From Penicillus capitatus (Eukaryota > Plantae > Chlorophyta): 64,000 bases of DNA. The notes beneath the pieces are model-generated. The model was not told the DNA's origin, made no database searches, and worked only from the letters and a program-made list of their open reading frames with translations. Each line of letters opens with the position of its first letter. Within the stretch, counting starts at the first letter, position 1. Location of the stretch: NCBI GenBank assembly GCA_965649825.1, contig OZ287698.1:1069949-1133948 (forward strand), in the 5' to 3' direction. This document shows, piece after piece, positions 1-64,000 of the stretch. The translations under genes and the position numbers were made by a program.

Positions 1-47
1 CTTCGTGCTTTTGTTGGGACTCGCCTATCTGTTTAAAATGACTTCCT

Positions 48-2357
48 TCAGCAACGGCTTCTTCTTTCTGTCCTCTCTCTTTTGATCGGCGCCGTTCGAT
101 GGCGCGCTTTGCTGTCCATAGCTGATGACGTGACAGTCGGAAAGATTCTCTTCGGGTCGACATCACCGATGATGTGTCGCTGAGGACGGATGCCGGTGCA
201 CACTCTCGTGCCTGCTCTCTGAAGATTCTCGCCTCCAACAGCAACCAGAACAGACAGCATTCCACTTCCATCAATAGTTTTCGGATCTCAAATGTCCCAT
301 CAGATGCCTCTTCTGACGCATCTGCTTGGGAGGTGACATTGGCTCTTAACTGACTCAGGATGCTTTCGAGATCGGACGAAAAAACGAGGGAATTGAGATC
401 TGCCTTGGTACGACTCAGAACTGAATGCGTTGCACTGTTCAATCGCTTTTTCGGAGTACTCTGTGTCTTCAACTGTGAGGCATTCTTGACCGAACGCAGA
501 CAGGAATGCGTGGCAACATCCATCATGGACTGTTTCAATCCTTCCATCACAGCATCTGAGATATCAAAGAATCGCTCCTTCAGATTTCGAACGAGAGAAA
601 CGAAGTGCCGTTGGTTTGATGCTCTGACACATTCCAGCTCCTGTACTGATTGCTGATTCTGTGATGTCAGCTTCGATTGCAGCTGATCTCTTTCGGTCTC
701 CAGTTCAGCCCGTTTCGTCTCTACCGACCCATGCTCTTGTCGTAACCGTATGTTCTCTGCATCTGTCCTCTGTTTCTCTTCTTCGGAAAACTGATATCTT
801 TCTCGCAGTTCGTCTCTTTCCTGAATATCTATGCTTCTTTTTTAACTCTTGCAGAATCTGAAGTCACCTGCTGTGCATCTCGCATATCGTCGGCCAGTTT
901 CTCGGAGTGATCACGCAGCTGGCTGACTTCCTCTTCAAGTTTCGTCATCTTCTCTTTCAAATCTGTCTCGAGCATGTTTCTCGCATCGATCTGATTCCTT
1001 AGGTCGTCGAGCGTGTCCTGAAGTATCTTCTTCCTTTCGTCTGCTTCGATCAAGAGCGCCCTAGAACATGACACGCGTCGTTTGCATCTCTCATCGACAG
1101 AGCAGTACTTCATTTCGTTGTCACGGTTGACGAATTCTTGAACAGAGGTAAAACCATACTCCCCTAGCACTCGATTCGTATCCAAGACCTCTCGACTGAG
1201 TCTCTCTTTCTCTTCTAGAAAGGAATGAATCGCCGAAGTGCTCTGTCCGATCGTTCTCTGTGTCGAATGGACTTCTTCTGCAGCTTCCTCAAAAAACTTT
1301 TGCTGAATCTGCAACGTCCTGTTGCATCCTCGTTCGATCACATTTCTCAAATCGCTTAACAACGATCTCCCCTCGTCCTTTTGCTCCGACAGCATCGAAG
1401 AAATCTTCCGATCGACGATCGACAACTCGTGACAGATCCTTTCTTGATACTGCTGTCTCAGTTTCGTCTTCATCTCCCGAAAGTCTTTCTCCTTCTTCTC
1501 TTCAGCCGTCTGCCACGGAATGCATTTCAGTTGCAGCAGGTATTGCCCGAACACGTCGAGTACTTTCAGCACGTCGCTGCACTTTTCACTCCAGTACGCT
1601 TCTTGGTTGTTCAGCTTTGCCTCCAGATTCAGAATCTCTTCTTTCAGCTTCTGTATCATGTTTTCTCTCTCTTGTTTGTATTTTGCATGGCGATGCTCCA
1701 GCTCTTGTACCGTCTTAGATTTCTGCCGGACCTGTGTCTTCAGTTCCTCCATTCGGCACTCTGCTTCTTTATTTCGGTTCCTTAGATTTCGTGCATCGCG
1801 TTGCGTTTGGGCTGTCTGACAAGTGGCCTGATGCTTTTCCCTTTCCGCTTCGATGAACCTCTTCTTAACTCTCGCTACCTCTAATCCCATAGTCCTCCTG
1901 TCAGCCTCCGCCTGAGCATCACACAACATCAAAGATCCAAAGCAGTCTATGCCAAAATGCAGCACACCTCGAGTTTCATCGCTTGCTTGTCTTTGAGGTG
2001 CCGTTGCGTCATGGCCCTCATTTCTTTCTCATGCTGAAGCTTCAGTTTCTTAGTTACCTCGACTTCTTTAAGCTTGACGCGCTCTGTGCATTGATCTGAG
2101 CTTAGCTGAACAATGGCCTGACATATCATCGGCGTTGAAGATGAACAGATGGTGGTGCATAAGGATCAAGAGATGACCTGTACATCGAGTGGATAGTGCT
2201 CAAAGCGATCATCTGTTTTCCATGTCGCATTGGGAGAAAGAGCGTCGAACATTTCGCGGAGAATCTCGCGTCGCACTTCGGCGCGATTCGCGTCGCCGTC
2301 GTTGTCTCGAGTCATCGCCGTCGTCGTCATGATTTCTATAAAGATGTCACATCTCAC
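48..2357 (-). CDS. Multi-exon coiled-coil protein of unknown function (boundaries approximate)
   Basis: 378-aa heptad-rich E/K/Q/R/L ORF at 829-1965. Similar helical reading frames continue on the minus strand at 1947-2357 and 48-830. No family motif recognised. Confidence 0.5.
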
Positions 2358-2487
2358 TCATTCGTGCATAACAAAACGGGCAAAACCCTTTTCATCATCG
2401 ATCACTCCTGCAAGCAACGTTCAGTAGAAAAACTGCAGCAACTGGCATAATGGGTATGGACGGCACTCTGGTACACCATCTCTTCTT

Positions 2488-3543
2488 CTATGATGAAGAA
2501 AGGAGTTTGGTACCCAGTTTGCCCCACATCAAGGAACCAAAGACACCGACCATCACTGCTCCACCCACGATGTTGCCAAGTGTGACCGGGAGCAAGTTCT
2601 TCATCAGGAATGTCATGAAGGTGATCTCAGACCCGGAGTAAATGCCAAAGGGTACGAAGAACATATTGGCGATGGAGTGTTCGAACCCCATGGCAACAAA
2701 ACTGGAGATGGGGATGAAGACACCCAGGACTTTGCCAGGCAAAGTGGTGGCCGCGGTGGCACACCAAACAGCCAAACACACGAGCCAATTGGCAAGGATA
2801 CCTCTAAGGAATGCCTAGATCACACACGTCAGTGAAGCAGCTGCGGTGCTGTTCAGGAAATGTGACTTGAACGAAAGTGAGTGAGGTCTTGGAGGCAGCC
2901 AGGGTTGTGGCAAGTGGCGAACCAGAGATGCCGCTCTGCTGAATGAGATAGATCATCAGCAAGACGCCGATGAAGTTGCCGATGAACGAAATCGACCAAT
3001 TTTTCATCAATTCTGGCGCAGTGGCTTTCTCTTCCAAAACAGCAGCAGTGACAACAGCCGTGTTGCCAGTAAAGAGCTCGGTTCCAGTCAAAATGATCGA
3101 GAGAAGGCCAAAGGGGAGGCCAATTAAGCCAAAGAGCAATTTCCCAAGGCCGGGATTTGCTTGAGCGAGACCAGGACAGGAACCACCAACACACAGACAG
3201 AGAAAAGCACCATAGCCAATGAAAGCGCCGCCAATGACGGAGGCAAAGAACGTCTTCAACACAGGCAATTTGGCCTTCTTTGAGCCAAGATCGACAATAC
3301 GGTCATAAACGACGGGAGGGGGTGCCACCTGTGGTTCGGCTATCTGGGAACGCACTGCGAGCAACATAGCCGGCATCTAAAGACGCCGGTGGACTGGTTA
3401 AAGCTACCAACGAGGTTGGGAGAACGCAGTGAGATTCTTGGTCGGAATGGGAGTCTTGTCGATTGTGGAAGGACTGTCTTCACAAAGCTTCGCGTTGCAA
3501 CGAAGGGCGCTGCAACGCAGCGAGCGGCGGTGTTTGTTTGCAT
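2488..3543 (-). CDS. NAR1: Formate/nitrite transporter (FNT/NAR1 family) with probable chloroplast transit peptide
   Basis: FNT motifs IILTGTELFTGNT, NWSISFIGNFIG, FVAMGFEHSIANMFF and LLPVTLGNIVGG. The first exon MQTNTAARCVAAPFVATRSF... is A/R/S/T-rich, like a transit peptide. Confidence 0.9.
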
Positions 3544-4131
3544 GATGGCAGCTCGGTATGCGACACGAATCTGTAAGAGATCTGGGGTCACTTCATGAAG
3601 GGTTCCTGACGGAAAGGGGCTTCGTCCGAGGAAGGTCAAGAAAAACGGATAAGGACCATGTGCCGGTATCGGCAGAGAGATATCGTGTTTCCGGAGCAGA
3701 TGCGAGGGAGGCTCTCTCAGCCCGTGCTGTTGTCGATTGCGGATAGGTAGGTCCTGAAAAAGTTATGAGCCACGGAAGGATACATGGATGTTCATCAAGT
3801 TACTTTGTATCGCCTCTCTTACAATGTTCATTCATCGTGAAGCAAGATCTGGTGTCGATGAAGTCGATCCCCGTAATGTCAGAAACTCCAAAATACCTCC
3901 CCTCAATGATGAATAATCGTTGGCCTTTCATTTGGGCAACGTTAGGCTGTGAAGGTGCTACATAGAAAAGAAATGTGAAATGCGTTTGTATGGTCCACTT
4001 CTATCATGCACTTTCGTCAGCATCTGTGAAAATGCAGCCAGTTTTAAAAGGAGAGCGTAGATGATCGTTGAAGTAAGTAAATTTAAACGTCGCCAATTTT
4101 TGCTTCAATTGAACAGTAGATAGAGTTCAGG

Positions 4132-5968
4132 ATGTCATCTTCCGAAACCGCTGATCGATTAACTGAGCAAGAGACCCGTCGACAAATTGTCGAAGTCAAT
4201 CAAACTGTCGGAATGAAGAACATAGTGCGTCTTGACATCGCAAAACGGATGTTAGGCAGTCGTACTTCAGGCCATTATCGGCGGCGGTCTTTCTGGACTC
4301 GTATGTGCACGCGAATGTCTTCGCGAAGGCCATCGCGTTTCCGTCTTCGAAAAGAAGAAGGAGATCGGCGGGACATGGAACTTCGAAGCGGTCCCTACGG
4401 AAAATCAGATTAAGAACGGTCCGTTCATTTGTTGTAGCTGCGATAGATGCATCATGACAATATACAGTCTTTGACGAGGATTGGCCGAGTCTGACGCGTT
4501 CAGTGCACAGCAGTATGCAAAACAGCTTGAGAGTGAATTTGCCTCGTGAAATCACGGGCTTCACAGATTTCCCCTTCGATGATAAATTCGAAGGATCGCA
4601 GGACAAGCGACGTTACTGCAGTCACGAGGAGGTAGATCCTCGATCCACAAATGGCACACATCGTTGATGCTGCTCCTCAGGTGAATCGATACCTCAAGGC
4701 GTATGTTAAGTACTTCGATCTGGAGCAGTTTGTTCAATTCGATTCCAAGGTGATCAATGTCGACGTTATTGAGAAGAGCAGTGTGAAGTGGAACGTCGAG
4801 GTGATGTCCGACGAGAAAACAACCGTAAGGACCAATAGAGGCGACTGTCACGAATCACTTGTGCTGTCTGCAGGTGCACGAATTCGATGCCGTCGTGGTT
4901 TCGAACGGACAGTATACGATTCCAAACATCCCAGACATTAAGAACATCGACAAATTCGAGAATCCCTGCGTCCACAGCCATCTCTATCGCAACGCAGATC
5001 CCTTCGAGGGGAAGACTGTTGTTGTTCATGGTCAGCGATCTCTGCAGCGAATCCGATCACGGATTTGATGGTTTGGTACAGGAGGCTCGTTTTCAGCTAG
5101 GGATATTTCACTGGAAGTCGCCGAAGTCGGTGAAGTTGTGTATGTTTGTTCAAGAACTTACTTGGAAGGAACCGATGTATCGATGCCTCTCGGAAAAAAA
5201 CAGAACGTCCATCTCCTGACAGACATCGCCGAATGCACAGGGAAAGGCGCACTTAAACTTAAGGTGTCTGTCTATCCAGCCCTTCTTGTGTCCACGTGTG
5301 TCTCTCCACAGGATGGACGCGTGTTGGAGAACGTTGACGTCTTGATCTTCTGCACTGGCTACCGCTACGAGTTTCCTTTCTTGAAGAAGTCTGGATTGGT
5401 GCAAACAGACGAGGGGTTCGTCTATCCAGTCTACCGCCACATCTTCCATCCGCGCTACCCAACCCTCGCGTTCACAAGTCTCCCATCCTTGAGTTCTGCT
5501 CAGCATTTGATACGGTTTTCACGTGCAGCTCTGCCGGACCGCATTCTTGCATCGATGATAGCGGAATTCCAGTCCAAGTACATAGCGCGAGTGTTCTCTG
5601 GCCGTTGTGCCCTGCCAGATGCCGAGACAATGTTGGACGTTATTGATCGGTCTGTTGAGCAACACAAGAAAGAACACGGAACCCTCAAGTATGCCCATCC
5701 TTGTTACTTTTTATATTGCCGAGTCTGTTCGCACAGGACGTATCATCACTTGCCATTTACCCAGTTCGACTATATGAGACAATTGGCAGAAGACTGTGGC
5801 GATGTGACCCCTTTGTCAGAATGGAGAGAGCCGATGATTTTTCTGGCGATGGACGTCCTGGTCAGATTCCCGGAAGGCTTCAGAGATAGAGAGACGAATC
5901 ATCCTTGTTTTCGTCAAGCTGAACAAGAAATCGATGCTGTGCGTGCAAACATGAAGTCAACTCTATAA
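4132..5968 (+). CDS. Flavin-containing monooxygenase, tandem copy 1
   Basis: After splicing: NI-AIIGGGLSG (FAD motif), EIGGTW, VHSSMQNSLRVNLPRE, FMO-like FENPCVHSHLY, VVVHGGSFSA (NADPH motif) and FCTGY. Short GT-AG introns. Confidence 0.9.
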
Positions 5969-6633
5969 GCATGCAAGATATGGATTCTTGTTTGTTCGAC
6001 GATTCCTCTGTCTCGTTTCTTTCTTTGCCTAAATGCCATACTTACCGACTGCAATAGACTTATTTGGCTATTGATCGAGTAGGAACATGCAGACATTTAA
6101 CGCGGCGATTCTATGATAACTGTGTGGTTGGACGAGAAATTCCCAAAGATAACTACGTCGAGTTTTTAGAGCCATTGCAGCCTTCTAGTTTGTATTTGTA
6201 CTCGCCATATATTTCCGTACTAATCTACTTTCATATAATGTCCAAAACTGGTGCTCTGGCAAGTAGCATTATTCTCAAGCATGCGTCCATCCTAGACGCG
6301 TCTCATCAAGAAATTGGAGGGCTTCGTTTTGCAGAGGATACCATCCCGATTCCTTATGTTTCTGATTGTCAAGTCCCCAGAAGGACAAAGATCAGAAAAA
6401 TGTGGACTTTGCATGAAAAAATGCATCCTTGCGTTGAACTCTGTTGTATTCTGAAAATGCTAAAATCGTTAGCCATTACTTAAAGAGCACCATCACAGGA
6501 AGATTTAATCTAACGACGCATCGTATCAATCTTTGTCGCCAATCTCCACTGTCGCAGCGCCAATCATTTTCGGTGTTGATAGCAGATCGAAGCGATGTCG
6601 GTTTCCACCGCGGCCGTTCGACCATCCGCTGTG

Positions 6634-8443
6634 ATGCAGCATCAGGAACATATTAGTGAGACCGACAGAGGCGCCGGAATAAAAAGAGTGGTGCGTGCGG
6701 CCGAACCCGCTTGGCGGCTTTGAGAGTACATGCCAAGCAGGCCATTATCGGCGGAGGCATTTCTGGACTCTTGTGTGCACGCGAATGTCTTCGCGAAGGC
6801 CATCGCGTTTCCGTCTTCGAAAAGAAGAAGGAGATCGGCGGGACATGGAACTTCGAGTCGGTTTCGAGTGACCTACAGATCAAGAACGGTACGTCTGCCC
6901 GTCCTGTAGTAAACAAGATGGATACCCTAATCGTATGCAGTCTTTGACGAGGATTGGCCGAGTCTAACGCGTTCAGTGCACAGCAGTCTGTTCAGCAATG
7001 TGAGGGTGAATAATCCCAGAGAAGTCATGGGCTTCACAGAATTTCCTTTCGATGACAAATTCGAAGGATCACAGGACAAGCGACGTTACTGCAGTCACGA
7101 GGAGGTAGAGCCCCGATCCACAAATGGCACACATCGTTGATCGCGTTCTTCAGGTGAATCGATACCTTAAGGCGTATGTTAAGTACTTCGATCTGGAGCA
7201 GTTCATTCAATTCGACTCCAAGGTGATCAATGTCGACGTTATTGAGAAGAGCAGTGTGAAGTGGAACGTTGAAGTGATGTCCGACGAGAAAACAACCGTA
7301 AGGACCAATAGGGGCGACCGTCACGAGTCACTTGTGTTTCCTGCAGGTGCACGAATTCGATGCCGTCGTGGTTTCGAACGGACAGTATACGATTCCAAAC
7401 ATTCCAGACATTAAGAACATCAGCAAATTCGAGAATCCCTGTGTCCACAGCCATCTCTATCGCAACGCAGATCCCTTCGAGGGGAAGACTGTTGTTGTTC
7501 ACGGTCAGCCATCTCTGCAGTGAATCCGATCACGGATTTGATGGTTTGGCACAGGCGGATCGTACTCCGGAAGAGATATCGCACTAGAAACCGGGCAAAT
7601 TGGCAAAGATGTATACATCTGCTCGAGAACTTACTTGAAAGGAACCGATGTATCGAAGCCTCTCGGAAAAAAACAGAACGTCCATCTCCTGACTGACATC
7701 GCCGAGTGCACAGGGAAAGGCACACTTAAACTTAAGGTGTCTGTCTATCCAGCTCTTCTTGTGTCCACGAATATCTCTCCACAGGATGGACGTGTGTTGG
7801 AGAACGTCGACGTCTTGATCTTCTGCACTGGCTACCGCTACGAGTTTCCTTTCTTGAAGAAGTCTGGGTTGGTGCAAACAGACGAGAGATTCGTCTATCC
7901 AGTCTACCGCCACATCTTCCATCCTCGCTACCCAACCCTCGCGTTCACAAGTCTTTCGCCCTTAAGGTCTCCTCAGCATCTGATATTTGTTCTTTGGATG
8001 TAGCTCTGCCAGACCGCATCCTTGCATCGATGATAGCGGAATTCCAGTCCAAGTACATAGCGCGAGTGTTCTCTGGTCGCTGTGCTCTGCCAGATGCCGA
8101 GACAATGTTGGACGCGATTGATCGGTCTGTTGAGCAACACAAGAAAGAACGTGGAACCCTCGAGTGTGTTCATCCTTGTATCATCTAATAATGTCAAGTC
8201 TGTTTGTGCAGGACGTATCATCACTTGCCATTCACCCAGTTCGACTACATCAGATCATTGGCAGAAGACTGTGGTGATGTGACACCGTTGCCAGACTGGA
8301 GAGAGCAGATGTATGCACTGGCAGGGCAAGTACTCACTCAATTCCCCGAGAATTTCAGAGACAGGAAGATGAATGACCCTGTCTTCGAACAAGCCAAAAA
8401 AGAGATTGACGCTATCCGCGCGCGTATGGATTCTCGTACGTGA
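6634..8443 (+). CDS. Flavin-containing monooxygenase, tandem copy 2
   Basis: Same exon structure as copy 1: RV-AIIGGGISG, VHSSLFSNVRVNNPRE, FENPCVHSHLY, HGGSYSG and FCTGY. High nucleotide identity to 4260-5790. Confidence 0.9.
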
Positions 8444-8962
8444 AGGGGGCAAAGACCAGAGACCTCTCATCTTCATTCTTACCAATTGTTTATTTCTGTG
8501 CTCGATTATTTGCTTTGGACCACCTGTCAGCGCGAACAGGACATCCATCTTTTTTGGACCCATCTAATATGGCCAATTAAGTTCGTGGCAAGCTGCATAG
8601 AATGCCACGACAGAGCAAAATGTCCATGAGTTTTTAACATGGGCAGTGAGAATCTGTTTTATGTTGCCGTTCTCCGAAAGCTGATCGGATTGCTCTGATT
8701 TCTATACTTTGTCGTCGGAGATTCATCCTTTAAAGTTGTCTCGTACAGAGATGTGACACGAAGCGAACGGCGAAAAGATAATAAGGTATAGAGTTGCTGT
8801 CACTATCAGAGAAAAAGTCCGCGAAAAAGTTTACGGTTTATCAAATCGACAACGACTTTCAAATCATCTCGACTGCGTCAATGAAAGGTGTTCTGCGACG
8901 TCGACTCGGAGGAATTGAACATGAAAGCGTTCTGACAGGCACTCTGTTTTAACTTAGAGTGT

Positions 8963-9119
8963 TGTTCTGATGGAATACGATGAGAATAATCTAGAAAAAA
9001 TGAACATTAAAACGGACGTGCTGGAACACAGGATTGTAATTGCGATCTGTACGTTTCACAAACGAACAGCCTACCGCGAACGCGCATTCCTTTACCCTTT
9101 CGAGCGAATTCTCAAAACA
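8963..9119 (+). repeat. 5' LTR (157 bp)
   Basis: Direct repeat of 20716-20872; TG...CA ends with a 4-bp terminal inverted repeat. Confidence 0.95.
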
Positions 9120-10537
9120 TGGTTTCGGAGCGAGGTCTGCATGGCCTGCTCCTCTTCGGATTGAGCCTATTCTGGGTGACTGCACTTTGGGGTCACCAAT
9201 CTGCTGACCTTTCAGATGTCAGAAAGACCACACTTGAGACCATCCGACACTTCGTACACGGACAAGGCGACTGGACAGACGACTACATTTTCGGTATAAA
9301 AAGAAATCTGGATCTACAACTGCTCCACGAAACAGGGGAAAGAAAGGCCGTGGCAGTAATCTTGTATTGCACAACAAACAAGTGTGACAGCATCTCGGAA
9401 CGGCTCAGGACAATGAGCACCGAAAAAAATTCACACATGGAAGACTGCATGCACTACATAAAGGGACACAGTGCAGAACACGAGGATCTTGGAGGACAGA
9501 CGCAACAAACGATCATTGATGCGATCGGTGAATGTCCAAACAGCGTCATCGTATACGATGCTCTACAGGGAATGACCCTGAGTGAGGCGAAGGTTCTTGT
9601 CAATGTTCTGTCAGAGGGAGGATCACTTACCTGGGACGGAAAAACGATAAAAACCACAAACAGTTTGCTTTTCTTAGTAGTAAGTGGGACACCATCCGAT
9701 AGGGAATGGCGACCGAAGGAGCTTCTAGAGACAGCGCGGCATCGAGTATATGAAATGATAGTCGGGGATAGCGATAACAACGAAACCCGTGTCTCGACCG
9801 AAAGGGCCCTACGTCGAAGATTTGAAGAGGCTGTGCCGATCTCCCAAGATGATTATCAGAGGGCCCGGGTTGATGAACCGGAGGTGATGGTCGAAGAGTC
9901 TGCAGAAGGCCCAGCCAAGGCCGAGGATCCAGAAGTGCTGATAGAGGAATCTAGAGAGAGCCCAGAGCCAACGCGTGAGGAAAGCCAAGCATCAATGGAA
10001 ACACCGGAACAAGAAGCAGTGACAGAGACGACTCCGGAAGATGTCTTCAATATGCGAGGAGTTGAAGACGCTCTGCCTCAAGCTGAGTGGCCGCTCACAG
10101 TGGAACCAGGGGAGGTTACGCCAGAGATGGGCTTTCAAGAACGCGCCTTCAACGTATTAACACAGTCGGTATTGACAATGGGAATACACGGAATCGTCAA
10201 TTGGATGGTTGGAGGACGGGTTACCGTAGCAGTATCATCACCTGGGATAATCTCAGCCTTCACCGCAGCGACCCTCAACAACATGCCAAAGAAAGAAAGT
10301 AAAATGGAACGGGACATAAAGGTTTTCCTCCGAACGGCTCACGAATTCATGAAATTGATGAATCACACCGCGGAAGTGGGAGAGAAACACAAGAAGCTAA
10401 CGATCGGGAGCGACGACAGGATGTCGGACGATATGGCGGATGAAATGAAGAAGACGTTGCACAACATCAAAGGCCACATGGAAAACATCACATCCATCCT
10501 CGACGAATGCGCATGTGACGACATAAACGACGGATAG
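9119..10537 (+). CDS. Extra ORF of the LTR element: signal peptide, torsin/Clp-like AAA+ pseudo-ATPase domain, acidic linker and hydrophobic segment
   Basis: 472-aa open ORF inside the LTRs, with N-terminal LLLFGLSLFWVTALWG. Motif order FVHGQ, KAVAVILY, ECPNSVIVYD, VLVNVLSEGG...DGKTIKTTNSLLFLV, LRRRFEEAVPI parallels torsin/ClpB AAA+ domains (by-eye alignment). Confidence 0.6.
   Translation: MVSERGLHGLLLFGLSLFWVTALWGHQSADLSDVRKTTLETIRHFVHGQGDWTDDYIFGIKRNLDLQLLHETGERKAVAVILYCTTNKCDSISERLRTMSTEKNSHMEDCMHYIKGHSAEHEDLGGQTQQTIIDAIGECPNSVIVYDALQGMTLSEAKVLVNVLSEGGSLTWDGKTIKTTNSLLFLVVSGTPSDREWRPKELLETARHRVYEMIVGDSDNNETRVSTERALRRRFEEAVPISQDDYQRARVDEPEVMVEESAEGPAKAEDPEVLIEESRESPEPTREESQASMETPEQEAVTETTPEDVFNMRGVEDALPQAEWPLTVEPGEVTPEMGFQERAFNVLTQSVLTMGIHGIVNWMVGGRVTVAVSSPGIISAFTAATLNNMPKKESKMERDIKVFLRTAHEFMKLMNHTAEVGEKHKKLTIGSDDRMSDDMADEMKKTLHNIKGHMENITSILDECACDDINDG
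9120..9131 (+). promoter_or_regulatory. Primer-binding site, tRNA-iMet-like
   Basis: TGGTTTCGGAGC directly abuts the LTR. It differs from the plant iMet PBS TGGTATCAGAGC at two positions, one of which allows a G:U pair. Confidence 0.65.
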
Positions 10538-10606
10538 AAAACTAGTCGAGGAGAAGAAACCTGGATAGAGAGAATAGTCACGCGGATCCTCGGCGCTCGA
10601 GATAAC

Positions 10607-11848
10607 ATGGTGACGTGGACCGTTGGAGTCTTGTGGGATATATTCGGCTGGCCGGCCCTGCGAGGGGCATTGATAACGAAGAATGGTTGGCAACTGCTCG
10701 GAGTCATGATTGTCCTGGGGAAGATCATAAACTTGATTGGATCGATCTTCGCATGTTTGGCGCGGAAGATAAGAATGGTAATAGGCATCGTTCGAGGCCT
10801 ATGGTGGACAATGAGATTCGCATGGTTTTGCCTAAGATTCGATTGGGAAGGCCTAAAAGGTTTATGGACGTCCAAAAAGGAGGGATACACGCAGCAGCCT
10901 CAGCAACCGCAACCGCAACAGCCTCAGAGAGAAGAAGAAATCGTGACTATATGTGATGCGAGACAGGAACGTATGATGCAAGAAGTCAGAGAAGAGATTC
11001 GCAATCTCACAGAAGGTGTTGCGCGAAATGCAGAAGAGATGGAGGAAAGGGTAATCAATCAACAACGGATGATGCAAGGCACGATTGAATCAAGCCTCCA
11101 AACTTTAAATCGAAGAGTGGAAGAGTCGGACGACAGAATTCGAAGGGATCCACAGGCGCCAAGGCAGCATGCACGAGTCCCATCGATGAATGACTGGATT
11201 GAAGCGGAGAGAAGGCACCGGGGAGGTGGTATGACAGATCATGACCGCAGACGACTTGAGAGGCAGTATCGGAGAGTGCAGGAACATGTGCAAAGGCAAC
11301 CACAAGGAGGAGTGGGAGAAATACAACCAGACGTACATATCGACCAAGTCAAAAGGCAACAAGTTACATTCGGTCCAGTGATCCAAGATCTGCAAAGAAT
11401 GTTGCCCAAAGGAAAGGAAGATATTAGCCAGTTTGCGATTCGGTTGACGACTTTAATGGACAAGATCCGACATCCAGAGAAGTACATGGTCGCGTTCGAA
11501 CGCGTTTTTCAATATTGCCCATCCGAGAATACAGGCCCAACTTAGGACGCTTGGCTGTGACAACGCCCAAGAGTGGTCACGGGTCCAAAGAATCTTGCAC
11601 GAGTTTTATATCCAATGGACGTAGCACAGCAAGAATTCCGTTCCCCGGCAGACAATACGTTAAATCAGATGGACATGGATATCTATGTGAACATTGCAAG
11701 ACAAGAGGTCACTCAGAGAAGGATTGTCCACAAAGAAACTCAAAGATGACAGTGGTCAAAGATCGTATTCCCCAGACAAACGTTGTACATACAGACGACA
11801 CGAAAACGGGGACAACTCAAAAAAGGCTAATTCGATACAACCTTCCGT
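10607..11848 (+). pseudogene. Gag (hydrophobic N-terminus, coiled coil, CCHC knuckle), frameshifted and interrupted by the LINE
   Basis: Zinc knuckle CEHCKTRGHSEKDC at about 11685-11727. Frame breaks near 11520 and 11610. Joins the protease in frame once the LINE is removed (KRLIRYNLP|LKIAGIP). Confidence 0.85.
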
Positions 11849-14800
11849 GCGCACCCGGAGGCGAAGGTCCCCAGGGAGCTCCCACGCAGGCGATCCCCTG
11901 CACCTCTTACTGGTAAAGTGCTCTCATACAAGGACGTCGCCACTGCCGCTCCTAAGACATCCCCAGCGCCCCAGATTGATGACAACCGAACCGAGATGCT
12001 TCGCCGGCGCCGCGAAGTCTTCGGAGAGCTCAAGAAGACAAACAAAGCAGATGAACGAGCCTTCCGACTGCTCCAACCTTCCAATCGTCTCCCGATGGCA
12101 CTTGGCCTGGTAGGCAAGGTGTTCCTGGAGGGTATCAAATGGAAACAGTCAGAAGCCTCACCAATTGAAGACATTAGAAAAGACGCGCGGAAATTTCTAC
12201 GTGCAAATCAAACAAGCACAGTTCAGATTCGTCGCCAAAAGAGTCCAAGAGGGCCGCAACGCAGACCAAAGCATTGACTTGCCTTCCCTGGGCCCCACGC
12301 TCGTTAAGGATCCACGTAAATGCGACCGAGCTGGCTTAATTCCGGCCGCTCTTACCAGAATACATCAAGACTGGACCCTTGATCAGGTCGCGGAGGAAAT
12401 CTGGGCATTCAACAAAGACAGATGGCAGTTAGGCCCCCATGCAACGCGTCAAGATAACCTGGTTCTGGAGCGCCGTCTGGCTCGCAGGGACCCGAACTCG
12501 GATGACCCCTCAGCCCGTATTCCCTGTCGGCAAGATGGGGGGACGGCCCATAATGGGGACATGATGGAGTAAACACGGAAGGGAAAGGACCACTGAAGGG
12601 ACTGTCTGGCTGGTCAGGGGGCCATGCCGAGAAGGGGTGCTCGAGGTCGTGTCAGTGGGGGTCTTGGGCCTGAGGGGGCCACGAGTCTCTGGCTCGGGGC
12701 GAGGGGTGACTCACCAGCTTCGGGGGTCACATCGCACGAATGGTTTAAAAGGGGAGGGAACGCTAGGTCGATAAGCTGTCTGAGACTGTGTTTGTTGTAA
12801 CGTTCGGATCCTAAGGTTCAGTCTGGCTGATAAAGACGAGCCACGCCCGGTTACGCACGCGACAGTCCATTACCCACCACTGTCACAGGGTTCGCCCTAC
12901 CTATCTGCGCTACGGTTCTGGAGGGAGGGAGAGCGTCGGAGTGTGGACGCGTCTGACCTATTCCAGCGGGGCGCTGACCAAGTGGTGCATAACGCCGGGT
13001 TATACGATTCCCGACGCAGCTCCATTCACGGCGAACAACACGAGTTCGCGGACGAGGCCGGTCCATCTACTCGACCAGGCGAGGGAGATAGTCAGTCATC
13101 CCGTCGAGCGGAACATCTCTCCAGCGGTACCCCTCATCAAGACCGACATTCCCAGCCAAACGATCAAGGTATGGCTCTCTAAAGAACTAGCTGCACAGAT
13201 CGAGCGAGACGGATGCGCCATCAGATTTGACTACCAAGTACATGAGGTGCGGCACTTTGAGGACTCGTCAGGTCGCCAACAGGCGACCCGCTCATTATGA
13301 GCAGCCCATCCTCACCCGGCACAGCACTCAGTCGTGATCACCCGCAGAGTAGTCGGCCGACACTCCCCCCTTTAAGGACCTGTTCTCTCCTTAAAGGCTG
13401 GCAGATCAACCTGCACAACAGTCAACGAGCATTGGACATTCTCTCGAAACATTTGGAGGAAGATCGACAGGTCGGGGTGGTGGCAATCTGTGAACCGCCC
13501 TGGTTCCTGCGCAGAGGAAGCTCTATTCATCGTTTTCGGAATATCCGAGCCTTAGCGCATTCGGAAGAATAGACACTCGCGATCTGGCTCGTCAGAGAAG
13601 ATCTGGATGCAGCTCAGATCCCACTGAACAATGAAAGACTAGCAGCGGTGACGCTCAGATCGCGCGCTTGATTACCTGATATCAGCCTACATTCAACCCG
13701 TGACGGGCGCCGGGTGGCCAGAGCTCAAGACATGGCTAGAGGGACAGAAAGAAGGCAGAGATACTAGGTACAACGCCATCTGGCTCACCGGGGACTTCAA
13801 CTCAAGACACCCGATGTGGGGACCCGCCACAGCACCGATAACTAACGTGGCAGAGGAAATTATCTCGGCGATGGACGAACTGGATCTCAGCCTTCACAAC
13901 CAAACGGAGGTTCCAGCCACCTTCACCGGGGCAGCAGGAGAAAGTCATATAGACCTCTCTCTCCCGAAACATGCCGTCCTCGGTCAGCTGGAGTGTTCGA
14001 GAAGATCTGGAATCCTTGTCGGACCACCGGATCACGGAGACAGAATTTTTCATTGACAACGATCGTATACTCCAAGGGGCTCCGAGAAAAAGATGGCGTC
14101 ATGCAGATTGGCCCCAGATCGAAAAAGCTCTGGACCGCCTGCAGTCTCATTTGGTTACCCCAAGCGCTATCCTGAACTCAGCCTCGGAAGCGGCCTTCGA
14201 CAGCCAAATGAACGCCCTGCAGATCGAGCTGAGCACGGCAGCTGCTCCGCATGTGCCCCAAGGCAGGCCCTCCTCACAAAGAAAGCATTGGTGGAATGAG
14301 GATGTTGCCCGGGCTCATTCGACATTAAAGAAGGCCAAGAGGAAAGGAGAAAGACACAGAGGAACACATGGCTGGCTACCGGACTTCCTTCTGGCAGAGA
14401 TTGCCGCGGCGAGGTCACATCTTCAATCTGTCATTCGAGGACGAAAGAGGGAAGCCTGGAAGGACTTTCTGGCGGACAACAGCAGCACAACCAGAGACCT
14501 CTGGTCAACGTACAAAAGACTAACGAAGCCGACCGGAGTAGAGAAGATTGCTTTCCTAACAATCGGGAATGGAGAACTGGTGGAAGACCCGTCTGAGATC
14601 AGTGGATTACTCTTCCAGAAGTTCTTCCCGTCCAGCCCTGAGCCAGAAGCACAGAGAACGTACGCTGTGACATGCCCTCCTCCACACGTGTCGGTTGCTG
14701 AAGCCAGAAGAGCCTTCGAGGGCGGACGGTCATTTGCCGCCCCTGGCCCTGATGGTCTTCCTAAGGCCCTTATCTCGCGCGCCTTCCGGAAATCCCCAGA

Positions 14801-17236
14801 GGTTTTCGCGGCCATTGCCACCAGATCGCTTCAACTGGGCTTTCTTCCTCGGACTTGGCAACAATCGGAGATCATCTGCATACCGAAGAAAGCAAATCCT
14901 CGCAAGGAACTAGCACTTCTGCGTCCAATAAGCCTCATTGGTTCGATTGCAAAATGTGTGCACCAGATTGTCGCGCAGCGACTGGCACAGTTTCTCGAGT
15001 CAAAGAATGGCCTCTCGTGTAGACAGTTCGGTTTCAGAGTGGGGAGAGGGGTAGTGGACGCTCTGGTGGAATCTACGGACTTTATCGAAAGGCACACAGG
15101 GATAGGCCGTGCAGTATATGGGGTTACTTTGGATATCAAAGTGGCCTTTGATAGCATCCGACCCTCGGCGACACTGGATGCTCTGGAGCGTCTCGACACA
15201 CCCCCATACCTTATGCGATGGATGCAAGCTTTTCTCAGCAACAGGGAAGCCAAGCTGGATCTCGAGAGGGGAAGCTTCTCACACGCCCCGTCTATCGGGT
15301 CGCCGCAGGGAAGCCCTTTATCCCCCCTGCTTTTCATCATAGGCATGGATCCGATCCTGGAACTGGCTCAAGACACAGAGGCCCTGCACATACAAGCTTA
15401 TGTTGATGATATTCTGGTTTTGAGCACAGCTCCGACTGAAAGATCAGCGCAGCTAAAGCTTCAGGCGACCCTAGACCGCATGAACTCTTGGGCTCAAGAC
15501 AGAGGTCTGATCTTCGCTCCAGAGAAATGCTTTCAGATTCGATTCGTGAAAAGAAGATAACGGACTGACTCTCTCCCCGTATCCCTACGTGGTCAGCAAC
15601 TCAACAAGAAAACCGCCATTCTGTACCTTGGAGAATGGCTGGATGAGACGACCTCCTGGAACACGCAAGTGGCCAGCGCAGCTGGGAAAGTCCGCACGCG
15701 CCTGGACTGGATTCGGCGAATGACAGGCCCGACCTGGGGCGTGTTACCTGAAGCCGTTGAGAAGCTGGTCAGCAGGGTTATTGAACCAGCTGCATATTTC
15801 GGAGCAGAAGTGTGGCAAAGGGCAGCTTACAATGAACGGACAGCGGGTCCTCTGGAGAAAGTCATGAGACAGGCATGCTTACTCTTAGCGGGAACATTCA
15901 GGACCACCTCATACCCCTCAGCCTACTCGCTAGCAGGGGTCCGCCTGCCCACCCAACAAATTGTGCAACAAGCGCTGTACTTTGATGCCAGGAGAAGACA
16001 CAGAATGCCGGCTACCCCGATGTTTCTTCAAGCCAGAATCGAACGCTCAGCTGGTCAATGTTACCGCAGAATTGCGTGGTCCCGCTGGCAGAGAGCTACT
16101 CCTCGAAGACCTCTGGAAATCCCACCTCAACGGATCCATCCGTGGTCTCCGATACCGCCCTCCCAACTGGAACTCCTCTCAGGCCCTGCTTCAATACCGG
16201 CCTCTGAACGCCCAGACTGGATATTGTCTGTCTCGACACAACAAGACAGAATCCGTCACCGCCTCGGCACCAGCTGGGGACTCTTTCAAGGAGACAACCG
16301 ACAGGGTGAAAGCTGGTGGGATCCTGACTGGACGTCGGAGGAGCTCTCCACGCTTGTGAGTCTGTACAAGGGTCTGTGCACCCTAAAAGAGCGGCTGACC
16401 TCGACAGCACCGAATCGAAGACAAAGCCTGGTAGTAATCGTCGACTCGAACCGAATCCAGAAAGCAGCTCTAAGCTGGACCAACGTCTCAGAAACCGGCA
16501 TCCAGATACAACAAGAACTTCTTGATTGGGCCATGGATGGCCACTTGATCTCCTGGGCAACTCAGAAATGGAAACCCGGTTTGTTCTATGCCCTGTCAGA
16601 GTGGAGACGGGCAACCGCTATCACAGAAGACAGCAGTGGCGGCCCAAAGGGCATTCTCCCGGACAGATCATGGATCAAGCACCGGATCGCGCACTTTCTG
16701 AATAAGGAGGCAGCAAAGGACATCAAACAGCGAAACACCAGCTTCCATCTGACGGCGCACCTGACGAATTTCCGACGAGGGCACTTCCCTGGGAAATACC
16801 TTGAGAGAACCCAGGCTTCCAGACTCTCGCAGTTCGCAGCAAACCATTTCCCCTCGAAACAATACCTGTTCAGATTTGGAGCCGTGGCCGAATCTCCGGA
16901 ATGCTCATGTGGAGCGGCGCTAGAAGACAGAGATCACCTCTTACTGGAATGCCCTTTGTTTCATGAAGCACGAAGGAAGCTCCAGCGACAGATTCCGGGA
17001 ACGCTCTCAACTGCGTGCATTTTCCAGTTTCCGAAAGAGATGTCGGAGTTCGTAGAAGACATCAGTGCCAAGTGGAGACAAGAAGGAAGAAGTTGGTGCA
17101 ACTCCTAATCCAGGCTGCCTTGCATCTTTAATTCGGGATGACACGTTTGATACATGGATTCTTGGTTTTCACTCAATGTACAGACGCACTCCTGATCTTC
17201 ACAAAAAGGAGTTGTAAAAGCCCACAATCAAAAAAA
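11849..17236 (+). mobile_element. Non-LTR retrotransposon (LINE A; I/R1/Tad1-like, APE-RT-RNH-like), decayed
   Basis: 14-bp TSD ATACAACCTTCCGT (11835-11848, 17237-17250) and short A tail. ORF1, then APE (GDFNSRHPMWG), RT ([12 protein letters not shown]) and C-terminal CSCG...DHLLLECP. Stops at about 13570 and 15558 plus frameshifts. Confidence 0.95.
12525..13148. mobile_element. Solo LTR (624 bp) inserted in LINE A ORF1
   Basis: Ends TGTCGG...CCGACA with a 5-bp TSD TTCCC (12520-12524, 13149-13153). Removal restores ORF1 as PSARIP|SQTIKVWLSKEL. TATA-like TTTAAAA at 12744-12750. Confidence 0.85.
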
Positions 17237-19978
17237 ATACAACCTTCCGTTGAAGATCGCCGGCATCCCAAACAAGATTTCGTTCTTACTGGACACCGGT
17301 GCAGAGACTAACGTTTTGTCGGAATCCTTAGCAAGGACCCATCAATTTGTCTTGAACGAGACAGCAACAAAGGAAATCTCTGGATTTGACAATAGCACCA
17401 ACAAACCGTTAGGAGAAGTCAAGTTAGATTGTTCTCTTGGCGACAAGGAGACACAACTCTCGTTTTTGTTATGCAAGGGGGTGACAAAACCAATTCTGGG
17501 GTTAGAAGCTTTACAAACGCTAGGCCTCCGTTTAGACTGCAAACAAGATTGTGTTTTTGATAGTGACGGTAGAAAGATTCTGATTCACCAAGTATCTTTG
17601 CCAAAAAACTGAAAAAAGAGCCTGTTTTTCAGCAGGCGATAAAAAACAAAGAGAAAGGGGGAAGAAAAAAGATTAGTTCTCATTAATCATAATTGGAGCA
17701 AAAAGGGAAAAAAGGAACAAAGAGAAAGCTCAAGTGCTGGTTGTCTCCAAGTCACTGAGGAGATCAAACCGGAATTTTTTCCTTTTAAGAAGAATGGGTG
17801 GATTATCTTTGTAGCTGGGAGGAGTATAGTCTTAGGGCCTTTTCGGAGTAAGAAGATTATCTTACCTTTTGGATTTTCTGGAGACACAGAATGGAAAGCA
17901 ATGTTTGACTGTACACAGAATAAAGGAATATTCTGCCGATGCAAGATTTATACAAATGGGCAGATAAGTATAGTAATTTACAACCAAACTGACGTTCCAC
18001 AGCATATCACGAGCAAAATGAAATTAATCTGTGGAAAGGCGGATATAGATTGGATTGTCGATGTGAACGGAGTGAGGCGTGCATTAAGGAACGATACGAA
18101 GAGAATACAAATGGTGACGAGTTCAGTAGAAAAGCACGACACGTTGAGTCTAGTACAGAGGTTAAAAGAAATGTTTCCAAATGTGTTCTGTGACAAGGTT
18201 AGATCAGCCAATGGGAATTTACTGCGTATTAGAGTTAGCGAAAGAGATTTATTATGGAATTATGAACCAAAACCTTGTTGGCGAGAGAATTATTTTTCAG
18301 ATTTGACCGAAAAGGAGATTACCGAAGAGATAGAGTCGTTACTTGAGGAAGAAATCATTCGAGTGTTATCCACGGATGAAGCAATCCATGCAGTCGTGGC
18401 ACCTTTGAATTTTTTGAGAAAGCCAAATGGAAAAATAAGACCGACTATTGACTTCAGAGATAGCAACACATATCTAAAAGGGAGGGAGTCAGGGTGGCAC
18501 AATAACCCCGGTAGCTGACACAATTAGTAAAATCAATCCTAGTTGGACTGTTTTTAACATTGTTGACGTGGTTCATGGGTACGGTTCAATACCAATAGAC
18601 GATAGTCTGTCTAAGTTTTTTGCATTGCATTGGAAGGGGATAACATATGGTTTCCGTAGACTTCCGCAGGGTGTTAACATAAGTCCGGAGCTCTTTAATA
18701 ATAGAATGACTCACATTCTGCAAGGACTAGACGTGATAAGATATTTTGACGATATATTAATGGATGGAGAAACAGTGAATGATCTCTTTGAAAAGACTAG
18801 GCTGCTATTACAGCGTTTTGATGAATACGGTCTGACGATTAACATACAAAAATGTGATTGGTTCAAGAGCTCCGTGAGTTTTTTTGGGTACAGAACTGAA
18901 TAATGGCACCATCAACCCATACCACAAGCTGCAAGCCATTTTACAGAAGTTGCCAAGGATAGAATCACGCCATGACGTTCAAAGAGCAGTGGGGCTGTGT
19001 CAACAAGTCGCACCATATTGCTACAAATACACGTATGTCATGAATGAGCTGAAGCCGTTTCTTAAAAGAGAAAATAATGATTACAAACAAGCGAATAAGA
19101 TTTTTCAAGAGACAGTAACCGATTTGTGTATCAATGCATACAGATTGACACTAAAGAGGGTGGGTCCGTTTCATTTGTACACCGATTGGTGTGGAAACCC
19201 TTTGAATCAGTTTGGATTTGTTCTGTTCAATTCAGCTTTGCAGCCATGTGTTTTTGGTTCGTTTGCTACAAGCGAGAAGGTAAAAAGTTTTTTGGGGGAA
19301 TTGATGGGGATCGTGGAAGCTTTAAAGCAATGTTTTTACATGACAAAGGGATTTGCTGTTACCGTGTATTCGGATAACCAGGCCACAGTAGAGTGGCTGA
19401 GGGAGCCAACGTTTTTGCATAAATTCAAGGATTTGAGAATACGACGACAATATAGTTGGTTGAGACATCATTTTTCACTAGATAAATTAAACTTTCGTTT
19501 CGTAGAAGGGAAGGACAATGCGATCGCAGACATACTCAGTCGATGGAAGGTTACCAATCCAGTGGCCTCGGAAATCAACCAAAAAAATCAGGGCTACCAA
19601 GTTTGTACTATCGAGGTACAACAAGAAGCACAAGGTTGGCGTAGGGAAGCGATTGCTTGAGCACACAAAGGCCACTTTGGAATTAGAAAGACTTGGTTGA
19701 ATTTGAGGTCGGATGGGTTCAGGTGGGAAAATGATTACGAAGACGTCAAAAGTTTTGTTCAGACCTGTGATGTTTGCCAGCAATTTAGACAATTGCAACA
19801 CAACGTAGATTTAGGGATGATAGATAGTCCAACACCGAACCATACCTTGTGTTTAGATTTCATCGGTCCGTTACCTAGAGGAAGGCATGGTTATCGTTTT
19901 ATTGCAACCGGTATAGATGCATTTACCAAGTTTGGCACGGCGCAAGCATCTAAAACGTGTTCTACTACTCAGATTATA

Positions 19979-20148
19979 AAGCTGCTGAAGAACTGGATTG
20001 CATTGAATGGCCCACCGGAACGTATTCTGTGTGACAATGGAGCAGCATTCATCTCAAAAGAGTAAGCTGCTGAAGAACTGGATTGCATTGAATGGCCCAC
20101 CGGAACGTATTCTGTGTGACAATGGAGCAGCATTCATCTCAAAAGAGT
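19979..20148 (+). repeat. 85-bp tandem duplication in the integrase core
   Basis: 19979-20063 is repeated at 20064-20148, creating a TAA and a frameshift. Confidence 0.9.
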
Positions 20149-20697
20149 TTGAGAGTTTCTGTGAGCGACACGGCGTTGACATCATTCACACACCGGCGTA
20201 TGCACATAAAAGCGCCGGCACAATTGAAGCGTACAACAGGAACTTCGTCAATCGTCTAAAGAGAATTTGGAAAGAGAAAAGAGGAGACTGGACCGAACAC
20301 ATCAACGAATGTGTGCAAGAAATAAATCGAACAGTGCATTGCACTACTCTTTTCTGCCCAAGATATCTCCTTAAAGGAATTCACAGAAGTGGCAGACTAG
20401 CCAATGATGATCAATTAGCAAAAGATCGAAAACTGGCTTACGAGAGAATCAAAAGAGCACACGAGCAGTCTGCGAAGAGATATGCAAAGAACGTCAAAGA
20501 TGTTCCTATTTACGAGGGCATGGAAGTATCTTGGTACAACTCCAAATTAGCTGATCGCTTAGACTCTAAGCTCTATTCTAAGTGGGTTTCTCCCTGTGTT
20601 TTGACAAAGAAACGTAGTGAACATCGTTGGGATATCGAACTGCCTGACGGGTCTTACCTCTATAACGTACATCGAGATTTTCTTCAACCATTTCGGC

Positions 20698-20711
20698 GAA
20701 AGATAGGTGGG
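20698..20711 (+). promoter_or_regulatory. Polypurine tract
   Basis: GAAAGATAGGTGGG lies 4 nt upstream of the 3' LTR. Confidence 0.6.
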
Positions 20712-20715
20712 CCCA

Positions 20716-20872
20716 TGTTCTAATGGAATACGACGAGAATAATCTAGAAAAAATGAACATTAAAACGGACGTGCTGGAACACAGGATTGTAATTGCGATC
20801 TGTACGTTTCACAAACGAACAGCCTACCGCGAACGCGCATTCCTTTACCCTTTCGAGCGAATTCTCACAACA
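20716..20872 (+). repeat. 3' LTR (157 bp)
   Basis: Matches 8963-9119 and is followed by TSD GTGT. Confidence 0.95.
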
Positions 20873-23044
20873 GTGTGCTCGGTGCAAGAATTTCGTCGAG
20901 TTAACGAACCGTGTATTTAACCTATCGAGTACGGCATGGCATCGAGGCGATGGTGATGTGGCTTCATCTATTGAATCCGATTATCCCTCTACAAACTAAA
21001 AACTCCAACGCTGTTTCAGACCGAAAGATCGCTGTTTGACGGCTGAATCAGTGTCGACGCCTATTGGTACATATATCATGTTAGTCAGACTTGTAACAAT
21101 ACGATTTCGATCTATTGATGTTTACATTATCCGGCTCTTGTTTGTGCCTTTCAGAAACACCTCTGTGGCGATTTTATTCCTCGCGTGACGTGAAGCGACA
21201 ATCAGTCTTGTTAGATTCATAAAATTCTCGTATCTTTCACATTTCCATGTGAGGTTCGACAGGCAGATTTCACACGATTTAGATTGCAAGACTGATAAAA
21301 ATCTTCGATTACCCGCGTTGGAATCGCCGCTGCACGAAGGAATTGAAGGTTCTTATCAAAAGTGCTCGTTAACAAAGACAGTGAAGACACGTGTTGGCTA
21401 GACTTCCTTGTGGGAACTCCAAAACATTCGTGGAGTGTTTAAGACGGTATAACCGAAAAGATATGCCACGCATTCTAGATCTGTTGCAAGCGAGGGCGTC
21501 CGTGTGGACAATAGGAAACTAGCTACCCTCATGTGAATGCAATGGTGTCTATGGAGCGGCCGTACCTTGTGGAAATCCTGTCAACGTTTGACCAATTGCC
21601 CCAACAGGGCGACTGTTGCGAGCTGTACAATTCACATTTTGATCAGTCTGGTTCTGTGCATTTGAAAGCATCAGCACTTTGCAGATGGTGTTGTTCGGGT
21701 TTGAAGAAATGACGAAGTTTCACGCTGGTTGAGACAAAAGAGCACGGTTGTTACCTTATCCAGCCCGCGTTCGTGGCGATAAAGTTACCGAAGCTGTTTC
21801 TTAAGCGATTGGCGAGTTTGTTATACATTCTTTTGAAGACAGAACTCTTGTTCTGCGCACGAACCATTGGTATTTTTTGTTATATGTGTCGCGAAGTCAG
21901 CTGTTACCTTATCCGCCACATCGTTGGGATTTCTGTCCGCTTCCGGTCATCTCCTCGTGATGGTACTTAGACAAATAACTGTCGTAAACGCTGTCTCGTC
22001 TGTAATTCTTCGTGCTTGTAGCAGCTTACCTTGACGGTATGCGGATAAGATTGGCACACATGTTTGTCTTCAAAGTGACAGACACGAAAACATTGTCGAG
22101 AAACTCGTTTCAGATTAGTGGCCGATCCTCTGCAGAATGTCAGGCGAAGATATCGAGGAAGCAGCACTCACCAGGAGAGAGGAGAGCCATCACACCCGAC
22201 TTAGAGTTCTCATCGCCCTGTCTGTCGAAGCATAAGCGAGAAAACGATCGTTTACGATTTCCCTGTCTTCATGGATCCGATGATGCATTGGGTCCACCAG
22301 CTCCACAACCAGGCCGTCATCTGGCGCATCGAAGGATGCGATAGCCTCCCACTCATCAACCATCGTTTCGTGTAAAGGCGGCTAATTTTTCTTCTGTTAT
22401 TTATCCGAGGCTGCAGAATGTACTGCCTTACTGGAGGATCAAGGTCAGTCCATCAACATTATCTGCTGCACATTGAATTGTTAAACAGGACGATGGAGAA
22501 AGATAGAGAGCCTTACTGCATGTCCAAGCTAGACAGGTCGCATTCCCGTATGAAGCAACCGGGAAGCAGAACATGCACATGCTTGTGCAGAAGCTGTTCG
22601 GGAATTGGCGACAGTCTTCAACGCTTAACACTCCAGGACCTCGAAATAAAATCGATCTTAGGCGGCACGCGAAATGCATCTGTACTGTTGAACGGAGGCT
22701 GTTTTCATTCGCAGGTCCGAAGTCCGATGATTATTCTCTGGAGGACGTGGTGAGCTAGAGGCAGCAGCGCAGGTGACGACGGCATGCAGCTGTACGACGC
22801 AAACACTCGACCTCCCGCACCGCGCTGCAGCGACCCGCGTCGTCTGGACACGCAAGCAGAGATCCGTCTGACGTCATGCTGCAGCAGCACGGCGGTGGAT
22901 CTCAGGATGATCCAGGTAATCCACACTGACTCAGCTTTACGGCATTTAACCTCGGATTCCGCCCGCAATTTCGTCGCTTTTGTTCTTCCGCCCGCAATTG
23001 TGCTGAGCGTTTGCTGAACCACGTCTGTTTCTTGAAACGTCAAC

Positions 23045-23535
23045 ATGAAGAACCTTGTCCTTTGTTTCTTCCTCTTCGGCGTCCTCGGCTCGACAGTCCA
23101 GGGTTATGTGACCGAAGAAGACGCGAGCAACGAGATGAATCCTGCCAACACCGTCCACCTCGGAGGTCGGATATCTCTCAGACTATAATGCAAGGGAAAC
23201 GCAAAGTGCTTCCGTCTTTACAGGCATTACGCTTAAGACAGGAAGTCACTTTTTCAGGGCAATTGGCGAAACCAGTAGCTGTCCAAAGATGCCAGAGCCA
23301 CCTGCACAGAGGCCCCCCCCGCGAGAAAAGCGTTACGATCACTTTCGGCGTCGAGTTCTCCAAACCTCCGACTGTCACCGCTTGGCTGACCAGATTGGAC
23401 ATCGATAAAAACTACAACGGCCGTTGGATTATCGAAGTGTCCGACATCACGACGACGAGCTGCGTCATTACCTTTAAGGTCTGGTGCAACACGTATGTCT
23501 ATGGCACCATTGTCGCATATCAAGCCATCGGGTAA
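23045..23535 (+). CDS. Secreted H-type lectin (GalNAc-binding family); frame ambiguity at a C8 run
   Basis: Signal peptide MKNLVLCFFLFGVLGSTVQG, intron from 23166, then TITFGVEFSKPPTVTAWLTRLDIDKNYNGRW...DITTTSCVITFKVWCNTYVY, which fits the H-lectin fold pattern. Confidence 0.8.
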
Positions 23536-24504
23536 GTCGCTCTCGTTCAGACAAGCAATCGCACTTTGACGAATGTGGCTTGCTGTAGGGTGGCTGCGTA
23601 AAAAGACACACTGTCTTTGAGTTTAACGATTAGATGGCTTTTACATCTCCCTTTGCACAATGTATATCGGAAGAGGACTGTGTTTGAGTTTGGATGCGGC
23701 GGGACCCTTTATTGTTGCCCTCTCTGTTTGTCACAATTCAGCTGTATGGTGGGTGAGCGTCTTTTCTTTTCTCTGAAACTGCGCAGCAAGACGCGGGTGT
23801 CAGAACACTGTTTGAACGATGATTTAAACAGTGGTTGAGGAAAAAGCGCGCTCCCGGCATGTGATTGACGCATTCCGCCAAACAGAACTCTACCCCTAAG
23901 GGGAGGAATTTCGCGCCGAGCACGAACGTCGTCGCGACAGCTACGTTCATCCGATTTTCCAACACAGGCACAAGGCGTTCACTGGGCAACGTGAAGATAC
24001 TCACATGCGTTGTCTCAGTTCCTCAGACGGAATACTACATAGTGCTGGATCTCATGTCGATTCCTCTCTGACGGAGGCAGATCTCGTCCAACCTAATGAA
24101 CCAAACAGCCATTTGCATTGCATTAAATACGGCCTTCTTGCTTTCTGAGCTAAGCCAGCACCAAAGGAAGGCGACAGCGTATGGTTGCGTTGGACCTGTT
24201 CGTTTGATCCAGTCCATAGATTTATTCGATGCAGACATTTGCAGAGTAATGACACGTTCCGCGGCTTTTACCGCCTTCATGTTTAGACAACGGTTTTTGT
24301 CGGATCTCTTCAAGACTGCCGCTCTTCTCGAATTGCCTTCAATCGCTGCAGAACAGGTCGCGATACACTTTACCATCAACTAGCCGTAACAATGACCTGC
24401 AACAGGGTAGAAGAGCCTGGCTATTGTCATCTACGAACAAGCTCCTGTCACACGACCTTGTTGACAACCCCCTCTTCTCAGAAACTCTTTTTATACTCGT
24501 TGTC

Positions 24505-25339
<835 letters not shown>

Positions 25340-25417
25340 GAATCAAGGCACGTCTTCCTTGCTATCCAGACTTATTTAACAATGCTGTTCTCTGGCTCCA
25401 CGCACGACTGCATCTCT

Positions 25418-25624
25418 TTATGCCACGGCGCGGTAAATGCCCATTCCAGCACACGATGCCGAGGCGAGTACGAGGACGTATCTGTGTAGTCCAACAGGCG
25501 GAGGGCGTTTCCAAAGAGCCGAACCGAGATACACACCGGCTCCAAGAAATACGACCGTACCGATAATTCGACAACTTAAACAGTCAGCTTTGATCTCCCG
25601 AGAGGACGAAGGAAAGAGCATCAT
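25418..25624 (-). CDS. Small two-TM protein, DUF4536/DMAC1-like
   Basis: DCLSCRIIGTVVFLGAGVY motif followed by a second hydrophobic helix. Confidence 0.65.
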   Translation of the reverse strand: MMLFPSSSREIKADCLSCRIIGTVVFLGAGVYLGSALWKRPPPVGLHRYVLVLASASCAGMGIYRAVA

Positions 25625-25899
25625 TGAAAATGAAGTTCCTGTCGCCGATAGACCGTTGCTCAGGCCGTTTGCTCTTCCGCACGACGCCGTCGCCAATACT
25701 CAAGGAGAATCAGCGACTGTCTTGGGCACATCCGTCTTCGAGAGATGCACATCCCTGAGATCCATCGGGTTGAGTGTAGAGGCCAGATGATAGCGCATGA
25801 TACCAGTAGACATCATTCTATGCGGCGCTCTCGCCAATGCACCACCTGCCTCACAGAGCTATCGTAGTTGTGCTTTGGATGAGAATGCGGCTCGCTGGT

Positions 25900-26860
25900 A
25901 ACGTTCGTTTCGGTTGAAGAGACCCGAGGGCGGCGCGACCGTCGTCATCGAATGCGTCGATTCGTATTCCCAAAAACGGAAGACGATTTCAGGTACCGTC
26001 ACCGACAGGGCGAACGCGAGAGATCACATGTTTCTTCATGCCCTTCGCTGTAAGAATGAGTGGCAGCTTTTCTGTCGATCGCCGTGCAGAGGCCTCCGCT
26101 TTCTTTTGTTTCTTGACCTTCTCTTGTCGATTTTTTGCCTTCTTCCTTTTCTTGACGCCTCGTTGTCCCTCGCCTTCTATCGGACTGCTCGATTCTTGTT
26201 CGCCAGATATTGTTTCTGCTTCTCTTTGATGTGAGATGGAACGATCTTCGACCGTCCATCCGTCCATAGCACTGCAAATAGCAGCACATGATAGAGAGGT
26301 GCAAACGTAGCATACTTTAGGATCATGTCGAGAGCATGGCAAAGGTTTGTGACCTCTTTCAGCCACTGCGCTGATTCGTCCAAGTCTTGCGATGCTGCAG
26401 AAACAGCCTTGTTCACGTTCAGGAGATGCCAAAGAACATCGACAGACTCCTCTCTTAACAGAAATCTCGTCAACCATAGAACAACATGTGTAATCACACT
26501 TAATGTGTGGGCGCTGAATGCTCTGTGCCACCGCTCTGAGCAAAGAGGACACGTTCATGCACTGGACGCAACTCGCACAGCAATACTGTCGCCAGAGAAA
26601 GGATCTTTCATCTGCTCTGCGTGTGTAAAGGTTAATGCACCAGTCTTTTGGTAACGGTGATATGACGGCGTTGAAGATCTACTTCGGTGAGCGGCATGTA
26701 CGCTCCCTTCTCTTCTCCAATCTCACCCAGTTCGGTCTCACACATCTCGCACACCGTCGCGGCATCTTTTCCTGATCCGAGTATAGATTTAAGTCGTAGT
26801 AGACAGCATTGGCAGGATGGTCACACTTTGATAATAATGTGTGATTTCCGTTCGGCTTTC
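25900..26860 (-). CDS. Hypothetical multi-exon protein with a K/R-rich low-complexity segment (boundaries approximate)
   Basis: Helical ORF pieces at 26177-26497 and 25989-26280 (KKRKKAKNRQEKVKKQKK, NLS-like). No family recognised. Confidence 0.35.
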
Positions 26861-27154
26861 TAAAAGGAATTGAGGCCGCAAAACAGGAGCCCGCTTTGCC
26901 AACGCCTCGAACTACACTCAGCAATGTCTAGTCAGGGTCTTCGACAGGCGTTTGCTGCGCGTCGCATTGCGGAAAGCTGAGAGGGAAAGAGAACTGTCGT
27001 ATTGCGTTGCTCACCAGCCTCTGCGCTGCATGCTGCATTGTCTCTCTCTGCCGTCTTGTCTCATGATAGCGGCATTCCCGCACTGCTCTATATCGACTGC
27101 TTCAACCCTTCTAGCTCCACTCGCTCCGATTCCATCCTATGCGTCTCTCTTCCG

Positions 27155-28817
27155 ATGAAGATTCCGTTCGTTGAAGTCACAGAATGTCTAGGATTGCAGG
27201 TTTGTTAACAAGACAGAGCAAGCCGTACTCTTCAAGGTATCTCTGCTCCCTTAGGCGCCTCCGGGCAGACCAACAGAAGATGACAGGATGGTATGGGAGC
27301 TTCAATGTCAAGGGTAAGGCTCCAAAGGATCCAGCCGTTGGGCATCATTTGGATATAGGGCATTCGTTGCTGCGAGCTGTGGATGCAGAGTGGCAATTTT
27401 TCATTCCCCGTCCAGACGGCCCAGTCCAGAGCGCCCAACAGATGTTGTCCTTTCCCGCCTCTCTGCCGTCGCCTTTGAAGCTCCACCCCATCGCATTACC
27501 GCTCTCTGTTGGCTATCCAATCTCCTTCCCCAAGTCCAGGTCAGCATTCTCATTTCCCTTGTGAGAATGCACGTCTTCCATTGCCATGTCAAAGAACGAT
27601 GAGACTTTGGATGTCCTGGCCGAGCACTTAATGATAGGAAATGAGAAAGGCGAGTTCATGGTGTACGATATTACAGGAGATCTTATCCTGCGACAGAGAC
27701 TCCATATTCATCCCGTTCTTTGCATCCAATCGCATCCCGCATCTATGGGTCAGGGCATCTTGTTTGAATTCAGAACGATAGAATACAGTGCAGGGTCGGA
27801 GAGGGAGGCACTCGAAGATATCTCAGTCGTCTTTACAGATGTTCTGTGCTGCATTCCGCTTCCAGAGCTGCTTGCCTTCATCCGGCTTCATGAAGCTGGA
27901 TCCGGTCAGCGGCACGATCCCACTCTGCAATTGGCGCACGGAAAATTTGGTTTCCCCAAAAATCAGAGCAGTCGATCGGATGGACTGCATCTCGGTGTGC
28001 AGACACCGTCCCTTAAGTCACAACTCAAGAATGCCGACAGCGACGCTGAAGAAACGAAGATTAGTATCCTCTCAGGTAAATTACCTGCCTGTTGATATAC
28101 CTATGGGTTGATGACGTATGTGTATCAGTCGGGCGATCTCCAGCCATTGGAATGTATGATGCGACGGTGCATGGGGCCAAGGGAGGGGCATTGGCAATGA
28201 TTGGCAAACTGGCATCCTCCATGACCATGGGTGTCACCTCCATGGCCTGGAAAAACGGTCGGAAGGTCTTGAAACGGGGTGTCCGGTCTTGGTGGTCCGG
28301 GTCCAAAGACGAAGAGATGCTTCCTACCGAATCCACTTCTCTACAGTTTTCTCTCCGAGACAACAAACGCCACGTCCAGAATCTCATCCCTGCTCCCCAG
28401 AGCGGACTGGCCGTGTCTGCAGACAATCTGGGACGTGTCTTGCTGATCGATATGCAGAAATCCCTTGTTCTCCGAATCTGGAAGGGATATCGTGATGCGC
28501 AGTGTGCCTGGCTGACACATCCAGCACATGATGGTGATGCCGTTGAGCTCTACTTGGTCCTGTACGGATGGCGACGAGAGACATTAGAAGTCTGGAAGAT
28601 GCGCTATGGATCGAGGGTGTTCTCTGTGGCAGTGGGACCCAACTGCAAGCTCCTCGCGACGCGACTCCCCATGGGATTGCCTGAGAATCATCGGTGGTCC
28701 GTCAAATGCGCTGTCTTGGATCACGACAAGGAAGAGATTTGGGATGTGGGAGAGAAAGCGTTTCCTCCTAACAGTGGAAAAGTGGAAGCGATTTGGGACA
28801 TGATGCTGACACCGTGA
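27155..28817 (+). CDS. RAB3GAP2: Rab3 GTPase-activating protein non-catalytic subunit (N-terminal WD-like region)
   Basis: LAVSADNLGRVLLIDMQKSLVLRIWKGYRDAQCAW and LYGWRRETLEVWKMRYG match the RAB3GAP2 N-terminal signature. Start is approximate. Confidence 0.8.
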
Positions 28818-28970
28818 ACGCTGCACGCGTCAGCCATCGCCTATCAACCGTATCTCTGCCATAGACGACGTTCGTATGTATACAGGATGGCGCAATTCGC
28901 ACCATATAGAGCATCTATTGCCGTTTAACGTTCGCGTGTGTACGTTCAGTCTTTTACCCGCGCTGTTCAG

Positions 28971-31900
28971 ATGACGGATGCACGCGACTACGAATGGGCC
29001 GCAATCGGCTATACCGATGACGAGCTCTACGATTTCGCCGAACCGGACCTGTACGACAGTATCTGCGATGTCGGGGTCACCACGGCGACAGGCTTTCGCC
29101 AGGATGACGATCTCGGGCCAAAGCCTCAGTGGGAACACATCGACGAAGGAGCAGGTGTCGATACGTGGGGTCGCCCTGTTCCTCGCGCCCTTCATCCGGC
29201 CACCGATTCAATAAGTGCACTATGGATCCCTTTGCCAAACACGCTCTATGTGGTTTGATCAGTTTTCCAGCAATTCGACGTCGATTTCGTCATCGACGCC
29301 TCGAAGCCTGTCGTGCGCATCTTCGGTGTGAATGATTCCGGTATGCTTGTGAATCTCGGAGACGTTTCTGAGAGTGGCGTGCAGGCAACAGTGTCTGTGC
29401 GTTCGTTCGCGGATTTGAGCCTTACTTCTACATCGAATTGCCACCGGGTTTTACGTCTGGCCACATTCCAGCCTTCAAAGACGAGCTCAAAGTGCGTTTC
29501 TTTCATCGTTTATAGATCTATCGGAGAATCGACGACAGAGACGGGTGAATGCCGATAGCAACCAGACGCATGAGATCACACGCGTGGTGATACAAGAGAA
29601 ATTGAACATCTGGCAATACCAGTTCCATAAACAAACGCAGTTTCTCAAGATCTACACACAACTGCCCAATACCATCTCTGTGTGTCGATCGACTCTGGAG
29701 AATCGATCGTTTGTTGTGAATGATGTGACAGTCGGTCGCTGCCAGACGTTCGAGAGCAATCTCCTCTTTCCCCTCAGGTCCCTCCAGCACATCATGCATC
29801 GCAGCGGATGGTACAGCTGAGCAACAGGTTTATGATCGATTGCGGCATCTCCGGAGGAACCTGGGTCGAGGTACCAGCAGGAAAGTACGCCAGAGTTACT
29901 GGACAGCAGAAACGAACGACATCGCAGATCGAGATCGAACTAGAATATCGCCATCTCATCAATCATCCCCCAGATGGTACCACACCGTCTCTTCAGCACA
30001 GTCATGAGCGAGATCTCTTGTGACAGGAGAGTTTGCGCGTCTGGCACCTTTTCGAATCCTCAGTGTGGATATTGAGTGCGAAGGGCGTAAGGTTCGTGGC
30101 GTTGCTTATCTATGCAAATGATGGGATGGGATGGTGCAGGGCAAGTTTCCCGATCCGGAATTCGATTCTGTCATTCAGATTGCGAGTCGTGTGACATGTT
30201 TGGGCAGTTCCACGTCAGCCGTCAACAATGTTCTCACTCTAAAAGAGTGTTCTCCCATTATTGGTGCTGAAGTCATGTGCTTCGAGAAGGAGACAGATCT
30301 GCTACTGAAATGGCAAAGACTGCTGCGCGTTACCGACCCAGATATCATCATCGGATACAACATCTGCAATTTCGATCTTCCATACCTCGTCAACCGTGCG
30401 AAGAAGCTTCAAATCGACGGTGAATTTGAGTTTTGGGGCCGTATCCGTGCAAGTATATCATCGATTGCATCAATCGCGTTTCCTTTTTCAAAAAGCGCGG
30501 TAGACGCATATCTCTCAGCACTCACGTATCACTTCTAAAACTCAATGTCAACAAAGCCCCCCGACCAAACCCGACCTGGCGAAGACTCCCTCGGTCGATT
30601 TGCGAACAACGCCGACCACTCGTCGCAGTATCGTGTATACCTTCGAGCACGCCTTCACTATCTGCCCTTTCTCAGCAACGCCGCGCTAGCCAATGTCCTG
30701 GAAAAGACCTGCCAGATTGATCCGAGCACTCTTTCCCGTGGTGCACAAGAAGAATCCGTCCGCGCCTACGCTAATGAGACACACCTACGCTTAATTGATG
30801 AAGATTGGCAATTACGCCTGAGTCGAGCACAATCAGAGCAAGAGAAGGCAGTGATTCTACACGAAACAACTTCCGCTCCGCCGTTCCAAAACGAAGAAGT
30901 TCTAAAACGCAAAACGCCAGTAGAATGGAGTGACGAGACGCTAGAATCCTTGGTTATGCATCCGACACGCAGACAGCCCTCAATGTCGCGCCCGGCGACG
31001 CCACCAGTCACGAAAAATGACCTTCCAGTGAAAGGCTTTCCCGCGGTCCTTCAACAAATCAGTAACGAGCTGGAAAAAGACGACACGCTAAAGACTCAAT
31101 TAGTGGGTCTCCTTCAGAACCTATTATCCGGAGTCCAACCACCGAAAAAACTGTTGCAGGAAACCTTGAACGTGCTCACCTCATCGAAGAACAGTATGCA
31201 TGGTCTTAAACTGGGACTCGATCTTAGTATCGAGACCATGAAAGCACACGGCACTCCATGCGTCCAGAGTTCTCTACCTCCGAGAGCACGCGAAAACCCC
31301 AGACCATCTTACGCCAGTATTGCAAGAGCACATGTTCCCGAACCAGTTCGAGCTCCTCCTCGACGACCGACTGCGAGAAATGAACTGGCTGCCATGCGTC
31401 ATGCAATCAGAGACGACGCCAGATCAGTGAAACTGCGATCAGTTAAAGCGGACGGCGCCCGTCCCCCTGGTATAATTGCCAACGCAATCGCGAAGCTTAT
31501 AGATGTCAGCATGCCCACGAATAAGATAGTGGAGGATGTGCGATGCGATTCGCGAGGTACCACATATGTCCAACTATTCACAGAGGGTTTTGAGACAAGA
31601 CTGAAGACACTGCTTAATAAAACCGACTCAAACCAGGTAATCGACCTTGGTGACGCAGGGTACTATACTATGAGCGAACCTACTAAATGCGAAGTAGCGG
31701 GTATGGCTCCTATTGTCATATCAGGGGTCAAGTCGTCGCACAGCCCAGCCCAGATAGCAACAGAAATCTGGGAAATGAACGCGACGAGATGGGGCCTTAG
31801 CAACGAACGGTGCGCACAGCACATCGCTGGTATCTCCCGCCTAAATCGTCGAGTCAGACCACGAGACGGAGAAGACAAATCACCTAATCCAACCTGGGTA

Positions 31901-34900
31901 CCTTCAAAGAGCATCAAAATGTTTGTTTCTAGAGACCTCCTTCGAGCCATGGCCACCCCCGAAGAAAGATACCTGATTCGCTACGAGTATGAATTCCTAG
32001 AGGGCCGCCCGTTCAACAAACCACTCCGAGTCTGCGAAAACTGCGGTACATTGGCGGAACACGACGCCAGAGCATGTCGCCGGCCTCCACGGTGCAACAT
32101 TTGTCACGGAAACCACCGATCAGCTGACTGCAAGAGGAACATCCCCTTTGCCCCTAATATGCCCTCTGGATCTGTTCGAGATACTCCCAGGAGCAAAGCT
32201 AGATCCCCCCTACTGACCAAGACCTCGGGTGAGAGAAGAGAAGCCTTGGTACATGACACGCCCTCCGACTACGGCAGACATAACACAGATGATATGTGCA
32301 TTGACTCGAAGCCCCAAGATGAATGAGTTTCAGACCGACACGAGCCATTGTCCAGTCCCCTCAGATTTACACCCTCTCTACTCTTCCATCAGTAACCCCT
32401 CTCTGCACGAAGCTCGATCTCGATCTCGATCTCGATCTCGATTAACTGTTAGCTCCAACTCTACGCTTACCCTTGATTCACTTTTGATACTACAACAAAA
32501 TGTCAGAGCAAATAAACTGCTTACTGAACTGACCTTGCTCAAACATTCTCCGGATCTTTTCCTTATTTCAGACCCTCCTAAATGTATTAGAGAAGGCTGG
32601 TGCCCCCCAGGCTTTCGATGCGTCCTGCCGCACGGCCACTGTGGGACCGGCCACTGTTGTATCGTTATCAAAGATTACATAGCTTATAACGAAGTTTTCA
32701 CTTCCAGTAACAGAGTTTGCGCACTAACCATTAAAGTTAACTCTCGTTCCATCGGTTTTGTTTGCTGCTATATTCAGCACACAAGTGCTGCAGGTCTTCA
32801 GCACGTTAAAGATACTCATCTTTCTCTTGAGTCCCAAGGAGTATCCTCGGTTATTGGCGGAGACTTTAACTCCCATAGCAGCTTATGGGGCCCGATCTCA
32901 ACACCTACGTGCAATTCTGGACGACAAGTAGAGAATTGGCTCGAACACTCGACACTCAGCCTCCACAATCATTACCCCTGCATCGAAACATTCCGCAACT
33001 CAAGAAATGAACGAAGCTGGATAGACCTTACATGCACATCGGATAGAATTGCCAACTGGATCCAAAACTGGATAGTGACCCGTTGCGATGAAGACCTCTC
33101 CGATCACAACCTGATCAGCTTCAGAATCGTCACAGAGGAAAACGTTAAACTCTCCGATCGCATTCAAGACTGGAGAAACTGCAACTGGGACTCCCTCAGT
33201 CTTTATCTGGAGAGAGACCTTAAAAACGAAGGATGGCTCGACTTCGAATGGGACAAGATAACCACGGGCGAAGAATTGGACACCCGTATCTTGGAACTCG
33301 AAGATGCAATCAGACGCTCAACCAGAAAACTAATCCCCATGAGAAGGAAGACTTCGATGAGGAAACACTGGTGGAATCCGGAACTTACTCGTTTGCACAG
33401 AGACCTCAAAAGAAAACAACGAAGACTCTGGAAACTCACATCAAAAGGCCGCCCTCCAGATGTCCTCGAATCAGCACGAATCGATAGAGATGAGGCGAAA
33501 AAGAATTTTCAAAAAGAGGCCAACGCTGCAAAAACCAAGTCCTGGAGAATTTTTCTCGAAAACACAGATAAAACGAACATGTGGTCCAATTTCAAGCGCA
33601 TCACCAAGCAAAAGAAGAGAGTCGATCTGTCGTATGTCACGGATTTGGAAGACCAAGTCCGGTCTTCCCCCCTGGAGGTGGCCAATGCTCTGGCCGAGAA
33701 ATTCATCCCGGACATTCCAGGAACTTGCTCCCCGACTGAAGCCATGAATGATGACGAACCGATGGTCGCCTCAGACACACTTCTCACAGATCTGCCTATT
33801 GCATTAACGGATTTCCCTGAAGTCACTGAGAGTGAAATAGTCAGAGGCGTATTCGGCAACAAGCCATATGGCGCTGTTGGAATCGACAGAATCCCCAATC
33901 AACTCTACAGGATAGCATTTCCCTTCCTAAAAAGAATGCTATTGGGTATTGTGAACTGCGTACTGAGAACCTCACACCACTGTCATCATTGGAAAACTGC
34001 TGCCGTCGTCGCAGTACCCAAGACCACCCAACATCTTAACTCGGTAAAATCTCTCCGTCCGATCAGTCTGTTGTGTGCCTTAGGAAAAATAGTTGAAAAA
34101 ATCATCACGGACCGTCTGGCACACTGGGCAGAATCTAACATGGTCTTGTCTGACAAGCAGTTCGGTTTCAGGAAGCAAAAGTCTTGCGAGACTGCATTGG
34201 CCAACCTCATTGACAGAGCTGAATCATGCTTCGATCAAGGACAGGACATGCTGGTAGCCTCCCTAGACCTGTCGTCAGCTTTTGACACTATTAATGGCTC
34301 CAAATTACTTTCGAGACTGAGGGACCTGGAAGTCCCTCCGTACCTGCTATCTTGGCTGCAGAACTATGTGAACGATCGCCACTGTGTCATTAAGGTTGCT
34401 GACCAAGAGTTCAGTTACCCAGTTCTCTCGGCCTGCCCACAAGGCAGTCCACTGAGCCCTTTACTGTTCAACCTTTACGTTAACCAAGTTCTGGAGCAGC
34501 ACGAAACTCCCCCCTCTAATACTCCAAGACTCTCTCCCCCTGACGCTCATTCTTCGCAATCCGGCATACAGGCTTATGCTGATGATCTACTGGTGTGGAC
34601 TACAGGTCCCCTGGACACAGAAAACCAGTCTAACCTCCAATCACATCTAGATAAAATCCACCTCTGGACCAAAGAAGCCGGTCTGATGCTAAACCCAACA
34701 AAGTGTGTCACCATCCGACTATCTCGAAAGCGGGGCGGAAGGCCTCCTCTTAAGATGTTGATCGACGGGACGGAACTAGTAGAAAACTCAGTGATCAAGT
34801 ACCTTGGACTCCAGATCGACAGGAAACTCCAATGGCGAGAACACGTCAAATTCGCAGTGCAAAAAGCCAACAAACGACTGCTCACTCTCAGGAAGATTTC

Positions 34901-37900
34901 TGGCCATCGCTGGGGGATTGATTCGACGATCATGGCAAAGCTAGTAAAGATGGGAGTTCTCCCAACCCTTTACTATGCTGCTCCAATCTGGGCCTCCGCT
35001 CGAGCCAATCCTCAAACCCTGCGATCACTGGAAGTGATTACAAGACAACTTGCTCTGATTGTGACAGGATGTCTAAAGACTACAGCCTACGCACCGTGCT
35101 ATGCACTATCTGGACTATATGAACCAGATCTGGAAATCTCTCGCCGCTTAATAGTGTTCGGAAGACGCTTACACTCAATCGAGCGATCCTGCATACAAAG
35201 AACCACAAGGTCACAGTTTCGCCTCAACACGGAAGCAAAAAGAATCGCACGACAACAAGTAACCCCTGACATTCTTCTCTCGCCCAGTCAAATCGCTTGG
35301 GGCATCGCACCTTACGAGTCGAACCTCTGGATTCGACCAGGTAATTCCAAACTTCCATCCTCCCCAAGCGACGGCAAATACTACTGCATCCTTAAGAAAC
35401 TACCAGACTCCCTCTGTTTCGCATGGTCCTGGCGCCATGCTTGTGTCTCACAGGAAGGTTCCTTTGCTTTACCTCTTAGCCTTGAAGAAGATCAAGCTGA
35501 AGCGATCGGCATCCTACTATCGCTGCCTCGCATCTACGCACAAGAAGCCCAAGAATGCAGATATCGATCACCTGACTGTACTCTACAACGCCTCATTCTG
35601 CACTCTAAGAACTCAGGACTTCGGAAATATCTGCTCAAGCTGCAAAACATCCCACGTCTCGCTTACCTGTTGCAGCTATGGATTCGAAATATCCAACTCA
35701 ATGGCATTGAAGTCAGCTGGCTTCGCCCGGATGAATTCTGCGATCTCAGTGCGTGGCGCCGCACCAAGATTATTGCTAAGCAGTGCAACTCGCACCTCCC
35801 GCCTCAAAGATGTGAAGACCCGTCTTCTAGCGAAGGCACTTTGAGTCTTGAGGACCTCTTATCGCTCGCCGGCCTGTGCAACAAGAAGATGAAGAAGATC
35901 CTGAAAGACTACTCGAATGCCTACATGAATGCCACTCTCCTTGCCTCTGACGTCGGTCTTGCCACCACTGACCTGATCAGGATCTGCCCCGACTTCAAGT
36001 TTACTGGAAACTCCTTCCCTGCCCATGGACTTGATCGAACAACTGGCTCCGCCCTGAATCAATTCCTAACTGCCCACATGCCAGCAAACACGTATCTCGA
36101 AAGATTCCAACTGCCCTCTTTTCATAAGATCTGCTGCCACGACCACTGGAATGAACTGGATAACACGACCCATGACTTCAGAGATCATATCCTCATGCAG
36201 TGCGACGACCAGCATATCCAAGCGCTCCGTGTGGCGACCTTCCAAGGAGTCATTCCTCCGTACTCCAGATGTATTACATGGCCAACAGCAATGTCAAACA
36301 TCAACTCTCTGGCAAGTTTCGCAAAGGCCATCCTGAAGATTCCATGGTTTTACCGCCTCAAACAGAACAACACGACTTGGTCGGCAGAAACATCCCAATC
36401 TTGCCTCTCGCTTGATCCGAATGCCGCTTTTGCCAGTTGCATGGAGCATCCATCTACCTCACTGGGTAATAGATCGGCGATGAACTGGCTACTGAGCATA
36501 AGTTAAAAGCCGCCCTGCCCCACCATCAATGCCCTCGGCCATAACCTCCGTCTGAGCCAGATTTACTCGTCATACTGTCAAGGATCGCCCTGCCTGGGGT
36601 AGCTCGTGAGGTAGTCTGGTCTCCATTCGCAACTGACCAGGCTGATTCGGATTCCAAAGATGTGATCTGTCCTTCTTTCATTGTGAAACGAGTCTTTTAC
36701 AACACGTGGTCCTTGTTCAAGTGGCTGATATGCGTTATGCACTGCCACTATAATCCCCTTTAAATGATGATCCGTGCAAGTCGCCTGAAGATGCGCAACT
36801 CCCAATTCAGTTCCAAGGCATACGGCACGCACGAGTACAAAGAGATCAGTGTGGAAGGCCGCGTTCAGTTTGACTTGATGCTGTCCATCCAGAGAGATCA
36901 CAAACTCAGCTCCTACTCACTCAATTCCGTTTCGGCGCACTTTCTGGGGGAGCAGAAAGAAGATGTGCACCATTCGTGTATTACGGATCTACAGAACGGC
37001 AATCCCGAAACACGGCGACGTTTGGCCGTCTACTGCATCAAAGCACGATAAGTGATGTGACAACACCAGTGGACTGACTCTATGGTTATCTAGGATGCAT
37101 ACTTGCCACAGAGGCTGATCGACCGACTGATGTACATGTACAACTATATGGAGATGGCCCGCGTCACGGGTGTCCCTTTCAGTTATCTCCTGACAAAGTG
37201 TCCTCCAGCTTCTCTCCAAAGGGATCGAGCATTACTCTATTTGTGTGATATAGAGGGCAAAGTATCAAGGTCTACTCTCAGCTTTTGAGAAAAGCACGAA
37301 ACAAAGGCATCATCATTCCGAGTCTCAAAGTGCGTGGTGGCTTCTCTCTGTGATGTTGTCGAGATGTGTGTATTCAGTCTGGTGGTCAAACGCAGGGTGT
37401 GGCCTACGAAGGAGCGACGGTGTTAGACGCATGTCAAGGGTACTATGATTCTCCAGTGGCGACACTCGATTTTGCCTCACTGTATCCTTCCATCATGATA
37501 GCTCACAATCTCTGCTACACTACTCTTGTTCCCAAAGACAAGTACAGGCAGCACAAGATGTTTTCATTTTCGATGCATTCCTGTCTGTGCGTGCAGGATC
37601 GCAACGCTCGCTCCCAAGGAGACTGAGATGTCGCCATGTGGAAACGCATTTGTCAAGGCATCTGTGCAGAAGGGTCTATTGCCTGAAGTACTGGAGGAAT
37701 TGCTGGCTGCCAGAAAACGGGCAAAAGCAGATTTGAAGAAAGCCACCGATCCTTTTCAGAAAGCTGTGTTAGATGGTCGCCAACTGGCATTGAAAGTCAG
37801 TGCTAACAGTGTCTATGGCTTCACCGGTGCGACGGTTGGCAAACTGCCATGTCTCGAGATTTCTTCGAGCGTTACTGCCTACGGCCGTGAAATGATCCAC

Positions 37901-39168
37901 CATACCAGACGGCTGGTTCTCAGTCTCTTCAACAGAGACAAAGGATACGAAGCGGACTGTGAGGTCATTTACGGAGACACCGATTCCGTCATGGTCAATT
38001 TCAATGTCCCCAGCATCGAAAGATCGATGGAGTTGGGCAAGAAGGCGGCTGAGGAGATCACTCGGACCTTCCCTCCGCCAGTGAAACTGGAATTTGAGAA
38101 GGTCTACTGTCCTTACCTTCTCATGACAAAGAAGCGATATGCTGGGTTGCTCTGGACACGACCTGAAAAGTACGACAAGATGGACACAAAGGGCATCGAA
38201 TCGGTGAGACGGGACAATTGCTTGCTGGTACGAAGAGTGGTCACGACCTCTCTGGAGAAACTCCTCATTCAACGAGACATTGAAGGCGCCGTGAAATATG
38301 TCAAGGGGACGATCTCTGATCTGCTGATGAACCGATTGGATCTCAGCGAACTGGTCGTGTCCAAAGTGAGAGATCTCTTGGCGAGTGGGCAAGGCAACCG
38401 TGTGCGTTTAGGGACTGTCGAGAGACGCCGGAGACTACGAGACCAAGATTGCACACGTCGAGCTGGCAAAGAAGATGCAGAAGCGCGATCCGGCTACCGC
38501 ACCAGGTGCGTCTGTCCCTCGCCTGCCCAGGCCGTCGATCGATGCTGCGAAGGGATCGGCGATCGGGTGCCATATGTCATTATCAAGGCTGCCAAGGGCG
38601 CAAAGGCGTACGAGAAGGCAGAGGATCCCATCTTTGCACTGGAACACAACCTGCCGATCGACTTCCAGCACTACGTCGATCACCATCTGTCGCAGCCGAT
38701 CGTTCGGATCTTCGAGCCCATTCTGAAGGAGAGAGTCAAGGAGCTTCTCAACGGAGAGCACACCCGAAGCGTCATTGTCTCGACGCCGTCTGCCGCCTCG
38801 GGAGGCATCATGAGATTCGTCAAGACCCGTCCCAAGTGCTTGGGATGCAAAGCGCCGTTGGACGAAGGGTTCGCCACGCTCTGCAAGCACTGCGAGCCCG
38901 ACATGCCGCGAATCTACGTCGACCATCTCGCCAAGTGGGATCCACCTTGTGCGAGACATCCATCGATCGGCAGCCGTGCCGTTCTAGGGTGAATGACCTG
39001 GAAGACATGTTCGGTCGACTGTGGACACAATGTCAGACCTGTCAGGGCAGTATCATGCAGGAGGTGCTCTGCACCAATCGAGACTGTCCGATCTTCTACA
39101 GGAGAAAGAAGGTGCGCAAGGATCTCAACGACGCCCACAAGAACCTCGTCAAATTCAACGACGCATAA
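28971..39168 (+). CDS. POLD1: DNA polymerase delta catalytic subunit, interrupted in a coding exon by LINE B
   Basis: WGRP...FQQ N-terminus; ExoI DIEC, Exo[10 protein letters not shown], ExoIII LAVYCIKDA; Pol motifs [18 protein letters not shown] and YGDTDS; CysA (CLGC..CKHC) and CysB (CQTC..C..DC). Confidence 0.95.
30545..32326 (+). CDS. LINE B ORF1 (Gag-like, two zinc knuckles)
   Basis: 593-aa ORF with [15 protein letters not shown] and [13 protein letters not shown]; shares a domain with LINE A ORF1. Confidence 0.9.
   Translation: MSTKPPDQTRPGEDSLGRFANNADHSSQYRVYLRARLHYLPFLSNAALANVLEKTCQIDPSTLSRGAQEESVRAYANETHLRLIDEDWQLRLSRAQSEQEKAVILHETTSAPPFQNEEVLKRKTPVEWSDETLESLVMHPTRRQPSMSRPATPPVTKNDLPVKGFPAVLQQISNELEKDDTLKTQLVGLLQNLLSGVQPPKKLLQETLNVLTSSKNSMHGLKLGLDLSIETMKAHGTPCVQSSLPPRARENPRPSYASIARAHVPEPVRAPPRRPTARNELAAMRHAIRDDARSVKLRSVKADGARPPGIIANAIAKLIDVSMPTNKIVEDVRCDSRGTTYVQLFTEGFETRLKTLLNKTDSNQVIDLGDAGYYTMSEPTKCEVAGMAPIVISGVKSSHSPAQIATEIWEMNATRWGLSNERCAQHIAGISRLNRRVRPRDGEDKSPNPTWVPSKSIKMFVSRDLLRAMATPEERYLIRYEYEFLEGRPFNKPLRVCENCGTLAEHDARACRRPPRCNICHGNHRSADCKRNIPFAPNMPSGSVRDTPRSKARSPLLTKTSGERREALVHDTPSDYGRHNTDDMCIDSKPQDE
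32319..36506 (+). CDS. LINE B ORF2 (APE endonuclease, RT, RNase H-like domain, C-terminal Cys/His motif)
   Basis: [29 protein letters not shown]; [22 protein letters not shown]; C-terminal CCH...DHILMQC. The ATG at 32319 overlaps the ORF1 stop. Confidence 0.92.
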   Translation: MNEFQTDTSHCPVPSDLHPLYSSISNPSLHEARSRSRSRSRLTVSSNSTLTLDSLLILQQNVRANKLLTELTLLKHSPDLFLISDPPKCIREGWCPPGFRCVLPHGHCGTGHCCIVIKDYIAYNEVFTSSNRVCALTIKVNSRSIGFVCCYIQHTSAAGLQHVKDTHLSLESQGVSSVIGGDFNSHSSLWGPISTPTCNSGRQVENWLEHSTLSLHNHYPCIETFRNSRNERSWIDLTCTSDRIANWIQNWIVTRCDEDLSDHNLISFRIVTEENVKLSDRIQDWRNCNWDSLSLYLERDLKNEGWLDFEWDKITTGEELDTRILELEDAIRRSTRKLIPMRRKTSMRKHWWNPELTRLHRDLKRKQRRLWKLTSKGRPPDVLESARIDRDEAKKNFQKEANAAKTKSWRIFLENTDKTNMWSNFKRITKQKKRVDLSYVTDLEDQVRSSPLEVANALAEKFIPDIPGTCSPTEAMNDDEPMVASDTLLTDLPIALTDFPEVTESEIVRGVFGNKPYGAVGIDRIPNQLYRIAFPFLKRMLLGIVNCVLRTSHHCHHWKTAAVVAVPKTTQHLNSVKSLRPISLLCALGKIVEKIITDRLAHWAESNMVLSDKQFGFRKQKSCETALANLIDRAESCFDQGQDMLVASLDLSSAFDTINGSKLLSRLRDLEVPPYLLSWLQNYVNDRHCVIKVADQEFSYPVLSACPQGSPLSPLLFNLYVNQVLEQHETPPSNTPRLSPPDAHSSQSGIQAYADDLLVWTTGPLDTENQSNLQSHLDKIHLWTKEAGLMLNPTKCVTIRLSRKRGGRPPLKMLIDGTELVENSVIKYLGLQIDRKLQWREHVKFAVQKANKRLLTLRKISGHRWGIDSTIMAKLVKMGVLPTLYYAAPIWASARANPQTLRSLEVITRQLALIVTGCLKTTAYAPCYALSGLYEPDLEISRRLIVFGRRLHSIERSCIQRTTRSQFRLNTEAKRIARQQVTPDILLSPSQIAWGIAPYESNLWIRPGNSKLPSSPSDGKYYCILKKLPDSLCFAWSWRHACVSQEGSFALPLSLEEDQAEAIGILLSLPRIYAQEAQECRYRSPDCTLQRLILHSKNSGLRKYLLKLQNIPRLAYLLQLWIRNIQLNGIEVSWLRPDEFCDLSAWRRTKIIAKQCNSHLPPQRCEDPSSSEGTLSLEDLLSLAGLCNKKMKKILKDYSNAYMNATLLASDVGLATTDLIRICPDFKFTGNSFPAHGLDRTTGSALNQFLTAHMPANTYLERFQLPSFHKICCHDHWNELDNTTHDFRDHILMQCDDQHIQALRVATFQGVIPPYSRCITWPTAMSNINSLASFAKAILKIPWFYRLKQNNTTWSAETSQSCLSLDPNAAFASCMEHPSTSLGNRSAMNWLLSIS

Positions 39169-39229
39169 ACGTGTCGCGCTTTCACACAAGGAACCCATGC
39201 GCGCGAGTGATGTAAAGAAGCCAGAGACG

Positions 39230-40991
39230 TCAGAGAAGCCATGGCTTGTCCGCCCTTGGCTTTCTCTTGAAGATTTTCGTCACTCTCTTCGACAGCGAAT
39301 TGAATTTTTGGATCGTCTCTTCAAAACGGCGATCCGTTCGAACCTCTGCCAAGTCTGGATCGCTGCGCAATGTCTCGAAGTCTTCAAACTCCAAATCCAG
39401 CAGCGCTTCGAGACATGTCATGGCGCTGTCCATTTCTCCAAGCTTCCCATAGCAGCAGACGATGTTGTACAGCGCCGCGTGTTCTTCACTCTGACTCGGT
39501 CCGCTGAATTCCGTCGCCTGTCCGGCGTAACGAAATCTGCCCTCGCCTGAAAGCCACCTCGTTGACAGCATGGACAGACACGTCCTCTATTCTTACCCGG
39601 CAGTTCAAGAGAGGCGTTGAAAGCATCGAGTGCTTCTGAATAGCGTTGCTCTTGAAATCTCTCCAGGGGCATCATCTTTCAGGAGCTGCATGGCAGTGAC
39701 CGGGGCACCATAGAATCTCCCGTTAAGTTTGGAGCGTACAGAAAGGAGTGTTCCATCCAGAGAGGCGCCAGCATAAACTTTACGGCAGAAACAGAACCCC
39801 GTGGCCCGAGACACTCGTGTCCCTTCTGCGCTGCCCACCTAACACGGCAGTATAGAAGACGTCGTCTCCCGATGCGATGTTATTCCCACCCGTAATGTAA
39901 TGGAGTGCTGGAATCCGGGTCCTACTCCGAGAGAGGCACTTACCCCTCCATTCAACCCAATTTGCGTCTCCCCTGGAATGATAGATGCTTGTCGGATGAA
40001 AGCAGAGAGAGACCTACCTGTGAATGCGTTAATGGATTCGGGTGTGGACAACAGGATGACGGAATCCATCAGTTGCCCTCCGATCTGCAATCCTGCGCCG
40101 AAGCTGGCAGAACTCAGTGAACAGGGTCGACCCCAGTGCCGCTCGCTACCCACCCTCGACAGCACGAGTCCTTTGGAGCAGGACATGCTCTCGGGTATGA
40201 AAGTGCATCTACTGCACGTTACCTGTCCCGAATCGGCAGGAACTCACACCGAATGCCACTTTGAGCTCGGAGAGAACGACAATGCCCTCTGTTGAATTGA
40301 GGAGATCCTCTGGCACCACTCCAGGGACACTGAGCACTAACTGGCAGGACAGAAGTGTGAAAATGTGTACGCTCGCAAGCGTGTCATCACAGAAACATCG
40401 CCACTCAAAATCAATGTGTCAACGCCTTCCGTTCGTTTCGCTTCACTCCAAGGCGATCAATAGTTTCCCCCTAACGGTCTGCAACGCTCGTACACACGCC
40501 GTTGTCGCATCCATGACGTCGCATCTGTCGAAAGGCGAACGACATCCGTCAGGCACTGTCTGGTGGTGCTTTTTGCCCTGGACTCTGGATTGTTGCGATG
40601 CCGGTTATCCGATCGCGCTCTTTGCGTCCATACATCCCAACCCGCACGTACATACACATGTACTCGACGGCAAACCGTTGTTTGTACATCCATGCGGTGA
40701 TAGACACAGTTCTCAACCGTACTGTCTCTTGTCCTCGTTCGGGGTGGTGGTCTCGGTGACGATGGGTTCGTCGCAGTCCAGCATGAACGCGCGTCGCAGC
40801 TTGAGCTCTTTCTTCAGTGGCTGTTCATCGACGGACGAGTTGCTTTTCAAATGGAATGCCCCGCTTGACGAGGCATTTCTAGAAAAGGAAAACTCAGAAG
40901 TCCTCTGTATTAAGGCAGCAGCCAAACTGCGTTTAAGAAACGGCTCCAGCGTGGGATGCGACTGTCTGCGTTGCGCAAAGAGAATGCTCAT
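39230..40991 (-). CDS. SYLF/Ysc84 (DUF500) domain protein, apparently joined to a C-terminal TPR (MET1/TEF30-like) region
   Basis: SYLF segments: VPEDLLNSTEGIVVL..KVAFG, GLVLSR, GAGLQIGGQLMDSVILL, YAGASLDGTLL..NGRFYG. TPR segments: ERFQEQRYSEALDAF, ALYNIVCCYGKLG, LRSDPDL. The frame between them is offset by 1 nt at G4 39666-39669. Start is approximate. Confidence 0.6.
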
Positions 40992-41042
40992 GCATAGGGG
41001 AAGGAAGCGGAAGCGGAGTTCCAGTTCAGTGACGACGGGGCC

Positions 41043-41576
41043 TTGGTGCTGGGCGGATTCGAGGACGTCGACTTGACGCTCGACGGGGAGTTATCGGATC
41101 GCTGTGGCGTTCGTGGCGATCGGATGCCATTGGATCCTGCGAGTTATCGAAAAATACAGCAGGAAGTCGAATCTCTCAAGAGAGAAAACAGCAGGCAATG
41201 GATCACAGATGTCATCATCATGCCTTGCGATGTTTTTGCGATTGGTAGGTTATCTCGAACATTGTGTGAAATGGATGCCCAGGCGGCAGATCTGGTGGCC
41301 CAATGTTCAGCAGCGTTGCAAGACAACAATGCGCAGCTGCGTGCTGCACATCAGTTGGCGTCAGAACTGAGTGGCGTTGTCGAATGCCTGAAGGAAGACG
41401 CGCAGAAAAAAGCAGATCTGATAACGGAACTCAAGGTGGAGAAGGATCTACTGAACGGCCGTTTGGAAGCAGCACTGGACGAGATCTACAGAACAACGGG
41501 AAATTCGACGTGCACTGTGCGAGAGCGGCTGCCTATGATGCCAACATCTCCTCAGTGTCCCGGAGATTTCAGTTAG
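41043..41576 (+). CDS. Hypothetical short coiled-coil protein
   Basis: Heptad-rich C-terminal half (QLRAAHQLASELSGVVECLKEDAQKKADLITELKVEK). Exon structure unresolved. Confidence 0.35.
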   Translation: MVLGGFEDVDLTLDGELSDRCGVRGDRMPLDPASYRKIQQEVESLKRENSRQWITDVIIMPCDVFAIGRLSRTLCEMDAQAADLVAQCSAALQDNNAQLRAAHQLASELSGVVECLKEDAQKKADLITELKVEKDLLNGRLEAALDEIYRTTGNSTCTVRERLPMMPTSPQCPGDFS

Positions 41577-42411
41577 CAGCATCTCTGTCAGATGTTCCAG
41601 CGGCAACAATGTGTTCACCTGCTTTGTCGGAGTTCTCATGAGACAACGCCTTCTCTACTCGAGCGTGTTTTGGAGTCGAGTAGTTTTCTGTGTATACCTA
41701 CCTGGCTAAACGCAAATGATCAGTCAGAAATAAAACTGACATGCGATTGATTCCATGCTGCTTTCGTTGTCATTGTGCTCGGTGGCTGCAGCTCGTGCCT
41801 GATCTTGTCAGTCGACAGTTCCTGTTTGTCGCTGGTTGTCCTTCCTGCTCTAAATCTTCTTTAGTTGTGCTCGCCGCTGTGACTATCTGCCGATCCTTCA
41901 ATCATAGCGCGGCGATGGTGCGATTCACAGACACCTCCGAGCAGAAACACGATCGATGTTGTGTATGTTTACGTCAAGCATGAGGTTTGTTAGGGGTCGA
42001 TGTTGGTGTCGATGTTCTTCTGTTGTTTGTTTCAAATCATTCATTCTTTTGTGCTATGGGAGATATGGCTATGGTGACGCATAGAGGCAATATTATCATC
42101 ATGTCTTTTTCTCCACGGAACCAGCGATGTGGCACAACAATGTCAGGGAGTCCTTGATCCATTCTCTGGAAAAAATAAGATCACCAACACTGTGTAACGT
42201 CTTGGCCAACAACAACGCACCTTGAAATTGTTGATGTCGGATGTAAAGAAAACTGACTGCGTGAGAGTGCGCATGCTGTATGATTCGACGTCTGTAAACA
42301 GCCACGGCAGGCATTGAGGTCGAAGACAGACGTATGCGTCTGTCTGTTACAAGTCGTCTAAGAGGATGATGATGAGATTCGCAGAAGCTCTATTACAGGA
42401 CACGTGTGTCT

Positions 42412-45400
42412 CTATTTGGACATGGAGATGTACGGAGCTTCATCCGTTTGCGATCGAGGACGATCATTGCTGCCGCGTCTGCTTTGTTTTGTGGGAGGAG
42501 GTGTTCCGAAAAGGGCAAGAAGAATGGGCAGAACGACGAGTCCGTGCCAGGCACCCAGCAGCACCAAAGCCATATACATGCGGAAGAAGTAGATGCGGAA
42601 GAGTTTTGTCGTGGCAGAGGCAAGAACGATGACGCCCAGGAACTTTGTCAGCGTAATGCCGCTGATAACAGAGATGCCAACACCCTGAACAGCGGCGGCG
42701 ACACGACCCACACGACTTCCTGGCATTGTCATGAAGGCATGAGCCACATGCGTGCAGAATTCCACGGCAATGCCAACAGACATGGTTAGGTTGACAACGG
42801 ATACGCCGTTGAGCTTCACCTCTGCGAGATAACTCACGCCGACGATGTCCACGACGATCATCACGACGCACAGCATCATGATGATAGCTGCTCGGAAGCT
42901 GCTCAGAAAGACCCAGCAAACGAGGAAGATGGCTCCAACGGCGACGCTGATCATGACGGCAGCGATGGGGATCAGATCCAGGTACTGCTGGAAATAGATA
43001 TGGAAGAGGGAGTAGACATAGATCTCCAGTCCCAGAGACTCCTTCAATGCGTCCGCGAATTCGTGCGTATCCTTGAGTGCTTCGATGTAGTCATTCTGCG
43101 AGACAAGCGTCGAATAGTACGTGCGAAAAGCCGAGGCCCGGATCACTTCGTGGTCCAGGCCCACGATATCGGAGCTGTTGTGCTTCGCGTGCTGGATGTA
43201 GTCTTCGTACGTTCCATGGCCTCCACGCGGACAGATCTCTCCGGGAGTGCTCTCCATGAATCTCGGAAGGTATTCTTGGTAGAGAGGCGTGTCAGATGTG
43301 ATATGCACCGTACAGGGGATGCACGCCGGATCTGTGTCCTCATAGGGACAGTGTTCTGTTGTGTTGCCTCGTCGTCTGCAACAGCTTGGCGACTGGATCC
43401 ACATAAGAAATTCGTCGATCCATGATGTGACCGGAGCTGCCAGATGAGCGACGTGGGCGCGGGCAGCCAAGTCAATCCGAGAAACGAGGGAATCTGGGAG
43501 GCATCCAGCAATGCCGCAGATTTCGTCTGGATGGTCCGAAGCGTTCGACACGTTCATGTTCTCGACCACGAACATGACAGGCGCCCCGGCTCGCATCAAC
43601 GGCAGTCCGTCTGTGTAGAAGTCTTGCAGATAGGAGTCCTGTGGGAAAGCGACCTGTTCCTTCATGCCCATCTCCATTCGCCCCGTCAGCACACAGGAGA
43701 CGGCGAACAGGATCACAGTGAGAGACAGAATGGCACTTCTGATCCACTTGCGATAAGCAGCCAGGAGAAAAGGAACGTAGTTGTCTGAGATGAATCTCTG
43801 AAAGGCATTCTCCGGAATTGGCAGCTGGATCTCTTGAGGAGGCGTTCCTCTTTCCCAGACAATGTACTCCGCCCCGTCCGAGAGTGGATCTTCGTGGACG
43901 CGGAGACAGGGGACACAGTCTGTTCGATTGTTCTCGCGTCGGATGGTGTCAAGAACTAGCAGCGCAGCGAACAGGGTACATTGCAGGACGAAATCCAGTA
44001 GAATGGCGAAGCAGGCAGAGAGCGAGAAATTGCGTACGGCCGGAATGGGTGCAATGGCGGCCAAGCCAAAGGCCAAAGCCTCGGACGCGGCAGCACAGGT
44101 GATGGACGGTCCCACTTCGGCCATTGCACTGCCGAGTCTCAAATAGAGCGGCAGACCTGGATCCTATACGGCAGACACACGGTTCGTGGTGTTGATTCCG
44201 TCCACAGACTGGATTGCCTACCAGGCTACGCAGTTCATTTGCCAGAATGAACATGTTGTCGACGCCCACTGCCAGCACAAGGAAGGGCAGGACTTCCAGG
44301 ACGATCATACTGACTTTAAGTTCGAGCAAACTGACGAGGCCGATCGCTCCCAGCAGTGACAGGATGACAATGCCAATTCCTTCAAGGGCAAGGATGACGT
44401 GACTGCGCACCCAGATGCTATCTGAGACGCCACTGTGCCGCTTGGTGAGGAATGTGAGCGAGCAGGCAATGTAGATGAACATCACGACGTATGAGATGAC
44501 AACCGTCGGAGCGTCCATGTATGTCTCTCTGTCCACTTCGTCCTCGGTCGAGCGTTCGGCACTGTAGGTCAACTGGAGGTGTGCCTCTTTGGCCAAGTCT
44601 GTCAAATACGTCTTGGACGCTTCGAGAAAAGCTTCTTCCCATGCCATCGCTGCGCTGCGTTTCTCCTCGCTGCTGTCCAGCAGGTAGGTCACAACGAATG
44701 CTGTGGAATCATTCACGTAACTATCGAAGGAGTCGTCCATGGGAAATCCGCCCAGGACAAGGTTGGGATCTGGGCAGAGGAGTAAGAAGAGTGAGATGGA
44801 TGATGCTTTCTGTACCCATGGGAGATTCGAAGGCGCTTCTGCAGTCTGTCGTCCAGTGTTGAAAACAGCGATCTGCACCGAAACGCACGCATGCATCTTT
44901 GTCATCGGCCTCCTCACAGGATGCCTGCCACGCAGCGCGATCCATCTGCCAGTACTGCAGAACGCTCTGAATGGCACAGACTTCCAAAGGCTTGTAACAC
45001 ACGTCCTCTAGTCGCACGACGAAGGACTGATTCCCATCCGAATAGCGACCTTAATGAGAACAGACGCATGGACTGGTGGCGACATTGACATCGTCCCCAC
45101 CTTCTATCTGATCCACCAATTCCTGCAGGCGAAACGTCAGGTTCAGGTTGTCGGCCGTCACGATGCTGGGCAGATGGTTGACAGAGGTATGAGGAGAGGG
45201 TGTCGAGGGTGTGGAAGAGATGATGTGATTCTCAACGCGGTAGAATGCACCGAATGCTTCTCTGTATTTTCTCTGTTCTCTTTCTGTTCTTGATCCCTTG
45301 GGAGTCCACAGCGACTGGGGAGAAGTCTCGAGGCGGCAGTTGAGGTTCCCCATGCACACAAGGCCGATCGCGACGAGCGAGACGGCGATGACAGAGTACG

Positions 45401-46620
45401 GCCTCCAGACGATGAAGTGCCCGAGACGTCGAAACCGATCCCTCAGCCAAGACTCCATCGCAGGATAGACCACAGATTCGTCTTCGAGTAGCACAGCACG
45501 GAATTCGTTTCCATCGCTCAGTGGCTCGTAGGAGTTCTCTAACAGCAATCGTGAGACGGCACGTCGGATGAGAGATCGGTTTACGGGAGGTGCCGTCTGG
45601 GAAGTCAATGTCACGCATGGATCGTTCGAATGGACCGTAATAGATGGACCACTGCACAAGGATCAACGCCAAGACGGCGACGACAGCGATGGCTATCTCA
45701 TAGTATCGGATGCCGGAATTCGATTCCTCTTCTTCTTCCTCAAGTGCGTACTGACATCAGACACCGCATCAGCATGGGTGGCATTGGGGGTCACTTCACC
45801 GTTGCGCAGTAGTCTGCTGCGCTGCAGTCAGCACAGGAGCACTCGTATCCAGGAGAGCCGCAGTTGGGCAGCTCTTTGTCGTACACAGTCATGCCGTCGG
45901 GAACCGTTTCTTCTGAAACGAATTTCAGTGTGTAGGGGGCATATCCGCCGTCGTCTGCTGAGGTTCCCAGAAATTCCAAGAGCTCGTCTGCATCGGACGG
46001 GTTGCCCATGAAGCTCAAGAACGGCAGGTTCACTAAGCTATACTTGACCTCCTTGCAAGAATCGAACAGCGTTCTCTTGAACGCATCCGACAAATAAAAA
46101 TGCACCTATCATCTCACACTTGTCACACTTCCTACAAGCCGGCACTGCTCTTACCTCGTCCACGGCCATCCTGTTCAGATCGGTATTCTCATGCGCCGAG
46201 AACACGTCGACGAACATCGACTGGTCCGGAGAGCAGCGGATCGTGCACCAGAGGTTGGCAAAGTTATTCAAACATGCAGGACAGCCGCCGATCAGATTAA
46301 AAGACTGGGCCATCTGCACCACGGTTCCACTCATCATCCATTCCTACCCATCGCCGATCTCTTACCGACTGATAGACATCGTCCAGCCCCTCTTCGTTGC
46401 AGCAGGCTAGACGCTCTTCCGCTATATCGTTCCACAGGTACGGACAGTACTGAGCAAATTTCGCCGCCAGTGATGCGTTTATGTGCTCGGCAGGTTTGTT
46501 CATGGCACAGGGTGTGATCGATCCATCTTTCGTCCCACAGGAACCGAACATGGCACATGTTTTCTCGGCGTGCGTCACTGTCCTCCACGTCCCATTCTGA
46601 CAAAAGACACTGCGACCAAC
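42412..46620 (-). CDS. NPC1: Niemann-Pick C1-like sterol transporter (RND/patched family); start approximate
   Basis: N-terminal CAMFGSCG...CPACLNNFANLWCTIRCSPDQSMF; sterol-sensing domain EVLPFLVLAVGVDNMFIL; GISVISGITLTKFLGVIVLASA..FRIYFFRMY..LGAWHGLVVLP. Confidence 0.93.
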
Positions 46621-46942
46621 AGCAGCTCAGCTGGAGAAATGGAGAACGCGCGAGGCTTACTTGTTCGCACTCAACAGAAGACTGCTCACTAGAACCGCAT
46701 ACTACAGTGCAGGTGTGAGTCCACCGGACGCAAGAAGGAGAGGTACTTACAACGGCTGGCAACGCCCGGAAGCTCCCAGACATTGATTCAATGTAGCAGG
46801 CGTCGGTGAAGAGGCCGACTCTGGTTTTCGAATGGCGCAACCGTCTCTCGTTCGTGTCGTTAAGAAACAGCTCCAATAGAAAACGTGCAGCGGAGAGCTG
46901 CATGCATTTGATTTGACGTCTAGTCTTACAGTCAACGTCCTG

Positions 46943-48466
46943 TCATTTCTGCCGAATGACGGCGTTGATTTTGCCCATGATGTTGATCCGTCGATGGTCG
47001 AACAGAGGAGAGATGCCTTGCTCGACGAGGAGCTTCAGGTCTTGTATCTGACGTGACAGGTGCTCTAACTGAAGAGCCACTTGGCGGAGTTCCGTCTGGA
47101 CCGTCGATCTTTCCTGCTCTGCCTGACTGGCAAGCTTCTTCCATTCGATCTCCCGATGGGACTTCTTGTGGAGGTCTGATAGCAACCGATCGGCATAGCT
47201 CTTGGAGGTCTTGAGCATAAGGTAGCGTTCTGTCGTTTCGCCTGTGAATATGTCCAGGAGAGAGCGGAGATGCGTGAGATGCTGTTGCGTTTCTGACGGA
47301 TCGTACCGTCGCAGCACTTCGCTCAGTGTCAGAGAAACGGCATCGGATGCATCGGACAGCGAACGGACGGTAAGGAAGGACTGAAGCTCGTAGAGATCAT
47401 CCAACAGAGCGTGTCGAAATGCCGGGTCCCATACGAAGCACAGCACAGATGCAGGAACAGCTGCATGGGTCACATCATCCTTTACATTCTTATCCGCCTC
47501 CCCGCCCATCGGCCGCGTCATTGGACCTGTGGATGGTGCATCGGCCTCGGCAACGGGTTCCATTTCGATGTCCCAGTTGATGCCTCCGTCTTCCTCCCAC
47601 TCCATCTCCACTGACAGTCCCGTGTCCCCTTCCAATGTTTCCAGCGCCACGTCCCAGTTGATTTCAACCTCTGCTCCGCCAGAGGCCTCTCCAGCGGTCT
47701 CTTTCGTGGAGGAGGGCGTCGGCATCGAAACGTGGATGTCTTTGATGCGATCGGGAGGAGGTGGCTCAAGTCGCTGATCCAGGATCTGCTGGACAATCGG
47801 CAAGGACGCCGTTCCCGTTTCGTGCAGCTCCTGACTCGTGGACCGGTAGAAAGCCATAGACGTCTGTATCGATTCCGTCGCCAGAGCATCGAATCCTTTC
47901 TGCAGGAGGTCGTAGATTCGGTTGGCGATGCCTGAGAACTCGGCTGTCCAATTCGCGCCTCCGATCCCCAATGCCTCGCATTCCTTTGCAAAGGCGGCGG
48001 CGGACGATGCCGCACGATGTTCGCAGTCGGATTTCTGCCGGGTCAGTTCCATGGCTCTCTTGTCCAGGGTATCCATTCTCTTCTTCAGGAACGGCACTTC
48101 GTAGTCGACATTCCTCAGGATGCGCTGTCCGGCATCTCCGAGGTACAAGTTGCCCTTTTCGTAGCTCTTGACGATTTTGTCCCACGTGGCAGCTTCGCCC
48201 GACAATCCACCGAAGTACCCACGCTCTGCTGTTTCCGCCAAGGCGTCGCGAATACGTTTAGCTGTGGAGTAGTCCACGACGCCGTCTTCGCACGTCTCGA
48301 ACTGCGCTGCGAATCCAACGGGCAAAGTCGCGAATGCCTTGGCGCTGCGAGACTGGACTTCTCTCAGGCGCTTGATCCAATCCGTCGCCAGCTTGCGTCG
48401 ATTGGCCAGCCAACTGCTGATCTCGTTATACGAGATATCTAGCGGAAAAGCCTCCGTCTCCGTCAT
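46943..48466 (-). CDS. CDK5RAP3: CDK5 regulatory subunit-associated protein 3 (C53, UFMylation adaptor), single exon
   Basis: PLDISYNEISSWLANRR, W..IVKSYEKGNLYLGDAG..L.RNVDYEVP, repeated EINW/INWDI motifs, C-terminal RRINIMG. Confidence 0.9.
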   Translation of the reverse strand: MTETEAFPLDISYNEISSWLANRRKLATDWIKRLREVQSRSAKAFATLPVGFAAQFETCEDGVVDYSTAKRIRDALAETAERGYFGGLSGEAATWDKIVKSYEKGNLYLGDAGQRILRNVDYEVPFLKKRMDTLDKRAMELTRQKSDCEHRAASSAAAFAKECEALGIGGANWTAEFSGIANRIYDLLQKGFDALATESIQTSMAFYRSTSQELHETGTASLPIVQQILDQRLEPPPPDRIKDIHVSMPTPSSTKETAGEASGGAEVEINWDVALETLEGDTGLSVEMEWEEDGGINWDIEMEPVAEADAPSTGPMTRPMGGEADKNVKDDVTHAAVPASVLCFVWDPAFRHALLDDLYELQSFLTVRSLSDASDAVSLTLSEVLRRYDPSETQQHLTHLRSLLDIFTGETTERYLMLKTSKSYADRLLSDLHKKSHREIEWKKLASQAEQERSTVQTELRQVALQLEHLSRQIQDLKLLVEQGISPLFDHRRINIMGKINAVIRQK

Positions 48467-48599
48467 GATAGTCAAGCAAAGGTGCCGTACATGAAACGTG
48501 ACGAAATAGTTGGCACCAGAGACGCGTTCTTTACATGTTGTCTTCCCATACCATTCGCAATGTCCGAGTGGAATACTACCTCCATGTTCGGAACGAGTT

Positions 48600-49424
48600 G
48601 TGCCCTTTATCGTCTACTGATGGTATTCGGAAGAGAAGGATTTCTGCCAGAGTTTCTGGGGAGGCCCATGTCAGATTATTTGTAAGCTCGGTGTGACATG
48701 TGTATAACCAGGAAAGTGTGAATGAGAAGACATCGACCCCTGTAAATGCCACGATCCTCGGAGGATCTATCTGTTCAATACTCACTCTGATTCTCGATAT
48801 TAGCACTTTATCCTCATTGGTGTCAATGGGAACGCTGTTTGCGTTCTGTTTGGTCTGTTTAGCATCCATCTGGAGAAGGTCACACATCTCTTTCAGGAAA
48901 GAGCTGTCCGACTTGTGTGTCTCTAAGGTATTGTGAGACTCAAGAGGCTTCGATGAATCACACGGGGCCACGCAACAATCCAAGATGGATCACTGTACGA
49001 ATATTGGTAATGATGATCGCGAGTGCGCTAGAAGGATTGGCGATCGACCGCGAATGGCCTCTGTGGTCATGGATTGTTTCAATGGGTAAGGATCGCCTGT
49101 TCAGATTCAGCTCTTTTGCCCATCCGCCATGCAGTATGTTTTTTCGCAGCTAATCTTTCATTCGTCGGCCTCCCAATCGCGTACAAGTCGACGAAGTTTG
49201 CACTTCCTTTTCAACCATTGGTCTCCGGATTCGGAGTCCTCTTTACTATTCATCTGATTGTGACCCTTGGGACGACAGCCTACATCCGGTTCTTAGTGTG
49301 GCAAGCACTTGCTGTTGCCGTGTACTTTATCTATGGTGTACATCATACAAAAGAAGATGCCGAGCGTACACAACCGCTGCTGCTGGAGACAGATCCAGCA
49401 ACGGCATCTGAATGCCGATCGTGA
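48600..49424 (+). pseudogene. C-terminal half of a cationic amino-acid transporter (APC/CAT family); 5' half absent
   Basis: RLLMVFGREGFLP, TPVNATILGG, LSSLVSMGTLFAF, KFALPFQP, AYIRFLVWQ..AVYFIYG. Only about 130 bp separate it from the divergent CDK5RAP3 start. Confidence 0.6.
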
Positions 49425-52400
49425 GTTTTTTCCTTCGGGTCAAGGTATACTAACTATAACGAGACAAAGAGATGCTGTTAACCGAGGCGGATCAGTTGCA
49501 TTTGGACTTTTGTTGACAATTTACATAAACATGTGTCCCTGGACAACGCGATGCGTAAGACATTCTCATGCGATGTGGCGGAGAGGCTTCGCGCCATCTC
49601 GCCCAGATCCACCGAAATGTCGTCGATGTTTTCCACCTTAACTGAACAACGAGACCGCCCCGTATGAATGTCTGTCAGAAGCGCGAGGAATAGAGTCCGG
49701 TGGGCGGGAATGGGTGGCGGCACTGTTCGTCGCTGATTCTTCAGCCGTTGCTGGACAGATGAAGGTCGGTTTGGGATGCACTCTGCCGACCACCTCAGAT
49801 ACTCCCGCGCAAAACAGAGCCCGGGAACTGCCTTGCTTGATTCAGAACAGGTTAGCACAGGAGAAATACCCTTCACTTCGCCCAAAAATCATTTGGCGAC
49901 TTTTCCTAGCTCTCGTGAGCATGTCCGCGACCTGCTTGACATCGTTTCTGTCTTAGCCAGCGAAGGGCTCGCGCTTCGACTCTCATTTCTTTCGGTTTGT
50001 CCCGTCCATTCTTCCAGAGGAAAAGTCACCTTAAAGATCCGAGCCCTCACAGATGTCCGACGGCTTCCTTCATTTCGACGATTCCGATGTCGAACACGAG
50101 AGTGACATTTCTGCGACAGAAACGCGGATCTCTGTGCCAGGAAGTGTGCCCAGAGATGAACTGGGATGCATGACTGCTTACTCGCTTCGCTGCATCTCGC
50201 ATCTGACGAGATCGTAGATTTGCATGTTTCGTCGATGCGCTCTCCAAAAGCATCCATGTCGCTGAGCACTACTCGGCACAAATCGCCGTACTCTGCAACC
50301 GTCATCCATTCGAGTATCTCTCCGTCCGTCATCTTTCCACGTTCACCTTCCTTGCCCGAATAACTTCTCGTTCGCTTTCGATTCGAGACAAGTGAACATT
50401 GCAGCTTCGGTGATTCAGTGGTCAAGAGGCCGGTTCCCTAAGCCACGTAGAATGATGCATCGTTCGGCGGCGTCCTGCGGCCCGAAGAGGCCAAACACTC
50501 TGAAACCCACAGCGGCGCCGAGGGCAGAGTTTCGACATGACGTGAAGGGCTCTTTCGGCTGCGGAAGCCAAGAATCACTCCGTCGCCTCGGATGGAATCA
50601 GGAACGCATGAAGAACAGAAAGCACCGTACAGCGTATTCGGAAGGCCCACCGCCTAACTACATGAAAGGTGCAGCAGCCTGCCTCTGAAGCAGCAAACAT
50701 GTGCGAGATCTCTTCTGTGCACAGAGACCGCCAGTTCTCTCGCTAAGAAAACAGAAAAATTTGCAAGTGATGGAGGGTACCCAAAGAAACCTTCGCGTCA
50801 AGATCTCGAGCGTCGTCCTCGTACCAACTGTCGCAATGGATCTTGTGACAAAGCGCTCAGACGAAGGGCTCCGTCGGCACTCTCAGATACATATTCAATC
50901 GGCGACAGTGCATTAGGGGATGCATCAGGAACCAAGCACCGCCGCAGACTTCGTGTACTCGAAGAGAAACCCAAGCAGCCAAAGTTGCCGATGAAAGAGG
51001 TGGCTACGATGAGCGAGCCGCTGGAAGAGACGCCAGATATGGCTGCCATCGTGTTAACAGTTTTGCTTCGAATGAATCGGCCGAGGTCCACTGTGCGTGA
51101 CTTATTCGACATTGTCGTAGATCTGAATCGAAAACGTCAGAAAAAGAGGAACGATGCAAGATGGACGTCACATCTAAGTCATCTCAGACGGCGCATCACA
51201 TATTCTGTTCCGCATATGAAACACTTAATGGAGCACTACAGCCGTCTGAGTTTTGCGTCCTTGGTGCATTATGTCCAGCAACGTGCGTTTCTCGTCGCTT
51301 TTCCTTTGATTCTACTCCATCTGGCCTCCCAGTTTCCATCGATCTTGGCAACAATCCTAACAGTCACGAGGGGCCGTTGGGGACACGCATTTCTGACGGA
51401 CGACATGTACTTCTTGAATTCGTTATTCAGATGTCTTTTCTTTTTTCGCCCTTCGTTTCCAGGATTCTAGCTGTTGATGGACTCTCCCCATCAGCTGATC
51501 CGGAATTCCTAAAGTCCAGTCGAAATACGTCGAAACCCGATATTCCATTCTATTCGCCCCTCAGGTTATGTAGACTAGGAGCCCCTCCCATAAAGATGCC
51601 GCGTCGTTTTAGGTTTTGGGTTTGTAATAACTGCTCTTCCCATGTTTCCAATTATGGGTTTAACATGTTCAAACATATTTTATCGATCGTATAAGCAGTC
51701 GCAGAAACCACACTGTTAGAATGCGAGTCGATCAGGCCTCGTTGCCAGGAATGTCACTGTCGGCTTATCGTGACACGTCATGATAGCGGTAACTGTTCTT
51801 AGCTCGAGTGGTCCAGTATCTTGCTCGCCACATTAGCAATCATAGTCATCCGTCATCTCAAGCATAGCGCCTGTTCTTCAGCGGCACGAGCAGCGTGTTG
51901 TAACTTACATGGTCCTTTTGTTTGTTATCAGCGTTACAAAAGAGTGGCAAATGATTCTCTTTGTATTATTGCATGTACCACCATCGACATGCCGATTTGA
52001 TATCAAGTCTAGAAGATTCGGCCATATCACAATTTGCTAGGTACACGCAAGAGTGCTGTCTGAAATATCAGGTCCCGAGGAACGGTGACACTTTGCGTAC
52101 CCTGTTGTATTCCTCAATCTGTTCTGTTTCACATTGTGTAAGACAATAGCCTTACCAGGTCATACGATTTCGCGCATCCAGACTAGCCTCGAATCGATCT
52201 CGCGCTTAGTGTGCGATTCGATGACATGCTGCCATCACGGAGGATGTGAAGATACTAACTGCTCACGCACTCTCAGTGTCCGAATCGATGACGTCTTCGC
52301 CCGCTCTCGCTTTCTTGACTTCATTTAATGGAAAATGTGACAAAGGGTGAGAGGGGGATGCCAGGGATATGTGTGGGCAAGACAGTGAACTCACATGTGT

Positions 52401-52855
52401 GACAAGAGGACACTGTCCGTACAGAAGAAGAACGACGACGGTACGCGGATCGTTTGTTCGGCCAAGACACCGGCCCCGGATGTTTGGGACAGGCCGGCCG
52501 AAAGGACATCCAGACGGCATCCACTCGAAAGGCACTGCGTTCTGGTACTAGCTACAGCAATTGCACCTCTCTGCAGCGACAGGCGATTCGGCCGAGAGCG
52601 CGGCAAAGGTGTTTCCGTCGACCGACCGGTGCGGAAGACAGATGCACGGAGGCTCGACATTCAACCCCCAATGGCCGTCTCCCATTCTCGTGTGATCTCC
52701 CCGCAACCGATCTCTGATCGGCACCGGAGCACGCCGAGGTGTGCAATCGTCAGAGCGCATTCGACGTTTCTACGGGCGGTCCGTGCAGACGACACACGCG
52801 TGTTGTGACAGTTTGAGCGACGTACAACGAACGGACTGTCATTCAACATACGTCG

Positions 52856-54991
52856 TCACGATGCAAACAAGATCTCCGTTCTCTTCGGACGCTGTTCGAT
52901 CGTTCCAGGTTTAACAGCCGCCTTCGGATGCCTTGACAACTCTGCCGGGACGGTCGCCTTGCCGTCTTCCAGAACCTTCTTCAGATCATACAGCACAGGA
53001 TGCTCTGGCTCAGCCAGCGTCAAGAATGTCAGGGCCACTCCTTTTCTTCCAGCGCGACCCGTTCTGCCGATACGATGCGTGTACATTTCAATGTTGAACG
53101 GCATGTCGTAGTTGATCACCAGAGCCACATCCGCCACGTCGATACCTCTGCCAGCGACGTCCGTCGCGATGAGGATGTTGTAGGTGTCGTCACGGAATCC
53201 CTTGATGCTTGCTTCGCGCTGCTCCTGCGTCTTGCCTCCGTGCAGGACAGTGCAGCTGAATCCCATGCCTTCCAGCCGGCGATAGACGACATCGCACTTG
53301 CTCTTGGTGTTGACAAACACGATGGCGCGTTTCTCGTTGAGGGCCTCCATCTCCTGCTCCAGTCGCAGTTCCTTCTCGTTCTCTTTCATGATGATGACGC
53401 GTTGCGAGACGTTGTCCGTTGCTCGGCCGGCCGTGCCGACAGTCACGATGACGGGTCTCCGCAGGTACTTCTTTGCCAGACGCTCCACGGCCGTCGGCAT
53501 TGTCGCGCTGAACATGTGCGTCGTGCGGTAGACGCGCGCCGTGTCCTCCACTTCCTCGTTCTCCGGCTTCAGATTGCTGCTGGGCATCGCATCGAGCACG
53601 CCGACCACTTGCGGCTCGAACCCCATGTCGATCATCCGATCCGCCTCGTCCAACACAACGTAGTTGCACTGATTCAGAACAGCGTAGCGCCGTTCGAGGC
53701 AGTCGATCAGACGACCGGGTGTGGCAATCACGATCTCGCATCCCCTTCTGAGCTTGAACCCCTGGTCTTCGATGGACTGCCCACCAACGACAGAGCAGAC
53801 GCGATAGTCGGTGTAGTGTCCCAGCCTGCCCGTCTCTTCCTCGATCTGCTGCGCCAGTTCGCGGGTGGGCGCCAGGATGACGGCGTAGGGACCGTCCGAT
53901 TCGTTTGCCTCCGTCATCGGCGGTTGGTTCATGACGTAGACCATCAAGGGCAAAACGAACGCGGCCGTCTTTCCAGAGCCCGTTTCGGCGATGCCTATCA
54001 GATCTCGCCCCTTCACGCCCACAGGAATGGCTGCCATCTGAATCGGAGATGGCTTCTTGAATCCCATCCTCCGAATCGCCTTCTCCAGCGGAACAGGCAA
54101 GTCTGCCTCCTCCCAGTTTCGTATCGGCATGGCAGGGGTGCTGCCGCTGCCTTTGTAGGAGATGCTGAAATCTTCTTTGCAGATCCTCCAGTCGCGATCC
54201 GTCATCGCCTCGAGCGGCTTCTCGGACCAGTGCCGCTCGCTCCTCATATCTCTGATGTGATACAGATCGGCCTCCTTCTCGCGCTCTTTGTTCAGCTTAC
54301 GGGAACCATGCGTCTCCTTCAGTCCCGCTGCGTGGCGCGAAGACTTCAGCAGTCCGATCTCCCGGACGGTTGCTTCCTTCTTCTGCTCTCTCCGATCCAT
54401 GCCTGCCCTCATCCCCCTGCCAAAGAGCGGAGCCGCTTCGTGGGGATTGTTGTACAGCGGGTTCAGATCTCGCGAGGTGTCATCGCCGACGTCCCAATCG
54501 AAGTTGAAACGAAACTTCTCGCTCGGCTTCAGCACACGCTTCTTCACTTTCTCCTGTCCCAGGTACTGCTGCTTGATCAGGACGAGCTCCTTCTCCCGTT
54601 CGCGCTCTCGATCGTCGGTCTGGGAATGATGATGCGCGCGGCGTTCGTTTGAATGGACGGCGGCGGTGTCGTCGACAGTCGAACGCGTTTCTTCCTCGAC
54701 GGGCACGTGACGACGCGTCGCTGTCACCTCGTGTTGCTTCAGGGCAGCTTCCTCTCTCTGCTTCTTCGTCATAAACACCGGTCGCTTTGCCGCATCCTGC
54801 GCTGCTTTGGTCTTCTTCAGCACCTCCTCGAGGGACAGCGGCTCTTTTCGCTTCTTCTCGGGAGGAGGGGGCAGCGCCTCGCCCGATTCGACAGACGACG
54901 CCCGGTCCTGCTCGCGAAGGTCTCGTCGTCCCTGACGCTCGGCACTGCGCGAACGGCGACGCTTATATTCGATGCCATTGGAGCGATACAT
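52856..54991 (-). CDS. DDX23: DEAD-box spliceosomal RNA helicase PRP28, single exon
   Basis: [39 protein letters not shown]; 711-aa uninterrupted ORF. Confidence 0.97.
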
Positions 54992-55026
54992 CTTCGCGCA
55001 ATTCCCGAACCGCTGTGGCCATTATC

Positions 55027-57865
55027 ATGGTTTCCGAGCAGTGGGTGTTTCAAGCGATTGCTGCCGGCAAGACATACGACAGTCTGCCCACGCGCATCAA
55101 GAACACGCTCTCCTTCACCGAATGGAAAAACAAGTGTGCCCAGAATCCACTGCGCACCGCACTTTCGAGTTCTGTCGCAAAACAGAGTGAAGCATTATTG
55201 CATACAACACGGATACGCATGGGCAGATAGCGTTGCCAACACGAGTGGTGGAGAGCAGGAGTACTACGAAGAGCTGCTCGACTATTACAAGAAGAACGAG
55301 AGGGTGAGCCGCAAGCCTATTGGGTATTCGGGATTCATGCCCACTGGACAATGTGTGATACGGCAGTTGTTTCCGTATCACTTGGCGCACTACGTGTGTC
55401 GGATCTTGAGAGTGACCGCCTTCCGCTACTACTCGGACATCCTCTTCAACAGCCTAAAAGAGGAGAAGGCCTACGACAAGATACCCAACTTCACGGTGCT
55501 CGGAGAATGAAGAGGTGGAAGTGCGAGAGAATGTGTGATGTGACCTCCAGGCAGCCGACATTTTGCGACATCTGGGGATCGGAAGAAACGAGTACATCTC
55601 GATCCTCGATGCTTGTCGGGCCAAAAAGTTCATATGGCGCATGAACCGGAACATTGCCAAAGAGCGGCTGCCGAACGAGCCCGTCAGCATGGTCATGGAG
55701 CCGTGGTGGAGAATCGGTGTGGTCAACGTAAGCGCATTCGACGCGGAAATCTATCCCCGTCTCAACGTCCTCTCGTCAGTTGACAGAGAGCGAGTTCAAG
55801 GCGCTGATGCCGGACGAACTGGAATTCCTGCAGCTGGCTTCTTCGGGCGACAACTCGCTGAGCTTGGCTGAAGTGAACTACGAGATTCTGCGGTCTCTTT
55901 ATCGCCGAGGCCTTCTCTACCTCCGCATTCCGATAAGAGAAGATGACAAGTTTACGATCCCGCCCTTGGAAGTCGGGCATTCTCGACAGGTGCGATTCGG
56001 CTAGAGTGACGGACTCCGCTGTAGGGCTTTATCTCGAATCGCAATGTCTCTTCGACGAGCGTGGGAGTGGATCCCATGGAGACGCTTCTGTACTCTGTGT
56101 TCATCGCCAACAGCGAGAACATGACGCTGAGTTCTCTCGCCGACGTCTTGAACGTCGACATCTCCGCGCTCAAGGCGGCAATGGGCATCGCCGTGCGACT
56201 CGGTTTCGCCACGCGTGTTGCACGCGATTCAGGCGAGCACTCGTGCACTGCTGATCGAATGCGTTGCTCCAATGCACGGCTGCTTTGCCAGACGGCGGGT
56301 CGACCGCCTCTTTTGACGGTCTCCAGATTCGCGATAACGAAGATGAGGAGGAGAACGAAGCAGACCGTTCAGCAGGGAAAGCTCTGTTCCCGACCGGCGA
56401 CGCCTCTTCCGGCGACGTTCAGTCCATCGCTGTGCTTGTCGACGCTGAAACGACATCCTTTCTGATGATGGGTCTCCTTTCCTCCGGTAAAAACCGCGAG
56501 ACTGCAAAGAGCGAAGTCCTACCCTGCAGGGATCAAACGCCATGCCGTGACTCTCTTCGAGGGAGGACGGGTAGCGGGCGACGAGGTGATCTCGCATCTG
56601 ATCTCGGAGCTGCGAACCTCCGCCGACGTCAAAGAACAGGACGAGGAGATCCGGAAGCTGATGCAAACGGCATCGTCCCTTGCCGAGCTGCTCGAGTGTG
56701 TCAAAGAAGCGTCTGGCAATGGGTCCATCGAGCTCCTGAGAAGGTCCATCTCCCCTTTCTGTTCTCATCGATCTCCGTCGTTTCCAGAGAGTCGTTGGAG
56801 GGGCTGTCGAGTGAAGCGGTGACGCGGATTCTGTCGCACAGCTACAAAGCCATCGTCCCCATCGCGCCACTTTCGGGAGATCCCCTTCCCTTGAGTGCCA
56901 CGGAAGCATCTCCGCTCTTCTTCGGAGCAACGGACGCCGTCGCATCGCTGTGGTTTCAGCTCGCGTGCTTCGAGCACTGCGGCAGCGGTCCGATCTCTCA
57001 CGTCTTTGTTCGGGGACAGGTATGCCCAATCCTCGGCGCATTCCACCATCCACGACGCTGGTGTGCTGCAGAGAGTGACGCAACTGCCTCGAGCCATTCG
57101 AGGTCACTCCTTTGCCCTCCTCTTTTCCTTTCCCTTCTGCAAGGCGCCGCACCTCGTGACGTTTCCCTTCATCCTCCACCACCTCAACGAACTCTGTCGC
57201 CACGGACACGTGCTGCTGCAGCCTCTCTTCGTCGAGGCGAACAGACAGGACGACGTCAACAGGGTCGACGATCTGGAATTCGTTGACGTTCCCCTGCCGA
57301 TCGCCACACATCGGAGACCAGACGATGGATCCCTCGTCGCGCAAGGTACACCGCACGCCGCGCGTGGCCTTTGGCGCTTCATCCGCCACCCGTTTGCCTG
57401 CCAGGCTACGTTCGGGGCAGCGGCAAAGCCGTCGAGATTTCCATTGTGCCGACGTTGCCTGAGATGCTCGTGCGTCTGGGTCTGACCCACGTGACAGGGT
57501 TCATGCGCTTCTCGCCTAACTGCACGGCGTCGCACGAGTATGTACCCTTTCACGTATACCTCGGCGTGCCTCTGACGCCCCTGGCTCTGTGCAATGCCGT
57601 CTGTGCGAGCACAAGGGAACAGAATCTCTTCGACGCGGACAACGTTGAAGGCGTCATCGAAGACAAACGGCGCCATGTGCAGATCGTGACGCACGTCCTA
57701 GAGAGATTCGGTCATGATGGAAGAGGCCTGGCACCGCAGACCGGATTCCTCTTCGACGGGCACAAGCTGCGATCGGACGAATACGCGACATCAGATCTAC
57801 TGCTCGCGCCTCTTTCAAAGTCGGCGACACCCACAAAACACGAGTCCGCTGTCGCGATCGAATAG
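55027..57865 (+). CDS. FAM91A1: FAM91A1-like protein
   Basis: LFPYHLA.YVCRILRVTAFRYY, YDKIPNFT, LGIGRNEYI, DPMETLLYSVF, SFLMMG.LS, HAVTLFEGG, YVPFHVYLGVPL..L...VC. Confidence 0.9.
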
Positions 57866-57933
57866 TCCTTGAGTTTTGGACCGCCTGCAAAAATACCATC
57901 CCGGGCGAGCATTGACTTGTGTTGCATCTCGTC

Positions 57934-59969
<2,036 letters not shown>

Positions 59970-60226
59970 CCGATGTGAATCGCGCTTGACGGAGACGCTT
60001 GCCGGGTTAATGGGCTAGGAAGTTCCTCTGACAGCTGCGTCTCACTCTCTATCTAGTGTATTACCTACTGCTACGAACACGCCCGCAACAACAGCGACAC
60101 GACTCGAACTGACACACAATATATACTCTTTCTATTCTTCAACAACACATCGGAATTCATCTGATATTAAAACGGTGAAGGATGTGCTCAGATGTTCGAG
60201 ATGAGAGTGAGATGGGTGCTTAGGAT

Positions 60227-62004
60227 ATGGCAGCGACTGCTTTGCGTGTGAAAGGGAAAAGGAATGACGGGGGTCTGGCGCCGCCGCCTCCACCGCCGCC
60301 GCGTGCACCTTTTCGACGAACGTACCCTGTAGCACCTCTGGGAAGAAAATGGCTCAAAATAGATGCAGAGGGGAATTCGCAGATCATGGCCACCGACCGA
60401 CACCGACTGACGCACGAACTGGGCGTCCAGACGCGCGATCTGAGGATACTGGACCCAAAGTTCTCGACGAACTATCCATCTGCCATCCTGTGCCGGGAGA
60501 ATGCGCTGGTCGTGAATCTGTTGCATATCAAGGCGATCCTGACGACCGAATACGTACTGATCATGGATCCCGAAACGCAGGATGGAGAATTGGATCCGTT
60601 TGTGAAAGAGCTGGAGAATCGTCTGAGCCACAACGACTTGATGGCATCAGCTTCATTCCCTGTTCTGAGCAATTACTTGGGACAGAAGAAAACGGGCAGG
60701 ACAAAAGAGGTCGAATTTTCATTGTTCGGTGGAGATCACTCACTGCAGCGCTCTGCAGAACACGACCGGCAGGGAGACGGCATCCGGAGAGATACGACCT
60801 GGTGCGGTCAGACTGGATCATCGCGTAAGTGGCATGGAATGACTGAAGAGGAGTGATGGAGTGATGTAGGCGGAGAATGGAAACGACGAGGGAGGCAATG
60901 GAAGCAACGCAGGACTGCGCAGCTCGCCACCCGTGATGCCCTTTGAGTTGAAGGCGCTCGAGGTCTGTCTGGAGTCTGTAAGAACGCTGAGATGCGCGAA
61001 CAGATCGCGATCGAATCTGTGGTTGGCAGGTCTGCAAGATTCTGGATTCGAATGCCACTCAACTGGAGGGGACGGCCTTTCCAGCCATCGACGATCTGAC
61101 GCTGAACGTCTGTCCTATCCAATCATCAAGAGACAGGTCCGAGGAAGAGCGCGCATGGGTTTCTAGGTCAACACCAAAAACTTGCATCGAGTGAGGACCG
61201 TCAAGAGCAAGATTGCGCAACTCAAGACGCATGTCGAAACGGTCAAGGAAGTCTTGGAGAAATTCCTCGACGACGACGAAGACATGAGGGACATGAATCT
61301 CACTGCCAAACAGATGCATCGCTCTCAGACCCACAACTTCGATGCGATCATCAAGGTACAGTCGCGCAGCTTCACTTCACTCCTTGCCTTGAACGACGGG
61401 GCAGAGCGGTGACACCTTTGCGGAGTTTGAACATGATTCCACTTTCAGACCGCCTCCGTCGCCAGGATCTTCGGTCTCCACAAACTCCTCTGTCTTCGAT
61501 GAGGAGGTGCAGGAAGTCGAGATGTTGCTCGAGGCATACTTCATGCAGATCGATCACATTTTCAACAGGTTTCCCAGCATCCTTCTTCCACCGTGAATGC
61601 CGAAGATTCAGGTTGCTGACGCTTAATGAGTATATCGACGACACGGAGGATTTTATCAACATCGTTCAAGACAAGCACAGAAATCAGCTTCTGCAGGTCG
61701 AGACGTGCCATTCCAGCCTTTCTGGATGCCGTTGTGGATCTAGCTCGATTTGCTCATCGCAGCAGGGACGTTTGCTCTAACGATGGTCGCTGTCGTTTCG
61801 GGGATCTTTGGAATGAACTTAAACAACACCTTCTCCGAGACGTCGCCAACGCCTTTCCTCCTCGTATCCTGCACAAGCATTGCCATGAACCCATCCATCT
61901 CACTTCTTGTGTTCAAGGTCACATGTCTGTCACTGGCAGTGGCGTTGATTGTGCTGGGAATCATTTTATGGTTCTGTCGTCTGAAGGGGTTGATGAATAT
62001 CTAG
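60227..62004 (+). CDS. MRS2: MRS2/CorA-family magnesium transporter
   Basis: RDLRILDP..YPSAIL.RENALVVNL, PFELKALEVCLE, EMLLEAYFMQID, EYIDDTEDFINI and the GMN motif (GIFGMNL). Confidence 0.93.
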
Positions 62005-63040
62005 GAGGACGCTCATGGCAACGACGCGCAGTTTAATAAGATACCTATCATGACTAGCAAGACATTGAGTATCTCTGTAGCGGATATCTATTTCTTTAAA
62101 ATAACCTATGGCGCACACCGGTCATCATCGTCTTCGGCATTTGTTTAATGCAGAACGATTGTTCGTTGATTTGTTAGGACCGAGGGGTGTCGCGAGAGGT
62201 ATGAGTGCGTCGAGGCCACGAGTAGAGACGAATCAGACGGGTATTGTTACAGGTGAGTCTGTACATCGTTATACGGGTAAACGTCCTGTCAGTCGACACT
62301 GACGTTTCTTGATCGAACAGATTCAAAAACAACGACAGTCGCGTTTGTCTGCGCTTTGTCCGACGTGTTTACGTCTACGTTTGTGTTGCGTTTGTCGACG
62401 AAGGGCTATACGATGTATGAGTGTTCTGTCCATCTCTCGGCCGTTCTAGACTGCGAACGCTTTTCCTTCTAATTTTACTATCTGTTCTACGTATGTTTGG
62501 CTTAAGGACAACGAAGTCACGGAACTTCTGGCTACATTTGGAAGAAGCAAATCAGGCACAACACGCACCCGACGTCTGGCATTTCCGCAAACCATTATAT
62601 GCGGTGTAGCGCTAAACGAAATTGTTGGAAATGTAGCGTCCTATCCGTCGTTCGTAGCCGTCGGAAGCGGTTCGATGTTAGAGTAACCACCTTGGCGCGC
62701 TGACCACCAGCTGCGACGGGTGTTAGCCTCCGAGCCAACTTCCTCATAACGATAGAGGGATGGTTTCCGAACGTGCCTTGAAGTTCGCGACTGTTAGTGC
62801 TTGGGTTAGAAAGCTCTCAACCACCGTGGATATTTAAGACCGACATTTCTGTTGTAATTGTCCTCGAGTTCGTGTGCTATCGTGTAAGTGTTCATTTGGC
62901 GTCGTCATTCGTGCGTTTTCGACTCAGCACTTCCGCAATCCGTTACATCGACCCCACAAGAAATCATCCTTTTAGAAGACATCGTGAGGCCGTCCGAAAG
63001 CAAAGCGGAAGTTCGTCTCATCGTGATAAATCTTCCATCG

Positions 63041-64000
63041 TATGGAGCATTCATTGCCGTTTAGCGTTCGCGTGTTCGTCTAGTCTCCAACCCTTGCTGT
63101 TCATATAATGGATGCACGTGACCAAGAATGGGCCGAAAACGGCTATGTCGATGACGATTTGCTCCAAGCCTCAGTGGGAATTGTCGGGAATCGAGTAAAA
63201 TACTGGAAAAAACTCGGAGTAGAAAAACACGCGACGACGATGATAGAATGCACTCAAACGATATCACCAAGAACTCGAGATAAATTACAGGGAGAATGCC
63301 CCCTTTTAATACCTTTAATAGTCAAAGGTTCGCTAACCTTTGCCTCCGCCAGTAAAACTGGAATTTGAGAAGGTCTACTGTCCTTACCTTCTCATGACAA
63401 AGAAGCGATATGCCGGGTTGCTCTGGACACGACCTGAAAAGTACGACAAGATGGACACAAAGGGCATCGAATCGGTGAGACGGGACAATTGCTTGCTGGT
63501 ACGAAGAGTGGTCACGACCTCTCTGGAGAAACTCCTCATTCAACGAGACATTGAAGGCGCCGTGAAATATGTCAAGGGGACGATCTCTGATCTGCTGATG
63601 AACCGATTGGATCTCAGCGAACTGGTCGTGTCCAAAGTGAGAGATCTCTTGGCGAGTGGGCAAGGCAACCGTGTGCGTTTAGGGACTGTCGAGAGACGCT
63701 GGAGACTACGAGACCAAGATTGCACACGTCGAGCTGGCAAAGAAGATGCAGAAGCGCGATCCGGCTACCGCACCAGGTGCGTCTGTCCCTCGCCTGCCCA
63801 GGCCGTCGATCGATGCTGCGAAGGGATCGGCGATCGGGTGCCATATGTCATTATCAAGGCTGCCAAGGGCGCAAAGGCGTACGAGAAGGCAGAGGATCCC
63901 ATCTTTGCACTGGAACACAATCTGCCGATCGACTTCCAGCACTACGTCGATCACCATCTGTCGCAGCCGATCGTTCGGATCTTCGAGCCCATTCTGAAGG
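63041..64000 (+). pseudogene. POLD1: Mosaic partial duplicate of POLD1 (runs off the window)
   Basis: 63041-63180 is a diverged, internally deleted copy of 28905-29135. 63343-64000 matches 38082-38739, including two introns, with 4 substitutions. Confidence 0.9.

Follow-up and report, generated by a model that had tools for sequence, protein, structure and literature searches.

The window analysed here, a stretch of 64,000 nucleotides from the green alga Penicillus capitatus, raises the question of how an organism can carry a complete LINE in a coding exon of the gene for an essential replicative polymerase, DNA polymerase delta (Pol delta). An earlier note on this DNA had proposed that the insertion is heterozygous or limited to some nuclei of a multinucleate alga, that it is complemented by another full copy of the gene, or that it is removed at the RNA level. 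Our analysis suggests that the LINE has very probably inserted recently into one of two POLD1 copies that are ~1% diverged and are probable haplotypes, giving a sheltered null allele, while the other copy supplies Pol delta. The features discussed below are listed in Table 1.

Table 1. Features of the interrupted POLD1 locus and of the inserted LINE, in window positions
Feature	Position	Strand	Basis
POLD1 5' part, start ATG 28971 to insertion point	28971..30454	+	alignment to human POLD1 residues 78-427 in three frames (PDB)
ExoI, SVDIECEG	30062-30085	+	motif position in POLD1 5' part
ExoII (NICNFD)	30359-30388	+	motif position in POLD1 5' part
Left target-site duplication (TSD), ATCCGTGCAAGT, 12 bp, POLD1 codons I-R-A-S	30443-30454	+	single copy in empty alleles L003, L001, L010
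LINE insert, 6,315 nt	30455-36769	+	same orientation as POLD1
Premature stop of POLD1 frame, 27 LINE codons past junction	30536..30538	+	ORF 30131-30538; protein P0152
LINE ORF1, 593 aa	30545..32326	+	open reading frame
LINE ORF2, 1,405 aa from first ATG; frame open from 32217	32289..36506	+	called gene in L004
APE-type endonuclease (EN) in ORF2	about 32757-33116	+	Pfam Exo_endo_phos_2 (PF14529) 8.2e-14
EN motifs GGDFNSH; SDHNLISF	32856-32876; 33099-33122	+	GDFN and SDH align with human L1 ORF2p
Reverse transcriptase (RT) in ORF2	about 34017-34817	+	Pfam RVT_1 9.8e-39
YADD in RT	34575-34586	+	aligns with FADD of human L1 ORF2p
LINE 3' tail (ATG)2, no poly(A)	36764..36769	+	comparison with tails of other copies
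Right TSD, ATCCGTGCAAGT, 12 bp	36770-36781	+	identical to left copy
POLD1 3' part, stop 39166-39168	36782..39168	+	alignment to human POLD1 residues 428-1100 (PDB)
ExoIII	36914-36967	+	motif position in POLD1 3' part
Polymerase motif A, DFASLYPS	37468-37491	+	motif position in POLD1 3' part
Polymerase motif B, KVSANSVYG	37793-37819	+	motif position in POLD1 3' part
Polymerase motif C, YGDTDS	37970-37987	+	motif position in POLD1 3' part
Partial POLD1 duplicate, running off window	63041..64000	+	sequence comparison with POLD1; also on other haplotype (P0284)

The exons in the window together cover human POLD1 residues 78-1100, with several short introns within the 5' part. This part matches the Pfam domain DNA_pol_B_exo1 (1e-27), and both flanks of the LINE match the same domain. 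The 3' part has the CysA/CysB C-terminal domain, its C-terminus aligning to human POLD1 residues 1041-1100, and the POLD1 ortholog of a sister species has a match to the Pfam domain zf-C4pol. The best E-values are 6.5e-208 for human POLD1 and 2.4e-179 for yeast Pol3, compared with 1e-44 for Pol zeta and 1e-28 for Pol alpha. On these alignments the interrupted gene is a complete Pol delta catalytic subunit and not another family-B polymerase. ExoI-III, motifs A-C and the CysA/CysB domain are all kept in the alga, as in human POLD1 and yeast Pol3, from which the locus differs in that one algal allele is interrupted between ExoII and ExoIII, at about human POLD1 residues 427/428.

The insert is bounded by two identical copies of a 12-mer of POLD1 coding sequence. 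The duplication is exactly 12 bp long, as the bases adjoining it on either side are not the same, and the chance of a 12-bp match is 4^-12 per fixed pair of positions. In three independent contigs with an empty site, L003 from the same sample and L001 and L010 from the sister species, the 12-mer occurs once and at the same exact boundaries, and it is therefore a true TSD and not a chance match. When the flanks are joined without the insert they form a single open POLD1 exon that reads through FWGRIRAS. The earlier note had described the perfect duplication of the IRAS codons, the restoration of the POLD1 frame between ExoII and ExoIII on removal of the insert, and a stop of the unspliced frame at 30538, and all of these were found again here.

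The insert is, to judge from its open reading frames and its EN and RT catalytic motifs, a full-length autonomous APE-type LINE (non-LTR retrotransposon). Its ORF1 gave no match in Pfam; two CCHC-type zinc knuckles lie near the C-terminus (32033-32077 and 32093-32131). An identical 593-aa ORF1 product is present in the protein collection, and its 90% cluster adds a second 593-aa member, from the contig of another LINE copy (L002). The start of ORF2 overlaps the end of ORF1 by 38 nt, and in the ~560-aa C-terminal region of ORF2 Pfam identified no known domain and no RNase H. A repeat search of 29500-37800 found no terminal direct or inverted repeat of the LINE. The endonuclease has a weak match to the TRAS1 EN, and the best-matching solved structure is human LINE-1 ORF2p, with which the algal ORF2 has in common the EN(APE)-RT order and the motifs GDFN, SDH and YADD. 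Like two-ORF APE-type LINEs the algal element also shows CCHC knuckles in ORF1, variable TSDs of 12-14 bp, 5'-truncated copies, a common 5' start among full-length copies, and no terminal repeats. It differs from L1 in the only weak similarity of its ORF2 (E 1e-15), in an EN that matches Pfam PF14529 and not the L1-typical PF03372, in a tail that is an (ATG)n microsatellite rather than poly(A), and in the C-terminal region of ORF2 without a recognised domain. Its closest representatives among 1.84 billion proteins are unnamed, are 31-37% identical and have the same architecture of EN, RT and unknown C-terminus.

Other copies of the element are informative about its age and mode of insertion. 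A second full-length copy, L002, also has two intact ORFs and is 99.8% identical to the window copy; the two are separated by 6 substitutions over 6,315 nt and by changes in the length of a microsatellite and of the tail. This divergence of about 0.1%, set against ~0.7-0.9% between the haplotypes, makes the insertion ~10 times younger than the divergence between the two POLD1 copies. The three full-length copies (window, L002 and L007) share a start position, the window copy and L007 reading ATATCATCG and L002 having one extra base (ATAATCATCG). Longer ATG tails than that of the window copy are found elsewhere: ATGATGATGATG(AT) in L002 up to its TSD, ATGATGATGATGATG in L007 and ATGATGATGATG in L009. 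The TSD is 12 bp at the window copy, 12-14 at L002, 13 at L008 and 14 at L009, with none evident at the L007 copy, and two copies are 5' truncated, L008 beginning at element position 4927 and L009 at 1624. Variable-length TSDs, variable 3' tails and 5'-truncated copies are footprints that point to target-primed reverse transcription. Older copies of the LINE were also found besides the near-identical ones. The remaining three LINE-bearing contigs of the sample have depths of 10x (with an intact, 99.8%-identical copy), 15x and 23x. The near-identical intact second copy, the open ORFs and the EN and RT motifs suggest that the family is still mobile, and currently or very recently active. The earlier description of an intact young LINE in a coding exon of the Pol delta gene, from a family judged probably active, is confirmed as to the element, its youth and its place in the gene.

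The filled copy of POLD1 lies on a contig of 635 kb (ctg340422_42x) in the ENA assembly ERZ25074695, and the empty copy, L003, on another of 1.02 Mb (ctg340486_42x), the depths here being taken from contig names as averages across 0.6-1 Mb. As the assembly is metagenomic, the two contigs might in principle derive from two co-sampled thalli. In L003 the 12-mer is at positions 10313-10324, and when this contig is aligned to the window the match is interrupted precisely at 30454 and 36770. The flanks of the filled and empty contigs are 99.07% identical across 6.8 kb and 99.31% across 10.3 kb, and a distal region is 99.67% identical across 14.1 kb. The two contigs are collinear over at least 44 kb at 99.1-99.7% identity, and this collinearity correctly predicts the site of a POLD1 fragment on the other contig (1,014,829 expected, 1,014,821 in the record). 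There are 38 SNPs and 0 indels between the two copies over 28600-39900; in the aligned POLD1 coding segments the differences are 14 synonymous and 2 conservative replacements (A/T and D/E), with no stops, and the exon proteins P0154 and P0282 are identical on the filled and empty contigs. Filled and empty states of the locus are thus present in one sample, at equal contig depth (42x), on collinear near-identical sequence. The earlier note had advised a search for other complete POLD1 copies; one was found, on ctg340486, free of stops and indels, and with its empty site it supports the suggestion that the insertion is heterozygous, with a full copy complementing it.

In the sister species, which is ~86% identical, two contigs (L001 and L010) both have the empty site; they are at equal depth (181x and 167x) and are 99.03% identical to each other. 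Copies from one species are 99% identical and copies from different species 86%, the grouping expected of alleles, and old paralogy of the two POLD1 contigs was rejected for this reason. By identity of DDX23 (82% to Caulerpa lentillifera, 73% to Bryopsis sp. and 71% to Ostreobium) the host belongs to the siphonous Bryopsidales and is nearest to Caulerpa, in keeping with the multinucleate alga supposed earlier. Rfam and tRNA scans of the window gave nothing of use in placing the host. In this group of algae the thalli are taken to be either diploid or polyploid (PMC11670288, PMC11441479).

We propose that target-primed reverse transcription recently placed an autonomous LINE in a coding exon of one copy of the single POLD1 locus, the two ~1%-diverged copies most probably representing both haplotypes in a diploid thallus. 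The insertion would truncate the allele after about 430 residues and leave half an exonuclease domain and no polymerase domain. The allele would therefore be null, its truncated product presumably being non-functional. The other haplotype, with its empty site and a full-length POLD1 that is consistent with constraint, would supply Pol delta, probably as an allele in the same nuclei, and the insertion would be a sheltered recessive loss-of-function allele. The paradox of an interrupted essential gene is resolved because a second haplotype with an intact POLD1 was found. Polymorphic LINE insertions in exons can act as recessive or heterozygous null alleles, as is seen in the classical exon insertions of mammalian L1 and in plant TE-insertion alleles. 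The algal allele resembles these in having a full-length exon insert in sense orientation, a stop soon after the frame enters the element and a second allele that is intact, and differs in that the host is a coenocytic alga of the Bryopsidales and the gene encodes an essential replicative polymerase.

The two copies may instead be homeologs of polyploid subgenomes or recent large duplicates, with the LINE fixed, possibly homozygous, in a redundant POLD1 that is becoming a pseudogene. In Halimeda opuntia the depths of the four subgenomes are almost the same (PMC11441479), and polyploidy has been reported across the Bryopsidales (PMC11670288). A 14-kb segment of the contig with the filled copy recurs ~100 kb away with 98.55% identity, which indicates that this genome may contain near-identical paralogs. 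One 115-kb contig has a depth of 23x, which might mean that each chromosome copy is at ~21x and that each 42x contig is a collapsed pair. We nevertheless consider this explanation improbable, as the exon was found in only two copies per sample and the grouping of copies by species would demand that any duplication be recent, have arisen separately in each species, or have been homogenised. Apart from the LINE the filled copy is free of lesions, synonymous differences predominate in the coding sequence, and the insertion is much younger than the divergence of the copies. It is also rather unlikely that the insertion is a mosaic one, confined to part of the nuclei of the coenocytic thallus or to some of several co-sampled thalli, with the assembler having threaded the LINE into the 42x contig. 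Siphonous algae consist of one cell whose very many nuclei lie in a common cytoplasm (PMC4487195), and in such a shared cytoplasm a lethal nuclear genotype could persist. The lower depth of the other LINE contigs is as would be seen for minority insertion variants; however, low-depth short contigs may be poorly assembled repeats or other genotypes, and Halimeda opuntia gave no evidence that its nuclei differ in genotype (PMC11441479). A mosaic insertion would be compatible with a heterozygous one, the two not being exclusive. We regard as similarly doubtful the idea that the LINE transposes somatically in a giant multinucleate cell, the POLD1 insertion and the 10x copy marking nuclear sub-populations. 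If this were the case, a nucleus of lethal genotype would survive on Pol delta from its neighbours via the shared cytoplasm, and LINE insertion polymorphisms would be a direct marker of nuclear heterogeneity in coenocytic algae.

Removal at the RNA level, in which the LINE would be spliced from the POLD1 transcript like an intron and the filled copy would still make Pol delta, is a suggestion of the earlier note that found no support in the sequence. The insert plus one TSD amounts to 6,327 nt, a multiple of 3, and the 5' junction creates a GT (caaGTATAT). However, when all in-frame pairs that would remove the LINE were enumerated, no GT/GC-AG pair restored the original POLD1 sequence and none resembled a native site, the nearest in-frame pairs deleting or adding at least 5 codons at poor sites. 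The gaps between the coding segments flanking the LINE exon are about 50 nt, compared with 6.3 kb for the insert, and the mechanism is unnecessary given the intact allele; we give it very little credence. It is just as hard to believe that the metagenome assembler wrongly threaded a LINE copy into POLD1. Such assemblies and the existence of near-identical LINE copies could invite this error, but a mis-join does not yield a perfect 12-bp target duplication at the exact boundaries of the empty site. The SNPs of the same haplotype are found on both flanks, and nothing of the element is missing between the 5' end that it shares with the other full-length copies and its tail. The naming style of the contigs points to HiFi data, and HiFi reads typically span an insert of 6.3 kb.

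Apart from a possible use as markers, the biology here is ordinary, consisting of a new LINE family and a sheltered null allele. With the insertion read in this way, the locus documents to the base pair an autonomous LINE family that is active now or was so very recently in the Bryopsidales, an order in which LINEs have been reported as infrequently detected (bioRxiv 10.1101/2023.11.22.568388). It also offers a naturally occurring knockout of an essential gene of replication, next to an intact copy, an apparently broken gene in raw contigs that was explained once the second haplotype was found. In siphonous algae, insertion polymorphisms of the family could be used with the haplotype SNPs beside them as markers of ploidy, of clonality and of any nuclear mosaicism.

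The POLD1-like sequence at the end of the window was considered as a full complementing copy and rejected. A piece of ~117 bp (63041-63157) is ~80% identical to the POLD1 5' end, and from 63340 onward the sequence repeats POLD1 38069-39666 at 99% identity; this copy starts only past motif C and is without the N-terminal, exonuclease and most of the polymerase domain. This truncated 3' duplicate, 24 kb downstream and in both haplotypes, is a further difference of the algal locus from human POLD1 and yeast Pol3.

The POLD1 gene of Penicillus capitatus is interrupted by an insert of 6,315 bp (30455-36769), which carries two long ORFs in sense orientation and lies between two copies of the direct repeat ATCCGTGCAAGT (30443-30454 and 36770-36781). 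The repeat is exactly 12 bp long, the outer bases next to its two copies being different. In Pfam searches, ORF2 matched Exo_endo_phos_2 at 8e-14, which marks an APE-type endonuclease, and the reverse transcriptase domain RVT_1 at 1e-38, and in an alignment with human L1 ORF2p the nuclease motifs GDFN and SDH and the RT motif YADD align. The ORF1 had no match in Pfam; two CCHC-type knuckles are present at its end. A repeat search found no terminal repeats in the LINE, and its 3' end is ATGATG, not poly(A). Both ORFs are uninterrupted, as the earlier note had read them, and their limits are listed with those of other features in the table.

Features in and around the POLD1 locus of the window
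Feature	Position	Strand	Remarks
LINE ORF1	30545-32326	+	593 aa
LINE ORF2	open from 32217, first ATG 32289, stop 36506	+	
DDX23/PRP28	52856-54991	minus	window gene
LTRs of the LTR retrotransposon at 8963-20872			157 bp each; 98% identical; TG...CA ends; GTGT either side
RVT_1 ORF	13971-15560		in the LTR retrotransposon
RNase H-like ORF	18884-19660		in the LTR retrotransposon
Integrase (rve)	~20131-20723		in the LTR retrotransposon

Both flanks of the LINE match the family-B polymerase exonuclease domain in Pfam and, joined without the insert, give a single open exon, which restores the POLD1 reading as had been claimed. The joined locus was translated in three frames and compared with solved structures, giving E-values of 6.5e-208 (human Pol delta) and 2.4e-179 (yeast Pol3); Pol zeta reached only 1e-44 and Pol alpha 1e-28. 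The window's exons cover human POLD1 residues 78-1100 with no block missing, and ExoI, ExoII, ExoIII, the polymerase motifs A, B and C and the Cys-rich C-terminus were all found. The LINE site is equivalent to human residues ~427/428, and therefore lies, as first proposed, between ExoII (D402) and ExoIII (D515). Read without splicing, the POLD1 frame continues for 27 codons within the LINE and meets a stop codon at 30536-30538, the end that the earlier note had given, and its product would consist of the N-terminal domain and ExoI/II only. The gene is rich in introns, and the two coding-segment gaps flanking the LINE exon are ~50 nt each. One intron (37043-37093, after ...AVYCIK) has GC at its start (GCACGA...), a feature shared by the two haplotypes and the sister species, and looks like a GC-AG intron; in two more distant relatives GT apparently stands at the same intron start, judging from read-through residues ('KV..' in P0002 and P0155). 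The called 454-aa 'exon' ORF (37628-38992) conceals two or more short introns that lack stops: the real frame exits it at ~38378-38400 and re-enters at ~38549, and human residues 882-917 are matched in a different frame.

A search with the joined exon retrieved exon ORFs from ENA metagenome assemblies and was followed by cluster members and exact look-ups; it found no named close relative. The window itself lies within ERZ25074695 ctg340422_42x_l (635,390 bp), and the same assembly holds a copy of the locus without the LINE, L003, on ctg340486_42x_l (1,018,928 bp). The exon ORF of this empty copy (P0154) encodes a protein identical to that of the window's joined exon, and its DNA is 99.07% identical to the window over 23677-30454 and 99.31% over 36770-47063. 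L003 carries the 12-mer once, where these two alignments overlap, and is therefore an exact empty site, which bears out the perfect 12-bp target site duplication (TSD) proposed earlier. A POLD1 3' fragment on this contig, expected at record position 1,014,829 if the contigs are collinear, is at 1,014,821, and the distal region of the two contigs is 99.67% identical over 14.1 kb. Together with the flank alignments this indicates that the contigs are collinear over 44 kb or more (23.7-67.4 kb in window coordinates), within which the LINE is the sole large difference. Across 28600-39900 the filled and empty copies differ by 38 substitutions and 0 indels; T/C at 30370 and G/A at 36994 (filled copy first) are two of the flanking differences. 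Within the parts of the coding sequence that align to human POLD1 there are 14 synonymous changes and two conservative replacements (A/T, D/E), both in the poorly conserved N-terminal part, and, the LINE aside, the coding segments of neither copy contain stops. The empty copy thus codes for a complete POLD1 and is the additional copy that the earlier note had suggested looking for, and the filled copy is undecayed but for the LINE.

The orthologous locus is also present in a second ENA assembly, ERZ26696514, from a sister species ~86% identical in DNA. Here too it occurs on two contigs of similar depth (181x and 167x), which are 99.03% identical over 20.6 kb and both empty at the site. In each species there are two copies, ~1% apart and of equal depth, and copies group by species, as expected for diploid alleles. 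The LINE inserted, in the direction of the gene, into one of the POLD1 copies, and in the scenario that we favour the two contigs would represent both haplotypes of a single diploid thallus. The insertion would then be a recessive null, with the intact allele, found in the same assembly and at equal contig depth, sheltering it; clonal propagation, common in the host's group (PMC11670288), could retain it. The earlier note had offered heterozygosity or restriction to some nuclei, complementation or removal at the RNA level, and our results support the first option, heterozygosity with an intact copy that complements. The broken essential gene is an apparent paradox with an ordinary answer, and the locus would provide a natural POLD1 null allele, which is also modestly new.

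A 100% identical ORF2 protein is encoded on another contig of the same sample. The second full-length copy, L002, has both ORFs intact and the TSD (AT)GGCCGCTGCAGT, and is 99.8% identical to the window LINE. The differences are 6 substitutions, a 6-nt change in a microsatellite within coding sequence, 1 nt at the 5' end and the length of the tail. This microsatellite, (TCGATC)n at the ORF2 N-terminus (32397-32440), encodes (SR)n and differs by one unit between the two intact copies. A further full-length copy (L007) is 97.6% identical and has a ~290-bp insert, broken ORFs and no TSD evident at its ends. Another (L008) is 5' truncated at element position 4927 with a TSD of 13 bp, and one from the sister species (L009), 86.6% identical, is truncated at 1624 and has a TSD of 14 bp. 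The tails are ATG runs that vary in length among copies, and the three full-length copies have a common start position, at which L002 has one extra base. The TSDs, ATG tails, 5' truncation and common start read as standard footprints of target-primed reverse transcription. As the two intact copies are ~0.1% apart and the haplotypes ~0.7-0.9%, the POLD1 insertion is much younger than the haplotype split, in agreement with the recent insertion first suggested; the young intact copies indicate that the family is probably still mobile, as also suggested. Beyond the family itself, a word-indexed search gave ORF2 relatives of only 22-27% identity, and a full scan of 1.84 billion representatives gave ~10 relatives at 31-37%, which share the EN-RT-unknown C-terminus architecture, and then thousands at 26-30%. 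On these comparisons we regard the LINE as a new family of an ordinary kind. LINEs were infrequently detected in a survey of three Bryopsidales genomes (bioRxiv 10.1101/2023.11.22.568388), and a young, probably active family in this under-studied order is modestly new. The contigs bearing L002 (10x, with the intact 99.8% identical copy), L007 (23x) and L008 (15x) are all shallower than the two Mb-scale 42x contigs; they could represent minority insertion variants, from mosaic nuclei or other genotypes, or simply repeats that assembled poorly.

It is possible, if unlikely, that the two contigs are instead homeologs in a polyploid. Thalli of the host's suborder are assumed to be diploid, and polyploidy is frequent (PMC11670288); Halimeda opuntia has four subgenomes of equal depth (PMC11441479); the 98.55% identical 14-kb duplicate on the window's own contig and the contig at 23x also fit this reading. 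If such homeologs stemmed from an old duplication, the grouping of the copies by species, with ~1% within each, would argue against it. We give slightly less credence still to an insertion that is mosaic among nuclei or thalli, at which the shallower LINE-bearing contigs no more than hint. Removal of the LINE from the POLD1 transcript found no support, and a misassembly that placed the LINE in POLD1 conflicts with the TSD and with flanks that agree in haplotype.

The host is a siphonous, multinucleate alga of the Caulerpa/Halimeda side of the Bryopsidales. The window DDX23/PRP28 is 82% identical to that of Caulerpa lentillifera, 73% to Bryopsis sp. KO-2023 and 71% to Ostreobium quekettii, the next-ranked matches being from more distant green algae and land plants. 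The Caulerpa gene model joins DDX23 with the adjoining JmjC gene, so their adjacency is conserved. The host is a species other than C. lentillifera, since the GC content is ~50% in the window and was reported as 40.4% in the C. lentillifera genome (bioRxiv 10.1101/2023.11.22.568388).

A truncated POLD1 duplicate lies within 63041-64000 and continues past the window's end (L006 10001-14803). From 63340 on it is a 99% copy of POLD1 38069-39666 starting after polymerase motif C, and all that precedes it in the duplicate is a piece of ~117 bp, 80% identical to the POLD1 5' end; as a complementing POLD1 it was rejected on these grounds. It is followed by Ysc84, GST (GST_C_3) and YccV-like genes, which flank POLD1 in the sister species, and is separated from the complete gene by ~24 kb with NPC1, CDK5RAP3, DDX23, JmjC and MRS2; the arrangement is found on both haplotypes. 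Ysc84, GST and YccV-like are the ancestral downstream neighbours of POLD1, and the fragment arose as a by-product when an older rearrangement brought the ~24 kb to lie behind POLD1. The 14-kb segment 48568-62622 (MRS2-like, JmjC, DDX23) is duplicated in direct orientation ~100 kb away on the same contig (L005), with a 100% identical DDX23 protein and different flanks, BRCA2_OB1 on one side and AA_permease on the other. A direct duplicate of 87% identity (4268-5946 and 6738-8421) has an FMO-like (flavin monooxygenase) ORF, 5138-5968, on its first copy. To the left of POLD1 is an LTR retrotransposon of ~11.9 kb (8963-20872); L003 has no match to the window left of 22118, so the haplotypes are structurally different there. 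Within this element GC content is ~55% at 12-17 kb and falls in a step to ~40% at 17-21 kb.

Follow-up and report, generated by a model that had tools for sequence, protein, structure and literature searches.

The 64,000-nt stretch of Penicillus capitatus DNA analysed here (the window) carries POLD1 sequence at two places 25 kb apart: a whole gene at locus A (copy A, 28971–30454 plus 36782–39168) and, at the right-hand end, a copy that has lost all of its catalytic motifs but differs from the first, inside the window, only at synonymous positions (copy B, at locus B). The question that this pair raises is whether copy B is an expressed fragment with a role of its own, a pseudogene kept similar to its parent by sequence exchange, or an artefact of assembly. 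Most likely copy B is an ordinary pseudogene under concerted evolution and not a new regulator.

Sequences compared

The window is eukaryotic, with GT-AG introns of 42–53 nt, one LINE and one LTR retrotransposon, and its genes include RAB3GAP2, POLD1, NPC1, CDK5RAP3, DDX23 and MRS2. The best named matches of its POLD1 (68%) and DDX23 (59–69%) are from green algae and then land plants, and environmental relatives reach 81–87% identity. The source contig of the window is ctg340422_42x_l (635 kb) of the metagenome assembly ENA ERZ25074695, on which the reading was extended 9.4 kb past the window edge; the extended segment, L002, corresponds to window 53108–73368 and is identical to the window across the overlap. 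The same assembly contains a further contig, ctg340486_42x_l (1.02 Mb), which matches the window with 99.64% identity over 53108–64000 and 99.1–99.3% over 23677–48996 and is taken to be the other haplotype or a very close strain. Segments L002 and L003 represent locus B, and L005 and L006 locus A, on these two haplotype contigs; the two alleles of each copy are called A1 and A2, and B1 and B2, below. A related cDNA-like contig, L007, whose POLD1 protein is 87% identical, was used as the outgroup. We note that L003 ends at its position 14340 (L002 14344), so that ctg340486_42x_l stops 11 nt after locus B regains homology to locus A; this contig was probably broken by the assembler at the repeat, and the FYVE-SYLF gene of the second haplotype (see below) is therefore unseen.

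The POLD1 3' fragment of copy B

The 3' fragment of copy B (63343–64000, plus strand) comprises the end of the palm, the thumb and the start of the C-terminal domain, where it is cut by the window edge. It pairs with 38072–38729 of copy A, whose matching part continues on the plus strand to the POLD1 stop codon (38072–39168), and the direct repeat that the two copies form (63340–64000 and 38069–38729, offset 25271) is 99.24% identical. A first-pass annotation of the window had recognised this repeat but had placed its copy A partner 10 nt too far to the right, at 38082–38739, where a comparison with copy B looks random. Both introns of the fragment that lie in the window, of 46 nt (63637–63682, plus strand, identical to 38366–38411) and 47 nt (63777–63823, plus strand, identical to 38506–38552), are retained base for base, as that annotation had it. 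A processed pseudogene (retrocopy) was considered and is rejected because of these introns. The splice model of the fragment is supported by the L007 cDNA, which aligns to it gap-free over 315 codons. In the 3' part of copy A the longest open reading frame is 37526–38992, for which the start chosen by the gene caller is ATG 37628.

Copy B begins 31 residues after the YGDTDS of motif C (37970–37987 in copy A), in agreement with the earlier observation that the fragment starts just after this motif and has no Exo domain and no polymerase motifs A to C. The features that mark a functional family B delta polymerase, Exo I–III, motif A (DxxSLYPS), motif B (KxxxNSxYG) and motif C (YGDTDS), are all absent from copy B, and tblastn searches with three POLD1 proteins cover copy B in the window with only their C-terminal ~190 residues. 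Extension past the window edge, which had been suggested as a way to look for the CysA and CysB motifs and the stop codon, found all of them: on L002 copy B runs through a third intron to the POLD1 stop at window-equivalent 64437–64439 with its spliced frame intact, and the C-terminal domain on the source contig is complete, with all CysA/CysB cysteines. The spliced frame of the 3' fragment is intact to the stop on both B haplotypes. Its predicted product aligns to residues 787–1099 of the 1107 of human POLD1 (PDB 6S1M chain A), a region that consists of the palm end, the thumb and the CysA/CysB C-terminal domain.

Four substitutions separate the copies in 63343–64000 (B/A: 63354 A/G, 63414 C/T, 63700 T/C and 63921 T/C), and all four are synonymous third-position changes (GTG>GTA, GCT>GCC, GCC>GCT and AAC>AAT, respectively). 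The chance that four of four would be synonymous is P = 0.003 if any substitution is allowed and 0.015 if only transitions are. The claim that copy B has nothing but synonymous changes thus holds inside the window, but it fails past the edge, where two non-synonymous differences lie: an R>C change (CGT>TGT, window-equivalent 64099) two residues before the first CysA cysteine, and a G>V change (GGG>GTA, 64139–64140) within the CysA loop. Each change is fixed, being present on the two B haplotypes, and since L007 has the copy A state at both positions they are probably derived in B. The "only synonymous" pattern is therefore an effect of where the window happens to end.

Over the whole comparison copy B differs from both A alleles at nine fixed sites (eight events), with five synonymous and two non-synonymous differences in coding sequence and one in the 3' flank; for five of seven coding differences to be synonymous by chance, P = 0.009 for any substitution and 0.05 for transitions only. 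The two A alleles differ by six synonymous and no non-synonymous coding changes and by four changes in the flank, and the two B alleles have no coding differences, differing only in intron 3 and the flank. Half of the eight fixed events are CpG/TpG differences, with TpG in B in three cases and in A in one, a pattern of ordinary mutational decay in both copies. The 87%-identical L007 cDNA gave no usable polarity for the synonymous differences, its third positions being 49% identical and near saturation.

The 5' relic and the junction

Upstream of the fragment, in the same orientation, lies a decayed relic of the POLD1 5' UTR, start codon and first ~17 codons (63041–63157, plus strand). It matches the 5' UTR, ATG 28971 and first codons of copy A (28905–29023, plus strand) with 80% identity over 119 nt (E = 9e-24), and it is identical in the two haplotypes. 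The 185 nt of filler between relic and fragment (63158–63342, plus strand) are probably degenerate exon-1 sequence: a permissive local alignment of the filler with copy A is not significant (z about 1.4 against shuffles), and a single exact 15-mer, 63166–63180, is shared with POLD1 exon 1 at 29121–29135. Copy B reads this 15-mer in a different frame, which implies a frameshifting deletion of ~89 nt in exon 1. The stretch that copy B lacks altogether starts at about codon 19 and reaches 31 residues beyond motif C, some 2.7 kb of gene sequence.

The reading frames at this junction are closed. An 86-aa open reading frame begins at the relic ATG (63108–63368, plus strand), and it had been thought to stay open across both junctions; it crosses only 63342/63343 and ends at TGA 63366–63368, out of frame and 26 nt into the POLD1 fragment. 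The POLD1 frame itself is closed by TAA 63334–63336, two codons before the junction, with more stops upstream. That removal of G63342 would produce an in-frame fusion is arithmetically correct. Homology to copy A extends 5 nt further left in a shifted register (ACCTT, 63336–63340 = 38066–38070), so that copy A reads ACC TTC CCT and copy B ACC TTT G CCT; G63342 is a 1-nt insertion, and this extra base in the shifted register is the reason that the fragment looked one nucleotide from being in frame. The inserted G and the junction around it are identical on both haplotype contigs.

The 86-aa frame has no homologue among 5.8 billion proteins except itself on the two haplotype contigs and no credible Pfam hit, the small open reading frames of the 1.3 kb upstream (62100–63370) contain no credible Pfam domain, and neither an Rfam nor a tRNA scan of the junction region gave a hit. 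There are 64 GT-AG pairs of any size that would restore the frame, one of them 49 nt long (63321–63369), and by our estimate about one frame-restoring pair of 42–53 nt is expected by chance; these pairs cannot be scored, since splice donors in this genome are degenerate. Copy B has structural features of an unprocessed pseudogene: its homology to the parent includes introns (the third beyond the window edge) and flanking DNA, and it carries disabling lesions, namely the ~2.7 kb deletion, TAA 63334–63336, the G63342 insertion and an upstream reading frame that ends out of frame.

Extent of the duplication and the neighbouring genes

Homology between the loci does not end with POLD1. It continues at 98.9% identity over 38069–39666, reaching 498 nt past the POLD1 stop, is interrupted by 2,503 nt that are present only at locus B (L002 11831–14332), resumes for 705 nt (39666–40370 with L002 14333–15037) and then ends abruptly; the block common to both loci is 2.3 kb. 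The shared 3' flank of POLD1 (39169–39665, minus strand, 98.9% identity to 39666) contains the 3' end of a TPR gene, the whole of which is found at locus B alone (TPR_8 match at L002 11394–11735), and the 705-nt segment (39666–40370, minus strand, 96.6% identical to L002 14333–15037) is an internal fragment of a FYVE-SYLF (Ysc84-domain) gene.

At locus B the minus strand carries the TPR gene, whose open reading frame (L002 11582–12259) crosses into B-specific DNA, a coiled-coil open reading frame and the FYVE-SYLF gene. The latter has its FYVE domain at L002 15285–15956 and matches Ysc84 profile positions 2–46 and 71–126 of 127 at L002 14218–14853, and its reading frame ends at 14218, inside B-specific DNA. 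At locus A the TPR 3' end is fused at 39666 to the SYLF fragment, the match to the Ysc84 profile stops at position 112 of 127, and the window contains no FYVE domain. A look-up of 39230–39571 returned only the window's own contig. The TPR and FYVE-SYLF genes thus appear to be native at locus B, with relics of them at locus A, and for POLD1 the case is reversed: locus A has the whole gene and locus B the 5' relic, the filler and the 3' third.

Divergence between the copies

The segments of this one duplication differ sharply in divergence. The 5' relic of B and its counterpart in A differ at 24 of 119 sites (20%), the POLD1 3' parts at 0.9–1.4%, the 3' flanks at 0.6–1.0% and the SYLF parts at 3.7–3.8%; the contrast between the relic and the POLD1 3' part is highly significant (Fisher P = 9e-18). 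The introns and 3' flank are as alike as the exons, so selection cannot explain it. By comparison, divergence between the two A alleles is 0.55% for the POLD1 3' part and 0.80% for the 3' flank. Low, patchy divergence between paralogues, together with raised allelic diversity within the repeat, is a signature of interlocus gene conversion (PMC3924837, PMC3966223, PMC4467073), and the sharp steps found here (20% vs 0.9–1.4% vs 3.7%) are of the kind that gene conversion leaves.

The SYLF relic of locus A (39666–40370) shows signs of the second part of this signature. Its two alleles differ by 3.26%, against 0.15–0.9% in the flanks, and their 23 allelic differences fall in blocks: B1 agrees with A2 at 39678–39828 and with A1 at 39893–40219. 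The mosaic comprises five runs among the 23 sites (permutation P = 0.0008, for one 705-nt segment and three sequences). In the POLD1 part and its flank (38072–39665, three to four sequences) the mosaic is not seen, and the variable sites fit the simple tree ((A1,A2),(B1,B2)); for the POLD1 part alone, a single recent conversion or repair event would fit as well as repeated events. Of the readings that the first-pass annotation had put forward, gene conversion or ectopic repair onto an old pseudogene gives the best fit, with an 80% identical 5' relic beside a 99% identical 3' part and a mosaic in SYLF, and interlocus gene conversion is the process that we infer to have homogenised the two loci.

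History of the locus and alternative explanations

Copy B is probably an unprocessed, internally deleted POLD1 pseudogene that lies in an old segmental duplication and has had its 3' tract homogenised by exchange; it would extend from 63041 to about window-equivalent 68144. Its structure and boundaries are shown directly, as are its occurrence on the two haplotypes, the unequal divergence of its segments and the closure of its reading frames. The original duplication would have been ~7.6 kb long and would have contained POLD1, the TPR gene, the coiled-coil open reading frame and part of the FYVE-SYLF gene. Decay of the two loci would then have been complementary, locus A keeping POLD1 and losing 2.5 kb of the neighbouring genes, and locus B keeping the neighbours and losing POLD1 from ~codon 19 to 31 residues past motif C. 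The remaining block (A 38069–40370, B 63340–68144) probably still exchanges sequence between the loci, through gene conversion or recombinational repair at ectopic sites, which would hold its divergence at the level of allelic variation. The 5' relic, cut off from the block by the deletion, would have drifted to 80% identity and so would record the age of the duplication. Synonymous-only differences would be expected where a POLD1 under purifying selection was the recent source of the tract or serves as its reference in the comparison, and they are, on this reading, no evidence of selection on copy B itself.

Because the FYVE-SYLF gene is truncated at A by the right-hand breakpoint, the simplest view would make locus B the parental site and locus A the daughter copy. 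In a distant relative (L008, POLD1 64% identical) MRS2 is ~2.1 kb from POLD1 with one gene between them, and in the window MRS2 adjoins copy B, a proximity that fits weakly with locus B as the older POLD1 site. A search of JGI metagenomes for close genomic POLD1 relatives found 64% identity at best; POLD1 synteny was informative only for L008, the contig of another candidate (L090) ending too near DDX23. The closest relative with context, L088 (a Logan SRR33785046 contig, DDX23 81% identical), has no POLD1 beside MRS2 and none in the 22 kb compared. Its gene order is DDX23–JmjC–MRS2, followed directly by a gene X and NPC1, unlike that of the window, in which X (41280–41555), NPC1 and CDK5RAP3 precede DDX23...MRS2 (40371–63040). 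The L088 junction between MRS2 and X corresponds to the left edge of copy B plus the right edge of copy A, which hints that the duplication and the block swap relative to L088 may share breakpoints. A tandem duplication with random loss that would link the two events was considered and rejected: divergence between the two species is much greater than that of the 5' relic, and the flanking sequences expected under such a model were not seen.

Three other explanations have to be weighed against this history. The 2.3-kb block might have passed from one locus to the other in a single recent accident of replication or repair, without conversion continuing thereafter, and the 80% relic might be an unrelated older remnant or a hypermutated junction. 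The simple tree of the sites in 38072–39665, in which B lies outside the A alleles, and the sharp homology boundaries at 63340, 39666 and 40370 agree with such an event. However, the shared 3' flank and SYLF segment belong to genes that are continuous into B-specific DNA, so the POLD1 tail at B is contiguous with native sequence and not newly inserted; the 5' relic is in the right order and orientation only 185 nt upstream of the fragment; and the 3.7% divergence, mosaic and 3.26% allelic divergence of SYLF are unlike one clean recent event. We consider single copying unlikely. An assembly artefact, in which an allelic POLD1 tail ended up beside MRS2 through a haplotig or chimeric join, can draw on the metagenomic origin of the window sequence and on the end of one of the two contigs 11 nt past the repeat boundary. 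Against it, both haplotype contigs carry both loci in the same order, 25 kb apart and with an identical junction, the nine fixed sites (eight events) set copy B apart from both A alleles, unique genes flank copy B to the left and to the right, and the names of both contigs state a depth of 42x. The haplotype misjoin that had been listed earlier as an option is refuted by these two independent contigs (0.36% apart, one with and one without the LINE), each of which has loci A and B, and an artefact of any such kind is scarcely credible.

The third explanation, also listed earlier, is that copy B is an expressed decoy or regulator: transcription from the retained POLD1-like promoter, followed by splicing, reinitiation (at the first in-frame Met, LLMTKK) or frameshifting, would yield a thumb plus CysA/CysB polypeptide without catalytic activity, able to bind the B subunit or PCNA. 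The spliced 3' frame, intact to the stop on both haplotypes, the relic promoter/5' UTR and ATG, the span of the fragment over the whole C-terminal domain (human POLD1 787–1099) and the existence of frame-restoring GT-AG pairs, one of typical intron size (49 nt), would all suit it, and the excess of synonymous differences (five of seven; P = 0.009, or 0.05 for transitions only) could mean some constraint on B. This excess would be expected if the differences originated in the selected A lineage or were taken over from it, though for the synonymous changes the CpG>TpG argument points the other way; at ~1% divergence an intact frame is expected in any case. The frame-restoring pairs are at about their chance number. 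The POLD1 frame has a stop two codons before the junction and no in-frame start, the upstream frame ends out of frame and its 86-aa product has no homologue, and, with three introns downstream of the stop, an mRNA would be a target of nonsense-mediated decay. Moreover, the R>C and G>V changes adjoin CysA and are probably derived in B. With no in-frame start, the stops, the orphan 86-aa frame and the two non-synonymous changes, the decoy has no positive support; we consider it very improbable, and copy B is probably not expressed. A shade more improbable is the further speculation that copy B is transcribed from the relic promoter and, by way of a short cryptic intron or reinitiation, gives a thumb plus CysA/CysB protein, lacking the polymerase, that would be a competitor for the B subunit of Pol delta, or else that copy B persists because repair of the 3' third of an essential gene can use it as a template close by. 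The consequences of a decoy, if real, would be greatest in a cell in which one POLD1 allele is already inactivated by a LINE, like the allele described next.

A LINE in the coding sequence of copy A

On the window haplotype only, a coding exon of copy A is interrupted by a full-length LINE (30455–36769, plus strand) with ORF1 and an ORF2 that encodes an APE endonuclease and a reverse transcriptase. It is flanked by a 12-bp target-site duplication, ATCCGTGCAAGT, at 30443–30454 and 36770–36781, it has no poly(A) tail, and the POLD1 residues RLKMRNSQF resume after the insertion. The other haplotype has an empty site with an intact POLD1 frame (L006 ~9143–9154). The earlier description of a LINE-disrupted POLD1 copy 25 kb away is thus accurate for the window haplotype and does not apply to the other. 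The insertion is exonic and heterozygous, so the window haplotype is without an intact POLD1; the LINE itself is probably recent and active. That an essential replication gene is carried as a heterozygous LINE-null allele is the most notable by-product of this analysis.

Comparison with known systems

In humans, PMS2CL is inverted and lies roughly 0.7 Mb from PMS2, whereas the POLD1 copies are direct and 25 kb apart. Further differences are that copy B keeps a decayed 5' end, that its partner locus carries reciprocal gene fragments, and that the host is a green alga. Like copy B, PMS2CL nevertheless retains only 3' exons and the introns that belong to them and shares a chromosome with its parent gene, and it is a 3'-only duplicate of a DNA-repair gene that is homogenised by sequence exchange (PMC3398144). 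PMS2/PMS2CL is the closest counterpart of the POLD1 A/B pair. The low, patchy divergence of older duplicates, raised allelic variation and mosaic alleles that are known from concerted evolution by interlocus conversion (PMC3924837, PMC3966223, PMC4467073) have parallels here in a comparison of two haplotypes, the last two in the SYLF segment.

Copy B also resembles other unprocessed pseudogenes, and the pair other cases of reciprocal loss, in its retained introns and flanks, its disabling deletions and the complementary gene subsets of the two loci. If locus B is parental, the working POLD1, unlike in the usual reciprocal-loss case, sits in the daughter copy, and the gene would have been relocated by duplication and loss, as gene-continuity arguments and one distant syntenic hint suggest. 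On this account the locus is a natural example of the reciprocal decay of a segmental duplication in which a 5' relic records the age of the event while the rest is probably kept young by exchange. It also calls for caution, in that synonymous-only differences and an open frame in a recently converted fragment, being inherited from a selected donor gene, say nothing about function. Existing knowledge of Pol delta and of gene conversion is unchanged by copy B.

Other features of the window

A tandem duplication at 4268–5823 and 6738–8298 (period ~2.47 kb, 88% identity) contains an FMO-like monooxygenase open reading frame (5138–5968). The LTR retrotransposon occupies 8963–20872 between 157-nt direct repeats (8963–9119 and 20716–20872, 98% identical); its coding region is broken into several open reading frames, with the reverse transcriptase at 13971–15560 and the integrase at 20007–20723, and an 85-nt tandem duplication (19968–20137) lies inside it. 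The two haplotypes are only 92% identical, with 28 gaps, between 22113–23624 and L006 862–2391, and L006 1–861 gave no megablast alignment to the window, so the haplotypes may differ in structure close to the H-lectin genes and the LTR element.
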